Assembly: GCA_965140585.1 (NCBI GenBank)
Contig: OZ223265.1
Span: forward strand, 224,001-288,000
Length of the DNA: 64,000 nt
Direction of reading: 5' to 3'
Origin: Spirochaetia bacterium
Lineage (GTDB): Bacteria > Spirochaetota > Spirochaetia > UBA9216
Shown here: positions 1 through 64,000 of the stretch, in pieces
How the letters are laid out: each line of letters starts with the position of its first letter
Position numbering within the stretch: position 1 is the first letter of the stretch
The notes under the pieces: generated by a model
The model's database searches: none
Seen by the model: only the letters and a program-made list of their open reading frames with translations
Told to the model about the DNA's origin: nothing
Position numbers and translations under genes: made by a program

Positions 1-2
1 TA

Positions 3-188
3 CCGATGCTGATTACGCCTGCGGTTACGTTCAGGATTGCAGGTGAAAAGCTCAGCTGGGATATCGGCGCTGTTGTTCCCGTAATTATTGAACAGGAATC
101 AGGAAGGTATGTTGCCCACGGGCTCACCGATGAAAACTATACCTTCATCCCGATTCCGATTTTGTCTCTGACTTACAGGATAGATTGA
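3..188 (+). CDS. 3' end of a hypothetical protein, probably starting before the window
   Basis: Frame is open from the window edge to TGA at 186-188. The C-terminus alternates hydrophobic residues (ILSLTYRID), as a beta-strand would. Confidence 0.5.
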   Translation, partial: PMLITPAVTFRIAGEKLSWDIGAVVPVIIEQESGRYVAHGLTDENYTFIPIPILSLTYRID

Positions 189-198
189 GAACTGGAGA

Positions 199-585
199 CT
201 AAGCCAGCCTTTCAGCGCCGCAGTAGATTTCGAATGGTTTAAGATAGAAAGCTGCGTTTGGTGTCATTTCCGGACGGTTCTCATGTACCCAGTCTGCAAC
301 TTCATCATAACCTATCCCCTCTGTAACGCATTCTGCGCTGCATTTAATCTGATAGGCTTTTTTTGTATCCGGATCAAGTACAACAACACTCATAACCGGA
401 TTGCTGTCGAGGTTTGAACGGGTTTTTACAAATTTATTATCTGCAACCACAAGTGTCTTATCATCAACAGCCTTGATATATGTGACATACACAAGGTTGG
501 GTACTCCGTTTTTATCTGCGGTTGCAATACATGTTGGTTTTGTTTTTTCAATGGCAGTCAGAACTTCTGCTGAAAGTTTTACCAT
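199..585 (-). CDS. Pyridoxamine 5'-phosphate oxidase-like FMN-binding split-barrel protein
   Basis: IATADKNGVPN and KTRSNLDSNP motifs; 128 aa; SD (GGAG) upstream. Confidence 0.8.
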   Translation of the reverse strand: MVKLSAEVLTAIEKTKPTCIATADKNGVPNLVYVTYIKAVDDKTLVVADNKFVKTRSNLDSNPVMSVVVLDPDTKKAYQIKCSAECVTEGIGYDEVADWVHENRPEMTPNAAFYLKPFEIYCGAERLA

Positions 586-667
586 CAGAGGGACTCCTTC
601 ATTGTCTGGAAGACAGTTATAAACATATGTTCAATACTATCAAATATTAGAACTATACGTCCACACT

Positions 668-868
668 TTACTCAGAATAAGTAAAAACATCCTCAATATT
701 TTTTCCGAAAAGCAAGGCAACCTTGAAACCCATCTCCAGTGAGGGAACATAGCGGTTCTTTTCAAGGGAAATAATTGTCTGTCGTGTTACATTTAGCCTA
801 GTAGCGAACTCTTCCTGGGTCCAGCCCGCATTCTTCCTAAGCTCAGCTACCCTGTTTATAATCATCAT
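668..868 (-). CDS. XRE/Cro-CI family HTH transcriptional regulator
   Basis: ELRKNAGWTQEEFATRLNVTRQTIISLEKNRYVPSL is a classic HTH_3 pattern; overlaps the upstream gene by 4 nt. Confidence 0.92.
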   Translation of the reverse strand: MMIINRVAELRKNAGWTQEEFATRLNVTRQTIISLEKNRYVPSLEMGFKVALLFGKNIEDVFTYSE

Positions 869-1263
869 CCCTTCCTGGCAAGTAATGCATATGAAAGACC
901 AAAAACACCAGATAGTATGGACACCGTAAGGACTGCGCCCATTCCGATAAATTTAAGTTCAGTAAAATCTGGAAAGACATTCATTACAAAAAATCCGAAT
1001 ATAAATATTAGCGGTGTAAGTATCCGAAATGAGACAAACATGGCTTTTTCGGCTAGAGAACGAGTTCGTTCATCTCCAAGAGACTCAGCAACTTTTCGGA
1101 CCGACAGTCTGTCGATTATAATCAGCAATACTGCAGCTGAAAGCGCATAAATCCACATTCCCTGCAGGGTAAGTCCCGGAAAAATAACAGGAAGAATAAA
1201 ACCGGAAAGTATAAGCAGAACAATCCCAATCGGAAGGATTTTTGAATATGTTTCTCTTTTCAT
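865..1263 (-). CDS. Four-helix membrane protein (DUF2178-like)
   Basis: Four hydrophobic segments with a central DERT motif; this family is typically paired with an XRE regulator. Confidence 0.7.
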   Translation of the reverse strand: MKRETYSKILPIGIVLLILSGFILPVIFPGLTLQGMWIYALSAAVLLIIIDRLSVRKVAESLGDERTRSLAEKAMFVSFRILTPLIFIFGFFVMNVFPDFTELKFIGMGAVLTVSILSGVFGLSYALLARKG

Positions 1264-1274
1264 TTACAGACTCC

Positions 1275-1319
1275 AAATGTAAAATATGTTTTACATTTAA
1301 TGTAAAATGTTTTTTACAT
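1275..1319. promoter_or_regulatory. Tandem palindromic operator ATGTAAAA-N4-TTTTACAT (two copies)
   Basis: Copies start at 1277 and 1300, directly upstream of the membrane protein/XRE operon. Confidence 0.75.
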
Positions 1320-1327
1320 CAAGTCAA

Positions 1328-1363
1328 GAAAAAAACCGACTGGAATAAACTTCCAGCCGGTTT
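1328..1363 (-). terminator. Rho-independent terminator of the nucleotidase gene
   Basis: Inverted repeat AAACCGACTGGAA/TTCCAGCCGGTTT with an adjacent A-run (U-tail on the minus strand). Confidence 0.7.
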
Positions 1364-1386
1364 CATATCTGATTTTACGGGAAAAC

Positions 1387-3198
1387 TCAGTCTACCATGA
1401 GTCCTTCATAAAGAATCTTGTAATCAACAACTTTAGCAGCATTCCACCAGTCTGCTGGTACTACTGACCAGTTGCCGATAGCTGCAGGTTTTACAGTTCC
1501 TTCCTTTTCAATCCAGGTCATCAGATAGTAGCGGAGGTCCTGAAGTGTTGAAGACATCATCCTTGTTTCAAGCTCTTCATCGGTAAGTCCGGCACCGCGG
1601 GTAAGGTGTCCGCCGCCGCCGCTTGCACGGTATGAGTTGATGGCGACGAGGTAGGTTTCATCCATTTTAAAGGCTCTGCCGTCTGAGAAGCCCTTGATTG
1701 CGACTCTCTGACCGGCAGGTTTTGAAACATCAACTGTGTAGTCGATTCCGGCGGCTGAGTCGTAGTTATAGTAGCGGGTTGCGGTATCGTATGAAGAGTA
1801 TCTCTCGTTGTATATCATCTTTCCGGCATCATCACGCTTGAAATTGATTAGACGGTCATCAGGACCGGTCATTGTTCCGAACCAGTTGGCATATGAATAC
1901 TCGAGAAAATCCTTGATTTCCTGACCGGTAAGGTTCATGGTGTACAGAAGGTTTTCATACTGATAAAGTTTGAACATATCGCGTACATAAACCTTTCCTT
2001 CCTTGATTGTGGCGTCGAAGGAAAGAGGTGCTGCAAATGAAACATCTGCATCGGTGAGTTCAAGCTGGATTCTGTGAATCAGGTCAACAAAGGGTGAATC
2101 GCCGAACATGGCCTCTCTCGTACCTATTGTTGCTGTAAATTCACCTATCGACTTTGCAACAAAATCTTTAACTTCCTGTTTTACACCTTCAAACTCTGCA
2201 GCAAATGCTGCATCAACCGGAAGTGTATCTCCCTCAATTATTTCAGCACTTATATCCTTGTTCCATGATTTTGATGCCTTGTCATAGCTCATTTTTACAC
2301 TTACAGAAGCTATACTTCTTGCGGCATTTGTTCCGCCTGCAATTAAAACTTCATTTCCTGAAGGGTCTTTAACCGTGTAATTATGTGACTGATGATCATG
2401 TCCGGTGAGAATTACATCAAATCCTGATACCGCCTTAGCTACAAGCTCGACACCATTCGGGTTTAGAACATCACCTTCTGCATAACCGTCATATGTGAAA
2501 TCTGTTCCGGCATGGAAAAGGCCTATCAGAAGGTCCGGCTTCTCATCTGCAAGGATTTTCGGAACCCATTTTTCAGCGGTTTCAACCATCCCCTTGAATT
2601 CCATACCTTCCCAGAGGTTTTCAGGCAGCCAGGTTGGAACACCCGGAGTACACATGCCAAGCACAGCAATCTTTGCTCCGCCCTTCCAGATGATTGTGTA
2701 GGGAGTAAAATAGGGTTCACCGTTTGATTTATCTATTACATTAGCAGCAAGCCATGGGAAGTTAAACTCATCTAACAACTTATCATAAACATCATGCCCG
2801 GCTTCTACATCGTGGTTACCTACAGAACCGGCATCATAGCCTGCATAATTCATCACAAGACTTGCTATGTGCTGTTTATCAGTTGCTACGAAGTTTGAAT
2901 AGTAAACTACCGGCTGGCCCTGAAGTATATCTCCATTGTCAAGAAATAGAACTTTCTGACCTTCTTTCTTTCTCTCGGAAGTGACATAGCTCATCACCTG
3001 AGTCAGCGATGTTTTTGATTCCCTGTCGTTGATAAAATCATAGGGAAAGATCGAACCGTGTATGTCTGTTGTCTCGATGATTTTAAGCGTGAAGTCACCG
3101 GTGTAATCCATCTCCGGATTCGATGTGCTCAGACAGCCTGTGATCAACAGAACTGCTGCGAGTAGTGAAAAAAAGACTGGTAATAGTTTTCTTTTCAT
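1387..3198 (-). CDS. cpdB: 2',3'-cyclic-nucleotide 2'-phosphodiesterase / nucleotidase lipoprotein (CpdB/UshA family)
   Basis: Metallophosphoesterase motifs TTDIHG, DNGD, GNHD and GHDH; 5'-nucleotidase C-terminal domain; lipobox LLITGC. Confidence 0.85.
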   Translation of the reverse strand: MKRKLLPVFFSLLAAVLLITGCLSTSNPEMDYTGDFTLKIIETTDIHGSIFPYDFINDRESKTSLTQVMSYVTSERKKEGQKVLFLDNGDILQGQPVVYYSNFVATDKQHIASLVMNYAGYDAGSVGNHDVEAGHDVYDKLLDEFNFPWLAANVIDKSNGEPYFTPYTIIWKGGAKIAVLGMCTPGVPTWLPENLWEGMEFKGMVETAEKWVPKILADEKPDLLIGLFHAGTDFTYDGYAEGDVLNPNGVELVAKAVSGFDVILTGHDHQSHNYTVKDPSGNEVLIAGGTNAARSIASVSVKMSYDKASKSWNKDISAEIIEGDTLPVDAAFAAEFEGVKQEVKDFVAKSIGEFTATIGTREAMFGDSPFVDLIHRIQLELTDADVSFAAPLSFDATIKEGKVYVRDMFKLYQYENLLYTMNLTGQEIKDFLEYSYANWFGTMTGPDDRLINFKRDDAGKMIYNERYSSYDTATRYYNYDSAAGIDYTVDVSKPAGQRVAIKGFSDGRAFKMDETYLVAINSYRASGGGGHLTRGAGLTDEELETRMMSSTLQDLRYYLMTWIEKEGTVKPAAIGNWSVVPADWWNAAKVVDYKILYEGLMVD

Positions 3199-3316
3199 CT
3201 TTTTACTCCTTTTTACTCCTTTTTATTTTTTTATTAATTTATTGTAATACCAGTACGCGGATATTAAAAGAGTATTAGTTCTCAAAAAGAAAAGGATTAG
3301 AAAAGTATATTTAAAG

Positions 3317-4003
3317 TTACAGTCCTTCTCCGGCAAGCTCTCTCACAATTGATTCCGCAGAATCAAGACTACATCCGAAACGGCCGACTCCCAGCTCGAC
3401 CATTTTCTGAGCTGTTTTCATATCACGGACACCTCCGGCAGCTTTTATCCCGCACCCCGTCCCTTCGACGGCTTTTTTAATGATGCCGACGTTTTTAAAA
3501 TTTGCTCCCGTTTCTGCCCAGCCTGTCGCGGTTTTTACGAACCTTGCACCGCAGTCAGCAGCAATCTTTGATGCAGTAAATATTTCTTCATCAGTCAGGT
3601 GATGTACTTCCAATATGGTTTTTAAAATCCTTCCATTTGCAGCTTTGACCACAGCGCTAATATCATTTTCAAATTCCTTCAGCATTCCGGCCTTAAGCCA
3701 TGTGATATTTATAACCATATCAATCTCGCCGCAACCGGATTTAAGCAAATCTTCAGTTTCCCTGATTTTCATTGAAGTACTGGCACCTCCAGAAGGAAAC
3801 CCTACAGCTCCTCCAATGAAGGTTTTACTATTAGAGCCTAACATTGTTTTCAACAGCTCAATGTGCGCGGGCAAGCTATAGACTCCTGCAAATCCCCAGT
3901 TTTGAGCAAGGTCGACCATTCTTTTAAGTTCTGTAATAGATGATTCAGCCTTTACAACAGCCAAATCTGTTATTTTTGCAAAATTTTCTGTTGTGAGTTT
4001 CAT
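3317..4003 (-). CDS. deoC: Deoxyribose-phosphate aldolase-like class I aldolase
   Basis: VGFPSG, EIDMVIN, KTILE, VKTATG and IKAAGGVR motifs. ATG at 4003 chosen from the GGAGG SD. Confidence 0.8.
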   Translation of the reverse strand: MKLTTENFAKITDLAVVKAESSITELKRMVDLAQNWGFAGVYSLPAHIELLKTMLGSNSKTFIGGAVGFPSGGASTSMKIRETEDLLKSGCGEIDMVINITWLKAGMLKEFENDISAVVKAANGRILKTILEVHHLTDEEIFTASKIAADCGARFVKTATGWAETGANFKNVGIIKKAVEGTGCGIKAAGGVRDMKTAQKMVELGVGRFGCSLDSAESIVRELAGEGL

Positions 4004-4140
4004 TATTGCCTCCATATTTTCTATCTGTATTATTTTGAGACACCCACAAGACAGTTGTCAAGAATCAATTTCCGTTAAAAAATATATCATTGGAATTTTA
4101 TTGCTTGATATGTCTCATTTTTAGACATATGATGATTCAC

Positions 4141-6102
4141 ATGGATCCATTTGAAATATGGCGTAATTTTGCGGTTGATAAAACGACATCATCTCCGGAG
4201 AATATCAGAAATATTATATCGGACTCATGGGAACGCAGCAGGCGCTACGGAATAGATCCTCTTTTTTCCGGCATAAAAATGGTCAATGATGAAGAAATCG
4301 AAAAGCGCCGACTTAGGCGCACTGATTTATTGAAAGCAGCAATGCCCCATCTTCATAAACTTTATAAAATAATCAATAAAAGCCTTACTACAATAACTCT
4401 TTCAGATGAAGACGGGGTCATTCTTGAAGCGTTTTATAATGAAGAACTCGCCGGGATGAAAAATTTCCCGGCTGTAGGGTCTGTTCACTCCGAATCAGCA
4501 GTTGGAACCGGCGGTATAGGAATAGCTATAGCCACTGCCCAGCCTGTACAAGTAATAGGGGCAGAACACTGGTTGAAGGATAACCATCATTGGCACTGCA
4601 ATGCTGTCCCGATAAGCAGAAATGATGTTCTTATTGGAACTCTGAACCTATTATGCCCCATGGAAAATGGCCATGAACATTCACTGGGGATGGTTTCTGC
4701 AGCTGCATACGCTATCGAAAGAGAAATGGAGATGAACGTAATCCTTCGGGAGCATAAGAATCTGGCAAGCCTCCAGAAAACAGTTATCGAACTTCTGGAT
4801 ACCGGCCTGATAATTACCGACCGGAACTGCGTAATCACCCAGAACAATGGAAAGGCAGAGCAGATTCTTGAGCGTAGAGGTGACTGGTCAGGTCTGGATC
4901 TCTCATCTGTGATCACTACAAGCTATGATTTCAGAAGTGTTGTAAAAAACAAAATTCAACTTGATAATTACGAAATACCTGTAAAGATAGGAAACAGGCA
5001 TACATATCTAGGGTTTTCTACAGCTTTTATTGAGAATAATTCACAGACAGAAAGGATGGTTGTAAGAATCAGGGAGGCCCAGTCAATAAGGCATTTTGCC
5101 AATATTGCGGGAGGCTCCAAAGCTATTTATAATTTCGAAGATATAATCGGAGTTTCGAAACCCCTGGATAAATCGATGAAAATAGCCCATCTTGCCTCAA
5201 AAAATACAACAAACGTTCTAATCACCGGTGAAAGCGGAACCGGCAAAGAACTCATAGCACAATCCATACATAATGCCAGCAAGAGAAAAGATCACCCCTT
5301 TGTTGCAATAAACTGTGGCGCATTATCAAGGGAACTCATACAGTCTGAACTGTTCGGATATGAAGGGGGAGCTTTTACCGGAGCAAAAAAGAACGGCAAC
5401 CCGGGTAAATTTGAACTTGCAGACGGAGGAACTCTGTTCCTTGATGAAATTGGAGAGATGCCCCTTGATGCACAGACAAACCTGCTGAGAGTACTTCAAA
5501 CAGGCAACGTCCTTCGAATCGGGGCACGGCACCCAAACAAGGTTGATGTAAGAATAATTGCTGCTACAAACAAGAACCTGGAATGGGAGATAAGCCAGAA
5601 AAACTTCCGGAAAGATCTTTACTACCGTCTGAATGTACTTCAAATTGCATTGCCTCCGCTTAGGGAAAGAATATCGGATGTAGATATTCTTGCAGAATAC
5701 TTCCTTGAGCGGTTCACAAAGGAAATGAACTACACAATTGACGGTTTTACAGAAGAAGCAGCTGATGCTTTGAGAAAATACAGCTGGCCGGGAAATATCA
5801 GGGAGCTGGAAAATACAGTCGAACGCGCAGTTCTCATAACCCGGGATAATCAGATAACAGCTGCAGACCTCCCGGACTCAATAATTAAACAAACGGAAGA
5901 TACAGATTTACAAGTCTTCAGGGAGTCCTCAGCGGGAGGACATCCATCAAGTATAAGTGATATGGAGATTGAATATATTCGAGAGCTCCTGGTTGAACAT
6001 CATGGTAATTTACGTTCCGCTTCAACAGCTATGGGTGTAGCCCGAAGTACGCTTTATAACAAACTGAAAAAGTACAACCTGAATGCAGATGATTACAGGT
6101 GA
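4141..6102 (+). CDS. Sigma54-dependent activator, GAF-PAS-AAA+-HTH (AcoR/DhaR type)
   Basis: SWERS GAF start, GESGTGKE, GAFTGA, LFLDEIGE, WPGNIREL and a C-terminal Fis HTH. The start codon is uncertain (4090-4141). Confidence 0.92.
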   Translation: MDPFEIWRNFAVDKTTSSPENIRNIISDSWERSRRYGIDPLFSGIKMVNDEEIEKRRLRRTDLLKAAMPHLHKLYKIINKSLTTITLSDEDGVILEAFYNEELAGMKNFPAVGSVHSESAVGTGGIGIAIATAQPVQVIGAEHWLKDNHHWHCNAVPISRNDVLIGTLNLLCPMENGHEHSLGMVSAAAYAIEREMEMNVILREHKNLASLQKTVIELLDTGLIITDRNCVITQNNGKAEQILERRGDWSGLDLSSVITTSYDFRSVVKNKIQLDNYEIPVKIGNRHTYLGFSTAFIENNSQTERMVVRIREAQSIRHFANIAGGSKAIYNFEDIIGVSKPLDKSMKIAHLASKNTTNVLITGESGTGKELIAQSIHNASKRKDHPFVAINCGALSRELIQSELFGYEGGAFTGAKKNGNPGKFELADGGTLFLDEIGEMPLDAQTNLLRVLQTGNVLRIGARHPNKVDVRIIAATNKNLEWEISQKNFRKDLYYRLNVLQIALPPLRERISDVDILAEYFLERFTKEMNYTIDGFTEEAADALRKYSWPGNIRELENTVERAVLITRDNQITAADLPDSIIKQTEDTDLQVFRESSAGGHPSSISDMEIEYIRELLVEHHGNLRSASTAMGVARSTLYNKLKKYNLNADDYR

Positions 6103-6119
6103 AAAATGAATGAAAACAC

Positions 6120-6166
6120 TACATGTCCGTAAGACATGTACAGACTACATGTCTTATATCGCTACA
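6120..6166. promoter_or_regulatory. Candidate upstream activator sequence for the sigma54 activator
   Basis: Palindrome TACATGTC-N5-GACATGTA (6120-6140) plus a repeated CTACATGTC half-site, about 100 bp upstream of the -24/-12 promoter. Confidence 0.6.
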
Positions 6167-6238
6167 CGCCTTCTACTGTATAGGAGTTATTTTTTAAATT
6201 ATTTGAACCTTTTAAGTTCAATTCCCTCATTTTAAAGA

Positions 6239-6255
6239 TTGGCATGCTTTCTGCA
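6239..6255 (+). promoter_or_regulatory. Sigma54 (-24/-12) promoter
   Basis: TTGGCATGCTTTCTGCA: GG at 6241-42, exactly 10 nt, then GC at 6253-54. Confidence 0.85.
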
Positions 6256-6306
6256 TTAGATAACTCAACTTCGTATGAAGTTAAAAATAAATCAGGAGGA
6301 TTTAAT

Positions 6307-7323
6307 ATGAATTTAGTAAGGAGAATTGGAATTGGTGTACTGATGCTAATGATAGCAGGCACACTATTCGCTGCAGGACAGCAGGATGCATCAGGTCCAG
6401 CTGGAGAAAAACCATATGAAATCGCAGTTGTTATCAAAGCTACAGACTCAGATTTCTGGCAGTATCTGCTTGTTGGCGCTAAAAATTATGAAGCAGAGCA
6501 TCCTGATCTGGTAAAGGTCACAACCTACGGTCCGCCATCTGAAGCAGATATCGCTCAGCAGGTTGCTATCCTTGAAGATGTTATTTCCAAAAACCCCGAC
6601 GGAATAGTTATTGCTTCAACAAGTTCTGATGCTACTGTACCTGCACTCGAATCAGCTTATGACAAGGGAATTGCAATTGTCACAGTCGACAACAAAGTAA
6701 ACACGGACAAGGTTCACACCTTCCTGGCTACAGATAATCTGGTAGGCGGTGCAATGGCTGCAGAAAAGATGGTTGAGTATATGAAGAGCTCGGGTATTCC
6801 TCTCAAAGGCAAGGTTGGTGTAGTTAGCGCAATGGCAGGTATTCAGGTTCTTACGGATCGTGACAGCGGATTCGCCAACAGACTCAAGGAACTTGCACCG
6901 AATATCGAAATCCTTGAAACCAGATATGTTGACAACGACATTGTCAAAGCACTGGGTGTAACTGAAGACCTTATCACCACCAATGGTGATGAGCTTATCG
7001 GTATTTTTGCTGACAACAACCATACAGCTGACGGTGTTGCAAGAGCTATCGGTGAACAGGGACTCAAAGATAAGGTAATCGTAACAGGCTATGATTCAGA
7101 CCCAGAAGAAGTTGCAGCAATTAAATCAGGCGTTCTAAAAGCTATCATGGTCCAGGACCCATATGGAATGGGATACAAGGGAGTAGATTCAGCAGTAACA
7201 ATTATTGAAGGCGGTTCACTTCCATCATTCGTAGATACCGGGGTTGTCGGTGTTGAAAAGAGTAATGTTAACGATGCTGATATACAGGGCCTCCTTGATC
7301 CTTATTCAATGAAAAAATACTAA
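6307..7323 (+). CDS. Sugar ABC transporter substrate-binding protein (RbsB-like)
   Basis: Signal peptide ending FAAGQQD; SDFW, ATDN, GYD and QDPYGMGY motifs; AGGAGG SD at ~6294. Confidence 0.92.
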   Translation: MNLVRRIGIGVLMLMIAGTLFAAGQQDASGPAGEKPYEIAVVIKATDSDFWQYLLVGAKNYEAEHPDLVKVTTYGPPSEADIAQQVAILEDVISKNPDGIVIASTSSDATVPALESAYDKGIAIVTVDNKVNTDKVHTFLATDNLVGGAMAAEKMVEYMKSSGIPLKGKVGVVSAMAGIQVLTDRDSGFANRLKELAPNIEILETRYVDNDIVKALGVTEDLITTNGDELIGIFADNNHTADGVARAIGEQGLKDKVIVTGYDSDPEEVAAIKSGVLKAIMVQDPYGMGYKGVDSAVTIIEGGSLPSFVDTGVVGVEKSNVNDADIQGLLDPYSMKKY

Positions 7324-7334
7324 TGAAGTTTTAT

Positions 7335-7367
7335 GGGAAAGCAGTCAGAAGGCTGCTTTCCCTTTTT
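7335..7367 (+). terminator. Intra-operon stem-loop after the binding-protein gene
   Basis: GGGAAAGCAGTC-AGAA-GGCTGCTTTCCC followed by T5. Confidence 0.7.
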
Positions 7368-7384
7368 AGTTACAGGAGGACGGT

Positions 7385-8878
7385 TTGAGCGAAACAGCAT
7401 TTATTGAGCTGAATCAGATAGTTAAAAATTTCCCCGGTGTTAAAGCACTTAACGGGGTTGGTTTTTCAGTTTATCCAGGCGAGGTTCATGGATTGGTCGG
7501 GGAAAATGGAGCTGGAAAATCAACAATTATCAAAATACTTATGGGCGTACACCAGAAAGATGAAGGCTCGATAAAAATAAACGGGGAAGATGTCACTATA
7601 GAAAACACTATAAAGGCTGGGAAACTCGGACTTTCAGCCGTTTACCAGGATCTGAACCTTGCTCTTGATCTGAGTATAGGTGAAAATTTCTTCATTGGTA
7701 ATCTTCCAAGAAAAAAAACAGGTTTAATCGATTGGAAGCATATCTATGAAGAAACTGAAAAGACACTCAGGGAACTGAAGATTACAGTTAATCCCAAAAG
7801 CAAAATTTCCGAGCTTTCACCGGCTATGCAGGAGATGGTCGCCATTGCAAAGACTGTTCATCTGAATGCCAAACTTGTAGTTTTTGATGAACCTACAGCG
7901 TTGCTGACCAATGATGAAGTGGATATTCTCTTCAACATCATCAATACCCTCAAAGAAAAAAACGTTGCCATAATCTATATATCACACCGTCTGGAAGAAA
8001 TTTTTCGTATCTGTGAAACTGTTACAATTTTCAAAGACGGTGAAAAAATCGACAGCCTTAAAGTAAGTGAGACAAATGAGGAAGAGCTGATCAACAAGAT
8101 GGTCGGAAGGAATATCAGCGAAATGTACGCCATCGAACACCAGCCCCCCGGACGAGAACTTCTTACAGTAAAAAATATCACAAGTAAAGGAAAATTCCGT
8201 GATATCAGTTTCAGCGTAAGATCCGGTGAGATTTTTGGTTTTTTCGGTCTTGTAGGTTCAGGACGAACAGAGATCGTAAGATCCCTGTTTGGAGCGGATC
8301 CACTGGACAGTGGAGAAATCCTTCTTGACGGTAAAGAATACAAACCCAGAAACCCAATTGACGGTATAAAAAATGGGATCGGCCTACTTCCGGAAAACAG
8401 AAAAGAGGAAGGACTGGCTCTTGGACTATCGGTAAAGCATAATATCAACCTTTCATCCTACATGGATATCAACAAGTTGGGTTTTGTAAAAAGTAAGATA
8501 GAAAACGAACGAGCGAATCTCTATATAGATAAAATGAATATCAAGACACCTTCCAACAACCAGATTGTAGGAAATCTATCGGGAGGAAACCAGCAGAAGG
8601 TTGTAATCGGAAAGTGGCTATGCAATGACAGCAGCATTCTTATTTTTGATGAACCTACTGTAGGCATTGACGTAGGGGCAAAACGGGAGATTTTCAAACT
8701 GATGGAAGAGCTTGCCTCATATGGAAAAGCAATAGTACTGATCTCATCCTACCTGCCTGAAGTAATGGGACTCTCCGACAGAATTGCAGTCATCTATGAG
8801 GGAAATCTTTCAGCTGTAGTCGAAAGAAAAGATTTTGACGAGGAACTAATACTTAAACATGCCTCAGGCATAAATTGA
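7385..8878 (+). CDS. Sugar ABC transporter ATP-binding protein (CUT2, two ABC domains)
   Basis: GENGAGKST, FDEPT and LSGGNQQK motifs; TTG start behind a GGAGG SD. Confidence 0.95.
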   Translation: MSETAFIELNQIVKNFPGVKALNGVGFSVYPGEVHGLVGENGAGKSTIIKILMGVHQKDEGSIKINGEDVTIENTIKAGKLGLSAVYQDLNLALDLSIGENFFIGNLPRKKTGLIDWKHIYEETEKTLRELKITVNPKSKISELSPAMQEMVAIAKTVHLNAKLVVFDEPTALLTNDEVDILFNIINTLKEKNVAIIYISHRLEEIFRICETVTIFKDGEKIDSLKVSETNEEELINKMVGRNISEMYAIEHQPPGRELLTVKNITSKGKFRDISFSVRSGEIFGFFGLVGSGRTEIVRSLFGADPLDSGEILLDGKEYKPRNPIDGIKNGIGLLPENRKEEGLALGLSVKHNINLSSYMDINKLGFVKSKIENERANLYIDKMNIKTPSNNQIVGNLSGGNQQKVVIGKWLCNDSSILIFDEPTVGIDVGAKREIFKLMEELASYGKAIVLISSYLPEVMGLSDRIAVIYEGNLSAVVERKDFDEELILKHASGIN

Positions 8879-9843
8879 AGGAGAGTGCAGTGAAAAAACT
8901 GATAGAAAAATTCAAAAACGGTAAAATTGCGGAAGGAAACCTTATACTGATCCTACTGGCAGTAATTATCCTGCTGGCAATATTTTCACCTACTTTTTTA
9001 ACAACCAATAATATTAAAAACCTGGTTAGACAGACTTCAATAATCGGGATAGTAGCCATAGGCATGACTTTTGTAATTATTTCAGGCGGTATTGACCTTT
9101 CTGTAGGCTCCATACTTGGAGTTTCAAGCATAATAAGCGCAATGATGATGGCAAACGGCACATCGATATTTACTGCAGTCATTGTTTCAATACTTGCCTG
9201 CACGATGCTCGGAATAATTAATGGAGTAATCGTTTTTGACGGTAAAGTACCACCCTTCATAGCCACCCTTGGAATGATGACAGCCGCAAGAGGTATTGTA
9301 ATGCTGATGTCGGGGGCCAGAATGATTGCTGGACTGCCGCGAAGCTTCTCAAGATTCGCACAGCTGAATATAGCGGGGATGCCGTCACTTTTCTTTGTGT
9401 GGCTTCTGGTGATTATAGCAACCTATATAATCACTTCACGCACAGTTACTGGCCGCAATCTTTTTGCATTCGGCTCAAACCCCGAAGCGGCCCGTCTGTC
9501 CGGAATAAACATCAGAATGCTTACATACTTTATCTATGGTATCTCAGGATTCATGTGTTCCATAGCTGGGATACTGATGACCTCGAGGCTGTCAAATGGT
9601 ATACCGACCGCAGGTACCGGCTATGAACTTGATGCCATAGCTGCTGCGGTAGTAGGAGGAGCTTCACTGAACGGAGGATCAGGGACGATTCTGGGAACAG
9701 TTCTCGGTGCCCTGCTTATAGCAATAATTAAAAACGGCGGAAACCTACTCGGAATAAATCCCTTCATTCTCCAGATAGCAGTCGGATTTTTAATTGTAGT
9801 ATCTGTAATGATTGACCAGAAAAGAAAGGCATCAGGAAAATAA
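8875..9843 (+). CDS. Sugar ABC transporter permease (RbsC-like)
   Basis: GGIDLSVGS, PPFIATLG and ELDAIAAAVVGG motifs. The start may be the GTG at 8890. Confidence 0.95.
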   Translation: MKESAVKKLIEKFKNGKIAEGNLILILLAVIILLAIFSPTFLTTNNIKNLVRQTSIIGIVAIGMTFVIISGGIDLSVGSILGVSSIISAMMMANGTSIFTAVIVSILACTMLGIINGVIVFDGKVPPFIATLGMMTAARGIVMLMSGARMIAGLPRSFSRFAQLNIAGMPSLFFVWLLVIIATYIITSRTVTGRNLFAFGSNPEAARLSGINIRMLTYFIYGISGFMCSIAGILMTSRLSNGIPTAGTGYELDAIAAAVVGGASLNGGSGTILGTVLGALLIAIIKNGGNLLGINPFILQIAVGFLIVVSVMIDQKRKASGK

Positions 9844-9861
9844 AACAGGGGAAATATCGAT

Positions 9862-11364
9862 ATGGGCAAATACATACTGGCACATGATCTTGGCACATCC
9901 GGGAATAAGGCAACACTGTTCAACGAAGACGGACAAATGATTAGCAGCTGTACAGTCCCTTATAATACAGAATATTTTAATGGCAATTGGGCAGAACAGA
10001 ATCCTGAAGACTGGTGGCAGGCTGTATGCAGCTCATCCCGCAGAGTACTTGCAGATATTGATTCGACGAAACTTGGCGCTGTTTCATTCAGCGGCCAGAT
10101 GATGGCTTGTATCTGCGTAAATAAAAAAGGCGAGGCAATCAGGAACGCTCTCATCTATTGCGATCAGAGGTCTGAAAAACAGGCAGAAGAGCTAATCTCA
10201 AAGGTAGGCTTCCGCAGAATTTACGATATTACAGGTCATAGACCCAGTTCGTCATACAGCCTCACAAAGCTGCTCTGGATTAAGGAATTCGAACCGGACA
10301 TTTACAATAATACATATAGAATGCTTCAGGCAAAAGACTACATGAATTTCAAGCTTACCGGAAATTATTTCACCGATTTTTGTGATGCAAGCGGAACAAA
10401 TGCCTTTTCCCTGAAAGATCTTACCTGGTCTGCTGAAATAGTTGAAGCTTCCGGCATCAGGCATGAACTGCTTCCGGAAACAGTAGCCTCAACTACAATC
10501 ATTGGTGAAGTTACCAAAGAAGCCTTTGAAGCTACAGGGATTCCAGCAGGAACCCCTGTTACAGCAGGGGCCGGGGACGGAGGATGCGCAACTCTTGGTG
10601 CCGGATCTTATGAGCCGGGAATGGCATACTGCTACATGGGTTCATCATCATGGGTTTCAGTTACATCGAATGCCCCTCTAGGCGATGATGAAATGAAAAC
10701 ATTCACCTGGGCTCATCCGATAGAAGGACTTTATCAGCCATGTGGTACAATGCAGACTGCAGGGAGTTCAATCAGCTGGTACAGCGAGCTTATGAATGGC
10801 AGCATTTCAGGGGAAGTTCTTGAAGAAATGAACAGTCTGGCTTTAGACGGCCCGGCAGGTTCCGGCGGAGTTTTCTATCTGCCCTACCTTCTCGGCGAAC
10901 GTTCTCCATGGTGGGATCCTAACGCAAAGGGCGGTTTTATCGGGCTGAATCTGAATACGGAGCGTAAACACATGGCCAGATCCGTATTTGAAGGAATTGC
11001 CATGAATCTGAATGAATCTCTTAAGATTATGAAGGAAAGTTCAGGATTCGACAGCATAAGCTTTATCGGCGGTGGTGCAAACGGAAGGGCTCTGAGACAG
11101 ATTTTTTCAGACACCTTCGGTGTTCAGATCAACATCCCCAAGCTGTTGTCAGAAGCAACAAGCATGGGTGCCGCATTGCTTGGAGGTGTTGGAACCGGAA
11201 TCTACAAGGATTTCAGTATCGTCGAAAAAATGAATCCATATGTTGAGACAATTGAACCTGATATGAAAAAATATGATTTTTACAAGGATCATAGTAAAAT
11301 ATTCAACAAATTATATAAGAACCTTAAGAGTTCTTTCAGTGACATTGCGAAGGCAGGATATTGA
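9862..11364 (+). CDS. FGGY-family carbohydrate kinase (xylulokinase-like), canonical motifs
   Basis: AHDLGTSGNKA, GAGDG, PYLLGERSP and IGGGA motifs. Confidence 0.9.
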   Translation: MGKYILAHDLGTSGNKATLFNEDGQMISSCTVPYNTEYFNGNWAEQNPEDWWQAVCSSSRRVLADIDSTKLGAVSFSGQMMACICVNKKGEAIRNALIYCDQRSEKQAEELISKVGFRRIYDITGHRPSSSYSLTKLLWIKEFEPDIYNNTYRMLQAKDYMNFKLTGNYFTDFCDASGTNAFSLKDLTWSAEIVEASGIRHELLPETVASTTIIGEVTKEAFEATGIPAGTPVTAGAGDGGCATLGAGSYEPGMAYCYMGSSSWVSVTSNAPLGDDEMKTFTWAHPIEGLYQPCGTMQTAGSSISWYSELMNGSISGEVLEEMNSLALDGPAGSGGVFYLPYLLGERSPWWDPNAKGGFIGLNLNTERKHMARSVFEGIAMNLNESLKIMKESSGFDSISFIGGGANGRALRQIFSDTFGVQINIPKLLSEATSMGAALLGGVGTGIYKDFSIVEKMNPYVETIEPDMKKYDFYKDHSKIFNKLYKNLKSSFSDIAKAGY

Positions 11365-12899
11365 GTATGAAATCAGATCTGATTCTTTCCCACAACCTGG
11401 GAACCACCGGAAACCTGGCGGTATTGTATGACAGCAATGGAACAATACTGAAATCATGGTTTTCGGGTTATCAGACTGAATACAGACATGGTAACAAGGT
11501 AGAACAGGACGCGAATGACTGGTGGAATGCGGTCTGTGAATCGACTCTCGGAGTTCTGCGAGGAATAAATGAAAGGTCGATAAATTCCGTTTGTTTCAGC
11601 GGTCAGATGATGGGCTGCCTTTGCATTGACAAGGACGGATATCCGCTGGCCAACTCAATAATATGGGCTGACATGAGGGCCGAAAAAGAAGCAGCAAAAC
11701 TTAACGATGATATTGACGAAACAAAATTCTACCATATCACCGGACACAGAATAAGCCCCTCCTACTCTCTCGCAAAACTCATGTGGATTAAGAGGAATAA
11801 TCCGGAAATATACAAAAGAACCTCAAAAGTTATTCAGGCAAAAGACTACATTGTTTATAAACTTACCGGAAAGATATTAACTGACTACTCTGATGCATCC
11901 GGTACGAATATGTTCGATCTCGGCAACTTTGAGTGGTCAGATACAATCCTTTCAATCGCAGGAATAAACAGGGAACTTCTTCCCGAAGCTGTTGCATCTA
12001 CAACTGTAGCCGGTGAAGTTACAATTGAAGCTGCTGCAGAAACCGGACTGCTCCCCGGAACGCCAGTGGTAATAGGGGCCGGAGACGGACTATGCTCAAA
12101 CATAAGCTCCGGATGTACTGAAGCGGATGAAGCATTCATGTATTTTGGATCATCTGCCTGGATAGGACTGACAAAAGATGAACCGTATTACGACAGCGAA
12201 TTAAGAACTTTTAACTGGGCTCATGTTCAAAAGGGAAAAAGCATGCCATGCGGGACAATGCAGGCTGCAGGAAATACTGTTAACTGGCTGAACAAGGAAA
12301 TTGCTCGAATAGAAAGTATTCAGGCCGAAAGGCAGCAAGTTCACATCAATAATCTGATCGACCAGGAAATTCAAAACTCAAATCCTGGTGCAAACGGTAT
12401 GCTCTTCCTGCCTTATCTAAGCGGAGAACGAAGCCCGCACTGGAATCCGGATGCCGCCGGTGTTATTCTTGGGCTTAAAATGGATCACACAAGAAGTGAC
12501 TTTTTCAGAGCATCAATCGAGGGAATTGCATTGAATCTCAAATTGATCTGGGATTCCCTTGGAGAGCAGATCTCATGCAGGGAACTTGTACTTGTTGGAG
12601 GCCTTTCATTGAGTCCTGTAAAAAAACAGATTCTTTCTGACGTCCTGGATGTGATTGTTGTCAACAACAATCACTCCCGTGATTCCAAACCATTCGGGGC
12701 TGCTGTAATTGGAGGCCTTGGTACTGGAATATTTTACAACCTTCAAGATGCCGGGCGTATTATAAAAAAAATTGATCCTGTACACCCTGATCCTGCCAGA
12801 GTTGCTCTATATAAAAAATTACTGCCGGTATTCAAGGAAGGTTATGAAAATCTCAAACCTACTTTCAAAAATCTTAGTTATCTGGACGGAGGAAAATAA
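11361..12899 (+). CDS. Second FGGY-family kinase paralogue with a degenerate phosphate-1 motif
   Basis: Colinear with the upstream kinase, but has HNLGTTGNLA in place of HDLGTSGNKA and VGGLS in place of IGGGA. Confidence 0.85.
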   Translation: MSMKSDLILSHNLGTTGNLAVLYDSNGTILKSWFSGYQTEYRHGNKVEQDANDWWNAVCESTLGVLRGINERSINSVCFSGQMMGCLCIDKDGYPLANSIIWADMRAEKEAAKLNDDIDETKFYHITGHRISPSYSLAKLMWIKRNNPEIYKRTSKVIQAKDYIVYKLTGKILTDYSDASGTNMFDLGNFEWSDTILSIAGINRELLPEAVASTTVAGEVTIEAAAETGLLPGTPVVIGAGDGLCSNISSGCTEADEAFMYFGSSAWIGLTKDEPYYDSELRTFNWAHVQKGKSMPCGTMQAAGNTVNWLNKEIARIESIQAERQQVHINNLIDQEIQNSNPGANGMLFLPYLSGERSPHWNPDAAGVILGLKMDHTRSDFFRASIEGIALNLKLIWDSLGEQISCRELVLVGGLSLSPVKKQILSDVLDVIVVNNNHSRDSKPFGAAVIGGLGTGIFYNLQDAGRIIKKIDPVHPDPARVALYKKLLPVFKEGYENLKPTFKNLSYLDGGK

Positions 12900-13289
12900 A
12901 TGGAAAAATTAATACAGCATCTGTTTTCAATAGGAGCAGAAGATTATTTTCGAAAAATGAATCTTTCAGTAGATGAATTATTTTCAAACAGTCTTATAAA
13001 ATCAAACCCCTATTCTGAACACAACTGGGAAATCAGAGAAAATGATCAATTTACTATTGTAAACGCGGTTCCTGACATACAACTTCAGGACAGATTATTC
13101 TGGGAGGAATGGTACATTTTCAACACTGTAGAGATCCATCATCACATACTCTCACTATGGAAGCCCAAATCCTACGACGAAATATTTGAATGTCCAAAAT
13201 CCGATGAAATACATCCGGCTCTGACTTTTGGAAAACGCTGGTATGTTATTGATGATCCGGATATGACTCCCTGGCTGCTCAGGAGGTAA
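12900..13289 (+). CDS. Hypothetical protein within the sugar operon
   Basis: Starts immediately after the upstream stop, has a GGAGG SD and lies 3 nt before the next gene. Family not recognised. Confidence 0.75.
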   Translation: MEKLIQHLFSIGAEDYFRKMNLSVDELFSNSLIKSNPYSEHNWEIRENDQFTIVNAVPDIQLQDRLFWEEWYIFNTVEIHHHILSLWKPKSYDEIFECPKSDEIHPALTFGKRWYVIDDPDMTPWLLRR

Positions 13290-13292
13290 AAA

Positions 13293-14294
13293 ATGAAATA
13301 CGGCTATTTCGGCTCAACCGGTCTCAGGATGAGCAGGATTGCATTCGGAGTTCAAACTTTCGGATGGAGTGTTGAGGATAAAGATGCTTTTAATATGCTC
13401 GACTACTATCATGACCAGGGCGGCAACTACATTGATATTGCCGATTCATACAATAATGGGAGGGCAGAGGAAATTACCGGTAGTTGGTTAAAAAACAATC
13501 CGAGTCGTGAAGACATCATCGTCGGAACAAAGGTTTTTTTTCCAACCGGATCCGGTGAAAACCAGAGAGGACTGAGCCGTAAACATATCATACAGTCAGT
13601 TGAAACAAGCCTAAAACGTCTGAACACTGATTACATCGATTTATACCAGCTCCACTGCTTTGACAGGATGACTCCGATAGAAGAAATCACAAATACTATG
13701 AACATCCTGATAAATACAGGTAAGATTAGGCATTACGGTCTGTCAAATTATACAGCATCAGCAATAACAGAGAACATCTACACGGCATCAGATGCGGGGT
13801 TGATTAAACCGTCTTCGGTTCAGCTTGAATACAGCCTGCTGGTACGCAGCAGTGAATGGGAACTGATTCCTGTTTGCAGCAGATACCACCTGGGAATTCT
13901 TGCATGGTCCCCTCTCTCAGGCGGATGGCTAACCGGAAAATACCGTAGAAACAAAAATCTGCCGGAGGACAGCCGGGCAGGAATCGGCGATCGCTGGGAT
14001 GATAATGAAGAACAGCGCGGGGGCAGCAAGACCTTTGATATCATTGAGAAACTGATAAACATCTCCGCTGAGCTGCAATGTACCCCCTCCCAGCTCAGCC
14101 TGGCATGGATGCTGAACAGGAAGGAAGAAGTGTTCCCATTGATTGGAGCGAGAACTACCGAGCAGCTCTGCGGCAATCTGAAGGCTGTTGATATTGAACT
14201 CACAGATGGACATATAGCAGAACTTAACAGTATTTCAGCTGTTGATGCTCCTTATCCATACAATTTTATAAGCAGGTACACACGGCATGAATAA
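13293..14294 (+). CDS. Aldo/keto reductase
   Basis: IDIADSY, GTK, LYQLH and WSPLSGGWLTGKY motifs. Confidence 0.92.
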   Translation: MKYGYFGSTGLRMSRIAFGVQTFGWSVEDKDAFNMLDYYHDQGGNYIDIADSYNNGRAEEITGSWLKNNPSREDIIVGTKVFFPTGSGENQRGLSRKHIIQSVETSLKRLNTDYIDLYQLHCFDRMTPIEEITNTMNILINTGKIRHYGLSNYTASAITENIYTASDAGLIKPSSVQLEYSLLVRSSEWELIPVCSRYHLGILAWSPLSGGWLTGKYRRNKNLPEDSRAGIGDRWDDNEEQRGGSKTFDIIEKLINISAELQCTPSQLSLAWMLNRKEEVFPLIGARTTEQLCGNLKAVDIELTDGHIAELNSISAVDAPYPYNFISRYTRHE

Positions 14295-15219
14295 AAATGG
14301 AAAAATTACAGTCTTGGGAAGTTTTGTTGTTGATTTAATGGGAAGAGCTAACCACCTACCGCTTCCCGGAGAAACAGTGCTTGGAAGCACATTTAAGATG
14401 GGCCCCGGCGGAAAGGGTTCAAACCAGGCGTCAGCAGCTCACCGGGCTGGGGGAAGTACAGCCTTCATCACCAAGCTTGGAACAGACCTTTTCAGCAATG
14501 TAGCTAAAGATTTCTACCGGGAAGAGAAAATGGTAACAGATTATCTTCTTACTGACGAAGTTCTCCCAACAGGAACGGCACTGATACTGGTCGATGAAGA
14601 AACATCCCAGAACAGTATAATTGTAATACCTGGTGCCTGTATGAACATCACCAAAACGGATCTTGAAACAGTCTCCCCCGCACTTGTCGAAGCGTCAATC
14701 CTTCTCTGCCAGCTTGAAACCAATCTTGATATCCTGAAGCCGGCAGTCGAGACTTTTAGAAACGGCGAGACACCCTGTAAAACTGCAATACTGAATCCGG
14801 CTCCCGCCCGGGAACTTCCTGCAGATCTGATTTCACTTTTTGATATTGTTACTCCAAATGAAGTAGAGGCATCTATTCTTACCGGAGTTGAGGTCACAGA
14901 CTTCAAAACAGCAGAAAACGCTGCAGATGTATTTCTGAAAATGGGCATTCAAACTGCAGTGATAACTATGGGCAGCCGAGGCCTTCTGATAAAAAACGAG
15001 GATGTTGAAATTATACCACCGTTCGAAGTGAATGCTTTGGATACAACAGGCGCTGGTGATGCATTCAACGGCGGTTTTGCAGCTGCTCTATCATGGGGAT
15101 GGCCCATTTCTGATGCAGCACGTTTCGGCGCCGCTACTGCCGCATTATCTGTAACAAAGATAGGGACAGCCCCGGCAATGCCTTACAAGGCGGAGATAGA
15201 AGAACTTCTTGCAAAATAA
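14287..15219 (+). CDS. rbsK: Ribokinase (PfkB family)
   Basis: GGKGSNQA, NPAPA, TPNEVEA and DTTGAGDAFNG motifs. Confidence 0.85.
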   Translation: MNKNGKITVLGSFVVDLMGRANHLPLPGETVLGSTFKMGPGGKGSNQASAAHRAGGSTAFITKLGTDLFSNVAKDFYREEKMVTDYLLTDEVLPTGTALILVDEETSQNSIIVIPGACMNITKTDLETVSPALVEASILLCQLETNLDILKPAVETFRNGETPCKTAILNPAPARELPADLISLFDIVTPNEVEASILTGVEVTDFKTAENAADVFLKMGIQTAVITMGSRGLLIKNEDVEIIPPFEVNALDTTGAGDAFNGGFAAALSWGWPISDAARFGAATAALSVTKIGTAPAMPYKAEIEELLAK

Positions 15220-15221
15220 AA

Positions 15222-16022
15222 CTATTCAGTTTCGGAGGCGACCAGGGTATTTATTTCCAGACTCTCATAGAGATTTCTTATATCTTCAGAGATTGTATCC
15301 GTTATGAGCAGATCAATCTGTTCAGGTGTTGCGAAATTAATAAATGAATCGGTTTCAATCTTGGTACTATCACAGAGAAGAATAACCTTGGAAGATATTC
15401 CGATCATTTGACGCTTTATTTCAGACTGACCGATATCAGGAGTACTTGCCCCCTTTCTTGCCGAGAACGAATTGGCTCCTAAAAAGGCCTTATCAACAGA
15501 GATCTTTCTCAGGTCGGTAAAAACATCATTGTTTACCGTACAATGAAAACCTTTTCTCAGCAGTCCGCCGACCATATAAACATCACAGCCCGGTGCCTCT
15601 TCCAACTCTGCCGCAACCTTGATATCATTTGTTACAACAGAAATATTATTTTTATATTTAAGAAGGATAGCCAGTTCCTTAATTGTTGTACCGGTATCAA
15701 GTATTATAGTATCACCGTCATCAATTTCCTCAAGAGCAGCCCGGGCAATCATCCTTTTGGCGTTCAAGTTTTTATCAGCCCTGAAGTCCATAACCGGTTC
15801 ATAACCTGTACGACTCCGTCTGATTGCACCACCGTGAGTTCTAGTAATCTGACCGGATTTACCAAGCTCTCTGAGGTCGTTACGCATGGTAGCCCCTGAA
15901 ACGGAAAAAAATTCACAGAGTTCAGGAACTGTTACTCTACGTTTTTCATTAATATAATCAACAATCCGCTTCTTCCGCTCTTCTGCAAAAAGAGTTTTAT
16001 CTGCTGTGTTCATGTCTGTCAT
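15222..16022 (-). CDS. DeoR/GlpR family transcriptional regulator
   Basis: N-terminal HTH (VSGATMRNDL, RTHGGA) and LDTGTT sugar-phosphate-binding domain. Confidence 0.93.
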   Translation of the reverse strand: MTDMNTADKTLFAEERKKRIVDYINEKRRVTVPELCEFFSVSGATMRNDLRELGKSGQITRTHGGAIRRSRTGYEPVMDFRADKNLNAKRMIARAALEEIDDGDTIILDTGTTIKELAILLKYKNNISVVTNDIKVAAELEEAPGCDVYMVGGLLRKGFHCTVNNDVFTDLRKISVDKAFLGANSFSARKGASTPDIGQSEIKRQMIGISSKVILLCDSTKIETDSFINFATPEQIDLLITDTISEDIRNLYESLEINTLVASETE

Positions 16023-16024
16023 AA

Positions 16025-16879
16025 TTACAACCTGCCTAAAGAATACCTGATTCCGGTTTCAGCAGGATTTATCCTGCCGCCAAGACCACTTTCACTGACC
16101 ACTGATTCGATTGACTCTCTTGAAACCGTATTAAATTCAAACATTCCGAAATGATGAGGAACAGCATACTTTATATCATGTTTCCTCACTATCCGGCAAA
16201 CCTCACTGATGTTAAAATTGCCCAGGATACCCTTTGAACTAAGTTCTTCACGACGTCCGTTCACCGGCATTAGGGCAAGGTCTATCTCATAGGGCTCAAG
16301 CCAATTGTCCAGTTCCGGATAAGGAATGCAATCACCTGAATGATAAATTGTATACGGGCCGAACTCAAGAATAAATCCAAGAAAAAAATAATTACCACTG
16401 CTGTCTCGATCAAGAGTTTCATGAGCAGCCGGAATCGCATGAATAAACAGGCTGGATCCGGCTTCAAATTTTCTACCGGCATCTATAGCTGTAATTTTCC
16501 CTTCGGGAACGCCCCTCTGGGCGGCAATTTCTCTGACAGCTTCAGGGACAACAAACCTGCATGAAGGGCTCAGACTGCTTAGAACAGGTATTAATCCCGG
16601 ATCCATGTGATCAGAATGTGAATGAGAGCAAAGGCAATAATCAATATCAGTAAGTTCATACATGGAAATTGGAGGAGGCATCATTCTCTCATGGGGAAAT
16701 TCAGTCCCCTTGTACTTAACCGAAAGAAAATCTGAGAGGTAAGGATCTATTAAAAATTTAAGGTTTCCGATACAGATAAGAAACCCTGCCTGCCCCAGCC
16801 ACCAGAAATTCAAATCATCGTTAACCGTCTTCCGGTAGAATGAAATATCCTGTTTTACTTGTTTTAGGGTCTTGTTCAT
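16025..16879 (-). CDS. Metallo-beta-lactamase-fold hydrolase (UlaG lactonase-like)
   Basis: WLGQAGF, IDPYLS, SHSHSDHMD, YHSGD, PVNG and PHHF motifs. Confidence 0.85.
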   Translation of the reverse strand: MNKTLKQVKQDISFYRKTVNDDLNFWWLGQAGFLICIGNLKFLIDPYLSDFLSVKYKGTEFPHERMMPPPISMYELTDIDYCLCSHSHSDHMDPGLIPVLSSLSPSCRFVVPEAVREIAAQRGVPEGKITAIDAGRKFEAGSSLFIHAIPAAHETLDRDSSGNYFFLGFILEFGPYTIYHSGDCIPYPELDNWLEPYEIDLALMPVNGRREELSSKGILGNFNISEVCRIVRKHDIKYAVPHHFGMFEFNTVSRESIESVVSESGLGGRINPAETGIRYSLGRL

Positions 16880-16886
16880 ACACAGT

Positions 16887-17507
16887 CTATTTTATCATAT
16901 TTTTAGCTGCTGCGCTGAGTTCTGAAATCTTTTCAAATTGTCCGGCTTTGATATAGTCCGGTTTCACCATCCAGCTTCCGCCACAGGCGCACACATTTGA
17001 AAGCGCCAGATAGTCAGTAAAATTTTCTTCATTCAATCCGCCTGTCGGCATAAACTCAGCACTGTATACACTGGCAAATGTTTTCAGCATCGGTATTCCA
17101 CCTGAAAGAGCTGCAGGAAAGAATTTCAAAACCTTCAGACCTGCATGCATAGCCACCTCAATCTGGGAGGGGTTTGTAACACCAGGAATTACGGGAATTC
17201 CCTTTCTTATACAGGCTTCTACAATTGCCGGATTATAGCCGGGTGCAACAATAAATTCCGCACCTGCCTCTACCGCAGCATCAAGCTGCTCAAGAGTCAG
17301 TACTGTTCCCGCTCCGAGCAGAAGTTCAGGCATGTTATTTTTTATACTCCTGATTGAGGCTGCAGCGGCATCTGTCCTGAATGTAATTTCAGCAATATTA
17401 ATTCCGCCAGCTGAAAGAGCCCGAGCAAGCGGCAGTGCGTCGGACGGATTTTCAAGTTTAATTACTGGTACAAGTTTTTCTTCCTTCAATCGGTTAAAAA
17501 TATCCAA
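16887..17507 (-). CDS. eda: KDPG/KHG aldolase
   Basis: AEITFRT, GAGTV, KFFPA, MPTGG and GGSW motifs. Confidence 0.9.
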   Translation of the reverse strand: MDIFNRLKEEKLVPVIKLENPSDALPLARALSAGGINIAEITFRTDAAAASIRSIKNNMPELLLGAGTVLTLEQLDAAVEAGAEFIVAPGYNPAIVEACIRKGIPVIPGVTNPSQIEVAMHAGLKVLKFFPAALSGGIPMLKTFASVYSAEFMPTGGLNEENFTDYLALSNVCACGGSWMVKPDYIKAGQFEKISELSAAAKNMIK

Positions 17508-17540
17508 GTTTAACTCCTGTCATATAATTTTATATAAAAC

Positions 17541-17647
17541 ACGATATGTAATTTGTTATCATTTGTCAAGCTTTGTTTATCATTTAATATTGACATCTAA
17601 CAAACTGCAGGCTAATATAACAACATATCATTATCATTTGTTGTTAT
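17541..17647. promoter_or_regulatory. Divergent sigma70-type promoters with a repeated operator-like motif
   Basis: Plus strand: TTGACA(17590)-N17-TAATAT. Minus strand: TTGACA(17569-64)-N17-TATCGT. TTATCATTT occurs at 17556, 17577 and 17631. Confidence 0.65.
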
Positions 17648-17669
17648 TTAACAATTTCAGGAGAATTGA

Positions 17670-18620
17670 ATGAACAGATATATACCTGCTGAAGAAAGAA
17701 CAATGTATTTTATCGGTGTCACGACCGGAAAATCATCAATTATGAAAGTCTTTCCCAGATGGGCGGAACATCTTGGATTGAATGCTGTCATAAAAGGCTT
17801 CGATTTCACGCCTCACTCAAGTCCGGCTCTTTACAGGGAAGCAGTTGAATTCATTAAACATGATAAATTATCTCTGGGCGCGCTGGTAACAACACACAAG
17901 CTTGATCTGATGAAGGCCTGTGGAGATCTTTTTGAAGGCAAAGGAGAATACACCCGTCTCATTGATGAAGCCAGCTCAATTTCAAAACGCGGTACTGAAT
18001 TATGGGCACATGCAAAAGACCCTATAACCAGCGGTCTTTCCCTTGAAGCTATTGCATCAGATGAATACTGGAAAAATACAGGAGTAGAACTGATGCTTAT
18101 TGGAGCAGGAGGCTCTTCACTTGCTTTGAGTCTGTATTTGATAAATAAGCTTAAATCCGGCGGAAGGCTGCCGAAAAAAATTATTATTACCAACCGTTCA
18201 GAAACAAGATTGAACGAAATGAAGCAGATTCATAAAAAACTGAATACCGAAGCACCCTTTGAATATCATCTCTGCCCTTCCGCATCGGACAATGACAAAA
18301 TTGTTTCACAGTTGAGTCAGGGGGCATTGATAGCCAATGCAACTGGTCTGGGGAAGGATATGCCAGGGTCTCCTCTGACTGATAAAGTTGTATTTCCCGA
18401 GAACGGTATTATATGGGATTTCAACTACAGAGGAGAACTCATATTCCTGGAGCAGGCTTCAAAACAGCAGAAAAGTAAGAACTTAAGAATAGAGGATGGA
18501 TGGTTCTACTTCATTCATGGATGGACAAGGGTAATAGCAGAAGTCTTTCATATTGATATACCGACAAGCGGACCTGAATTTGAAAAACTTTCAGAAATAG
18601 CCGCATCTACAAGGAGTTAA
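17670..18620 (+). CDS. Divergent shikimate-dehydrogenase-like NAD(P) oxidoreductase
   Basis: VTTHK (compare VTxPxK), IGAGGS, NRS, NATGLG and WDFNY motifs; the AroE HSxSP motif is absent. Confidence 0.75.
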   Translation: MNRYIPAEERTMYFIGVTTGKSSIMKVFPRWAEHLGLNAVIKGFDFTPHSSPALYREAVEFIKHDKLSLGALVTTHKLDLMKACGDLFEGKGEYTRLIDEASSISKRGTELWAHAKDPITSGLSLEAIASDEYWKNTGVELMLIGAGGSSLALSLYLINKLKSGGRLPKKIIITNRSETRLNEMKQIHKKLNTEAPFEYHLCPSASDNDKIVSQLSQGALIANATGLGKDMPGSPLTDKVVFPENGIIWDFNYRGELIFLEQASKQQKSKNLRIEDGWFYFIHGWTRVIAEVFHIDIPTSGPEFEKLSEIAASTRS

Positions 18621-18623
18621 ATA

Positions 18624-19205
18624 ATGGATATACCTTTTTTTATTGAAAAACCAACCTACTTCGATCCTGAAACAGGATTAACCGACAGCATTCCGGCACT
18701 TGAAAGAAGATACTCTGATATGAAAAACATGTATCACGATGAGGCTGCCAGAACTGCACTTGAAGAAAACGGTAATAACCTGGTTTACCGGTTTTATGAT
18801 TTCGGGGTTCAGGAAAAAGCAGGGGATCTGTGTTTTGGAACAAGCATTGTCTACCCCGGCAAGGTTGGAAATGAATACAATATGACAAACGGTCACTTTC
18901 ACACAATTATCGACACAGCCGAAATCTACTACTGCCAGGCCGGTTATGGAATGATGATGATGGAAAGTCCTGAAGGCGATATCATGTACAAAGAAATGCG
19001 CCCCGGACAGGCTGTTTATGTACCCGGGAGATATGCACACAGAAGCATCAATCTGTCTGATACAGAAACCCTTATCACATTTTATGTATTCAGGGCTGAT
19101 GCGGGTCATGATTACGGCGCCATTAAAGAAAAAGGCTTCAGAAAACTTGTTGTTGAAGAAGAAGGAAACTGGAAAGTAATTGATAACCCAAAATGGACTG
19201 AATAA
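18624..19205 (+). CDS. Cupin-type (archaeal-like) glucose-6-phosphate isomerase family protein
   Basis: PGKVGNEYNMTNGHFH, EIY, HRSIN and AGHDY motifs. Confidence 0.85.
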   Translation: MDIPFFIEKPTYFDPETGLTDSIPALERRYSDMKNMYHDEAARTALEENGNNLVYRFYDFGVQEKAGDLCFGTSIVYPGKVGNEYNMTNGHFHTIIDTAEIYYCQAGYGMMMMESPEGDIMYKEMRPGQAVYVPGRYAHRSINLSDTETLITFYVFRADAGHDYGAIKEKGFRKLVVEEEGNWKVIDNPKWTE

Positions 19206-19207
19206 AA

Positions 19208-20140
19208 ATGCAGAAAAATAAAGGAAAGATTCTTGTTACCCCCCGCTCTCTGAGCAAGAGCGGGCATCCTTTTCTGGACAAATTCAGGGAAGCCGGCTAT
19301 GAAGTAATTATGCCGTTTCCCGGTGTACAGCCTTCAACTGAGGAACTATCATCAGTTCTTCCGGAATGTGTAGGGTACCTTGCCGGAGTAGAAAAAGTCA
19401 GCGCAGCAGTCCTAAAGAAATGCGAAAAACTGCGTGTAATAAGCCGAAACGGTGTCGGTATTGATAATGTTGATGCAAAGGCAGCCGGTGAAATGGGGAT
19501 ATCGCTGCAGGTTGCAAGGGGTGCTAATTCCAGAGGAGTTGCAGAACTTGCTATTACACTCATGCTGACACTGTTACGCGATATTTCATCAACAAACAGT
19601 TCAGTAAAAAACGGCGGATGGCATAGAACAAAAGGCTTTGAAGTTGAGGGAAAAAGACTTGGTATTATCGGGACGGGTCAGATAGGCCAGTTCACCGCCA
19701 AGCTTGCTTCAGGTCTGGATATGAAGATTATTGCATATGATCCATACCCAAACCCTGAGCTGCCGGAAAGGATTCCCGGATTCTGCTATGAATCAATTGA
19801 GGTGCTTTTAAGCTCAAGTGATGTTATCAGCCTTCATTGTCCTGCAGGTTCGAGTCCGCTTATAAATTCAGAAACTCTCAGTTTATGCAGAAAAGGTACT
19901 TATCTTGTAAATACAGCACGCTCTGCTCTGATTAATGAGGACGCCCTGCTTTCAGCACTGGAGAAGGGGATCATAGCCGGATATGCGGTTGATGCCTTTG
20001 ACACTGAACCGCCTGAATTATCTCCCCTCCTAAAACATGAAAAAGTAATCCTTACATCACATATAGGCGGGTTCACTGCCGAGAGCGTCGACAGAGCCAC
20101 TGAGGCTGCTGTAAAAAATCTTCTCGATAATCTTGGTTAG
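19208..20140 (+). CDS. D-isomer-specific 2-hydroxyacid dehydrogenase (PGDH-like, no ACT domain)
   Basis: RNGVGIDN, GTGQIG, NTAR, EP and SHIGG motifs. Confidence 0.9.
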   Translation: MQKNKGKILVTPRSLSKSGHPFLDKFREAGYEVIMPFPGVQPSTEELSSVLPECVGYLAGVEKVSAAVLKKCEKLRVISRNGVGIDNVDAKAAGEMGISLQVARGANSRGVAELAITLMLTLLRDISSTNSSVKNGGWHRTKGFEVEGKRLGIIGTGQIGQFTAKLASGLDMKIIAYDPYPNPELPERIPGFCYESIEVLLSSSDVISLHCPAGSSPLINSETLSLCRKGTYLVNTARSALINEDALLSALEKGIIAGYAVDAFDTEPPELSPLLKHEKVILTSHIGGFTAESVDRATEAAVKNLLDNLG

Positions 20141-20150
20141 TTACCAGGCC

Positions 20151-20172
20151 GCTGCGGCTTAATCGCCGCAGC
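20151..20172 (+). terminator. Stem-loop after the dehydrogenase gene
   Basis: GCTGCGGC-N6-GCCGCAGC; no clear U-tail. Confidence 0.45.
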
Positions 20173-20293
20173 AGTATAAACACAACAGCCTGTCATTCAG
20201 CTAAATATTCTATATTCGCAATTACACAACTATTTTCGCAATTATATATTGTTACAAAAACAGAAACTCATTAATATGTTCATTGGAGTTATT

Positions 20294-22357
20294 ATGAACA
20301 CAAGTATTAAACGCTTCATTGAAACCGCCGATTCATCTTTCGGATATAAAATCGCACTCGAACTGACTAAACCTGAGCTGTTCAACAGTCCTCTAGGCGG
20401 ACGGCAGTCCGGAAGTGAAGCCGAGCACCGCACCGCAAATTTTCTTGTAGAAAAAATGAAATCCATCGGGCTGACGAATGTAAGGAAGGAGGGTTTTTCC
20501 GCAGACCTCTGGCAGTTCAACGGCAGTACCCTTACAGTGCGAGTCCCGGACACTGAGCTCACTCTTTCTCCCTATGCCTATGCCACCGGTGGAACCTCAG
20601 CCGAAGGTATTACAGCTGAACTTGTCTGCGCCGGACGGGGAACGCTGGATGATTATAAGGGCCTTGATGTAAAAGATAAAATTGTTTTAATCGATATCGA
20701 CATGTATAACGACTGGGAAATTGCCTACCCCACTCTTGAAGCCGAACTGCACGGCGCGGCCGCGGTGATAAGCAGCAGTACCGGCGGCTATGGCCGCTGC
20801 AGCAATGATGCATATAATATACAAAACGCAGCCTGCAGATTAAGTATTCCGTCTGTGAATATAAGTGTAAATGATTCGGATAAGCTGAAGAAATTACTTA
20901 AAAATGGGCCGGTTGAGGTCAACCTTAAAGTTGATAATATAGTCGCCGAAGGCGGGACAAGCTATAACATAGTAGGTGAAATCCCCGGAAAAACCGATGA
21001 AATTATAATTATAGGCGATCATTACGACACCCACTTCTGGGGCTTTCAGGATGATTCCGCCGGAGTAGCGCTGGTATTTTGTATTGCTGATACACTCATT
21101 AAGTCGGGTTACAAGCCGGAAAAGACCCTCCTTTTCGTCCTGCACGGGGCGGAGGAATGGGGAGCAATCGGAACACATTATGACTGGGCTATCGGAGCCT
21201 GGAAGCAGATAAACCATGTACATCCTGAATGGCAGGGCAAAGCTCTGGCCTTCCTGAATTTCGAGCATCCGGCGCACACAATTCTTGACCCAGATTACTA
21301 CATTGATTCGGCTCCGGAATTATTCAGCATGCTCAGACGCTTCAGAAAGCATGCACCTGATCCTTATACGCTCTACCCCGAAGGATTCAGTGAAACCGAT
21401 TATCATATCAGCAGCTGGACCGATTCCTACTCCTACAACCAGGCAGGTATCCCATCTACCTGCAATGCAAGAGGCTCAAAGACTTTTCCGAAAGAGCAGG
21501 ACTTTTATCTTCAGAAATATCACACCCAGTTCGATGATCCTTCAACCTGGGAAGAGGATGTTTTCCGGTACAACCTTGAGTACTTCGGTACTCTGGTAAT
21601 CAGAATGGATAACTCACCATTTCTTGAACTTGATTTCTCTCAGCAGGCGGCAAGAATGACAGAAAGCATAAGAGCAGCAGCTTTCAAATATGCCGGGGTG
21701 GATTCTGAGGCACTTCTTTTAGCTGCTGAAAAGCTGAAAAATGCTGGATCCGGTCTGTTCAAAAAGGCTGCGGCAATAAATGATTATTACTTAAACAGCT
21801 CAGAACTGACTGAAGAGCAGAAAAAGCAGATTAAAGATGCCGCCTATAAAGCAAATAGACAAATACTTGATATTTTCAGGGATATTCAGGACTCCTTATA
21901 TAAACTCGACTGGAACGATGTACCCATTATCCCCCATGCGCAGGCACAGAAAAATCTCGAATTGCTGGCCGAGGCTTTGGTACGACTTAAAGCCGGTGAT
22001 GCTGAATACGTAGTTAATGAAATAATTAAGGAAATCGACTGCCACTGGTATAGTCTGTTTTTCAGCCGTGAGGTTGTTCAGTATCATATTGATCAAATTT
22101 CCGGTGATGAGAACAGGGATAAACTGTTCTGGGGTAAGGATCAGATTCAACATACAGCCGATCTTTGGGAAACTGTAAAATCCCTGAAATCCAGGGTTAA
22201 TCAGCCGGAGGCAGATTTCGATATCGAAATCAGGACATTGATGCAGGAACTTGAAAATCAGAAAAAATATATGACAGAAATAATCCCCATGGAAATAGAA
22301 AGCCTGGAAAGGATTTACCTGAAGCTTCAGAAATTTGAGATGTTAAATATTGCTTGA
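20294..22357 (+). CDS. M28 family metallopeptidase with PA domain
   Basis: GDHYD, QDDSAG, GAEEWG and YHT zinc-ligand motifs; PA insert; no signal peptide. Confidence 0.85.
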   Translation: MNTSIKRFIETADSSFGYKIALELTKPELFNSPLGGRQSGSEAEHRTANFLVEKMKSIGLTNVRKEGFSADLWQFNGSTLTVRVPDTELTLSPYAYATGGTSAEGITAELVCAGRGTLDDYKGLDVKDKIVLIDIDMYNDWEIAYPTLEAELHGAAAVISSSTGGYGRCSNDAYNIQNAACRLSIPSVNISVNDSDKLKKLLKNGPVEVNLKVDNIVAEGGTSYNIVGEIPGKTDEIIIIGDHYDTHFWGFQDDSAGVALVFCIADTLIKSGYKPEKTLLFVLHGAEEWGAIGTHYDWAIGAWKQINHVHPEWQGKALAFLNFEHPAHTILDPDYYIDSAPELFSMLRRFRKHAPDPYTLYPEGFSETDYHISSWTDSYSYNQAGIPSTCNARGSKTFPKEQDFYLQKYHTQFDDPSTWEEDVFRYNLEYFGTLVIRMDNSPFLELDFSQQAARMTESIRAAAFKYAGVDSEALLLAAEKLKNAGSGLFKKAAAINDYYLNSSELTEEQKKQIKDAAYKANRQILDIFRDIQDSLYKLDWNDVPIIPHAQAQKNLELLAEALVRLKAGDAEYVVNEIIKEIDCHWYSLFFSREVVQYHIDQISGDENRDKLFWGKDQIQHTADLWETVKSLKSRVNQPEADFDIEIRTLMQELENQKKYMTEIIPMEIESLERIYLKLQKFEMLNIA

Positions 22358-22365
22358 AGGTAATC

Positions 22366-22410
22366 AAAAAAGGAGCTGGAAGAATCACTTCTTTCAGCTC
22401 CTAATTTTTT
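22366..22410. terminator. Bidirectional terminator
   Basis: A6-GGAGCTGGAAGAA...TTCTTTCAGCTCC-T-run, lying between convergent genes. Confidence 0.8.
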
Positions 22411-22426
22411 GTGTGTAATGTGTGAT

Positions 22427-23128
22427 CTATCTTCTTCGTCCGAAGATTCTCAAAACAAAGAGGAAAATATTTATAAAATCAAGATACAGTTTAAGAGCCC
22501 CCATGATTGAAAGACGCATGTAATTGGTCTCGTCGACACCGCCGCTAAACTGTCTGCTCATTCTCATAATCTGCTGGGTGTCATAGGCTGTCAATCCCAT
22601 AAAGACAGCAACCCCGATGTATGAAATCAGGTAATATAATGCTGAGCTCTGAAGAAAGAAATTAATGATCGTAGCGATAATAATTCCTATAAGTCCCATC
22701 ATAAGATAGTGGGCCATTCCCTGAAGTTCGCGCTTTGTAGTTACTGCATACAAACTCATGCCTCCAAACATAGCCGCAGTGGTGAAAAATGCAAGCGATA
22801 TAGTTGCACCTGTATAGGCCAAAAAAATCACCGATAGAGTCACACCGTTAAGTGCCGCATAGGCGGTGAAAGAAAGAGTTGCAGCCATACTGCTCATATT
22901 CATCAATCTTCTCGACATAAACATCACAAGAATGAGCTCTCCGATAACTGCTCCGAAAAACAACATTGGATTTGAAACCAGCATGTACATCACCGACTGG
23001 TTACCGGCCAGCCAGTATGCAATTACACCGGTAAGTGCCAGCCCTCCGGTCATCCAAAGATAAACATTCTTTATGATACTTCTTTCCCGCGCCATTGCGG
23101 GATTAATATAATTGTCCCTTGTATCCAT
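22427..23128 (-). CDS. Bax inhibitor-1/YccA family membrane protein
   Basis: VYLWM, TAYDTQ and GALKLYLDFINIF motifs; about seven TM segments. Confidence 0.92.
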   Translation of the reverse strand: MDTRDNYINPAMARERSIIKNVYLWMTGGLALTGVIAYWLAGNQSVMYMLVSNPMLFFGAVIGELILVMFMSRRLMNMSSMAATLSFTAYAALNGVTLSVIFLAYTGATISLAFFTTAAMFGGMSLYAVTTKRELQGMAHYLMMGLIGIIIATIINFFLQSSALYYLISYIGVAVFMGLTAYDTQQIMRMSRQFSGGVDETNYMRLSIMGALKLYLDFINIFLFVLRIFGRRR

Positions 23129-23324
23129 CTCTTACTCCTTTTATAGGATGATTAATAGATAATCAGGAAAGGTGGTGATCGTCAAGTTAAGTAGTCAGAT
23201 TTTACACTCTGTTCATATAATTAACATTTCCACATTACATTTCGTTTACAAATACTTAAAATACCGCACAATTAAGTTAACTTATATTGATTTTTTTTAT
23301 TAAAAATGTTTACTTATACTTGAT

Positions 23325-24305
23325 ATGAATCATAGTACAAAAGGCTTATTCTGCATTGCTGCATCAACTGTACTATTCAGCACAATGGAAATAGCGCTCA
23401 AACAGATAGCAGGGGATTTCAATCCCGTTCAGCTCAACTTCATCAGGTTTACTTTAGGCGGATTGTTCCTGCTTCCCTTCACTATCAGTTACCTCAGAAG
23501 GAAGGGAATCAGAATTAAAGCAATAGATCTTCTGTTCTTTCTGCTTACCGGCTTTGCTGGTATCACCGTCAGCATGGCCTTCTATCAGACAGCTCTGATT
23601 GAGACTCCGGCATCTGTTGTTGCGGTTATTTTCAGCTGTAACCCGGTTTTTACTGCCATATTTGCTGCACTGATACTCAAGGAGAAAATTAATATTTTCA
23701 CTATTTTCAGCGCAGTTCTGGCAGCAGCCGGAATTATATTGATTGCCGCCCCGTTTAATAATTCTGCATCACCTGTGCAGGGTATTGTTTTAACAATCTG
23801 CGGCGCAACTGCGTTTTCACTTTACGGGGTTCTCGGGCGGACAAAAAGCAGCCGGCTGGGAGTAATGGCAGTCACATGTTTCAGCTTTATTGCTGCCGGA
23901 CTAGAAATGCTTATTCTTATTTTTATCAGTCACCTCAGTCCGGCAATTTCATTACTTCACAAGGCAGGTCTGGAAATCTTTACATCAATTCCGATTACAT
24001 CAGGAATAAGCCTGACCAACCTTCCTGTTCTTCTGTATGTCAGCATATTTGTAACAGGCTTGGGATATACCCTCTATGCACTGGCTATAAGAAACACATC
24101 CGCTCAGGCCGCTTCTTCCGTATTCTATATCAAACCCTTTTTAGCAGCACTATTGAGTTATTTTATTCTAAATGAAGTGACAGGGTTCACAACAGCTGTG
24201 GGAATAGCATTGATAAGTGCCGGTTCGGTTTTTACACTGATAAAACCGAAAAAACCGGCAAAGAGTCCAGATACTGATGGGATTCTTGTGAAAAAAGCCT
24301 CTTAA
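23325..24305 (+). CDS. DMT/EamA family transporter
   Basis: About ten TM segments in two EamA repeats (IRF, LKEK, LNE). Confidence 0.88.
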   Translation: MNHSTKGLFCIAASTVLFSTMEIALKQIAGDFNPVQLNFIRFTLGGLFLLPFTISYLRRKGIRIKAIDLLFFLLTGFAGITVSMAFYQTALIETPASVVAVIFSCNPVFTAIFAALILKEKINIFTIFSAVLAAAGIILIAAPFNNSASPVQGIVLTICGATAFSLYGVLGRTKSSRLGVMAVTCFSFIAAGLEMLILIFISHLSPAISLLHKAGLEIFTSIPITSGISLTNLPVLLYVSIFVTGLGYTLYALAIRNTSAQAASSVFYIKPFLAALLSYFILNEVTGFTTAVGIALISAGSVFTLIKPKKPAKSPDTDGILVKKAS

Positions 24306-24997
24306 ACAGATTTTCTGCCGTTCAGGATTGCCCTGATCTTTCTCCAGTCAGGAAGGAAGCTGTCCATGTAGCTGTAAAAGCGGCTATTATGCCCCCTCTC
24401 AAGCAAATGCACAAGCTCATGAACATAAACATACTCTAAACAGTCATCTGACAATTTTGCCAGTTCAGTATTTAGGCGTATGTGCCTTGAACTGAGGCTG
24501 CAGCTGCCCCATCTTGACTTCATTTTACGGAAGCTTACCGATTCGGGCTCAAGCTTTGTCAGTTTTTTCCATTTCGGTATAAGTAAATCAATTCTTGCAG
24601 CAAGCTCATTCCGGTACCATGAATATAAAAGCCGTGCTCTTTTTTCATAATCTGATGTACCCCTTAGGTACATATACATATTGTTTCCTGAAGTTTCAAT
24701 TCCAGACTGATCAGCATCTTCTACCAGCACAAGGGTATAGGCTTTTCCCCGAAAATAGTGAGTCTCTCCGGAGATCATCTGAAGTTCCTGAAGAGGTTCA
24801 TTATTTGCATACTTCTGCCGATGCTTGATAATCCAGTCAAGGCGTGAATATGCAAACTTCATTACAGACTTCTCTGTCGCCAGAAGAGGAGATGTAATAC
24901 GGACTTCTCCACTGGGCGGATGTATTGACAGGTTGATATTCTTCACATTTTTACGCTTAAGAAGTACAGGAATATCATCTAAATACAGAATCTTCAA
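24302..24997 (-). CDS. YgjP/DUF45 family metallohydrolase
   Basis: MKSRWGSCS and HELVHLLERGH motifs. Confidence 0.88.
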   Translation of the reverse strand: MKILYLDDIPVLLKRKNVKNINLSIHPPSGEVRITSPLLATEKSVMKFAYSRLDWIIKHRQKYANNEPLQELQMISGETHYFRGKAYTLVLVEDADQSGIETSGNNMYMYLRGTSDYEKRARLLYSWYRNELAARIDLLIPKWKKLTKLEPESVSFRKMKSRWGSCSLSSRHIRLNTELAKLSDDCLEYVYVHELVHLLERGHNSRFYSYMDSFLPDWRKIRAILNGRKSV

Positions 24998-25136
24998 GTA
25001 TCGCTCCGGATCTTTTTATACACATAAAAATACATAGATGCAATCATTTTATCGGGTCTTTTTACCTCCTGCTATTGCTTCTGAAAGACTGTGAAATATA
25101 CTTAATATTAGCAGTAAATATTTTTACGGGGTCAAT

Positions 25137-26222
25137 ATGGTTTCCGAGAAAAGAAAAATTCTATTTGTAGACGATGAACCGAATATACTGAACAGCCTGA
25201 AAAGACTGCTCAGATCCAAAAAGAATATCTGGGACATGAGTTTTGCCATCAGCGGAGAAGAAGCGCTTAGAATCATAAATCAGCAGAAAATCGAGCTCAT
25301 TGTATCTGATATGCGAATGCCCGAGATGGATGGAGTTGAGCTGCTTAAACGCATCAAGGAAATTGACAGCAGTATCATAAGAATTATCCTCTCTGGATAT
25401 TCTGATCTTGATATGATCCTGTCTGTTACAGAAACTGCACATCAGTATCTGGCAAAACCCTGTGATATAGAATTGCTTGAGAAGATTATCACTCAGTCAT
25501 GCAGTCTTCTGGATGCTGAGGAATCTGAAAATCTGATGCGGCCTATAGCAGCTATCACTTCGGTTCCTGTGAATCAGGAGGTTCTGAACAGACTGAAAAA
25601 CAAACTCGAACAAGAAGAAATTTCCATTAATGAGATTTCAAAAATTGTAGCAGAAGATCTTGGAATTTCTACAAAACTGCTGCAGCTGAATTATTCAGCT
25701 TTTTTTGGATTTAAGAGAGACATTTATTCAATTTATGACGCCGTCAATCTTCTCGGCACAGAGATACTTAAGGCGCTTGTGCTAAAACTTAATATATTTG
25801 ACTCGTATGCAAGCAGTTCTGTTACTAAAGAAAGCAGTGGTATCGTATTCGGAAAGTACGTTGAGGAGCTGATATCGGATATGGATGATCCATCCGCCTC
25901 CGGTTATATAAGAATTGCCGGAGGGCTCCGCGATACAAGCAGCCAGATGGTTTCCGGCAACCCTGAACTTGAAAAACTCAGCGGAGCTACGAAAGACAAG
26001 GCAGGAGCGTACCTTCTAAAACTATGGGGCTTTCCGCAATCTATCACCGATCCCATAGAATTTTACCGGACCCCTTCTGAATATACCGGCGATTATCTGC
26101 AGGGAGTGGCAATCCTGCACGCTGCGGATTTACTTTCAAAAGGCGAGAACCCATCAGAAAGTACTGCTGTACTTCTTCAAAAAGCAGGGCTGCAGGATAA
26201 ACTTGGCAGAATCAGTCTTTAG
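25137..26222 (+). CDS. Response regulator with HDOD output domain
   Basis: Receiver motifs FVDDE, SDMRMP and AKP; HDOD-like KLLQLNYSAFFG and AYLLKLWGFP. Confidence 0.85.
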   Translation: MVSEKRKILFVDDEPNILNSLKRLLRSKKNIWDMSFAISGEEALRIINQQKIELIVSDMRMPEMDGVELLKRIKEIDSSIIRIILSGYSDLDMILSVTETAHQYLAKPCDIELLEKIITQSCSLLDAEESENLMRPIAAITSVPVNQEVLNRLKNKLEQEEISINEISKIVAEDLGISTKLLQLNYSAFFGFKRDIYSIYDAVNLLGTEILKALVLKLNIFDSYASSSVTKESSGIVFGKYVEELISDMDDPSASGYIRIAGGLRDTSSQMVSGNPELEKLSGATKDKAGAYLLKLWGFPQSITDPIEFYRTPSEYTGDYLQGVAILHAADLLSKGENPSESTAVLLQKAGLQDKLGRISL

Positions 26223-26423
26223 ACCGTGTCAATTTGAACAATATTGAACATTCACGGTACAGGAAAAAGAGTCATTTTGACACAATCATACAGTAAAACT
26301 GCGTCATTTTCCCCTGATAGAAGTTTAAATTATTCGGACGTTCTGGAAATTATTAAACAGAGCAAAATCAATAATTCACTATCATATAAGAACTTACACA
26401 TTTTTTAGCATACGAGATAAATT

Positions 26424-26440
26424 TTGGCACACATTATGCA
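26424..26440 (+). promoter_or_regulatory. Sigma54 (-24/-12) promoter of the hsp20 pair
   Basis: TTGGCACACATTATGCA: GG at 26426-27, 10 nt, then GC at 26438-39. Confidence 0.8.
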
Positions 26441-26475
26441 ATATATAAGTAACACCAATTCAGGAGGTATATATT

Positions 26476-26937
26476 ATGGCACTTGTAAGATGGAAAGAAC
26501 GAACACCCTATGATCCCTGGGCGGACCTGCAAAAACTTCAGAGCGAGATCAATGATCTTTTTGATGTCGGAGCCCGCAGCGAGAATGCCGGTCTTTTTGA
26601 CCGAAGTGTATCTCCCCCAGTAGACATAATTGAAAGCGAACATGATTTTTCAATTATCTGTGAGCTGCCCGGACTTGAACAGAAAGACATTGATCTAAGT
26701 ATTACTTCAAACATTATAACTATCAAGGGTGAGAAGAAAGGTAAAAATGAGCTAAAGGAAAAAGGAAAGCTTTACAAGAAAGAGAGCTGGAGCGGCTCAT
26801 TTCAAAGGACTCTTTCAATGCCTGAGAGCATTGATTCAGAGAAAATTAAAGCTGAACTTTCTAACGGAATACTGACAATAAATGTTCTTAAAAAAGAAGA
26901 AATGAAAGCAAAGCAGATTGCTGTAAAGGTAAAATAG
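26476..26937 (+). CDS. Small heat-shock protein (Hsp20)
   Basis: PPVDI, ELPG, GSFQR and NGIL alpha-crystallin motifs; strong SD. Confidence 0.93.
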   Translation: MALVRWKERTPYDPWADLQKLQSEINDLFDVGARSENAGLFDRSVSPPVDIIESEHDFSIICELPGLEQKDIDLSITSNIITIKGEKKGKNELKEKGKLYKKESWSGSFQRTLSMPESIDSEKIKAELSNGILTINVLKKEEMKAKQIAVKVK

Positions 26938-26946
26938 GAGGATATT

Positions 26947-27300
26947 ATGGCTGAAGCAACTAAAGTATCAAAAAACAGACTTTCCGCCTGCTGTGATATC
27001 TATGAACAGGAAGGGAAAGTATACCTGACAATGGAAATGCCGGGTGTTTCAAAAGAAGATCTTGAAATAAAAGTTGACGATAACAAGCTGTTTATTTCAG
27101 GCAGAAAAGAACTCCGGCATCCGGATGGAGAGTTCCGCATACGTGAAATACGGGAAGGAGATTACCATCACGTCTTCACTATCGATAATACCATAGACCG
27201 GGATAAGATTGATGCTGAAATAAAGAATGGAATCCTTAATGTTGTACTTTCTATAAAGGAATCTGAAAAGCCGAGAAGAATTGAGATTAAGGCAAGCTGA
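26947..27300 (+). CDS. Small heat-shock protein (Hsp20), second copy
   Basis: EMPGV, NGIL and the C-terminal PRRIEI motif. Confidence 0.9.
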   Translation: MAEATKVSKNRLSACCDIYEQEGKVYLTMEMPGVSKEDLEIKVDDNKLFISGRKELRHPDGEFRIREIREGDYHHVFTIDNTIDRDKIDAEIKNGILNVVLSIKESEKPRRIEIKAS

Positions 27301-27321
27301 AAATATTAGGCATGATGGTTT

Positions 27322-27360
27322 AAAGCGGGGAAGCGCCTGAGGGCAGCTCTCCGCTTTTTT
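27322..27360. terminator. Bidirectional terminator
   Basis: AAAGCGGGGA...TCTCCGCTTTTTT, lying between convergent genes. Confidence 0.7.
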
Positions 27361-28702
27361 ATGTTTTGAATTTTCCAATCAGATTCTGAACTTCTTCAAC
27401 ATTTGATTCATTTTTATTCGCTGTCTCAATAAAATCATCTATATCAGATGAGATTGATTCTATCTCCGATTCAATAGCCGGAAAATCAGATTTAATACTG
27501 TCTGAAATACTTCCTATCCCCGAAAGCGACTTCTGAATTGTTGAAATGCTTATGTTTATCAAATCTGAGCTGTTTTTTACCCGGCTGGATGAATCAAGCA
27601 GATTATCGAGAATAGAAAGCTCAGTGCTGCTTTTATCTGCAAGACTTGAAATACTGTCCCTGAAAACAGAAATCTCTTTAAGTGTATTTTGAATACCGCT
27701 GAGTATACTTTGGAATTTCTCACCGGTCACTGATGAGGTTTCTTTGGTATGATTGATATATTCTGATATCTCATTGAGGGAGCCGCTGATTTTCTTCGCA
27801 TTGAAAGCGGTATTCTCTGCAAGTTTTCTTATTTCATCAGCCACCACAGCAAAACCTTTTCCTGAATCACCGGCATGAGCAGCTTCTATTGCAGCGTTCA
27901 TTGCCAGAAGGTTTGTTTGAGCTGCAATAGAATTTATTACATTTATCATTTCCAGAATTATTGAGGTCGAGTCTGATATCATGTTGATATTTTCAATAGT
28001 CAAGTTCATTGATTCAGTACCTGAAACAGCAACCTTCTCGAGTGCATTAAGAGTGTTCAGATTCTTTGATATATTTTCTGGAACTTCATTAATAAGTTTA
28101 ATTACATTTTCCATAGTCTGTGATGATTCTGAGATATGCAATATAAGTCGCTGCACTTCCGAAGTAAAACCGCTTAACTCTCCAGTATTTCTTCTTGATT
28201 CAACAACATCGGCATCAATGGCTTCAAGCTCACCGGACAGTTTTGCTATCTTTAAAATAAGTTCCTTATTTCTGCTTCCTGTTTGTGCTCCCAGAGAATT
28301 CAAACCCATTCCTATTTCAGAAACCCGGTTTAATGCATCTTTTATGGCATTCAGCATTAACCTGAGATTCTGTATAAAGCCGTTAAAGTTATCAGTGAGG
28401 ATTCCAAGTTCATCGTCTGATTCAAGAGAAACACATGCAGTCAAATCTCCCTGATTGCAGGAAATATCCTTCATTTGTACAGAGATTATCTTTATAACCC
28501 TGTAAATGGTTTTTTTACCTATCAGGTAAGAAACAAGTCCGACTGTTATTCCGGCAGCTATGCAGCCCGCCACATAAATTAACATTGCGGCTCTGCTTTT
28601 AAACTCTGTAAAAAGAGAGGTATAAAGAGGAAAAATTATTCCCATAAGAAACCCGAAACTGACTGAATAAAGGAGATATCTCCTGCTTACACTCTTCAGC
28701 AT
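27359..28702 (-). CDS. Methyl-accepting chemotaxis protein (2 TM, HAMP, almost no periplasmic domain)
   Basis: [35 protein letters not shown] signature; HAMP motif DELGIL. Confidence 0.93.
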
Positions 28703-28904
28703 GTCTGCAGCCCTATTAAACAGGTCATAATTAAAAGATAGTATTCCTGAGGCTGATATGCAAATTTTATACTGCTGGAAACACACAGCCGGGCGAACTC
28801 TTTTATATTTAAATTTTATTAAAAGTATTCAATATGAAGTTTTAAAGCTGTTTTAATACCTTGACCAAGTGTAATATTGCCTCAGAAAGATTAGGGATGT
28901 GTAG

Positions 28905-29399
28905 ATGGGAAAAATACTTGTTTTATACTACAGCTTTGAAGGAAGCACAAAAAAGATGGCGGAAGCGGCAGCCGAGTCAATACATGCGGATATTTCAGAA
29001 ATACGTACTGTGAAAGAATCTCAGCCCAGAGGGCTGGCAAAGTTTATCTGGGGAGGCAGCCAGGTGATGATGAAAAAGCTCCCTGAAATAAAAGCGCTTG
29101 ATAAGAATCCTATGGAATATGATCTGATTTTCATCGGGACACCGGTCTGGGCAGGCTCTGTTTCACCTCCTGTAAACACAGTGTTTTCAAAAAATATAAT
29201 AACAGGAAAAAACATTGCTTTGTTCTACTGTCACCTCGGAGGTGCTGAAAAAGTTATTGAACGTTTCAGTGAAGTACTGGGAAGCAATACACTTATTTCA
29301 TCACAGGAGTGTGTGAATGTTGAGAAGATTCCTGATATTGCCGCAGCCGAAATTACGAGCTGGGCAAAAAAGCTTGCGAACGGCATAAGAGTCGGCTGA
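28905..29399 (+). CDS. Flavodoxin-family protein
   Basis: YYSFEGSTK and IGTPVW motifs. Confidence 0.88.
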   Translation: MGKILVLYYSFEGSTKKMAEAAAESIHADISEIRTVKESQPRGLAKFIWGGSQVMMKKLPEIKALDKNPMEYDLIFIGTPVWAGSVSPPVNTVFSKNIITGKNIALFYCHLGGAEKVIERFSEVLGSNTLISSQECVNVEKIPDIAAAEITSWAKKLANGIRVG

Positions 29400-29856
29400 C
29401 TGAATGTTAATATGGAATAAGCCCGTTCTCTATTCAGTTCATGCAGCGTCAATATTATTAAAGCTGTAGGAAACAGATTGACCATAGGTCATTATTATAT
29501 AAACAAAGTTTACTTCTGCAGCAAAGTATAATCTGCTTATATATGCTTCCGCTCAGGGCGCCCGCCCCCGGCAGGCATGAGAAATTTAATGAGCCGGAGA
29601 TTCAGGACCTTCCATAGCCTGGATGAAGATTCCCGGCAACTGAACATCACCCCTGCTGCTTAACGCAGAGAAGTTGATTGTGCCGTCACGGGTGCAACCG
29701 CCTGTAAATCTCCAGTCATTTGTAACAGAAACAATAATCTCTACATGTCTTCTAAGCATATCGGAGTATAAATCATCATCTTCAAAATAAATTAAATAAC
29801 ATTAGACCTGCAGCACTTACTGAATCACCGTGAATAATCGCATATTATTCTGCTAT

Positions 29857-30540
29857 ATGAACTTTTACACCGATACATACCCCGATATTTCATCACTTCC
29901 CAAATCTGAAAGACCCCGGGAACTGCTTTTTGAACACGGCCCCGAATATCTGAGTGATGTCCAGCTTATGGCAATAATGCTTGGGTCGGGCTCAAAGGGA
30001 AACAATGTGATCAAACTTTCGCAGTCAGTTCTGGAACTGTATAATGAAAATCCTGTTGATACGGTAATGCCCGAAACCTTGATGAGGGTAAACGGGCTTG
30101 GAACAGCTAAAACAGCCCAGCTTTCAGCGGCAATTGAGTTTGCCAGAAGAAGAATCAAACCTCTTGCCAAACGGATCTCATCACCTGCCGATGCGGCTCC
30201 CCTTCTTTATTATTATGCTTCGAGCAAGAAAGAGCATTTTCTCTGCATTTCACTTAACGGAGCACATGAAGTAATTGCTCTGAGAGTTGTGTCCATGGGA
30301 ACTCTGAACCGGACGATAGTACACCCCCGTGAGGTTTTTGCCGATCCTATTAAGGAACATGCAGCTGGAATCATCTGCGCCCACAATCACCCTTCAGGAA
30401 ATACCGAGCCGAGCAGGGAGGATATTGAGCTTACCGAGAGGTTAAAAAAAGCAGGCGATATCCTGGGGATAGGCCTGCTGGACCATCTGATTATCTCGGA
30501 AACCGGTTTCTACAGTTTTTCCGAACACGGGCTTATTTGA
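29857..30540 (+). CDS. radC: RadC/JAB domain protein
   Basis: ERPRE, HhH region, VHPREVF, AHNHPSG...D and LLDH motifs. Confidence 0.92.
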   Translation: MNFYTDTYPDISSLPKSERPRELLFEHGPEYLSDVQLMAIMLGSGSKGNNVIKLSQSVLELYNENPVDTVMPETLMRVNGLGTAKTAQLSAAIEFARRRIKPLAKRISSPADAAPLLYYYASSKKEHFLCISLNGAHEVIALRVVSMGTLNRTIVHPREVFADPIKEHAAGIICAHNHPSGNTEPSREDIELTERLKKAGDILGIGLLDHLIISETGFYSFSEHGLI

Positions 30541-30582
30541 TAAAGCATGAAATACAATTAGGTCATCGTTTAGAATATGATA

Positions 30583-32130
30583 CTAATCAGTTATATTTCC
30601 ATTGCGATAATTGACTGTACATCCATTAGCAATCAACTGATTGATAACAGACAGGTTGGCTGTACCGGTTTCAGAAGTTAAATCCATTCCATTGTACATA
30701 ACATCCAGATGACTTAATCCGTTTAAGTTACTCAAAACTGATATATCCGAAATGTTATTGTACCTCAGGGTAAGGGTTGTCAGAGCTTTCAAACCGGCTA
30801 ATCCCGATATATCAGAGATGTCATTATTATTTAAATACAGAGACTTCAGTTTCTTTAAAGTGGACAGAGCGGAAACATCAGATATATTATTTGAATAAAG
30901 ATATAAATTTGTAAGATCCGTTAATTTAGACAGCCATGAAATGTCGGATATATTATTAATACCTAAAGATAACGAAGTTAATCTTTTCAACCCGGACAGA
31001 TACTTTATCTCTTCGATACTGTTATCTCCGAGAGAAAGACTTTGGAGGTTTATCAGATTTGCCAGAGGACTTAAATCCTGAATGCTGTTAACATCGGCAG
31101 TAAGATATTCCAATTTTGTTAAATTTCTCAACGGGCTTATATTAATTATGTCATTCTGGTCAATTATCAAATAATTAATATTTGTCAGACTGTTTATAAA
31201 TGTTAAATCAGTAATTCCTGAATTATCCAGTCTCAAATCATTTAAGTTAGTTAAATCTGATAAATATGAAAAATCGTCTACAGGATTATCACTTAAGTTC
31301 AGCATTCGCAGAGAACTGCATGAAGAAATGGATGCTATATCTGTAATGCCACAATCTCCGAAGATAAGTGAGTCAAGTTTTTTTAGCTTTGATAGAAAAA
31401 CAGTATCTTCTATCGGTGAAAGGATTTCCAGATAAGTTAAATTCTGTAAATATCCAACAGGTGAAAAATCGGTAACAGATCCATCCAAACCTAGAGATAA
31501 GGAGTATAATGATCCGTGAAGTTTATTAAGAAAATCCAAATTATTCGGATAAATTATTAATAGAGACTTTAAATTTATCAAATATTCAATGCCCGAGTAA
31601 TCTGTCACTTCATTATAAAGATACAGAGCATCAACATCATTCAGATCATATGTATAGATGTCAGTTTTATCAAGTGAAGATTTTAATGAATTGTATAAAT
31701 TCATATCCGGGAATAATCCGCTGTCAACAGAATAGCCGATCTTCAAATCCCAGCTTTTCGAAAAAATTATATCATCCTCAAAAAACTGAGGATTTATAAT
31801 CAGACCAACCCAACCACGAGTAAAGTCAATCGGAGTTAATCCCGAAGTCAGCTCTTGAAAATTGGAATCAGTATGAGACCATGCGGAATTATCTTCATCA
31901 GTTCCATTAATTTCAAAATCTACGACAATAGAGCTTAAATCTATTCTATTCGGTAATTTTACTGTTATCGTATATTCATCTATATCCCCTTCTGAGTCAG
32001 AGAGCAAATCCTTATTATTCTCCTTAAGAACAGAAAAAGAAACCAGCTCAGGATCGGAATAAAAGAGCCTGCAGCCGGAAAAAATAAAAAACAGACAGCA
32101 GTAAAAGCAGTTTTTAACTATTTTCGACAT
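30583..32130 (-). CDS. Internalin-like leucine-rich-repeat lipoprotein
   Basis: Lipobox FSGC; tandem 22-aa LxxLxxLxLxxNxIxDIxxLxx repeats; visibly AT-rich DNA. Confidence 0.88.
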   Translation of the reverse strand: MSKIVKNCFYCCLFFIFSGCRLFYSDPELVSFSVLKENNKDLLSDSEGDIDEYTITVKLPNRIDLSSIVVDFEINGTDEDNSAWSHTDSNFQELTSGLTPIDFTRGWVGLIINPQFFEDDIIFSKSWDLKIGYSVDSGLFPDMNLYNSLKSSLDKTDIYTYDLNDVDALYLYNEVTDYSGIEYLINLKSLLIIYPNNLDFLNKLHGSLYSLSLGLDGSVTDFSPVGYLQNLTYLEILSPIEDTVFLSKLKKLDSLIFGDCGITDIASISSCSSLRMLNLSDNPVDDFSYLSDLTNLNDLRLDNSGITDLTFINSLTNINYLIIDQNDIINISPLRNLTKLEYLTADVNSIQDLSPLANLINLQSLSLGDNSIEEIKYLSGLKRLTSLSLGINNISDISWLSKLTDLTNLYLYSNNISDVSALSTLKKLKSLYLNNNDISDISGLAGLKALTTLTLRYNNISDISVLSNLNGLSHLDVMYNGMDLTSETGTANLSVINQLIANGCTVNYRNGNITD

Positions 32131-32215
32131 AATATATACAACTTCCTTAATTGTATGAGTAGATTTAATACTGATAAATAACAGAAGTCAAGAAGATATA
32201 GAACTAAAAGGATAT

Positions 32216-32255
32216 AAAAAAACAGGCTGATTTGATTCGAAAATCAGCCTGTTTT
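32216..32255 (-). terminator. Terminator of the maoC-bcd-etf operon
   Basis: AAAACAGGCTGATTT...AAATCAGCCTGTTTT with an A-run. Confidence 0.8.
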
Positions 32256-32284
32256 GATTTATTTCTGCACTGTCGAAATTAGCT

Positions 32285-33472
32285 CTATGAAGCTACGTTC
32301 CACTGGGAAATCAGTTCAGGAATAATTTTATAAAGATCCCCTACAAGACCGTAATCTGCAACTTCGAAGATCGGAGCCTCGGGGTCCTTATTGATCGCAA
32401 TGATTATGTCCGAGGTCTGCATACCGGCCAGATGCTGAATAGCTCCTGAGATTCCGCATGCAAAGTAGATCTTTGGTTTAACTGTAGTTCCAGTCTGACC
32501 GACCTGCTGGGTATGGTCTATCCAGCCTGAATCAACTGCAGCTCTGGAGGCTCCGACAGTGCCTCCGACAGCCTCGGCAAGATCACCGATCAGCTTGAAA
32601 CCCTCGGAACTTCCAAGACCGCGTCCCCCCGCACAGATTATTTCAGCATCAAGAAGTGAGGCATGCTTTTTAGCTGATTTCACTATTTCTTTAACCTTTG
32701 TCCTTACATCAGCTGCTGACAGTACGGGCTTGAATTCGATTATTTCAGCCTTACGGGTTTCATCTTTTTCAAGCCTGTCCATAACGCCGGGACGAACCGT
32801 AGACATCTGGGGCCTGGTCTTCGGACATACAATTGTAGCCATCAGGTTGCCGCCGAACGCCGGCCTTGTCTGAAGCAGTCTTCTGTTTTCCGTATCAATT
32901 TCAAGCTTTGTACAGTCAGCTGTAAGACCGGTATTAAGTCTGGCGGCAATACGGGGTGCAAGATCACGGCCGATGTGAGTAGCACCGAAGAGTACAATCT
33001 CGGGTTTATATTCAAGGACTGCATCTGTAAGAACCTTTGTGTAGGCATCTGTGGTAAAGTTTTCCAGGAGCGGGTTCTCAATGGTGATAATCTTTTCGGC
33101 GCCGAAGGAGGACAGCTCGCTCAGCATCAGCTTTACCTCCGAACCTGCAATAACAGCACAGACTGATACACCAAGCTCGCTTGCAAGTCTGCTGGCCTCA
33201 CCAAGCAGTTCAATTGTCACACCCATAAGCTCTCCGCCGCGGTGTTCTGCAAAAACCCAGACATCCTTGTAAGCGGAAAGATCTGCAGCCTCCTTTTGCT
33301 CGGCAGTATTTTCAATCGCATCAAAGGGGCAGGCTTCAATACACTGACCGCAGGCAGTACACTTTTCATTGATTACTGCGAGTCTTCCCTGCATTTCTAT
33401 CGCATTAAAGGGACAGGCCTTAACACATTTAGTACAGCCCCTGCATTGATCTTCAATTATTATAACAGCCAT
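32285..33472 (-). CDS. etfA: Electron transfer flavoprotein alpha subunit with N-terminal 2x[4Fe-4S] ferredoxin domain
   Basis: [12 protein letters not shown] and [12 protein letters not shown]; RPAFGG, QVGQTG and GISGAIQH motifs. Confidence 0.93.
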
Positions 33473-33488
33473 TATCTTCTCCTGTTCA

Positions 33489-34277
33489 TTAAACTAAGTG
33501 TTTGGCTTTCAGCTCTGAAAGGAGTCCGGAAACCAACTCGACGGATGTATCACCTTCAATCATCTTTCCTTTGCCCTTGGGTTCAGGAGTAAAGGATCTG
33601 AAAACATTTGTCGGAGATGCATCAAGCCCTACTATATCTGAGGAGATACCAAGGTCTGCTGCAGACCACAGGGTGATTTCCTTTTTATATGCCGCGAATA
33701 TTCCACCCACATTCATGTACCGTGGAGTGTTCAGCTCTTTAATTGCGGTTAACAGACATGGAAGTTTAACCTCAAGCATCTCATAACCGTCTTCGAGGGC
33801 CCGCTTTACATTGAGCGTATCTCCGACGACTTCGAAATCTTCAACATAGGTTACCTGTGCCAGTCCGAGTTTTTCTGCGATCTGGGGGCCGACCTGGGCT
33901 GTATCTCCGTCAATTGCCTGACGGCCGGCCAGGATAAGATCGTAGTCGCCTATTTTCTCTATTGCTGCAGATATACAGTTGGAGGTTGCCCAGGTATCTG
34001 AACCGGCGAAGGCTCTGTCTGAAAGCAGTACAGCCTCATCAGCTCCCATTGCAAGACCTTCACGCAGCATTACATCGGCCTGCGGAGGGCCCATTGAAAC
34101 CAGAGTTATTTGAACTGACGGGTCCGCATCCTTCAGCTTAAGTGCAGCTTCAAGTGCGTTGGCGTCGTCGTTATTCATAATGGATGGAACCCCCTCCCTG
34201 ATGAGAGTTCCTGTTTTTGTATCTATTCTTACTTCATTGGTGTCAGGCACCTGTTTTACACAGACAATAATCTTCAT
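33489..34277 (-). CDS. etfB: Electron transfer flavoprotein beta subunit
   Basis: [17 protein letters not shown] and [13 protein letters not shown] motifs. Confidence 0.95.
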
Positions 34278-34298
34278 AATTTCTCCAAAAAAAAATCG

Positions 34299-35438
34299 CT
34301 ATCTCAGCGCAGAGGCTGCAATAACCATCTTCTGAACCTCTGATGTACCTTCATAGATTTCGGTAATCTTTGCGTCGCGCATCATCCTCTCAACGGGGTA
34401 ATCTCTTGTATAACCGTATCCGCCGTGAAGCTGCACGGCCTTCGTTGTAACATACATCGCAGTTTCTGATGCGAAAAGTTTAGCCATGGCCGCCTCGGTT
34501 CCATAGGGCTTACCTTCCTGTTTTTTACAGGCGGCACTGTAAACAAGCAGTCTTGCAGCCTCGATCCTGGTTTTCATATCAGCAATCTCGAACTGCAGGG
34601 CCTGCATCTTATTCAGCTTCATACCGAACTGCTTTCGCTGGTCAAGGTAGGCAACTGTTTTATCGAATGCACCCTGAGCTATTCCCAGAGCCTGAGCAGC
34701 AATTCCGATACGTCCGCCGTCAAGGGTAGTCATTGCAACCTTAAATCCCTTGCCTTCCTGACCGAGCAGATTTTCTGCAGGGACACGGCAGTTTTCAAAT
34801 ATCAGTTCGGATGTAGCCGAAGCTCGGATTCCCATCTTGTCTTCTTTCTTTCCTATTGAAAAACCCTCAGTTTTTCCATCAACAATAAATGCACTGATTC
34901 CACGGGTTCCCTTTGATTTATCAGTCATTGCCATAACTACATAGGTATCAGCCTTGCTGCCGTTTGTGATAAAAATCTTTGAACCGTTAAGTATCCATGA
35001 GTCACCGTCGAGTACAGCCCTGGTCTGCTGACCCGCAGCATCAGTTCCGGCGTTGGGTTCGGTGAGGCCGAAAGCTCCGAGTTTCTCACCGTTTAATAGC
35101 GGCACAAGGTATTTCTTTTTCTGCTCTTCAGTTCCGAAGTGATATATCGGCCATGCGCATAATGATGTATGTGCAGAGCAGATAACACCTGTAGTTCCAC
35201 AGACACGGGATAGTTCTTCAACTGCAATTGCATATGAAACGTTGTCCCCGCCGGCACCGCTGTATTCTACGGGAAAGGGGATGCTTAAAAGTCCCAGTTT
35301 TTTCATCTTTGCGACAGTTTCATCAGGGAAGCGTCCTGTTTCATCAATTTCAGCTGCAATGGGTTCAACCTCATTTTCGGCAAACTTACGTACCATTGTC
35401 CGAAGCAGAGTCTGCTCCCTTGTTTCTTGAAAAGTCAT
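34299..35438 (-). CDS. bcd: Butyryl-CoA-type acyl-CoA dehydrogenase
   Basis: GLTEPNAGTD, KIFITN, QLHGGYGY and EIYEGTSE motifs. Confidence 0.88.
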   Translation of the reverse strand: MTFQETREQTLLRTMVRKFAENEVEPIAAEIDETGRFPDETVAKMKKLGLLSIPFPVEYSGAGGDNVSYAIAVEELSRVCGTTGVICSAHTSLCAWPIYHFGTEEQKKKYLVPLLNGEKLGAFGLTEPNAGTDAAGQQTRAVLDGDSWILNGSKIFITNGSKADTYVVMAMTDKSKGTRGISAFIVDGKTEGFSIGKKEDKMGIRASATSELIFENCRVPAENLLGQEGKGFKVAMTTLDGGRIGIAAQALGIAQGAFDKTVAYLDQRKQFGMKLNKMQALQFEIADMKTRIEAARLLVYSAACKKQEGKPYGTEAAMAKLFASETAMYVTTKAVQLHGGYGYTRDYPVERMMRDAKITEIYEGTSEVQKMVIAASALR

Positions 35439-35460
35439 ATATTTCCTCCAGATTCCTGTT

Positions 35461-35880
35461 TCAGGCTTTAGGCGGCATAACGGTTGCTATACCGGTAATT
35501 ACATCTTCACCGTTCTGGTTAGTAACGATAGTTTCCAGTTTTACCCGGTTTTTTTCAATATTCATTTCTTTCACGCTGACGGTAGCAGTCACAGTATCAC
35601 CGATAAAAACCGGCTTTGTAAACCGCAGTTCCTGCCCCATGTAGATAGTGCCCGGCCCTGGCAGCTTTGTGCCGAGTACATTTGAAATGAAACCGACGCT
35701 GAGCATTCCATGAGCTATACGCCTTCCGAACATACCTGCCCGTGCCTCTTCTTCGTTAATATGCGCCGGATTAAAATCACCGGTTATACCGGCATACAGA
35801 ACAACGTCAGTCTCTGTAACGGTTTTGGTAAAGGAAGCGCTGTCGCCTTCTTTCATTTCAGATATGGTAATACCCTTCAT
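35461..35880 (-). CDS. MaoC/PhaJ-type (R)-specific enoyl-CoA hydratase
   Basis: GDFNPAH, IAHG and LPGPG hotdog motifs; GGAGG SD before the ATG at 35880. Confidence 0.9.
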   Translation of the reverse strand: MKGITISEMKEGDSASFTKTVTETDVVLYAGITGDFNPAHINEEEARAGMFGRRIAHGMLSVGFISNVLGTKLPGPGTIYMGQELRFTKPVFIGDTVTATVSVKEMNIEKNRVKLETIVTNQNGEDVITGIATVMPPKA

Positions 35881-35917
35881 TTGAGCCCTCCAGATTAGTA
35901 GTGAATCATCTCTCATT

Positions 35918-35946
35918 ATTATCAAACAGGATTGCCGGCTTGTCAA
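35918..35946 (-). promoter_or_regulatory. Candidate sigma70 promoter of maoC-bcd-etfBA
   Basis: TTGACA-N17-GATAAT on the minus strand. Confidence 0.55.
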
Positions 35947-35994
35947 GTTTTAAATATTATTTTATCTATATAATTTTACGGATTTATTGAATAG

Positions 35995-36936
35995 TCAGAT
36001 AATATCATCTGGAAATCCAAACTTGAATGATATATAAAATCTGTCCGGCCTATCGAATATCGGAAGCAATACATCATCCAGGACATAATGAATGCTGTTG
36101 TGGATATATTGTTTGAACAGCTCTGAATCATATCCGAATGATAAAATGTAGTTATCGTAAATAAATGACAGATATACCACATCGGCTGCATATTCCCCGG
36201 CAGAGATAAAGGTTACAGTATTTTCACGACCGGCTTCGTCTGAGATATAAAAATCACCATCATTTGAAAATCCCCATAAGTTCTTCCGCTCGCCGGCCCA
36301 TAGAGTGAATCCAAGTGAACAGCCTATTATCGAATTTTCCAGGGCATAGAGCCAGGAGAGCTTAAAAGCTGCGGTGCGGTAGCTGTCTGTTAAATAGAAC
36401 AGCATGGTATCATTTTCATAATTCATCATGAATACGCTTCTTTTATTTATAAATGTATAATCAAGCTGTCCGGTTATCTGGCTAGTCGAATCGGTACAAA
36501 GATATCCAGTATATCCAAACCGAAAATTATGCTGCCGGTTACCGTAAACCATCGGGAAGTCTGAAAAAAGTTCATTCTCTGCTCCTGCAGAATACATGGC
36601 GGAAAGATTCAGCTCACCTGTGAATTTCTCGCCGGGAATCCCGAAATCTTTTTCAAAGAAAAGAGCGTCAATTTTACTGTAAAACCCGATACTTTCAGAT
36701 AATTCATTTATTCCCTGAAGAGGAAGCATGCTCAATAGTGAGAAATCAGTATAAGTCAGAAATTGTCCATTAAAACCGGCACCGCTCCGATGTGTTCCAT
36801 GTTCAGAGGATAATCCGAGGTATGCATGCGAATTACCAATTTCATAACATAATGAGGGAAAACCGGGATAATTGTTTTCAGCTGCAGCCGATATCAGATT
36901 GCCGAATAATAATGTTGCCAGAATAATCTTTTTCAC
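35995..36936 (-). CDS. Secreted hypothetical protein with an Ntox23-like/LpxR-like motif set
   Basis: Signal peptide ending AAA; YEND...DSYRTAA and GYDSE...HNSIH motifs; beta-rich. Confidence 0.6.
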   Translation of the reverse strand: MKKIILATLLFGNLISAAAENNYPGFPSLCYEIGNSHAYLGLSSEHGTHRSGAGFNGQFLTYTDFSLLSMLPLQGINELSESIGFYSKIDALFFEKDFGIPGEKFTGELNLSAMYSAGAENELFSDFPMVYGNRQHNFRFGYTGYLCTDSTSQITGQLDYTFINKRSVFMMNYENDTMLFYLTDSYRTAAFKLSWLYALENSIIGCSLGFTLWAGERKNLWGFSNDGDFYISDEAGRENTVTFISAGEYAADVVYLSFIYDNYILSFGYDSELFKQYIHNSIHYVLDDVLLPIFDRPDRFYISFKFGFPDDII

Positions 36937-37099
36937 TTATAACTCTTTATTCTTTTAGGTAATTTCAAAACTAACCGAGTTTTGTAGGAAGCTCCTTTAT
37001 AAATATCTATTTCATCACTATGGCTGAGCTGTTACTATTTTTCCAAAATATATATACAGTTGAACAGAAAATATAAAAATCTTATACTTTCGTCAAAAT

Positions 37100-37744
37100 A
37101 TGTCTGTAAATAACGCTGAAATCCAGAAGATTGTGAACTCGATGGGAAGCCTTGATGAGACAGAAGTCATCAAGAGCGTAGAAGCCCTATTAAAGAAGGG
37201 TATGCCTCCGATTGAAGTCCAAAGATGTATAAACATAGGCATCGAGCTCGTAACACGTTTTTATCAGTCCGGAGAATATTATCTGGCTGATATAATTTAT
37301 GCCGGTTATATTTACCGGAAAATACTGCACATGAAAGATATGCAGAGCAAATATTGCGGGCGTGAGATAAGAGTTGCTGTTGGCTCTATCAACAATGATA
37401 TTCATAACATCGGAAAATCAATACTGATAAGTACTCTAAAATCTTACGGGTTCAAATACATAGATGCCGGCAATTCAGTAAATTCCGGGGAATCAATACA
37501 ACTGTTAAAGGAATTTAAACCGCACATCATTGCGCTGAGCTGCAATCAGATATCCACCAAAAGGGATCTTAAGAAGACTGTATCAGAATTAAAATCAACC
37601 TTCAAAAACATTACAGATTTAAAGGTTATTATTGGAGGAAACAGCCCTCTTGCTGATAACTGGCAGAATGCCGGTGCAGACAAATATATAAAAAATGAAA
37701 TTGAATTCATCGAATACTGTCTAGCACTCAGGGAGACAGTTTAA
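37100..37744 (+). CDS. Cobalamin-binding (corrinoid) protein
   Basis: Helical cap domain, DIHNIG (DxHxxG), ALS and IGG motifs. Confidence 0.88.
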   Translation: MSVNNAEIQKIVNSMGSLDETEVIKSVEALLKKGMPPIEVQRCINIGIELVTRFYQSGEYYLADIIYAGYIYRKILHMKDMQSKYCGREIRVAVGSINNDIHNIGKSILISTLKSYGFKYIDAGNSVNSGESIQLLKEFKPHIIALSCNQISTKRDLKKTVSELKSTFKNITDLKVIIGGNSPLADNWQNAGADKYIKNEIEFIEYCLALRETV

Positions 37745-38479
37745 ATGGAAAACAAATCACTGTCTCCTAATATAGAAATATCCAACAGCCTCAGAAGAAA
37801 GATACTTGAAGGCTACTACGCTCCCGGAGATCACCTTCCCACAGAGTTTGAACTGGCTGAACAATTCGGAACCAGCCGCGGGACAGTCCGGAAGGCACTG
37901 AAGCTTCTAAGCAGTGAAAAAATTATTTCATCACAGCAGGGTAAGGGATATTTTGTCCGTAAGCCTGATTTCAATCAATACTCCATGGAGTTTGACCTTT
38001 TCGGTCTTGGAAACAGAACTGAAACAAAGATAATTGATATGATTGAGGTGCCTGAAAACATCAGAAAAGTTCTTGAAACGGAGAAAGACCGGGCAGTAAT
38101 TTACATACAGATTGTAATTTACCATGATTCAGAACCGGTAGCATGTGAAGATAAATATCTGCCGTATTTTAAGGGTTATCCTACAATTGAAAGTCTTATG
38201 CAGTATCCATATAACAGAGACAGGGTTACGCAGAAACTCAACAGCTATGACATTCACCATGAGATAAGGTTTTCCTCCGGACCGGTTTCGGCGGAACATA
38301 GAAAACTTCTTAAATGCGGGGAAGATGAATCTGTACTAAAGCTGATACGGATGATTAAGAATCAGTATGATGAAGTTCTTGCCTATGGGGTAGTTTCTTT
38401 TAAAGATGAAGAACATCCTCTAATTGCATATTCAGGTTTTTTAGGCAAAACCCTGGAAAAGAACGACCGGCAGCAGTAG
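37745..38479 (+). CDS. GntR/HutC (UTRA) transcriptional regulator
   Basis: LPTEFELAEQFGTSRGTVRKAL...QGKGYFV; UTRA-like C-terminus; TAA-ATG abutting the corrinoid gene. Confidence 0.9.
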   Translation: MENKSLSPNIEISNSLRRKILEGYYAPGDHLPTEFELAEQFGTSRGTVRKALKLLSSEKIISSQQGKGYFVRKPDFNQYSMEFDLFGLGNRTETKIIDMIEVPENIRKVLETEKDRAVIYIQIVIYHDSEPVACEDKYLPYFKGYPTIESLMQYPYNRDRVTQKLNSYDIHHEIRFSSGPVSAEHRKLLKCGEDESVLKLIRMIKNQYDEVLAYGVVSFKDEEHPLIAYSGFLGKTLEKNDRQQ

Positions 38480-38501
38480 CATAAGGTTATCTGCCGCCGG
38501 T
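38466..38501. terminator. Stem-loop between the convergent gntR and reductase genes
   Basis: ACCGGCAGCAG...CTGCCGCCGGT inverted repeat. Confidence 0.5.
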
Positions 38502-38510
38502 ACAGAGGAT

Positions 38511-40589
38511 TTATTTGATATTATCTGATATTGTTTCAGCTGCAATATAGCCGTATGTCAGAGCAGAAGGAAAGCCGTATCCGTAAACAGAACCGTCTTT
38601 CTCTTCAATTGATCCTGCAACATCTCCGGCTGCATAAAGATTTGATACTGGATTACCGTTTTCATCAAGAACTCTTGCCTTTGTATCAATAACAAGTCCT
38701 CCCGTAGTAAGATAGAAATTCGGCTCTATTCTAACTGCGAAAATTCCATCTCTCGTTTCAAGATAAGAGACTCGTCTCTTTCCTGCCTGAGCATTCTCAT
38801 TATTGATTTTAACTGATTCAGGAAGGCCCGGAAGATCAAGTCTGCCTGCAGCATCTTCTACTGTATTGAAATGAAGAACTTCATCTCTTTCGAAAACGGA
38901 AGCATATGAAAATCCGTAAGTCATTGACTTTTTCATTGCTTCAACGCCTTCTTCATCAAAGAAGTAATAAAAACGGCCGCCGTTTTCGGGCTCGAGCTTG
39001 GCGTTTCCAAGTCCGACATGGCTGGTATCATGAATCGGGATTCCGTTCCCATTAACCATCAGGCCGGGTACTGTAAAATCAATGAAGGCAACTTCAAAGT
39101 TGGAACCATAGACTGCCGGAAATGCTCCCAGAGGCCTGCCCATGCATTCGATAGCGGCGCCCTGTTCCATTGCCATTAATATTCCCTCTCCTGTATTTCC
39201 ATTGACTCCATTAAAAAACTGCCCCTCATATTCCGGATAGTATTCTGCAATCATATCCGGGTTGGAGGCAAAACCGCCGGTGGCAAGCATCACTGCATCT
39301 GCCGTAATGTTCCAGGTTCTGCCGTCTTTACCTTCAGCCACAAGACCGTTAACTGTGCCGCTGCTGTCTGTTGTCAATGAAACCACCGGTGTCGCATATA
39401 TAATTCTGGAGCCCTGAACCGTTATCCTGTCAGCAAGAAACATTGCGGAATATCCTGCTCCCCCCTGATACACACCTGGAGACATATAGGGCTGAAGTCC
39501 CAGCTGCAAACCGCCTTCGTAACGTCCCATAGGTTCAAAACCGATTCCGATTTCACGCATCCAGTCAACCATTCCGCCTGAACTGTCCATCATGGCTGTT
39601 TTATAGGGCATTGCCTTATTAAAACGATCAAACTCCGGTCTTACGTAGTTTTCAAGTATCTTCATCAAGATATTCTTATTCCAGTAGGGGTCCTGCTGCT
39701 CACGGCCCTGTCCGTATTCTGCCGCAGCCTTGCTTCCGCCGCTCAGAATACCTCCATAAGTCATAGGCATAGCTCCGCCGGGAATATCGGCTTTTTCAAA
39801 AATCAGTACCTTGTATCCCATATCGGACAGCCTGGCCCCGGCCATCAGACCTGAAGTTCCGGCACCGGCAATTACTACATCTACATGCTCTTCAATTACC
39901 TCATCAGACAGCGCCGGAGCTTCGAGCGGTACCATAAATGCTGAAACATCTCCGCCGGCCTGCTTGATTGCGTCTGTTACTGCAGCCTTTATAGCTGCTG
40001 ATGAAACGCTGGCTCCTGTTACCGAATCAACCATAAGGCTCTGATTTGCAACAATTCTCTCAGGAATCCTGGCAGCAGCAAAATTTCCAACCCCCATGGT
40101 TTCCTCATGAGAGATAACCTTGCAGCTCTGGATCTGCTCATCCTTAAAAACTGTAACAACATTAATATAGTTTTCATGCCCCATTGCCCTTGTGACATAT
40201 TTACCGTCTTTTAATTTGTAGACTGTAATCTCTCCACGGGCCGCTGAGAGAGCTGCCTCAAGTGCTGTCTTTACTGCATTGCTTGTGACGGTTGCACCCG
40301 ATACAGTATCTACGCGTCCATCCGCGTTTCCCAATATATTTTCAGCAAGAACAGGTATAGCCGCGCCTCCAATTTCCGGAGTTTCATTAGCGCCGGTGAT
40401 GCTTATATCGATGATTTTATTGTAATCAACGACAATATTTACTGTGACATCACCTCCAAGCCCCATAGCTGAGCCCGAATATTCACCGGGGCTGAATACA
40501 TCTTCAGCTGCTGAAGACTTTCCGCTCTGGCAGGCCATAATTGCTGCCGAAGCAAGCATTAAAACGATAAGTCTGCTTATCTTCTTCAA
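38511..40589 (-). CDS. Flavinylated extracytoplasmic FAD reductase lipoprotein (two FMN-bind domains plus a fumarate-reductase-like flavoprotein)
   Basis: TTG start behind an AGGAGA SD; lipobox AIMAC; flavinylation motifs VDTVSGAT and VDSVTGAS; GAGTSG, LATGGF and LYAAGD. Confidence 0.88.
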   Translation of the reverse strand: MKKISRLIVLMLASAAIMACQSGKSSAAEDVFSPGEYSGSAMGLGGDVTVNIVVDYNKIIDISITGANETPEIGGAAIPVLAENILGNADGRVDTVSGATVTSNAVKTALEAALSAARGEITVYKLKDGKYVTRAMGHENYINVVTVFKDEQIQSCKVISHEETMGVGNFAAARIPERIVANQSLMVDSVTGASVSSAAIKAAVTDAIKQAGGDVSAFMVPLEAPALSDEVIEEHVDVVIAGAGTSGLMAGARLSDMGYKVLIFEKADIPGGAMPMTYGGILSGGSKAAAEYGQGREQQDPYWNKNILMKILENYVRPEFDRFNKAMPYKTAMMDSSGGMVDWMREIGIGFEPMGRYEGGLQLGLQPYMSPGVYQGGAGYSAMFLADRITVQGSRIIYATPVVSLTTDSSGTVNGLVAEGKDGRTWNITADAVMLATGGFASNPDMIAEYYPEYEGQFFNGVNGNTGEGILMAMEQGAAIECMGRPLGAFPAVYGSNFEVAFIDFTVPGLMVNGNGIPIHDTSHVGLGNAKLEPENGGRFYYFFDEEGVEAMKKSMTYGFSYASVFERDEVLHFNTVEDAAGRLDLPGLPESVKINNENAQAGKRRVSYLETRDGIFAVRIEPNFYLTTGGLVIDTKARVLDENGNPVSNLYAAGDVAGSIEEKDGSVYGYGFPSALTYGYIAAETISDNIK

Positions 40590-40648
40590 TTGTTTTCTCC
40601 TAAATAGTTTTTGTAGGTAAGATTTTATCGATTCGATAGTAACATCTT

Positions 40649-40756
40649 TTTGTATATACAAATAGAGGGTTTTGGCTGTTATATGTGAATTTTATAAATT
40701 TAATTGTGAATATTATTGATATATAGAGTTATATTTGATTTTACATGTATATACAA
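40649..40756. promoter_or_regulatory. HutC/GntR-type palindromic operators TGTATATACA
   Basis: TTTGTATATACAAA at 40649-40662 and TGTATATACA at 40746-40755; a related TATATATACA lies near 37049, upstream of corrinoid-gntR. Confidence 0.65.
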
Positions 40757-40778
40757 ATACTGTTTAATTTAGATTGAT

Positions 40779-41755
40779 TTAAACTATACTTTTATAATAG
40801 TCTTTTCCATATCTAAAAGCTTCATCGGTAATCTGTTGATTAAACAATATCGTTTCCTGTGTGTTTTTCCCCTGTACCCTGTGATTCCCAAGTATGAAAC
40901 TGCCGTACGGGGCATAGGCATCAATAGCTCTCCGCACCTCTGCCCGGCGTTCATCCTCAGCGGCATTAACCGAAGAAGCAGGGCTGTGTGTATCAAATCC
41001 TCCGATAAAACTGTATTGTTTTCCGTACTTTTTTAGCAGCGCTACAATATCATTCTAGGCTGACAGGAGCTCCATGCTATTGCCCCTTCTTCAATGAAAT
41101 CATCGATATGAATTTCAGCCTTTCCGCAGCAGTGGTTGATCGGAACAGCACCGACAGCTTTAATAGCATCATTTAGTTTTTTATGTTGAGGTTTGATAAA
41201 TTCTCTATACAGTTCCGTAGATAAAAAAGGAGCAGTTTTATATGCCACATCATCAAAAATCACAATACATTCAGGATTAGAATATTCCGAAACAATATTA
41301 ATATACCTGATTCTGTATTCAGTATGTACATCAAGCATATCATGACAGGCAGAAGGTTCATCCATGAGACTGAAAACCATATTTTCATATCCGATTAGAT
41401 CCAGAAACCTTTCAAACGTTCCGTTTCCCATGCAGTATTCCAGAACCTGCTCATCACGATTGAGATTTGCCAGTTCCTGCTGGGCTTTGGCTGCCCAATC
41501 AATACCATCAAGATCAGGAAATGTGACCTGCTTCTCCCACTTGGTAATATCTTTTAAGACATAGTCGGAATTTGGTGTAGCCCCCTCCGGAAGATGTTCC
41601 TATACAACCCCAAAGCCATCCGGACCGCCGCCTGCCGGACCCTTTTCAAACCAGTCCATAAGCCCTACATTGTATCGAACAGGAGCTGAATATACAGGAA
41701 CACTATCAGGGATTCCATGATTTAAAGCTGTTAAATAGTTTTCTTTTAATGTCAT
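40779..41755 (-). pseudogene. Uroporphyrinogen-decarboxylase-family corrinoid methyltransferase, disrupted
   Basis: Reads MTLKENYL...DGFGVV*EHLP...DITKWEKQVTFPDLD...FDD...HCCGK. In-frame TAG at 41602-41600. A 1-nt frameshift near 41055 separates the C-terminus NDIVALLKKYG...GGFD...YAPYGSF. Confidence 0.85.
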
Positions 41756-41835
41756 TTAAACCTTCCATGCAATTTTAAAATACTATTTTACCCCTTACCC
41801 AAATAGTAAGGTCAATTATTATCTGCAGATGGAGC

Positions 41836-41871
41836 AAAAAAAAAGCGGTTCCGGAATAAACCGGAACCGCT
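41836..41871 (-). terminator. Terminator of the mbx-like operon
   Basis: A9 plus GCGGTTCCGG-AATAAA-CCGGAACCGC. Confidence 0.85.
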
Positions 41872-41919
41872 GCGTTTCTCCTGACAGGCGTCAGCCTGCA
41901 CCTTTTTTAATAAAGTTTC

Positions 41920-42366
41920 TTAATCAAGCTTAGCTATCATATTTGAAACTCTTTTAACATGTCCGCTTTCCTGATTGAAAAGCATGGTAAAAAGATCAAC
42001 CACATCGGCTGAAAGATTGGTCATTGTCATTACCTGCCGGTAAAAATCTCTTGTATGCTCTTCGCGTTCAAGAGCTACCCCGAGTATGCTCCGGGCATCG
42101 GCTCCGTCAGGTATAACCCGGTTCTGAATCAGCCTCTCAAGGCTTTCATGATCAAAACCAGCCGCATCGCCGTCAGGTGTTGAATCAAGGATATTTGAAA
42201 GCCTTGATTCATGCTTAACCTCTTCCGCTTCAAGCTGAAGCAGAAGTTCCTTCACCGGTTCATTAACCTCCAGTGAAGCTGCCTTTCCATAGAAAAGCAT
42301 ACTCTCATGTTCAATTTTAATTGAATATTTGAGGATATCAGAAATCTTCATATCTCCTGTACTCAT
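41920..42366 (-). CDS. Ferritin-like/rubrerythrin-family diiron protein
   Basis: Duplicated E...FY...ExxH motifs (EEVKH, QESGH); AAGGAG SD. Confidence 0.8.
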   Translation of the reverse strand: MSTGDMKISDILKYSIKIEHESMLFYGKAASLEVNEPVKELLLQLEAEEVKHESRLSNILDSTPDGDAAGFDHESLERLIQNRVIPDGADARSILGVALEREEHTRDFYRQVMTMTNLSADVVDLFTMLFNQESGHVKRVSNMIAKLD

Positions 42367-42475
42367 ACTAATTACTACTCCTTTAAACAGCCTGCCACCA
42401 GGGCAGGATTCAAGCGTGAAGTTTGACAGCAAGGCTTCTCAAACTTCAAAAAGATAAAATTCCAAGGATGTGATT

Positions 42476-44320
42476 CTATCTTTCCTTTCCCGTCAGGTAA
42501 CGATCAATACCCACCGCTGCAAGATGACCTGTAGCAATTCCCGTAATTACATCCGGACCCTTAACGATGTCTCCGCCGGAAAACAGCCAGGGTTCTTCTT
42601 TTACCTGGTAATCAGGATCTGTGACAATCTGTCTTCTTGGACTGAATTTAATATTCTCTTTCAAACCGTCCGAAATGTATTCAAGATTTGCAGCCTGACC
42701 GATTGATTCAACGATCATATCAGCCTCATAGAAGTTCTTGTCATCCATATCAAGCTTTGGATTGAACCTTCCCTCATCATCAAATATTGAAAGACATTTT
42801 GCGACTTCAAGACCCTTAACATTCTCAGAATCAGTTATTTGAATTCCTATCGGACCGTAACCGGGTGTTATAACAGCTCCCTCTTCACGTGCTTCAATAA
42901 CTTCTTCATCATCAGCGGGCATTGCATCTACGGGTTCAAGACATGTTGCAGTTACATCAACCTTTCCGTATTTCTGCTTCTGAATTCGCGCCAGTGAACG
43001 GGTAATATCCATAGCAACATTACCGCCGCCAATTACAACAATCTTTTCAGGTACATAAATTTCTTCACCGAGGGTGATCTTCCGGAGCAGGTCGATGGAC
43101 TGAAATACCTTCTTGTGATCGGAATTTTCAAGCATTGTCGACCGTCCGAGATGCAGACCGGTTCCGGCGAATACAGCATCAAAATCATTTTTCAGTTTCT
43201 CAAGTGTAATATCAGTTCCGACTCTGCAGTTTGTTTTTAGGTCAACGCCAAGGGAAAGAATATAATTTACATCCTTATCTATCTGATCATAGGGAAGCCT
43301 GTACTCGGGAATACCATAACGCATCATACCGCCGGCCTCGGGCAGAGCTTCAAATATTGTTACCTCATAACCCATTGTCGAAAGGTAGTGGGCAGCCGAT
43401 AGACCGGAAGGACCGGCGCCTATAACTGCAACCTTTTTCCCGTTTTTTATGATCTTATCGGTGCCGAGTATTTCCCTGTATTTTTCAGCAGGTACATTAT
43501 CCGCAATATATCGTTTAAGCCATCGTATTGAAATAGCATCGCCCTTGTTTCCAATTGAGCAGACTGTCTCGCATTTGTGCGTACAGATTCGTCCACAAAC
43601 CTCAGGGAGGGGGTTTGTTTCATAAAGGATGCGCAGGCCCTCCTCCAGATCATCCTCGCGAATAGCATTGATATAAGCCGGAATCCCCATATGTGCAGGA
43701 CATGTTGCAGTACAGATGCCGCATTCAACACAGCGATCGGCCTCCTTGAGAGCCTGTTCCTTGGAGTAGCCCTTCATCATTTCAATAAAGGAACTTCCCC
43801 GCTGGTCGGCGTTAAGATGATCCATCGGAACTCTTTCAGGCGGTGTAAGATCATAGTTATCGGGCTTTCTGTAGCCTTCCTCTACCCTGTCCCAGTATTT
43901 ATCTTCAGCACCCGCAACAAAGCGGTAGTCATCGGGACTGCCGAACTTATCACGGTCTATTGCCTCATCGGCATTTTCACCCTCAACCGACCACCGGAAA
44001 CGGTTTGACATCCGCAGGGAATTAGTCGTACAGATGTCTACACACAAAGCGCACCAGCAGCATCGGCCGTAGTCAATTCTGGGTCGAAGCCCGCTGTCAC
44101 CAGGTTTGGCTTCTATTCCCTCAACCGGGACCAGATCTATTGCGGCATTCTGGCAGATTTCTTCACAGGTGCCGCAGCCGATGCATTTATCTATATCATT
44201 TATATGAAACCCGCGGTACCTTTCAGATCCTTCATTGGAATGGGGATCCTTCATGGTGACCGGTTCCTTGACAATATTCTTCCACACCGTAAACGGGTAT
44301 AGTACGTCTTTCCAACTCAT
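42476..44320 (-). CDS. NuoI/MbxN-like ferredoxin fused to a GltD/SudA-like NAD(P)H flavoprotein
   Basis: RYRGFH, CIGCGTCEEIC, CCWCALCVDIC; then RCVEC...CPAH, CGRIC...CE, GAGPSG, GIPEYRL, GGGNVA and GGD. Confidence 0.9.
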   Translation of the reverse strand: MSWKDVLYPFTVWKNIVKEPVTMKDPHSNEGSERYRGFHINDIDKCIGCGTCEEICQNAAIDLVPVEGIEAKPGDSGLRPRIDYGRCCWCALCVDICTTNSLRMSNRFRWSVEGENADEAIDRDKFGSPDDYRFVAGAEDKYWDRVEEGYRKPDNYDLTPPERVPMDHLNADQRGSSFIEMMKGYSKEQALKEADRCVECGICTATCPAHMGIPAYINAIREDDLEEGLRILYETNPLPEVCGRICTHKCETVCSIGNKGDAISIRWLKRYIADNVPAEKYREILGTDKIIKNGKKVAVIGAGPSGLSAAHYLSTMGYEVTIFEALPEAGGMMRYGIPEYRLPYDQIDKDVNYILSLGVDLKTNCRVGTDITLEKLKNDFDAVFAGTGLHLGRSTMLENSDHKKVFQSIDLLRKITLGEEIYVPEKIVVIGGGNVAMDITRSLARIQKQKYGKVDVTATCLEPVDAMPADDEEVIEAREEGAVITPGYGPIGIQITDSENVKGLEVAKCLSIFDDEGRFNPKLDMDDKNFYEADMIVESIGQAANLEYISDGLKENIKFSPRRQIVTDPDYQVKEEPWLFSGGDIVKGPDVITGIATGHLAAVGIDRYLTGKER

Positions 44321-44323
44321 GAT

Positions 44324-45505
44324 TTACCTCTCTACCTCAGGCGGATATGTGTGCAGCGAAACCAGGGTTCCGGCAACATCGGCTAAATTGCAGTTAACAA
44401 GCATTTTCTCGGCAAGTGTAACCGCGTGGGTATAGGATGGGCCTCTTACATTTACACGTCTGGGATATCCTGAGCCGTCTGTGACAATATAGTAACCGTA
44501 TTCGCCGCGGGTACATTCCGCATTTACATAAGCTTCTCCGGCAGGAATCTTCCAGTGAAGGACACTGGGCATATCTGCCTTGAAAGTCCCTGTCTCCGGA
44601 GTTGAATCAAGGATCTGCTTTATAAGATCGATTGTCATCATGCAGTCGCGCCATCTGAGCCTGGCCCTTGCATACACATCAGAATCAGTTTCTATTACAG
44701 GTTCAAAATCAAGCTCCGGATACTTCAGGTAGGGATAGTCCTTGCGGATATCCTTCGGGATGCCGGCGCCTCTTGCGTTAGGTCCGGTTATTCCCCATTC
44801 ATCCACCCAGTCGGGATTGATATATCCAAGGCCTTTAGCCCTCTTTTTGAATACAGAGTTATTGAACACTACCCTCTCATAATCCTTCAGAAGCGGCACA
44901 ATCTCATCCAGTACTTCAAGCATTCTCTGCTTGAAGCCCTTTGTAAGGTTGTCCCGTACTCCGCCGGGGATGATGAAGATATGGTAGATTCGGCCGCCTG
45001 TGAGCTCTTCAAACATCTGAAGTACACGGTCCCTGCTGTAAAGCATCCACTGGCTGGGGATTCCCATACCGAAGGAGCCCACCTGGCCGCTTAACCACAT
45101 TAGGTAGGACTGAAGCCTTGCCATTTCAAGAATCAGGGTACGAATCCATAGAGCGTTCTCGGGTATTTCAATACCGGCAAGTTCTTCAAGGGCTGCGGCG
45201 TAGCAGTATTCGTTGAAATCAGGTTCAGGAACACAGACCCTGCATACAAGCGGAAAGTTGTTGATGAAGCGTCTGCGCTCCATCAGCTTTTCAAAGCCGC
45301 GGTGCAGGTAGCCCACATGGGTCTTGGATTCCATTACCTCATCGCCCAGAACTGTAAGCTCAAGCGACATGTTTCCCGTAATTCCGGGATGGTTAGGCCC
45401 CTGCCAGATCTTCGTATATTTTCCGCTGGAGAGATCTATGTCTACAGTTCCGTCACTGCGGGTTTCGGGAAAAAGTTCCCTGTTTTTTACACCAAAATTC
45501 AGCAT
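44324..45505 (-). CDS. NuoD/MbxL-like subunit lacking the NiFe ligand set
   Basis: GPNHP, GYLHRGFEK, CRVCVPEP and ECTRGE; C-terminus HTYPPEVER has no DPCxxC. Confidence 0.9.
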   Translation of the reverse strand: MLNFGVKNRELFPETRSDGTVDIDLSSGKYTKIWQGPNHPGITGNMSLELTVLGDEVMESKTHVGYLHRGFEKLMERRRFINNFPLVCRVCVPEPDFNEYCYAAALEELAGIEIPENALWIRTLILEMARLQSYLMWLSGQVGSFGMGIPSQWMLYSRDRVLQMFEELTGGRIYHIFIIPGGVRDNLTKGFKQRMLEVLDEIVPLLKDYERVVFNNSVFKKRAKGLGYINPDWVDEWGITGPNARGAGIPKDIRKDYPYLKYPELDFEPVIETDSDVYARARLRWRDCMMTIDLIKQILDSTPETGTFKADMPSVLHWKIPAGEAYVNAECTRGEYGYYIVTDGSGYPRRVNVRGPSYTHAVTLAEKMLVNCNLADVAGTLVSLHTYPPEVER

Positions 45506-46098
45506 TACACCCCTCCTGAAGAATTCTTTGAATTCTTCAGAGAAAAGCCGTCAGGCTTTTCTCCTTCATGAGGATACATCTTTTCTTTCATGTACCCGGC
45601 AGGATCATTTGTGCCCCGGCCTTCTCTTGGAAAGTACGTTTCCTCCGAATACCTCTTTGTGTCGAAGTCTCTACGGTACGGAGGTATATCATCCCAGTAT
45701 TCAAGAATGAGAGGCTCGTTTATTTCAGGGCTGTTCGGAAAGTCGATGCCGAACATTTCATGCAGCTCCCTCTGATAGGTTTTCGCCGCCGGCCAGAGGT
45801 GGTGGGCTGTAAACATTTCTGATTCTTCCGGCCAGACTGAGCGCTCAATAAAAGTGCGGACGCCAAGCCTTGTTTTATCAGACGGATTGTTCAGCAGATA
45901 GGTCAGCTGGAAGCGGTTATCCTCTATCCAGTCAACTGCTGTTATCAGTATCAGATGTGTAAAGCCTTCCCTTGTTTTCAGGTATTCAAGCAGACTGACT
46001 GTATCCTTCTTTTCGCATGTCAGATACCAGCCGTGTGCCGATGTTACGTCTGACAGGGGAAAATGCTTTTTAATATTATCAATTACCTTTTCCATCAT
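45505..46098 (-). CDS. NuoC/MbxK-like subunit
   Basis: TAVDW, RELHEMFGIDF and PPYRRDF motifs. Confidence 0.9.
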   Translation of the reverse strand: MMEKVIDNIKKHFPLSDVTSAHGWYLTCEKKDTVSLLEYLKTREGFTHLILITAVDWIEDNRFQLTYLLNNPSDKTRLGVRTFIERSVWPEESEMFTAHHLWPAAKTYQRELHEMFGIDFPNSPEINEPLILEYWDDIPPYRRDFDTKRYSEETYFPREGRGTNDPAGYMKEKMYPHEGEKPDGFSLKNSKNSSGGV

Positions 46099-46103
46099 TC
46101 CCC

Positions 46104-46769
46104 CTACCAGTTATAGTCAGGCATATCCCAGTCTTTGATTATCTTTTTCTGGTTTGCCTTATACCATTCAAAATTTTCAGCGTACTTGTTCGCACCCTCA
46201 CCACGGCCTTCCTTGATTCGCATCTTCAGAGATTCAAAGGCATCAAGCAAAGCTTCAGGCCTGGGCATGCATCCGGTTACATAGACATCAACCGGAATGT
46301 AATGATCGAGCCTGTTTATTGTATTGTAACTGTCCCAGTACATTCCGCCGTTTATTGTACAGCTGCATACGGCAACAACCCACTTGGGGCCCTGCATCTG
46401 CTCATAGCTGCGGACAATTCGCTTGATAGTCTTAACCGATGCGTAACCGCCAATAAGGAATACGGTTGACTGCCTGGGAGTCGGACGCCAGTGAATACCG
46501 AATCGGAAGGCGTCGTACATCGGACTCATAAGGGGACGCATTTCAATCGCGCCGCAGCCTGTTCCGAATCCGAGTATGTAGATAGACTCGGCACGGCACC
46601 AGTTTGCAAATTTTTCAAGCGGAGTAATCGGGTTGGGTTTGTGGACCTTCGGTTTTGCATCCGCAAAATAATCTTTATATGGATCAACCTCAAACTGCTC
46701 GCCGTCAGGAGAGGTAACCATTCGTTTTTCAAGATCTGCCGATCTTTTTCCATAGTTCATCTTTGCCAT
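46104..46769 (-). CDS. NuoB/MbxJ-like Fe-S subunit
   Basis: GTGCGAIEM, TPRQ, CSCTINGG and PVDVYVTGCMPRPEA motifs. Confidence 0.92.
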   Translation of the reverse strand: MAKMNYGKRSADLEKRMVTSPDGEQFEVDPYKDYFADAKPKVHKPNPITPLEKFANWCRAESIYILGFGTGCGAIEMRPLMSPMYDAFRFGIHWRPTPRQSTVFLIGGYASVKTIKRIVRSYEQMQGPKWVVAVCSCTINGGMYWDSYNTINRLDHYIPVDVYVTGCMPRPEALLDAFESLKMRIKEGRGEGANKYAENFEWYKANQKKIIKDWDMPDYNW

Positions 46770-46770
46770 A

Positions 46771-47715
46771 TCAATAGTACCTTATGTATACGAGGATAAT
46801 TGAGATTAATCCGATAATCAGCGGATACTTTATAAACCACCGGATGCTCTGATCCACCCGGAATCTCGGAAATGACAGCCCGACAAAAACCGACCACATA
46901 TACAATAGAAATGTTTTAAGGAAGAACACAACAAATGTAAGAAACCAGTTATTGTAAAGGGCAACGCCGCCGAAGAAAAAGTTCACATACAGAACAGTCT
47001 TTGCAACCGGAAAAATAGTCCTGTTGGTCATCAGCATTGCAAGAAAGTGCGACTGCATTTCGGTAGGCGGTCCGATTGGTATTTCCTGCGGCGCAATTAC
47101 GATATCAAAAGGAGACCGCATCATTGATCCGAGAAACCCAAGCATTGCCGCGGCGACTGCAACGGGATTTGTGAACAGCGTCCAGTTGAGAAAGCTTCCC
47201 TGCTGTGCGGCTACTATTTCAGTGATATTAAGCGTTCCGTACTGGACCGCCATTGAGTAGACAGCCATGATAAGCGGAATCTCTGCGGCAGTAACCTGGG
47301 CAAGGCCGCGGCTTACCGCAATCATTGAATACGGGTGACCTGCTTCGGCTCCGCCAAGTGCCATTCCCAGAGTCCCCAGGAAGATAAAATAGGATATGAG
47401 AACCAGATCGCCTGAGAACGAGAATGATGAAAACAGCGGCGCACCGTAGATCAGCGGAATAAAAAGCAGTATGCCTGCTCCGCCGACGAAGCGGAATACC
47501 GGGGCGATGTAGAACATAACTCCGTGTGAAACTGATGATCGGGTAGCCCACTGTCTTATGATGTTTATAAACGGCTGGTAAATCCTGATGCCGCGGCGTT
47601 TACCAACCCTTGCATATATCTTTCCTATAATTCCCTGCAGAACAAGTCCGTAAATTATCAACAGAAAGATGGTTACAAGTGCATATAGAATTTTTATGTA
47701 TTCAAATTCACCCAT
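46771..47715 (-). CDS. NuoH/MbxM-like membrane subunit
   Basis: ARVGKRRG, QPF, PFDIVIAPQEI and FPRFRVDQ motifs. Confidence 0.9.
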   Translation of the reverse strand: MGEFEYIKILYALVTIFLLIIYGLVLQGIIGKIYARVGKRRGIRIYQPFINIIRQWATRSSVSHGVMFYIAPVFRFVGGAGILLFIPLIYGAPLFSSFSFSGDLVLISYFIFLGTLGMALGGAEAGHPYSMIAVSRGLAQVTAAEIPLIMAVYSMAVQYGTLNITEIVAAQQGSFLNWTLFTNPVAVAAAMLGFLGSMMRSPFDIVIAPQEIPIGPPTEMQSHFLAMLMTNRTIFPVAKTVLYVNFFFGGVALYNNWFLTFVVFFLKTFLLYMWSVFVGLSFPRFRVDQSIRWFIKYPLIIGLISIILVYIRYY

Positions 47716-50700
47716 CTAAAAACCTCCATTGTCAAGCAGATAGCAGATGACTACAAACAGCAGCATCTGAAGTAAATAGGTCTGCCCTTTGCCGGTGTAG
47801 ATTCTTCTGAAAAATCCGGATACCGCATGCAGCAGTTCGGAAATGGAGTTCCAGAATTTGGTAGTCAAAGGATATTCAAGAAAACCAACGGCCTTCCTGT
47901 AATGTGCAAACATATTGTATGCAAAATGTGTGGTTTCAGGACGGGCCGGACGTTCAGCAGCGTAGACGATATTAAACTGTTTAATTTGCTGATTGTGTCT
48001 GTTTGTAAGAAACAGTATCACGAAGAAAACCACAAACAGTCCTATGAATACCCACATTACCATCTGACCGTTCCAGTATCCGTAGTCTGAAATAGCAAGC
48101 GAACCGTTCCAGGTCAGAGCTCCTTCCGTATGGAAATCCATCAGGATTTCACCAATCGGTTTGAGAAATGATCCCGGGAAGAAAGACAGGTAGATAACTG
48201 CAAGAATCAGAATCAGCTGCGGAAGCACCAGAAAGAAAGGGGCTTCTTTAACTTTGCGGTGTTCATCCTTCAGCTGGCCGAGGAAAATAGTTGCAATAAG
48301 TCTGAAAAGGTAGAGGAAGGCAACCAGCCCTGCTATACCGGCAACTACACCCTGCAGCAGCCAGCCCTTCTCTATAACAGCATTGTATGTAAGCCAGCGT
48401 CCGCCGAATCCGGCAAGCGGAGGAATACCCGACAAAGCGATAATGCAGACAAGGACATTGAAGAAACTCAGGGGCATTCTTGTAATCAGTCCGCCCATCT
48501 GGTACATGTTTCTGGTTTTTACCCTGTAAACAACTCCGCCGATGGCAAGGAAGAGAACAACCTTGTAGATGAAGTGCACAAGCGAGAGTGACAGCGCACT
48601 CAGCCACCCGAGGTGGGACATCAGTGCGAGGCCGAAAAGGACATAACCCATCTGCCCTATACTCGAATAGGCCAGCATCCGCTTCGCATCCTCCTGCAGG
48701 GCAGCCATATAGTTTGCAACCAGAGCGGTTATTACACCGACCCAGCTTAATACGTATGGAATATTAACACGGCCGATTGCCTGTTCGCCGAAAGCGATGA
48801 AAGTCATAAGAAGCCCGAACACACCAGCTTTAAGCAGAATACCCGAGACCATCGGGGAAACATCTGTTTCCGCTTCGGCATGAGCTCCCGGCAGCCAGAT
48901 ATGAAGCCCCGCAGATGCCATCTTTGTCATAAATCCAACAGACAAAAGCAGCATCGTTATACCGGGTAAAGCTCCGGAGGCCGCCTTCGGAAGTATCGAC
49001 AGGGCAATCGATGAGGCCCCGGTTTGGGCGTATGAAAGCGCGAAACCGCTCATTATCAGATATGCACCGCCGAGCGAAAAGAGCATATAGCTTAAGGCAT
49101 GCGGTTTTGAATTCTTTCCTCTGAGTATGAGAAAGTATGAGCCGAGGGTCATAAGTTCCCAGAAAAAGAAGAATGAAAGCGTGTCTGCAGCTTCAATTAT
49201 TCCGACAAGACCTGCAAACATCATGCTCACAGACGGGTAAAAGCCCATACGGCGATCTTTTTTCATGAATCCCGGCAGCAGGGTTACCAGTGCTCCAATA
49301 ATGAAAATTCCTGCAAAAATCGAACGGTAGCCGCCGATTTCCATTAGCAGCGGATAGCCGTAATACGCTACCGCGGCAATGAGCAGAATGTTCTTAACAA
49401 TTGCAGGGAGAAAATCCAGCAGCATGAGAACAACTACAGCGGCAGGAAGTATCCAGTTAACTGTATTTCCGAAGGATGAATAATCAGCAGAAAAATAACC
49501 CAGAGCAAGCAGGGCTGCTGCACCTGCAAGAACAGGAACAGCTGTTCCGAACCTGAAATCAAGCTTATCATCTTCTGAATAATCATTCTTCACAGCATTG
49601 CCGAACCATCGCATCAGATAAACTGCTTCGATAAGGGCTCCGCCCAGAAGAATAAAAATCCATCCGTAATGACCTGAAGCTGCAAGCTTCATCACAAGTT
49701 CCCACTTGGCATAGAATGAGGGGAATGGAGGCAGCGCCAGAAGCGCTCCAACCGCAATCGCGAAAACAGCAATAAGAATATTGCGTTTGCGTATAATTCC
49801 CCATTCATCTGTGCCGGCTTTTCCGATTATACCCGAAAGCCAGAACAGGACAGCCTTGGCAATGGCATGAGTCACAAGAAGTGCGAGTACGATCATCATT
49901 CCGTTTTCAATATCAAAGAGATTGACCATGGCATAAACCATCACAACCATGCCTATCTGCGAAATTGATGAATAACCCAGAAGGCGTTTGGCATTTGTCT
50001 GTTTCAAAGCCAGGATGTTCATGCCTGCAAAGGTAAGAGCGCCGATGTAGAGCGACGCATTCAGAAAGGTGCCGCCGGAAAGTTGATTGATCTTGGTGTA
50101 CGCAAAGAACATCGCTGTGGCGGTTCCGCCTGCAAGCATTGCCCCGACAGGGCTTGCGGAAGCTTCATAGGCATCAAGTCCCCAGCCGTTTGCAGGAAAT
50201 GGTTTCAGTTCAATGACAATTCCAATAAAGAGCAGGAACATACCTATGTAGCAGGCTTTGACCAGCTCAAAACTGAACATTCCGCTGATTACATCGATGT
50301 TCAGCGAACCTGTACGGTAGTAAGTGAATATTATTCCAATCAGCATAAAACCGCTTGCAAGCGCACCTGCAATAACATATTTAAAGCCTGCACCCAGCTG
50401 CTTAATATCGCTGTTGAGAACAATCAGTCCCGCGGAGGCAATACTCACAATCTCAATGAAGACAAAGAGGTTGAAAAGGTCTCTTGTAAGTATTATTCCA
50501 TTCAGGCCCATTGCAAAAACAAGCAGAAGCATGAAGGTGAAAACCGATGATTTTCTATATTCACGTCCAATGTACATGGTACTCAGGAAAACAGCTGCAT
50601 TTACTATTAGCGTTAGAACCGCTTCTATTTTTCCCATATAAAGATTTATCGAAAGCGGAGGATTCATCCCGGCTGTAAAGATATTTATCTCTTCAACATT

Positions 50701-50862
50701 TCCGGCCAGGATTCCTATAGTCCACTGAGCGGAAACAGCAGTAATAGCCGCCGTTGCAATAAGAGCCAATGTCACATGAATTCCCGGTCCTGTTTTTCGG
50801 AACAATCCGATAATAAATGCGGCACCGAGGGTTATTACAATAATATAAATCGGATTTACCAT
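47716..50862 (-). CDS. Fused double antiporter-like subunit (MbxH+MbxH' / MrpD-type x2)
   Basis: Two repeats of the NuoL/M/N core (DLFNLFVFIE...KRLLGYSSISQ and FFFFWE...HIWLP...KRMLAYSSIGQ); 1048 aa. Confidence 0.88.
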   Translation of the reverse strand: MVNPIYIIVITLGAAFIIGLFRKTGPGIHVTLALIATAAITAVSAQWTIGILAGNVEEINIFTAGMNPPLSINLYMGKIEAVLTLIVNAAVFLSTMYIGREYRKSSVFTFMLLLVFAMGLNGIILTRDLFNLFVFIEIVSIASAGLIVLNSDIKQLGAGFKYVIAGALASGFMLIGIIFTYYRTGSLNIDVISGMFSFELVKACYIGMFLLFIGIVIELKPFPANGWGLDAYEASASPVGAMLAGGTATAMFFAYTKINQLSGGTFLNASLYIGALTFAGMNILALKQTNAKRLLGYSSISQIGMVVMVYAMVNLFDIENGMMIVLALLVTHAIAKAVLFWLSGIIGKAGTDEWGIIRKRNILIAVFAIAVGALLALPPFPSFYAKWELVMKLAASGHYGWIFILLGGALIEAVYLMRWFGNAVKNDYSEDDKLDFRFGTAVPVLAGAAALLALGYFSADYSSFGNTVNWILPAAVVVLMLLDFLPAIVKNILLIAAVAYYGYPLLMEIGGYRSIFAGIFIIGALVTLLPGFMKKDRRMGFYPSVSMMFAGLVGIIEAADTLSFFFFWELMTLGSYFLILRGKNSKPHALSYMLFSLGGAYLIMSGFALSYAQTGASSIALSILPKAASGALPGITMLLLSVGFMTKMASAGLHIWLPGAHAEAETDVSPMVSGILLKAGVFGLLMTFIAFGEQAIGRVNIPYVLSWVGVITALVANYMAALQEDAKRMLAYSSIGQMGYVLFGLALMSHLGWLSALSLSLVHFIYKVVLFLAIGGVVYRVKTRNMYQMGGLITRMPLSFFNVLVCIIALSGIPPLAGFGGRWLTYNAVIEKGWLLQGVVAGIAGLVAFLYLFRLIATIFLGQLKDEHRKVKEAPFFLVLPQLILILAVIYLSFFPGSFLKPIGEILMDFHTEGALTWNGSLAISDYGYWNGQMVMWVFIGLFVVFFVILFLTNRHNQQIKQFNIVYAAERPARPETTHFAYNMFAHYRKAVGFLEYPLTTKFWNSISELLHAVSGFFRRIYTGKGQTYLLQMLLFVVICYLLDNGGF

Positions 50863-51206
50863 TTGAGCTCCTCGAACCTGTCTATTTCAAGACTTCCCTT
50901 TTTGTTGTACATACTCACCGCATATGTAAGCATAAAGGCTGTGATTCCAAGACCGATAACAATTGCCGTAAGAACCAGAGCCTGCGGAACCGGGTCGACA
51001 TATTCGGTACCGATTTCCGAGAGACTCGATATAATTGGAGCAGTACCTCCGGTTACATACCCGGCACTTATCATTATCAGGTGAATTCCGACATCAAATA
51101 TTGTGAATCCTACTGTTATGCGAATAATATCCTTATTTGTAAGAACTCCCCACAATCCAATGAGAAACAGAAGAACTCCGGTCACAAGAGCTGTAGTACC
51201 TATCAT
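50856..51206 (-). CDS. MrpC/MbxG-like subunit
   Basis: VDPVPQALVLTAIVIG motif. Confidence 0.92.
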   Translation of the reverse strand: MIGTTALVTGVLLFLIGLWGVLTNKDIIRITVGFTIFDVGIHLIMISAGYVTGGTAPIISSLSEIGTEYVDPVPQALVLTAIVIGLGITAFMLTYAVSMYNKKGSLEIDRFEELKW

Positions 51207-51907
51207 TCCGCAGCCTCCTCTGTTGATTCGCCATTGAGAGTGACAACTACTGAACTCAGCTCAGAACCGACCTTAAGCCCTACAACAGAGTAGATCACAG
51301 GGATTAGACCTGCACTAAACAGGCTGCCGTAGGTTCCAAGCGGAATAAGTCTGTTGTCAAGAAAGCCGTTCACAATCAGCAGTGCGCCGGCAGCACCTAT
51401 TGCAACATAGGCAAGGCCGGAAAGCGATTCAATCACAGACATAACAGTATGTCCGGTCTTCCGGTTAGGTTCTGCAAGAACCCTGAGAACTATTGCCGAG
51501 GCAATAATTGCACCGCCCTGGAAACCTCCGCCCGGACTGAGATGACCGTTTATAAAGACATATATTCCAAACATAAGGAGAAGCGGAAAAAGGAGTCTTG
51601 AAGCGGTTTTCAGCAGTTCACTCCCCTCCCTTCTTCTGCGGTTCTCATTTTTATTCAGATGAATAAGAAGACCGACAACAGTTGAAGCGGCAAAAAGAAT
51701 GGTTACCTCGCCAAGAGTATCAAGTCCGCGGTAGGTAACAACTACGGAAGTCACAATATTTGCAGAGCCAAGTTCTTCAGGACCTTCCGTGAGATAATGA
51801 GAAGAAACCGCCGGCAGCTCGGATTTTTCCGAATACTGCAGCACAAATCCTGAGAGTATGACAGCCACAGCGACAATCAATAAAAGAATAAAACCCTTTC
51901 TAACCAT
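51203..51907 (-). CDS. MrpB-like subunit (MbxE+F fused)
   Basis: NIVTSVVVTYRGLDTLGE and GHLSPGGGFQGG motifs. Confidence 0.9.
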   Translation of the reverse strand: MVRKGFILLLIVAVAVILSGFVLQYSEKSELPAVSSHYLTEGPEELGSANIVTSVVVTYRGLDTLGEVTILFAASTVVGLLIHLNKNENRRRREGSELLKTASRLLFPLLLMFGIYVFINGHLSPGGGFQGGAIIASAIVLRVLAEPNRKTGHTVMSVIESLSGLAYVAIGAAGALLIVNGFLDNRLIPLGTYGSLFSAGLIPVIYSVVGLKVGSELSSVVVTLNGESTEEAAE

Positions 51908-52142
51908 CGTTGCGCCCCCTTATTTTTTTCAGGGCGAAAAAGAATATAAAGGTTGTAAGACCGCTTCCTATGGCGGCCTCGGTCATCGCAACATCTGGCG
52001 CTGCCATTATAATGAATAGAATTGCAGCAAACAGACCGACAGCTCCCGCAGCAAGTATTGCTACTATTCTGTCTTTAACAATAACCGCGGTGAGAGCGGT
52101 AATAATCGTCATAGCTGCAATGACGATGAAAATTATATTCAT
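51900..52142 (-). CDS. MbxD-like (DUF4040) subunit
   Basis: APDVAMTEAAIG motif. Confidence 0.9.
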   Translation of the reverse strand: MNIIFIVIAAMTIITALTAVIVKDRIVAILAAGAVGLFAAILFIIMAAPDVAMTEAAIGSGLTTFIFFFALKKIRGRNDG

Positions 52143-52480
52143 ACCTTCTCTCCTTCAGTTTCTACACTTTCCATATCCTCCATCCTGTCTTCAACTGTTA
52201 GAATTGTCATGGGCTCTTTATTAAAATGGGCAGCCCTGGCTACAACATGAGAGGAAACCGGATTGGTCAGAATGATAAAGATGATCAGCACTAAAAGCTT
52301 CGGAGTCCAACCGGGAAGGATGAGAGAAATGCCGATCATGACAAAAATGGTACCAAGTGTAGTTGCCTTCGTACCCGTCTGAATACGGTTGTAAACATCA
52401 GGCATTCGTATAATTCCGAGTGCACTCAGAAAAAATACCAGCGAACCTATAAGCACAAGAATCGATCCAGCTAATTCCAT
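52139..52480 (-). CDS. MrpG/MbxC-like subunit
   Basis: RMPDVYNR, TKATTLG and PVSSH motifs. Confidence 0.92.
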   Translation of the reverse strand: MELAGSILVLIGSLVFFLSALGIIRMPDVYNRIQTGTKATTLGTIFVMIGISLILPGWTPKLLVLIIFIILTNPVSSHVVARAAHFNKEPMTILTVEDRMEDMESVETEGEKV

Positions 52481-52740
52481 TACAGCCCCCTCTCAAAGTA
52501 TCTTGCTACTACAAGAACACCCAGGAAGCTGAGCAGACCGTAAACAAGGGCAACGTCAACATAGATAAACCTTTTGACCATCCAGGCCAGCATAACTATC
52601 ACAGATATGGCCATAATGCTTATTGCATCAAATGCTACCAGCCTGTCCAGAACTGTGGGTCCCTTGATAAACCTTATAAGCGAGATGAATACGCTTAAAA
52701 GAGTAATAAGCGCCGCTACTAAAATAATTTTGTCAGCCAA
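52480..52740 (-). CDS. MrpF/MbxB-like subunit
   Basis: GPTVLDRLVAFD motif. Confidence 0.92.
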   Translation of the reverse strand: MADKIILVAALITLLSVFISLIRFIKGPTVLDRLVAFDAISIMAISVIVMLAWMVKRFIYVDVALVYGLLSFLGVLVVARYFERGL

Positions 52741-53224
52741 AGAGCACCTCCAGATGCCGTTCGAATTTAGCTACAATCTTCTCTGTAGCACCTTCAACAT
52801 CAGTACTTGAGGCATCAATCCAGTGAATGAATAAAGTGTCTCCGACAATATCCGCGGTAAGGGTACCCGGAGTCAGAGTGATGGAATTGGCAAGCGCAAG
52901 TCTGCCAAGCGGTGATTTCAGTTTTGTTTTAACTACCACGATTGCAGGATTTATCCTGACTTTCGGAGTTACAACTCTGGACATCACGTCAATATTAGAT
53001 TTGATCAGCTCTATCAGAAAGACGACTAACCATGCAATTAGAGCGATCAGAGCCCTCGGCGTCAGCCGGACTTCTGTAAACATGCCCGAGCCGAGATAGA
53101 AAAGCGATGTTATTACTGTGATAATTATACCTGCAGTTAATACATCGGTTTTCATACTGCTGTTTATACCCAGCCAAATCAGGAAGCCGAGTACCAGCGA
53201 TACGAATGCGGCTTTTACCCTCAC
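52733..53224 (-). CDS. MrpE/MbxA-like subunit
   Basis: ANSITLTPGT and HWID motifs. Confidence 0.92.
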   Translation of the reverse strand: MRVKAAFVSLVLGFLIWLGINSSMKTDVLTAGIIITVITSLFYLGSGMFTEVRLTPRALIALIAWLVVFLIELIKSNIDVMSRVVTPKVRINPAIVVVKTKLKSPLGRLALANSITLTPGTLTADIVGDTLFIHWIDASSTDVEGATEKIVAKFERHLEVLFG

Positions 53225-53326
53225 ATTATTCCCCCCGTATCTTTTTATTGAATGAATCAGAACGATATACTTTCAGCTTAGTTGATGATATTTTAAAGTG
53301 CAAATTTATATCGATACATATATATC

Positions 53327-53356
53327 ATTCTATGTACGGGTTTCTATATATGTCAA
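53327..53356 (-). promoter_or_regulatory. Candidate sigma70 promoter of the mrp-mbx operon
   Basis: TTGACA-N18-TAGAAT on the minus strand. Confidence 0.6.
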
Positions 53357-53443
53357 TAAAAAGATATTCTTTTCTTATAATTTTGCTCATAATTATCGAT
53401 TTTATCTGTCGTCCAGCACGAGAGTCATCTGTTAATCATTATT

Positions 53444-54844
53444 TTACAGCCTAGCCAGCCTGCCGATAAGTCTTCTTGTTATGTAATTAACAACAAATAC
53501 AATAAGGACCAGTATTGTAGCTGTTGCAAAGGCATTTGCCATTGAAATATTCTCCCTTATCAAGAGGTATAGATGAACAGACAAAACCCTTACAGGAGAG
53601 TTAAGACTTTTTATTAAGCTCATGTTGCTTCCCATTGTAAACAAAATTGCAGCAGTTTCACCTATTGCACGACCGATTCCCAGAATAATACCGGTCAGAA
53701 TACCGGGAAGTGCTGTGGGTATAGCCACTCTTAGGACTGTCTCAAGTTTTGTTGCTCCAAGGGCCATGCTGCCTTCCATTAGTTCTTTTGGTACACTTTT
53801 AAGAGCTTCTTCACTGGTTCCTATAATAGTAGGAAGGATCATCAATGTGATGGTAAGCGAGCCGGAAATAAGTCCTGTTTTTAATTCTAAAAACTGGGAG
53901 AAAAATACCAGACCAAATAAACCGAAGATGATCGAGGGGATTCCGGCAAGTGTTTCAGTACCGACCCGGAATGCATAAAGAAGTGGCCCCTGTTTTGCAT
54001 ACTCAACCAGGTATATTGCCGCCCCGACTCCGATTATTCCTGCAATTATGGTTACAACCATAACCATCACAATAGTGTTGATAATAATACTGCTTATTCC
54101 GCCGACAGCGCCGGCCCTGCTCGGAGGTGTAATAAAAAAAGATGGTTTCAGGTTTACTTTTTTTCAAAGTATTTCAGTTCAAGCGTCTGAAGCCCGAAAT
54201 ATTCAGCGTCTGATGCTTTTATAAGGCCAATCGAACCTTCAATTGTATTAATAATATTCTGAAATTCACCAAGGTCCTTGGCCTTTATTATATTTGAAGA
54301 AATGGAAGCTGAACCGATAAGCTTTTCAATATATACTGTTGCCGGGTAATCAGATGCATTAAGGATTACCGGAATTACAAGACTGTCAGGACCTCCTATT
54401 TCTTTCCAATTCATTTCAGTTTCTGTAAACAGTCTTGAAACAAACCTGTCGGTAGGTTGAATCCTGCTGAATCTTCTACCCTCCTGCAGCGATGCTAGTT
54501 TTTGGTTAACTACTATCGAGTATGGCCTTAGATTGACAATACTGCAGCCTTTCGGAATATTTTCTATACAATCAGATGGTATAATCGCAATTGCACCCTT
54601 TTCTTTATTAACAGATTCAAATACATTATTAATTTCATGACTTTTTTTATATTTATGCCTGTTTCATAGTTTTTCAGATTTAAATATCCTGCTACCTGAA
54701 GTAGAAATCCGGATCGGTCAAAGATCACCGGATAAATATTGATATTTTGACCGGTTATATAACCCCAGGACTTGTTCTCACCGCTATATATTTCTTTTAG
54801 CTGTGTATATGTCAGTTCATCTACTTTGAGTGCTTTATTTGCCC
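53444..54844 (-). pseudogene. pstA: Phosphate ABC permease PstA with an extra N-terminal soluble region; 5'-truncated and frameshifted twice
   Basis: LAGIPSIIFGLFG and GRAIGETA motifs. Upstream fragments join through A7 tracts (+ strand T7 at 54642-48 and 54158-64). The 5' end is cut by the IS. Confidence 0.85.
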
Positions 54845-56351
54845 TGTGCCGGTTCAACAAGATTCGTACCACTCATCAATTTCTCTTAGCTATAGTATGA
54901 TGTGATTATAGCATAGGAGAATTAAATTGGCATCGAAGAGTAAGACACCTGAAGGGATAGTTAGGGATATTAAAAGAAAGACCAGGAGGGTCTTCAACGC
55001 AGAAGAAAAAATAAGAATCATTTTAGAAGGTCTTCGTGGAGAAGATACAATCGCTGAAATCTGTAGAAGGGAAAGTATTCATCCAACACAGTATTACAAA
55101 TGGAGTAAGGAGTTTCTTGAAGCCGAAAAAAAACGGCTGAATGGAGATATCGTTCGTGAAGCAACCTCGCCGGAGGTTAAAAAGCTGCGTAATGAAAATG
55201 AAGACCTGAAACAGGTCGTAGCCGAGATGATGCTGAAAAACCGCATGTTAAAAAAAGCTTAACGGGTTTGGGGTAAATACCGGAGCCTATATGAAATATA
55301 ACCATGCAGAAAAGTATGAAATAATTCGAATGGTCGAAGGCTCCGATCTCAGTATCAGGAGAACTCTTGAGCAAATAGGCGTCAGTAGAAGCACATTCTA
55401 CGAGTGGTACAGGCAATATCTCGAGGATGGGTACGATGGATTAAGAAATAATACATCCAGCAACCGTCAATTCTGGAATAGGATACCTGATTGCGAGCGA
55501 CAAAGAATAATTGACTACGCTCTTGAGCGGCCATGGCTGTCTTGCCGTGAAGTATCTGTGAGTTTTACGGATGAAAAAGGTTATTTTGTCTCATAATCAA
55601 GCGTATATCGCATTCTAAAGGCTGAAGGCCTGGTTGCTTCTCCTGTTTATGCCGTTCAGACGGCTAAGGATGAGTTTGAAAATAAAACAACACGAATAAA
55701 TGAAATGTGGCAAACAGACTTCACATATTTCAGGATAATTGGCTGGGGATGGTATTATCTTTCAACGGTTCTCGATGATTTTTCAAGAATGATTATTGCT
55801 TGGAAGCTCTGTAGCTCAATGTCTGCAGATGATGTAAAAGCAACTCTTGATTTAGCGATTCTGAATACCGGAATGAAGGCCCCCAAAATAATCAAACCCA
55901 GATTATTGAGCGATAACGGCCCCTGCTATATCTCAAAAGAATTGAAAGAATATCTGAAAGATCAGGATATGACTCATTCACGAGGCAGGCCCTTTCATCC
56001 TCAGACGCAGGGTAAAATTGAGCGTTACCATCGTTCGATGAAGAATATCATCCTGCTGGATAACTATTACCTGCCGCAGGAACTTGAAGCCCGAATTGGA
56101 GAATGGGTCGATTATTACAACAACCACCGATATCATGAATCGCTCGGCAATATTACGCCGAGTGAAAAATACAAAGGACTGGAATATAAAATATTTAAGG
56201 AGAGAAAAAAGGAAAAAGAGCGAACAATGAGATTGCGCCGAAAGGCAAATGGATTTATGATTGAGCAGAACGAAAAAGTTCTTGTTTAATGAAGCTGGAT
56301 CTATAGCTAAGAAATTTGATAGGTGCTGTCCGAATCATTTGACGACGTACA
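54845..56351 (+). mobile_element. Insertion sequence, IS3/IS481-like, 1507 bp, inactivated
   Basis: TGT...ACA ends; ~51-bp imperfect terminal inverted repeats sharing CTTAGCTATAG; no flanking direct repeat. Confidence 0.88.
54927..56289 (+). pseudogene. Transposase orfA/orfB with nonsense and frame lesions
   Basis: OrfA HTH at 54927-55262. OrfB runs from 55291 with a TAA at 55594-96 (S*SSVYR), then the DDE motifs WQTDFT, SDNG and GKIER. Confidence 0.88.
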
Positions 56352-57110
56352 ATCAGCATTCATGTGAACCTGAACGTAGTCTACAGTTGTTCCGCTTCCT
56401 ACGGCCTGGAAGGCTATTCCGTTAAGTTCGTTGTCTGCACTGAAAAGTGTGCCGGCAAATTCAACTCTTACATATTTAAGAGTTCCGCTGTTATCAGCAT
56501 CATCTGTTCCGCCGTAAGTTCCGGTTTCACCTTCACCTTCTGCAGTACCTCCGGTAGCATTGATTGCAGCGTTACCGTTGATTACAAGTCCGCCCCAGTC
56601 TCCGCGTGCTCTTGTTCCTTCTGATTTTGCAGATGTAAAAACAATAGGAGCTGCAGCAGTACCGACTGCATTTATTTTTGAACCCCTTGTTATAACAAGG
56701 ACACCCGGTTTGGTTGTGCTGACTTCACCCTTGATAAGGGTTCCGGCTTCAATTGTAAGTGTACAGTTATTAGCATTATCATTTCCAATGAATACAGCAT
56801 CAGCAAGATAGTATACATTGTCACTATCCCAGCTCATGTCAGTTCCGAATCTTCCTGCTACAAGTACCTGATACTCATCATCATCACCTGTCATGTAGCC
56901 TGCATCACCTGAGACATCACCATCAGCATCGTAAGTTCTTGTTGCCATATATCCGCCAAGGTCATCTACAGCGCTTACAATAAAGCCGTTTCCAAGATCG
57001 TCTCCAATCGCATAGTCTACAGTTCCGGTTGAATCGTCACAACCAACAAAGACAGCGAGTACAAGTGCCAACATCACGAGTACTGACAATATGTTCATTA
57101 GTTTCTTCAT
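56352..57110 (-). pseudogene. Acidic beta-helix-type lipoprotein gene truncated by the IS
   Basis: Lipobox VFVGC; GDWGGL, DNSGTLKYVRVEFAG and NELNG motifs. After HMNAD the frame runs into the IS right end. Confidence 0.8.
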
Positions 57111-57304
57111 ATTTCTCCTCCTATGGAAAATTTAATAGATGGGCACCTATTACGGGGCGGACTGTTAGTGGAGTATTATCCTGATATGAAATAGGGATAA
57201 GTTTAGTGTTAAATGATTTGCAAAATGTTAATTTACAGAATCCCTGAGATTTTACAGGTTCTATCCGGCCGACAATATCTTTAAACAACCAACCCATGAT
57301 TCGG

Positions 57305-58225
57305 CTACTTATCCGCGGACAATGCATATCCTTTCATGAAAGCATTATAAAGCAGGCTGAAAATCAGTACAGGAGGAATGAGCGCAATTACAGCTGCAGC
57401 CATCACCTCTCCCCAGTAAACGGCATCACCAGTTGCAATAATCTTGTTAAGACCTACCTGCACAACCTGGTTCACATCATACCGCACTATTACACGCGGC
57501 CAGAGGTACTGGTTCCAGACGTATATGAACTGGATAAGCGCAAGAGCCCCGATGGTATTCCAGCTCATGGGGATTAAAATATAGATAATAAACTTAACCG
57601 GACCGGCGCCATCAATCCTAGCCGAATCAACCAGCGCTCTTGGAATTGAACTAAAATGCTGCCTGAACAGAAAAACTCCTGTTGCTGACGCGAGAAAAGG
57701 GACAATTATCGCTAGATAATTTTTGGACCAGCCGAATCCGTATTGAATAGGCTGAAAAAGCAGTTTAACCGGATTAAAAAGCCACAGTGCCAGCTGAGTA
57801 AAACTTCCGGCAGCCTTAGCGGAGATGAGATCGAAGAGTCCAAGTATTAGAGCTTCGGTCGGCATCATCAGTGTAATTATTATAAATACAAAAATCACCT
57901 TCTTCCCTGAAAATGAAAAATAGACCAGAACAAACGCTGTCATAAATGAAAAAATAATCTTACCAACAGTTACCGCTGCGGCAATTATAAGAGAGTTTTT
58001 CATATACATAGCCAGCTTATAATCAAACAAGGCTCTCTTTATATTATAAAAAAACTGTGTTCCCAGTTTCATAGACGGGGAAAGAACCTGTGCTGCATTC
58101 TGAGTCGATTTTATAATAGCAAAAACAATCGGAAAGCAGACAACAATAACCGAAATTATCAATACTGCGTGTATCCACACAGGATCATGTCTTCGTTTAA
58201 ACTTAAAAACCTTAGTATCACTCAT
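57305..58225 (-). CDS. Carbohydrate ABC permease (UgpE/MalG-like)
   Basis: SATGVFLFRQHF, DSARIDGAG (EAA loop) and WNQYLWP motifs. Confidence 0.9.
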   Translation of the reverse strand: MSDTKVFKFKRRHDPVWIHAVLIISVIVVCFPIVFAIIKSTQNAAQVLSPSMKLGTQFFYNIKRALFDYKLAMYMKNSLIIAAAVTVGKIIFSFMTAFVLVYFSFSGKKVIFVFIIITLMMPTEALILGLFDLISAKAAGSFTQLALWLFNPVKLLFQPIQYGFGWSKNYLAIIVPFLASATGVFLFRQHFSSIPRALVDSARIDGAGPVKFIIYILIPMSWNTIGALALIQFIYVWNQYLWPRVIVRYDVNQVVQVGLNKIIATGDAVYWGEVMAAAVIALIPPVLIFSLLYNAFMKGYALSADK

Positions 58226-58228
58226 AAT

Positions 58229-59170
58229 TTACCCCTGATAATGAACACGTCTGGAAAATTTACTGAACTGTAAGTAAGTAACTATACCAACCATCAAAAT
58301 CAGGATTACCCCTTCCGCAGCAGCAAACCCCATATTACTGCTTCCACCGAAACCATCCTGAAAAACCTTGTACATCACCGTTGTTGTGATACCGGTATTG
58401 TCAAGCGGACCGGGAGGACCTACAGGTCCACCTGTTGTCAGGATATCTATAAGGCCGAAGGTTTCAAAGAAACTGTAGCTTAAATTGGTAAAGACAAGAA
58501 AGAATGTTGTCGGGCTGAGCAAAGGCAGGAGCACAGAGAAAAAACTTCTGAAGTGTCCGGCACCGTCTATTTCGGCTGCTTCAAGCGGTTCCTTTGGAAT
58601 ATTCTGTAGCGCGGCTAGATAAAAAACAATATTGTATCCCAGATTCTTCCAGACAGCCGCAAAGACGACAAGACTCACTGCGAGAACAGGTGAATCCAGC
58701 CACCTTGGTTTTATTGAAAAAAGGTAGTCCAAAATTGTATTCATAATTCCAACTTCAGGGTTGAAGATAAAAAGAAATATTGTTCCCGCCACCGCCGGCG
58801 AAAGAGCGAAGGGCCATATGAGTAAAAGCCTGTACACGCCGGCTGCCCGGATATTTTTATTAGACTGCACAGCAAGAAAAACAGAAACCGCAAGTCCGGA
58901 AATTACTATCAAGAGACTTATAGCAAGGGTCTGAAAAAGGCTTTGAATAAAAGCCGGAGCAAGTGGTCCGGTAAAAAGATTTTTAAAATTTTCAAATCCT
59001 ATAAACTTTCTCGTTCCCAGAAAAAGATTGTTCCTGAAAAAACTCAAAACTATAGAATGCCATGCGGGAAAATAGAGAAATATTATAAGTATCAAAATAG
59101 TCGGAAGCAGAAAAAACGATACAAATACCGGCCCCTTAAATACTGCGTTCTCATTATCTATTTCTGTCAT
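58229..59170 (-). CDS. Carbohydrate ABC permease (UgpA/MalF-like)
   Basis: LIWPFALSPAVAG, EAAEIDGAG and PLLSPTTFFL motifs. Confidence 0.9.
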   Translation of the reverse strand: MTEIDNENAVFKGPVFVSFFLLPTILILIIFLYFPAWHSIVLSFFRNNLFLGTRKFIGFENFKNLFTGPLAPAFIQSLFQTLAISLLIVISGLAVSVFLAVQSNKNIRAAGVYRLLLIWPFALSPAVAGTIFLFIFNPEVGIMNTILDYLFSIKPRWLDSPVLAVSLVVFAAVWKNLGYNIVFYLAALQNIPKEPLEAAEIDGAGHFRSFFSVLLPLLSPTTFFLVFTNLSYSFFETFGLIDILTTGGPVGPPGPLDNTGITTTVMYKVFQDGFGGSSNMGFAAAEGVILILMVGIVTYLQFSKFSRRVHYQG

Positions 59171-59190
59171 AATTATATCCTTAAATTCAA

Positions 59191-59226
59191 ACTGACCGGT
59201 CTCTATGAAACCGGTCAGTAAAAAAG
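59191..59226. terminator. Stem-loop between the binding-protein and permease genes
   Basis: ACTGACCGGT...ACCGGTCAGT inverted repeat. Confidence 0.6.
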
Positions 59227-59240
59227 AATCGGTTTATAGA

Positions 59241-60587
59241 TTAAAAGTTTGAGTTGTACTCAGTAAGCTTCGCGTTTGAAAGCTCTGTTGCTTCATCAAG
59301 CGCTTCCTTTACACTACTGCCCTGAATAATTTTCTGAAGAGCAGTCTCAATTATGGTCCTGTTATCAAGAAGAGTGCCTGCAAGAGCACCCGCTGTAGCT
59401 TTATTTGTTTTTGTCTGTAACAGTTGGTTAAATGCCACAATCTGGTTGGCATCACTATCAAACCAGCCTTCAGCCTTGAGAGCATCAATAGATGAAGTTC
59501 TTACTGGATAGTATCCTGTAAGTTTGTGCCAGCTGACCATATTCTTTGTATTGGTCATAAAAAGCACGAAGTCCCTTGAAGCCGTAAGCTCATCCTCAGG
59601 ATGATTTTTTGCAATCCAGACACTTGCCCCGCCGATTACAGTTCCATTTCTCTCTGCTCCGTCAGGAATTGGAATAAAGCCTACGCCAAGGTTGAACTTG
59701 CCTTTTACTGCTGCAGAAATGTTTCCAAGATCTGCGGTTGAGGTAACATGGAGCATGGCTTTTCCTTCTTGGAATATTGCATCACTTCCGCCCCAGTCTT
59801 CAAACTTTCCGGTGTAGGTGTATAACCCCTTCTTTGACAGCGCAGCCATGAATTCACCTATCTTCATAGCAGCAGGGCTGTTAAGGTTTGTACTGGTTGA
59901 TCTATTATCACGTCCGTTTCCGTTGTTGAACATCTCGGCACCCTGTTCAGCCATCCACTGTTCAAAATACCAGCCATGAAGACACATTGAATATTTGGCA
60001 CCTTCAACACCTTTTTTCTCAGCTGCCTCAAGGACTTTGATTACATCGCTGAAAGTAGCAGGAACATAGTCTGCGTCAAAGCCGGCCTGAACCATCTTAT
60101 CCTTGTTGATATAGAGAACCGGCGAAGAACTGTTGAACGGAATTGAATTTACCTTTCCGTTTATTGAGTAGTAGTTAAGTACCGGGCTGATGTAGTCTTT
60201 TGTGTCAAATGTTCCGATATCGCCTACCGGCATGAATATGCCTGAATCGAAAGCAAGCTGGCTGCCTACTTCAAAAACCTGTACTATATGAGGTGCAAAA
60301 CCCTGCTTGTCAGCAAGCACTGCTGCCTGAAGAGTATCCCTGTAGCTGCCCTTTGCTTCGACAACTACCTTGAATTTATTCTGTGAGGAGTTGAATTCAT
60401 CTGCACGATCCTGGATCCAGCCGGATCTTGCAGCATCACTGAATGCGTGCCAAAAATAAATTTCCTTCACTGCTTCAGCCTTAGTCTCTGATTTGGGTTC
60501 TGTGCTTTTTACTTCCTGGCTTCCTCCGGCAAACAGGGATAAAGCAAAACAGCAAAGCAATATTAAAGTGGCGAGAATCTTTTTCAT
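59241..60587 (-). CDS. ABC substrate-binding protein, UgpB (glycerol-3-phosphate)-like
   Basis: Signal peptide ending FAGGSQE; FWHA, QVFEVG, PFNSSSPVLY, IGGASVW and WHKLTGY motifs. Confidence 0.88.
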   Translation of the reverse strand: MKKILATLILLCCFALSLFAGGSQEVKSTEPKSETKAEAVKEIYFWHAFSDAARSGWIQDRADEFNSSQNKFKVVVEAKGSYRDTLQAAVLADKQGFAPHIVQVFEVGSQLAFDSGIFMPVGDIGTFDTKDYISPVLNYYSINGKVNSIPFNSSSPVLYINKDKMVQAGFDADYVPATFSDVIKVLEAAEKKGVEGAKYSMCLHGWYFEQWMAEQGAEMFNNGNGRDNRSTSTNLNSPAAMKIGEFMAALSKKGLYTYTGKFEDWGGSDAIFQEGKAMLHVTSTADLGNISAAVKGKFNLGVGFIPIPDGAERNGTVIGGASVWIAKNHPEDELTASRDFVLFMTNTKNMVSWHKLTGYYPVRTSSIDALKAEGWFDSDANQIVAFNQLLQTKTNKATAGALAGTLLDNRTIIETALQKIIQGSSVKEALDEATELSNAKLTEYNSNF

Positions 60588-60879
60588 ATTTATCTCCTTA
60601 TGGACTTTTATAATTGCATGATTCATGTTTTTGATTATTTTCGTATCACAGGGAGATTAGTTTTCGATTAATTTTACATCTGCTGATTATTTAACGCTAT
60701 ATTCCGTACAAAAAGGAGAATGAGATCTACAGACGGCATCTCCACCTACAGAAAAAGCGACTACATTTCAAAAAAAACGAATAGTTCAGGCTTACTATGA
60801 TTAAAGCCCTGCTTCTGGAAATGAAGCGGGAAAACCATCTCTCGGGCTGAGGTGGCAATCAGTTTTTCAAATATTCTGT

Positions 60880-62673
60880 TCAGTTCTTCCATGGATTGAA
60901 AATATATCCCCTTGTCTGAAGATGATCTTTTATTGCCAGAGCCGCCTTTTCAGGCTCGCCGGCCCCGACCTGCAGACTGTATTCTATATCGGTATTAGGC
61001 TCTGCCACCTGCACTATTTCAATACTGCTGCTGTTAAAAACAAGCCTGAGCTCTTCAAGATCCTTCTGCGAAAGATCAACGGCGGTAAGTACAAGGATAA
61101 GTCCCGCGCTTATCATCAGGTACGCAACCTCACCGATAAGCCGTCCCGGCTGGTACAGCTCTGCTGCATCCGAGTTTTTTATATCCGATCCTATTCCATA
61201 AAGCAGACCGCCTATACCGACAAAGTAAACAAAGTGACCGTCATCAAACAGAAGCTGCTCAAGGTTACGTGCAACAACCTTCTTTCCGCAGTCTTTTCTT
61301 CCTGTAATTATAATCAAAGAAGGACGCTGTTTGTATTTTTCAGATCTGCGTTCAGGAGGAATCCTGCTCCTGGTCCATTTCTCGGTACGTTCCCAGACAT
61401 GCTCACGCATATGCGCCTGTGAATCATCAAGCGCTTCACGGATGATTCCTCCGCCGGCTATTTCATATTCATCCACAATTACAAAGCGGCTTGTCGAGGG
61501 CATGCTGTCCACGGTATCAAAGGCGGCGGCACGGTTGAGCTTCAGCACACATTCGGCAACATCATGCCTGTTCACCTGAGCGGGACTTCCGGAAGAACCG
61601 AGGGTTGAGGCATCGATAAGCTTCTCGATCGATTCAAGCCTTACAGGGATTGCAGAAGTACCGAGTTTGAACCGGTATTCGCGGCCCGACACCATCGGGT
61701 TCTGTCCCAGCCAGAACAGACTGACGCGGATACGGCTTGATACTTCAGGCTCCCTCTCCCCCGCAATAACGGCAAGTTCACCCCTTTTGATATAGATCTG
61801 TTCCCTGAGGGTGAAGCCTGCGTGCCTGCCGGCTGAAAGCTTTCTCCTGGGTTTTGTATTAAAGGTTTCGATGGAATTGATTTTCGAACGTTTGCCGGAG
61901 GGATAGAATACCAGCGTGTCGCCTGTTTTTACCCTGCCTGCCGATATTTCTCCGGAAACGATTCTCCTGCTGTCGCCGTTTTTGGTAAATTTGTAGACAT
62001 CCTGAACCGGCATACGGAACGGAAGACTGCCCACAGGAGCTTCCTTATCAAAGGCATCAACACCTTCAAGAACTGTCCTTCCTTCGTACCATCCCATTTT
62101 CGGACTTAGTGAAGCGATATTGTCTCCGTCAATGGCGCTGATCGGGATAAAGCAGTCGGGTTTAACAAAAATGCTGTTCAGAAAGCTGCTGTATTCATCC
62201 CGTATTGAATTGAAGACTTCTTCGCTGTATCCGGCCAGATCCATCTTGTTGACCAGAACTATCATCTGCTTGACACCGAGCATGGAAAGCATATAACCGT
62301 GTCTGCGTGAGTTCTCCTGGACTCCCTCATCGGCATCAATCACCAGAAATGCAGCCTCGGCACGGGAGGCTCCCGTAACCATGTTTTTCAGAAACTCAAT
62401 ATGACCCGGAGCGTCTATGATTATATAATTGCGTTTATTTGTTTTGAAGAACACCCGGGCAGAATCTATGGTTATGCCCTGTGCCTGCTCATCCTTCAGT
62501 GCATCGATAAGAAAGGCATACTCGAACGGTCTTGATTTTTTTTCACAGGCCGCCCTGACCTGCTCAAGCTTTCCCTCAGGCAGCGAACCAGTGTCGGCAA
62601 GAAGCCTTCCAACCACAGTGCTTTTTCCGTGATCGACATGGCCGGTAAAAACTATGTTCATCTGCTGCATCAC
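60880..62673 (-). CDS. cysN: Sulfate adenylyltransferase subunit 1 with a degenerate C-terminal APS-kinase-like domain
   Basis: [20 protein letters not shown] and NKMD; C-terminal [10 protein letters not shown]. Confidence 0.9.
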
Positions 62674-63551
62674 ATGTACCCGCCCTTTCTCAGGGTTTCA
62701 AGCCCTCCGCCGTCGGCCTTGTCCTGTGCACGGCCCGATCGTTCAGCCACGTTTTTCAGCCTGCCGGATTTCAGTTCAGCTATTATTTCATCAACATTGC
62801 GCGATTCAGAATCTATCGGGGTGGTACAGGGATAACAGCCCAGAGATCTGTATCTTTTTCCGTCACCCTGGTTGTAGTAGAGTGATACCGTTGGAATATT
62901 TTCCTTTTTTATATATTCCCAGATGTTAAGCTCGGTCCAATCCAGAAGCGGATGGATCCGCAGATGCGTGCCCGGGGCAAAATCTGTCTTGTACTGGTTC
63001 CAAAATTCCGGGGGCTGGTCACCTATGTCCCACTGATTTTCAACATCGCGCGGAGAGAAATACCGCTCCTTCGACCGGCTCCCTTCCTCATCGGAGCGGG
63101 CTCCGACAATTACACCAGTGTAGGGCTCGCGGTCTGTATCAACATCATACTGAACGGTCGTAAGATTCAGCCGGTAGCGCCTGCCGCGCCCGCTGAGGGT
63201 ATCACGGAGGGGTTCTGTCTTCAGATTTTTACAGCAGCCGAGCCTGTCGGTATTGCCGTCCGGATATGTGTGCTTACTCCTGACGGCGTCCTCATTCTGT
63301 CCGTAGATCATAGTCAGCTTCCACTCCATCGCAAGCCGGTCACGGTATTCAATCATTTCCGGTATCTTGTATGAGGTATCAATATGCACCAGAGGAAACG
63401 GCACATGGCCGAAAAAGGCCTTTCTGGCAAGCCAGAGCAGCACAGTGCTGTCCTTGCCTATAGACCACAGCATGCAGAGATTTTTAAAGCTGGCATATGC
63501 CTCACGCATTATATAAACGCTGCGACTCTCAAGATGCTCAAGCTGGTTCAT
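62670..63551 (-). CDS. cysD: Sulfate adenylyltransferase subunit 2
   Basis: SIGKDS, RSKER, QPPEFW, RSLGC and ERSGR motifs. Confidence 0.95.
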
Positions 63552-64000
63552 TAATAATTTTCCTTTCTTTAAGAAGACTGATTATGGAAGAGGTACATTC
63601 ATCAATACTGCTTTTTGAGGTATCAAGTACAAGTTCTGGGGCGGTGGGGGCCTCATATGGAGAACTCATCCCAGTAAACTCAGATATTTCACCCTTCCTG
63701 GCCCGGGCATACAAGCCTTTTACGTCCCTGCTCTCACATTCTTCAATAGGGCAGCTTAAATATATTTCGATGAATTCGTTTGAACCGAGTTTTGCTCTTA
63801 TGCTGTCACGGTCTTTACGGAAGGGGCTAATAAATGCGGCAATTGTAACAAGTCCGGCATCAGCAAAGAGTTTTCCAACCTCGCCAACCCTTCTAATATT
63901 TTCAGCCCTGTCGGCGTCTGAAAAACCAAGGTCCGAGTTCAGACCGTTTCTGATATTATCACCGTCGAGGATATAGGCGTAAACGCCCATACCGAAAAGC
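63538..64000 (-). CDS. cysC: Adenylyl-sulfate kinase (5' end outside the window)
   Basis: LDGDNIR, DLGFS, ENIRR, ISP and RDVKGLY motifs. Confidence 0.93.

What the first reader, a model, noticed from the sequence alone, without database searches (positions are those of the whole stretch)
44324..46769. Mbx/MBS-like complex with rewired catalytic-core cysteines
Seen: the NuoB-like subunit has FGTGCGAIE, which is neither CxxC nor the CC of complex I. It also carries an extra Cys in VCSC, normally GxC, so with GCMP it still offers four Cys but in a new pattern. The NuoD-like subunit has CRVCVPEP and ends HTYPPEVER with no C-terminal Cys. Known, recalled from memory and to be verified: Pyrococcus MbsJ has FCTGC, and MbsL keeps one Cys at each end; NiFe hydrogenases need two CxxC motifs. 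Inference: this is not a hydrogenase, standard complex I or canonical MBS. It may be a distinct branch with a ligand-swapped proximal [4Fe-4S] cluster and a different substrate site.
Basis: partly seen in the sequence, partly recalled or inferred. Interest (0 to 1): 0.78.

Follow-up and report, generated by a model that had tools for sequence, protein, structure and literature searches.

The report
Bacterial Mbx/MBS-type respiratory complex operon
This is a 13-gene operon for a bacterial relative of the archaeal sulfur-reducing MBS respiratory complex; most of its odd cysteine pattern is shared by a large known family and fits the solved MBS structure, and only one extra cysteine next to the catalytic iron-sulfur cluster remains unexplained.

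Summary
NuoB-like J has FGTGCGAIE, VCSC and GCMP. NuoD-like L has CRVCVPEP and ends HTYPPEVER. The closest solved structure is P. furiosus MBS, 6U8Y (J 8e-58, L 1e-96).

The "rewiring" is mostly already explained. In MBS the proximal [4Fe-4S] cluster has only three Cys ligands (C28, C93, C123). MbsJ C25 and MbsL C85/C385 are dispensable (PMC7684303). The window keeps exactly those three ligands (C72, C137, C167).

Loss of the C25 equivalent maps to the base of a 35-row bacterial clade. Most of that clade keeps Gly at position 135. The extra Cys135 arose at least three times, including in lineages that keep CTGC (2 of 39 G-type loci, 9 of 30 C-type). So the two changes do not co-vary as a ligand swap.

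Cys135 is conserved in the window's own spirochaete clade (14 of 15 rows; 7 of 7 genomes). Whether it reaches the cluster could not be tested.

The operon type is already in print: Mrp module, N subunit fused to a GltD/NfnB flavoprotein, rubrerythrin-like gene (PMC4758237). It is a new member of a known kind.

The parts
53327..53356 (-). Promoter-like site (TTGACA-18-TAGAAT, 11 of 12 matches) upstream of the first gene
   Evidence: This is a consensus match only; the total number of such sites in the region is no higher than in shuffled sequence.
52733..53224 (-). MnhE/MbsA-like subunit (163 aa)
   Evidence: Pfam MNHE, 9e-33
52480..52740 (-). MrpF/MbsB-like subunit (86 aa)
   Evidence: Pfam MrpF_PhaF, 1.2e-14
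52139..52480 (-). MnhG/MbsC-like subunit (113 aa)
   Evidence: Pfam PhaG_MnhG_YufB, 2.6e-25
51900..52142 (-). MbhD/MbsD-like subunit (80 aa)
   Evidence: Pfam MbhD, 5.2e-20
51203..51907 (-). MbhE+MnhB (MbsE-like) subunit (234 aa)
   Evidence: Pfam MnhB 5.3e-25 and MbhE 7.7e-8
50856..51206 (-). MnhC/NuoK-like (MbsG-like) subunit (116 aa)
   Evidence: Pfam Oxidored_q2, 4.4e-23
47716..50862 (-). Fused antiporter-like subunits H+H' (1048 aa)
   Evidence: The N-terminal half matches 6u8y_H (1e-41). Residues 472-1039 match 6u8y_X, MbsH' (5.7e-55). The fusion is seen in 23 loci, all with G at J69.
46771..47715 (-). Membrane anchor M (NuoH-like, 314 aa)
   Evidence: Matches 6u8y_M at 7.9e-40, against 3.5e-11 for the best complex I NuoH. 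The D196, E203 and E211 equivalents are kept; E104->F and E193->S.
46104..46769 (-). J, NuoB-like holder of the proximal [4Fe-4S] cluster (221 aa). C72, C137 and C167 correspond to MbsJ C28, C93 and C123. G69 replaces C25. Extra Cys at 135 and 58.
   Evidence: The alignment to 6u8y_J runs 161 residues (query 52-212) without a gap. The AF2 model (pLDDT 86.3) is best matched by 6u8y_J (TMt 0.87, rmsd 1.5 A).
45505..46098 (-). K, NuoC-like subunit (197 aa)
   Evidence: Pfam Complex1_30kDa, 3.1e-24
44324..45505 (-). L, NuoD-like subunit (393 aa). C91 corresponds to MbsL C85. Extra C88. Y387 replaces C385. T43 and V92 stand at the quinone-ligand positions.
   Evidence: 6u8y_L 9.6e-97; alignment to T. 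thermophilus Nqo4
42476..44320 (-). N fused to an NfnB/GltD-type flavoprotein (614 aa). It has two CxxCxxCxxxC motifs (residues 46-56 and 87-97), a Fer4_20 domain (a third such motif at 197), a GAGPSG FAD site at 301 and a GGGNVAMD NAD(P)H site at 431.
   Evidence: Residues 7-106 match 6u8y_N (4.4e-20). Residues 162-612 match NfnI large subunit, T. maritima NfnB and NfnA (1e-70 to 5.5e-77). NCBIfam PRK13984 scores 855 bits, below its cut-off of 946. Motifs.
41920..42432 (-). Ferritin-like/rubrerythrin-like protein (170 aa), last gene of the unit
   Evidence: Pfam Ferritin_2 1.6e-7 and Rubrerythrin 6.2e-7. PMC4758237 says mbx-like operons often end with rubrerythrin.
41844..41871 (-). Terminator-like hairpin (11 pairs, 8 of them G-C) followed by a T run

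Best explanation
The window encodes an ordinary member of the bacterial Mbx-like branch of the MBS family of membrane-bound, ion-translocating oxidoreductases. It appears to be one transcription unit of 13 genes, 53356 to 41844 on the minus strand. It comprises a Mrp-type antiporter module, two fused antiporter-like pumps (H-H'), the anchor M, and the peripheral arm J-K-L-N.

**Shown**
- Every core subunit is closest to its MBS counterpart in 6U8Y.
- J keeps exactly the three cysteines that hold the proximal [4Fe-4S] cluster in MBS, with the same loop length.
- L has neither a Ni-Fe site nor the quinone ligands.
- The 'missing' cysteines (MbsJ C25, MbsL C385) are ones that mutagenesis showed to be dispensable in MBS. 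Their loss is shared by a large clade.

**Inferred**
- The proximal cluster has a non-cysteinyl, catalytic iron as in MBS and reduces sulfane sulfur (polysulfide).
- Electrons come from NAD(P)H through the FAD and the two extra [4Fe-4S] clusters of the NfnB/GltD domain fused to N, and perhaps also from ferredoxin. They then pass through the two N clusters to J.
- The reaction drives H+/Na+ translocation.

**Open**
The extra Cys135 of J sits two residues before ligand C137. It is a lineage-specific, recurrent substitution whose role is unknown. It is not a replacement for the lost Cys.
For: **Operon content and order**
- A promoter-like site and a strong terminator-like hairpin bracket the unit.

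**Closest solved chains are all from 6U8Y**
- J 8e-58, L 9.6e-97, M 7.9e-40, H' 5.7e-55, H 1e-41, N 4.4e-20.
- The fold search agrees.

**MBS structure and mutants (PMC7684303, passages read)**
- The proximal cluster is held by C28, C93 and C123 only.
- C25 is too far away to be a ligand.
- C25A and C85A/C385A enzymes have wild-type activity.

**Family-wide patterns**
- In the 120 best J homologues, position 69 is G or A in 120 of 120 by alignment (117 G, 3 A). A regex read 116 of the 120.
- In the 120 best L homologues, 119 of 120 end HTYPPE[IV]ER.
- In the J+L tree of 66 rows, the C69 loss lies at the base of a 35-row clade (SH-aLRT 99).

**Quinone-ligand positions**
- V stands at the Y87 position in 63 of 64 Mbx/MBS-type L subunits.
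- The 5 complex I controls in the same alignment all have H/Y.

**N fusion and cofactor motifs**
- N is fused to the GltD/NfnB domain in 48 of 55 loci where this could be decided.
- FAD and NAD(P)H motifs are present.

**Genome context**
- The own genome has a single NuoB/NuoD homologue.
- It is a fermenter-like anaerobe, with 8 [FeFe]-hydrogenase-like hits and 2 Rnf/Nqr-D loci.

**Prior description**
The operon type (gltD flavoprotein in place of NuoI, rubrerythrin at the end, vestigial Cys in NuoD) is described in PMC4758237.
Against: - No biochemistry exists for any bacterial Mbx. In T. maritima only mbxA transcript induction by S0 or thiosulfate has been reported (PMC9431562). In Endoriftia the complex is listed as being of unknown function and direction (PMC11636981).
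- NAD(P)H to polysulfide releases little energy (about 60 mV by standard potentials, recalled). That is tight for a two-pump machine.
- Cys135 replaces a Gly that is otherwise nearly invariant, right beside a cluster ligand. It could complete four-Cys coordination, which would remove the open iron on which the MBS mechanism depends.
- Two of the five acidic residues that the MBS paper names in MbsM are not kept: E104->F and E193->S.
- MbsH K250 aligns to T249 in the H-like half.
- The window scores below NCBIfam's curated cut-off for PRK13984 (855 against 946 bits).
Confidence: 0.6

Rival explanations
1. One reading: the proximal cluster is ligand-swapped. Cys135 takes the place of the lost first Cys of CxxC and gives a four-Cys cluster with new geometry. 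Catalysis would then move to a different substrate site, for example around L C88/C91.
For: - J still offers four Cys around the cluster region: C72, C135, C137 and C167.
- Cys135 replaces a Gly that is conserved in nearly all NuoB and hydrogenase small-subunit relatives sampled.
- It is kept in 14 of 15 rows of the window's clade and in 7 of 7 related genomes.
- In the AF2 model it sits at the end of strand 130-134, just before the short helix that carries ligand C137.
- The neighbouring residue 134 is V or I in all 12 Cys135 rows, against L/F/H in the 58 others. That suggests local repacking.
Against: - C25 is not a ligand in MBS, so there was no ligand to swap.
- 37 of 39 G69 loci keep Gly135 and so have only three Cys.
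- Cys135 also arose in a clade that keeps CTGC (9 of 30 loci).
- C88 and C91 of L vary freely: 7 and 5 changes on the tree, and some members have neither.
- C85A/C385A MBS is fully active.
Confidence: 0.17
2. The complex is an ion-translocating ferredoxin:NAD(P)+ oxidoreductase with an Rnf-like role and no sulfur substrate. This was assumed for mbx-like operons before MBS was characterised.
For: - PMC4758237 assigns this function to mbx-like operons and names the gltD-type subunit as the NAD(P)+ site.
- The Mesotoga preprint 10.1101/322537 treats Mbx as an NADP:ferredoxin oxidoreductase.
- The N::NfnB fusion provides a NAD(P)(H) site.
- Ferredoxin-producing systems are present. A Bcd/EtfAB set with a ferredoxin-domain EtfA lies at 32285-35438.
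Against: - Both ferredoxin and NAD(P)H would act at the distal end of the N cluster chain. The conserved J/L/M chamber, which is the coupling site in MBS, MBH and complex I, would then lie outside the electron path (inference).
- The assignment predates the finding that P. furiosus Mbx is a sulfane-sulfur reductase (PMC7684303).
- The genome already has two Rnf/Nqr-type loci.
Confidence: 0.2
3. The complex runs in reverse. The ion gradient drives electrons from sulfide or polysulfide up to NAD(P)+. This is plausible in the sulfur-oxidising gammaproteobacteria that carry relatives.
For: - Many relatives come from sulfur-oxidiser lineages: Chromatiaceae, Thiodiazotropha, Sedimenticola, Ectothiorhodospiraceae and Thiobacillaceae.
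- In Endoriftia the direction is stated to be unknown.
Against: The window's genome looks like a fermentative spirochaete with many [FeFe]-hydrogenase-like genes. No sulfide-oxidation genes were searched for.
Confidence: 0.05

Closest known systems
Pyrococcus furiosus MBS (formerly Mbx), membrane-bound sulfane-sulfur reductase, PDB 6U8Y
   Same: - Same subunit set and gene order (A-B-C-D-E-G-H-H'-M-J-K-L-N).
- It is the best PDB match for J, L, M, H, H' and the N-terminal part of N.
- The same three proximal-cluster Cys, with identical loop length.
- No Ni-Fe site and no quinone ligands.
   Different: - MbsJ C25 is Gly here and MbsL C385 is Tyr.
- Extra Cys at J135, J58 and L88.
- H and H' are fused into one 1048-aa protein.
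- N carries a C-terminal NfnB/GltD flavoprotein domain of about 450 aa.
- A ferritin-like gene ends the operon.
- Identity is moderate: 52% for J in the Foldseek alignment of the AF2 model to 6u8y_J. No identity figure was obtained for L against MbsL; Thermococcales L relatives (loci L055, L057) are 39-40% identical.
'mbx-like' operons of Thermotoga and proteobacteria (Degli Esposti 2015, PMC4758237); T. maritima Mbx (PMC9431562)
   Same: - A gltD-type flavoprotein at the NuoI position.
- A rubrerythrin-like gene at the end.
- Vestigial Cys in the NuoD homologue.
   Different: - The Thermotogae MAG loci sampled here keep CTGC and GSC in J. Their L patterns are also different: PRIC...ICPPDFDR in L039, and VCRVN...TAPEIDR in L061.
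- T. maritima's own sequences could not be fetched.
- The window belongs to a crown clade with G69 and fused H-H'.
NfnB / NfnI large subunit (SudA) / GltD family of NAD(P)H-binding iron-sulfur flavoproteins
   Same: Residues 162-612 of the N fusion align end to end with PDB 5JCA_L, 5VJ7_A, 4YLF_B and 9N5U_A (1e-70 to 5.5e-77). The Fer4_20 domain and the FAD and NAD(P)H motifs are present.
   Different: - It is covalently joined to a NuoI/MbsN two-cluster domain.
- No NfnA-like partner is encoded in the operon, so a bifurcating role is not indicated.
Supernumerary cysteines at the proximal cluster of O2-tolerant [NiFe]-hydrogenases, and the tandem Cys of complex I cluster N2
   Same: Both are precedents in which Gly-to-Cys or adjacent-Cys changes next to proximal-cluster ligands alter cluster chemistry. 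The hydrogenase case is recalled from memory. The complex I tandem Cys is described in PMC7684303.
   Different: - The positions differ. The hydrogenase extras are recalled as lying beside the first ligand pair and five residues after the third ligand. Here the extra Cys is two residues before the third ligand.
- No spectroscopic data exist for this variant.

Membership tests
Mbx/MBS-type membrane-bound oxidoreductases (broad family, archaeal and bacterial) | A Mrp-type antiporter module, two antiporter-like subunits, a NuoH-like anchor and the J-K-L-N peripheral arm, all in one operon | tested here: met
   H and H' are fused.
Mbx/MBS-type membrane-bound oxidoreductases (broad family, archaeal and bacterial) | J carries the three proximal-cluster ligands (MbsJ C28, C93, C123) on the shortened MBS-length loop | tested here: met
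   C72, C137 and C167. The alignment to 6u8y_J has no gap over 161 residues.
Mbx/MBS-type membrane-bound oxidoreductases (broad family, archaeal and bacterial) | L lacks a complete four-Cys Ni-Fe site and lacks the quinone ligands (Nqo4 H38, Y87) | tested here: met
   Only C91 sits at a ligand position. T43 and V92 occupy the quinone-ligand positions.
Mbx/MBS-type membrane-bound oxidoreductases (broad family, archaeal and bacterial) | Polysulfide (sulfane sulfur) reduction at a non-cysteinyl iron of the proximal cluster, coupled to ion translocation | not testable with these tools
   This needs enzyme assays, EPR or a structure.
Archaeal MBS in the strict sense (Thermococcales) | A stand-alone MbsN that accepts ferredoxin; CTGC in J; one Cys at each end of L (C85, C385) | tested here: not met
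   N is fused to an NfnB/GltD domain. J has G69. L has Y387. The Cys residues concerned are non-essential in MBS.
Bacterial 'mbx-like' operons (PMC4758237) | A gltD-type flavoprotein at the NuoI position; the operon often ends with rubrerythrin; vestigial Cys in the NuoD homologue | tested here: met
   The fusion is present in 48 of 55 related loci where it could be decided.
[quoted passage not shown] | Four Cys ligands in the large subunit (two CxxC motifs) and CxxC in the small subunit | tested here: not met
   The C-terminal motif has no Cys. The second N-terminal ligand position is E94. J has GxxC. The register was inferred through Thermus numbering and not from an alignment to a hydrogenase.
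Respiratory complex I / NDH-1 | Tandem CC ligands of cluster N2 in NuoB; H38 and Y87 in NuoD | tested here: not met
   J has GCG where the complex I loci L072-L082 have CC. L has T43/V92, against H/Y in 5 of 5 complex I controls.

The most novel reading that the evidence does not exclude
Cys135 of J is a gated or hemilabile fourth ligand, or a persulfide-carrying thiol, at the otherwise open iron of the MBS-type proximal cluster. It may work together with Cys58.
- It evolved independently at least three times, always with a beta-branched residue at position 134 in the locus sample.
- In those lineages it would change the redox chemistry or substrate handling of the catalytic cluster.
- That would be a natural analogue of the tandem-Cys switch of complex I cluster N2, or of the supernumerary Cys of O2-tolerant hydrogenases.
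Probability: 0.2. Interest if true: 0.6.

Novelty: new member of a known kind. Interest (0 to 1): 0.3.

Why it matters
Bacterial Mbx-like complexes are very widespread. The J search found 2448 proteins at E<=1e-10. Named sources include Spirochaetales, Bacteroidales, Marinimicrobia, and Alpha-, Gamma- and Deltaproteobacteria. None has been studied biochemically.

The natural variation seen here is an independent, comparative check on the MBS model. A whole clade has dropped the Cys residues that mutagenesis showed to be dispensable. Every one of the 69 MBS-type loci that can be read keeps the three true ligands.

The recurrent Gly-to-Cys change beside ligand C137 picks out a single residue to test. 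The obvious experiments are G91C in P. furiosus MbsJ, or C135G in a spirochaete enzyme. These would probe whether the open iron is needed for sulfane-sulfur reduction.

For genome annotation, these genes should not be called NADH-quinone oxidoreductase subunits, as the public names seen do.

Tried and rejected
**Distance from Cys135 to the cluster**
- Structure prediction returns no coordinates and no cluster.
- Only the secondary-structure context could be read: strand 130-134, Cys135 in coil, helix 136-140.
- Complex prediction was not run. Binding of J to L is textbook, and the tool scores binding, not ligand geometry.

**Co-variation of C->G with G->C**
- Rejected by the counts and the tree.
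- A formal paired test is impossible, because the C->G change maps to essentially one branch.

**Co-variation of Cys58 with Cys135**
- The raw counts are striking: both 22, Cys58 only 7, Cys135 only 9, neither 163, out of 201 rows.
- Only 4 independent pairs lie on supported branches. Cys58 goes the same way in 1.6 on average and the other way in 0.2, which is not significant.
- V/I134 goes the same way in 3.0 of 4 pairs and never the other way, median p 0.25.
- In that larger sample some Cys135 rows have Leu134, so the association with residue 134 is not absolute.
- Both associations are therefore reported as suggestive only.

**'CRVC' as a retained hydrogenase CxxC**
- Rejected on register.

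**Literature searches**
- The search for MbxN/MbxL/MbxJ returned almost only unrelated papers.
- The searches found no biochemical study of a bacterial Mbx and no mention of the CxC variant.
- No search was made for the motif itself.
- Supplements of PMC7684303 and PMC4758237 were not opened. Their alignments may show bacterial J sequences.

**Other limits**
- The trait column 135 was not dropped from the 125-row J tree. It was dropped.
- Rows dropped from the J+L tree: L007, L038, L050 and L056, because they were gappy or masked.
Full report
**What is there**

On the minus strand, thirteen genes run from 53224 to 41920:
- MnhE-, MrpF-, MnhG-, MbhD-, MnhB- and MnhC-like small membrane subunits.
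- One 1048-aa protein made of two antiporter-like modules.
- A NuoH-like anchor (M).
- NuoB-like J, NuoC-like K and NuoD-like L.
- A 614-aa protein whose first ~110 residues are NuoI/MbsN-like and whose remainder is an NfnB/GltD-type flavoprotein.
- A ferritin/rubrerythrin-like protein.

A TTGACA-18-TAGAAT site at 53356-53327 and a strong hairpin with a T run at 41871-41844 bracket the set. These are consensus matches only. The finding's coordinates cover L, K and J.

**Checking the observation**

- J has G69 and C72 (FGTGCGAIE), C135 and C137 (VCSC) and C167 (GCMP). It also has C58.
- L has C88 and C91 (CRVCVPEP) and ends HTYPPEVER, with Y387.

The recalled comparison with P. furiosus is also right. 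In the phmmer alignments to PDB 6U8Y, MbsJ reads FCTGCGGIE, HGSCPINGG and GCMP. MbsL reads LRICVPEPD and ends DNCPPDIDR.

**What family it is**

For every core subunit the best solved chain is from MBS (6U8Y):

| Subunit | E-value |
|---|---|
| J | 8e-58 |
| L | 9.6e-97 |
| M | 7.9e-40 (best complex I NuoH: 3.5e-11) |
| C-terminal half of the fused protein vs MbsH' | 5.7e-55 |
| N-terminal half of the fused protein vs MbsH | 1e-41 |
| Start of the N fusion vs MbsN | 4.4e-20 |

Further points:
- An AF2 model of J (pLDDT 86.3) is best matched by 6u8y_J (TMt 0.87, rmsd 1.5 A over 163 columns).
- J aligns to MbsJ over 161 residues without a gap. It therefore has the shortened MBS loop and not the longer MBH one.
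- L has T43 and V92 where T. thermophilus Nqo4 has the quinone ligands H38 and Y87.
- In one alignment, 63 of 64 Mbx/MBS-type L subunits have V at the Y87 position, while 5 of 5 complex I controls have H and Y.
- The own genome has only this one NuoB/NuoD pair.

So it is not a hydrogenase and not complex I. It belongs with MBS.

**Why most of the 'rewiring' is already explained**

The cryo-EM paper on MBS (PMC7684303; passages read) reports three things:
- The proximal [4Fe-4S] cluster is held by only three cysteines of MbsJ: C28, C93 and C123.
- C25, the first Cys of FCTGC, is too far away to bind.
- MbsJ C25A and MbsL C85A/C385A enzymes have wild-type activity. The open iron is proposed as the catalytic site for polysulfide.

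The window keeps exactly the three ligands (C72, C137, C167). It has lost C25 (G69) and C385 (Y387), two of the three Cys shown to be dispensable. The loss of C25 therefore creates no vacancy for a 'swap' to fill.

C88 and C91 of L have CxxC spacing, but they are not the hydrogenase CxxC in register. C91 is Thermus position 86, the 'first' Ni-Fe ligand position of PMC4758237. C88 is position 83. The second ligand position is E94. This register was inferred from those alignments; no hydrogenase large subunit was aligned here.

**Comparative test of the swap idea**

*Close homologues.* Of the 120 best J homologues, position 69 is G or A in all 120 by alignment (117 G, 3 A). A regex read 116 of them. 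Only 17 have Cys at position 135; with the window that makes 18 of 121. Of the 120 best L homologues:
- 119 end HTYPPE[IV]ER.
- All 120 have the first Cys (C88).
- 21 have Ala or Thr at the C91 position.

*Genome loci.* A scan of 185,579 species genomes gave at least 599 loci, and the best 80 were kept. Of these, 69 are Mbx/MBS-type and 11 are complex I or NDH-type. Among the 69, the J69/J135 states are:

| J69 / J135 | Loci |
|---|---|
| G / G | 37 |
| C / G | 21 |
| C / C | 9 |
| G / C | 2 |

Cys135 is thus found in 2 of 39 G69 loci (Marispirochaeta, Cloacimonadaceae) and in 9 of 30 loci that keep CTGC. The latter are gammaproteobacterial sulfur-oxidiser MAGs plus one contig labelled Bathyarchaeota.

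*Tree.* I built a J+L tree of 66 rows with IQ-TREE (quick search, LG+G4). The trait columns were removed, and four gappy rows were dropped.
- Loss of C69 maps to the base of one 35-row clade (SH-aLRT 99).
- Cys135 needs at least 3 gains.
- The vestigial Cys of L change often: L88 7 times, L91 5 times, L387 8 times.
- On a larger, less well supported J tree (201 rows), Cys135 needs 7 changes.

The two substitutions therefore do not co-vary. The typical clade member has just three Cys, as in MBS.

**What remains unexplained**

Cys135 replaces a Gly that is conserved in almost all NuoB and hydrogenase small-subunit relatives sampled.
- It is well kept in the window's own lineage: 14 of 15 rows of its clade (SH-aLRT 97).
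- It is present in 7 of 7 genomes of its order that carry the gene, out of 11 genomes searched.
- In all 12 Cys135 rows of the locus set, residue 134 is Val or Ile. The 58 others have Leu, Phe or His. In the larger sample some Cys135 proteins have Leu134.
- Cys58 tends to accompany it: both 22, Cys58 only 7, Cys135 only 9, neither 163, out of 201 rows.
- After allowing for relatedness, only 4 independent contrasts remain and nothing is significant.
- In the AF2 model, Cys135 lies at the tip of strand 130-134, just before the short helix carrying ligand C137.

I could not obtain coordinates or place the cluster. Whether Cys135 reaches the open iron is therefore untested. Other lineages also have a CxC at this spot together with CxxC: representatives P0276 and P0299 read CNC.

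**How it most likely works**

*Shown:* the parts list and the cofactor motifs.
- Two CxxCxxCxxxC motifs in the NuoI-like part of the N fusion.
- A Fer4_20 domain with a third such motif.
- GAGPSG (FAD) and GGGNVAMD (NAD(P)H) sites.
- End-to-end similarity of residues 162-612 to NfnI-L, NfnB and NfnA.

*Inferred:* the electron path and coupling.
- NAD(P)H feeds FAD, then the two clusters of the NfnB-like domain, the two N clusters and the proximal cluster of J.
- At the proximal cluster, sulfane sulfur is reduced at the open iron, as in MBS.
- The J/L/M chamber couples this to the fused H-H' pumps and the Mrp module.

Coupling residues are partly kept:
- MbsM D196, E203 and E211 equivalents are present; E104 and E193 are not.
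- MbsH' E128 and K248, and MbsH E138, are kept.
- MbsH K250 aligns to T249.

The fusion of N to the flavoprotein is the rule in bacteria: 48 of 55 loci where it could be decided. The 7 unfused loci are from Thermococci, Clostridia, Synergistota and one Spirochaetales MAG.

The main rival is the older reading of these operons as ferredoxin:NAD(P)+ oxidoreductases (PMC4758237; preprint 10.1101/322537). I rate it lower because it leaves the conserved catalytic chamber outside the electron path. That is an inference, not a test.

No bacterial Mbx has been assayed in the papers I found. For T. maritima there is only transcript induction by S0 or thiosulfate (PMC9431562). For Endoriftia there is only co-expression, with the direction stated as unknown (PMC11636981).

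**Novelty and verdict**

The operon type was described in 2015: an mbx-like operon with a gltD flavoprotein at the NuoI position, rubrerythrin at the end, and vestigial Cys in NuoD (PMC4758237). The window is a member of a crown clade within it, marked by G69 and fused H-H' (23 loci, all G69).

It is a new member of a known kind. The one feature not found in the papers I read is the recurrent Cys two residues before the third cluster ligand. Passages were read. No supplements were opened.

The finding is worth less than its first score. It does leave one sharp, testable residue-level question.

Noticed in passing
window 53444-56289: Directly upstream of the operon's promoter-like site lie a short (208 aa) ABC-permease ORF and IS3-type transposase pieces: HTH_Tnp_1 at 54927-55262, an HTH domain at 55291-55596 and an rve integrase core at 55705-56289. 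The complex's phylogeny cuts across phyla, so the operon may have arrived by transfer.
   Followed up: no
window 47716-50862 (H-like half, residue T249): In the phmmer alignment to 6u8y_H, the pump lysine MbsH K250 aligns to Thr249, and Lys220 stands where MbsH has Glu221. The alignment to MbsH also stops at residue 258. The first antiporter-like module may be altered.
   Followed up: partly
window 41920-42432: The ferritin-like last gene also hits the C-terminal ferritin part of NCBIfam PRK12775 (E 3e-4). That model describes a fusion of a GltD-like subunit with a ferritin domain. This hints at a functional link between the two domain types.
   Followed up: no
proteins P0276, P0299: Other NuoB-like representatives read YCSACGAIE ... 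GCNC ... GCMP. They have both a CxxC and a CxC at the same spot as the window's CSC, and appear to be a further lineage. Their complexes were not identified.
   Followed up: no
loci L004, L070: L subunits reading PLCVRIAVPEPD have no Cys at either the 88 or the 91 position, but have one shifted by a residue. Together with HTYPP this leaves no vestigial Ni-Fe Cys in register.
   Followed up: no
locus L042: A contig labelled Candidatus Bathyarchaeota nests inside a clade of gammaproteobacterial sulfur-oxidiser MAGs. This is either a binning error or a recent transfer.
   Followed up: no
window 32285-35946: A Bcd/EtfAB-type set: an acyl-CoA dehydrogenase, EtfB, an EtfA with an N-terminal two-[4Fe-4S] ferredoxin domain, and a MaoC dehydratase.
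   Followed up: no
window 35995-36936 and 38511-40661: A 313-aa protein with a hydrophobic N-terminus hits Pfam Ntox23 (4.7e-12). A 716-aa protein has two FMN_bind domains plus a fumarate-reductase-type FAD domain, probably an extracytoplasmic flavin reductase.
   Followed up: no
window 41042-41431 and 37100-37744: A 129-aa ORF matches only positions 153-261 of the 346-position URO-D/MtaA-type profile, so it looks like a gene remnant. A B12-binding-domain protein lies nearby.
   Followed up: no
(public names): Sources name these J and L proteins 'NADH-quinone oxidoreductase subunit B/D' or 'hypothetical'. Given the missing tandem Cys and quinone ligands, those names are misleading.
   Followed up: partly
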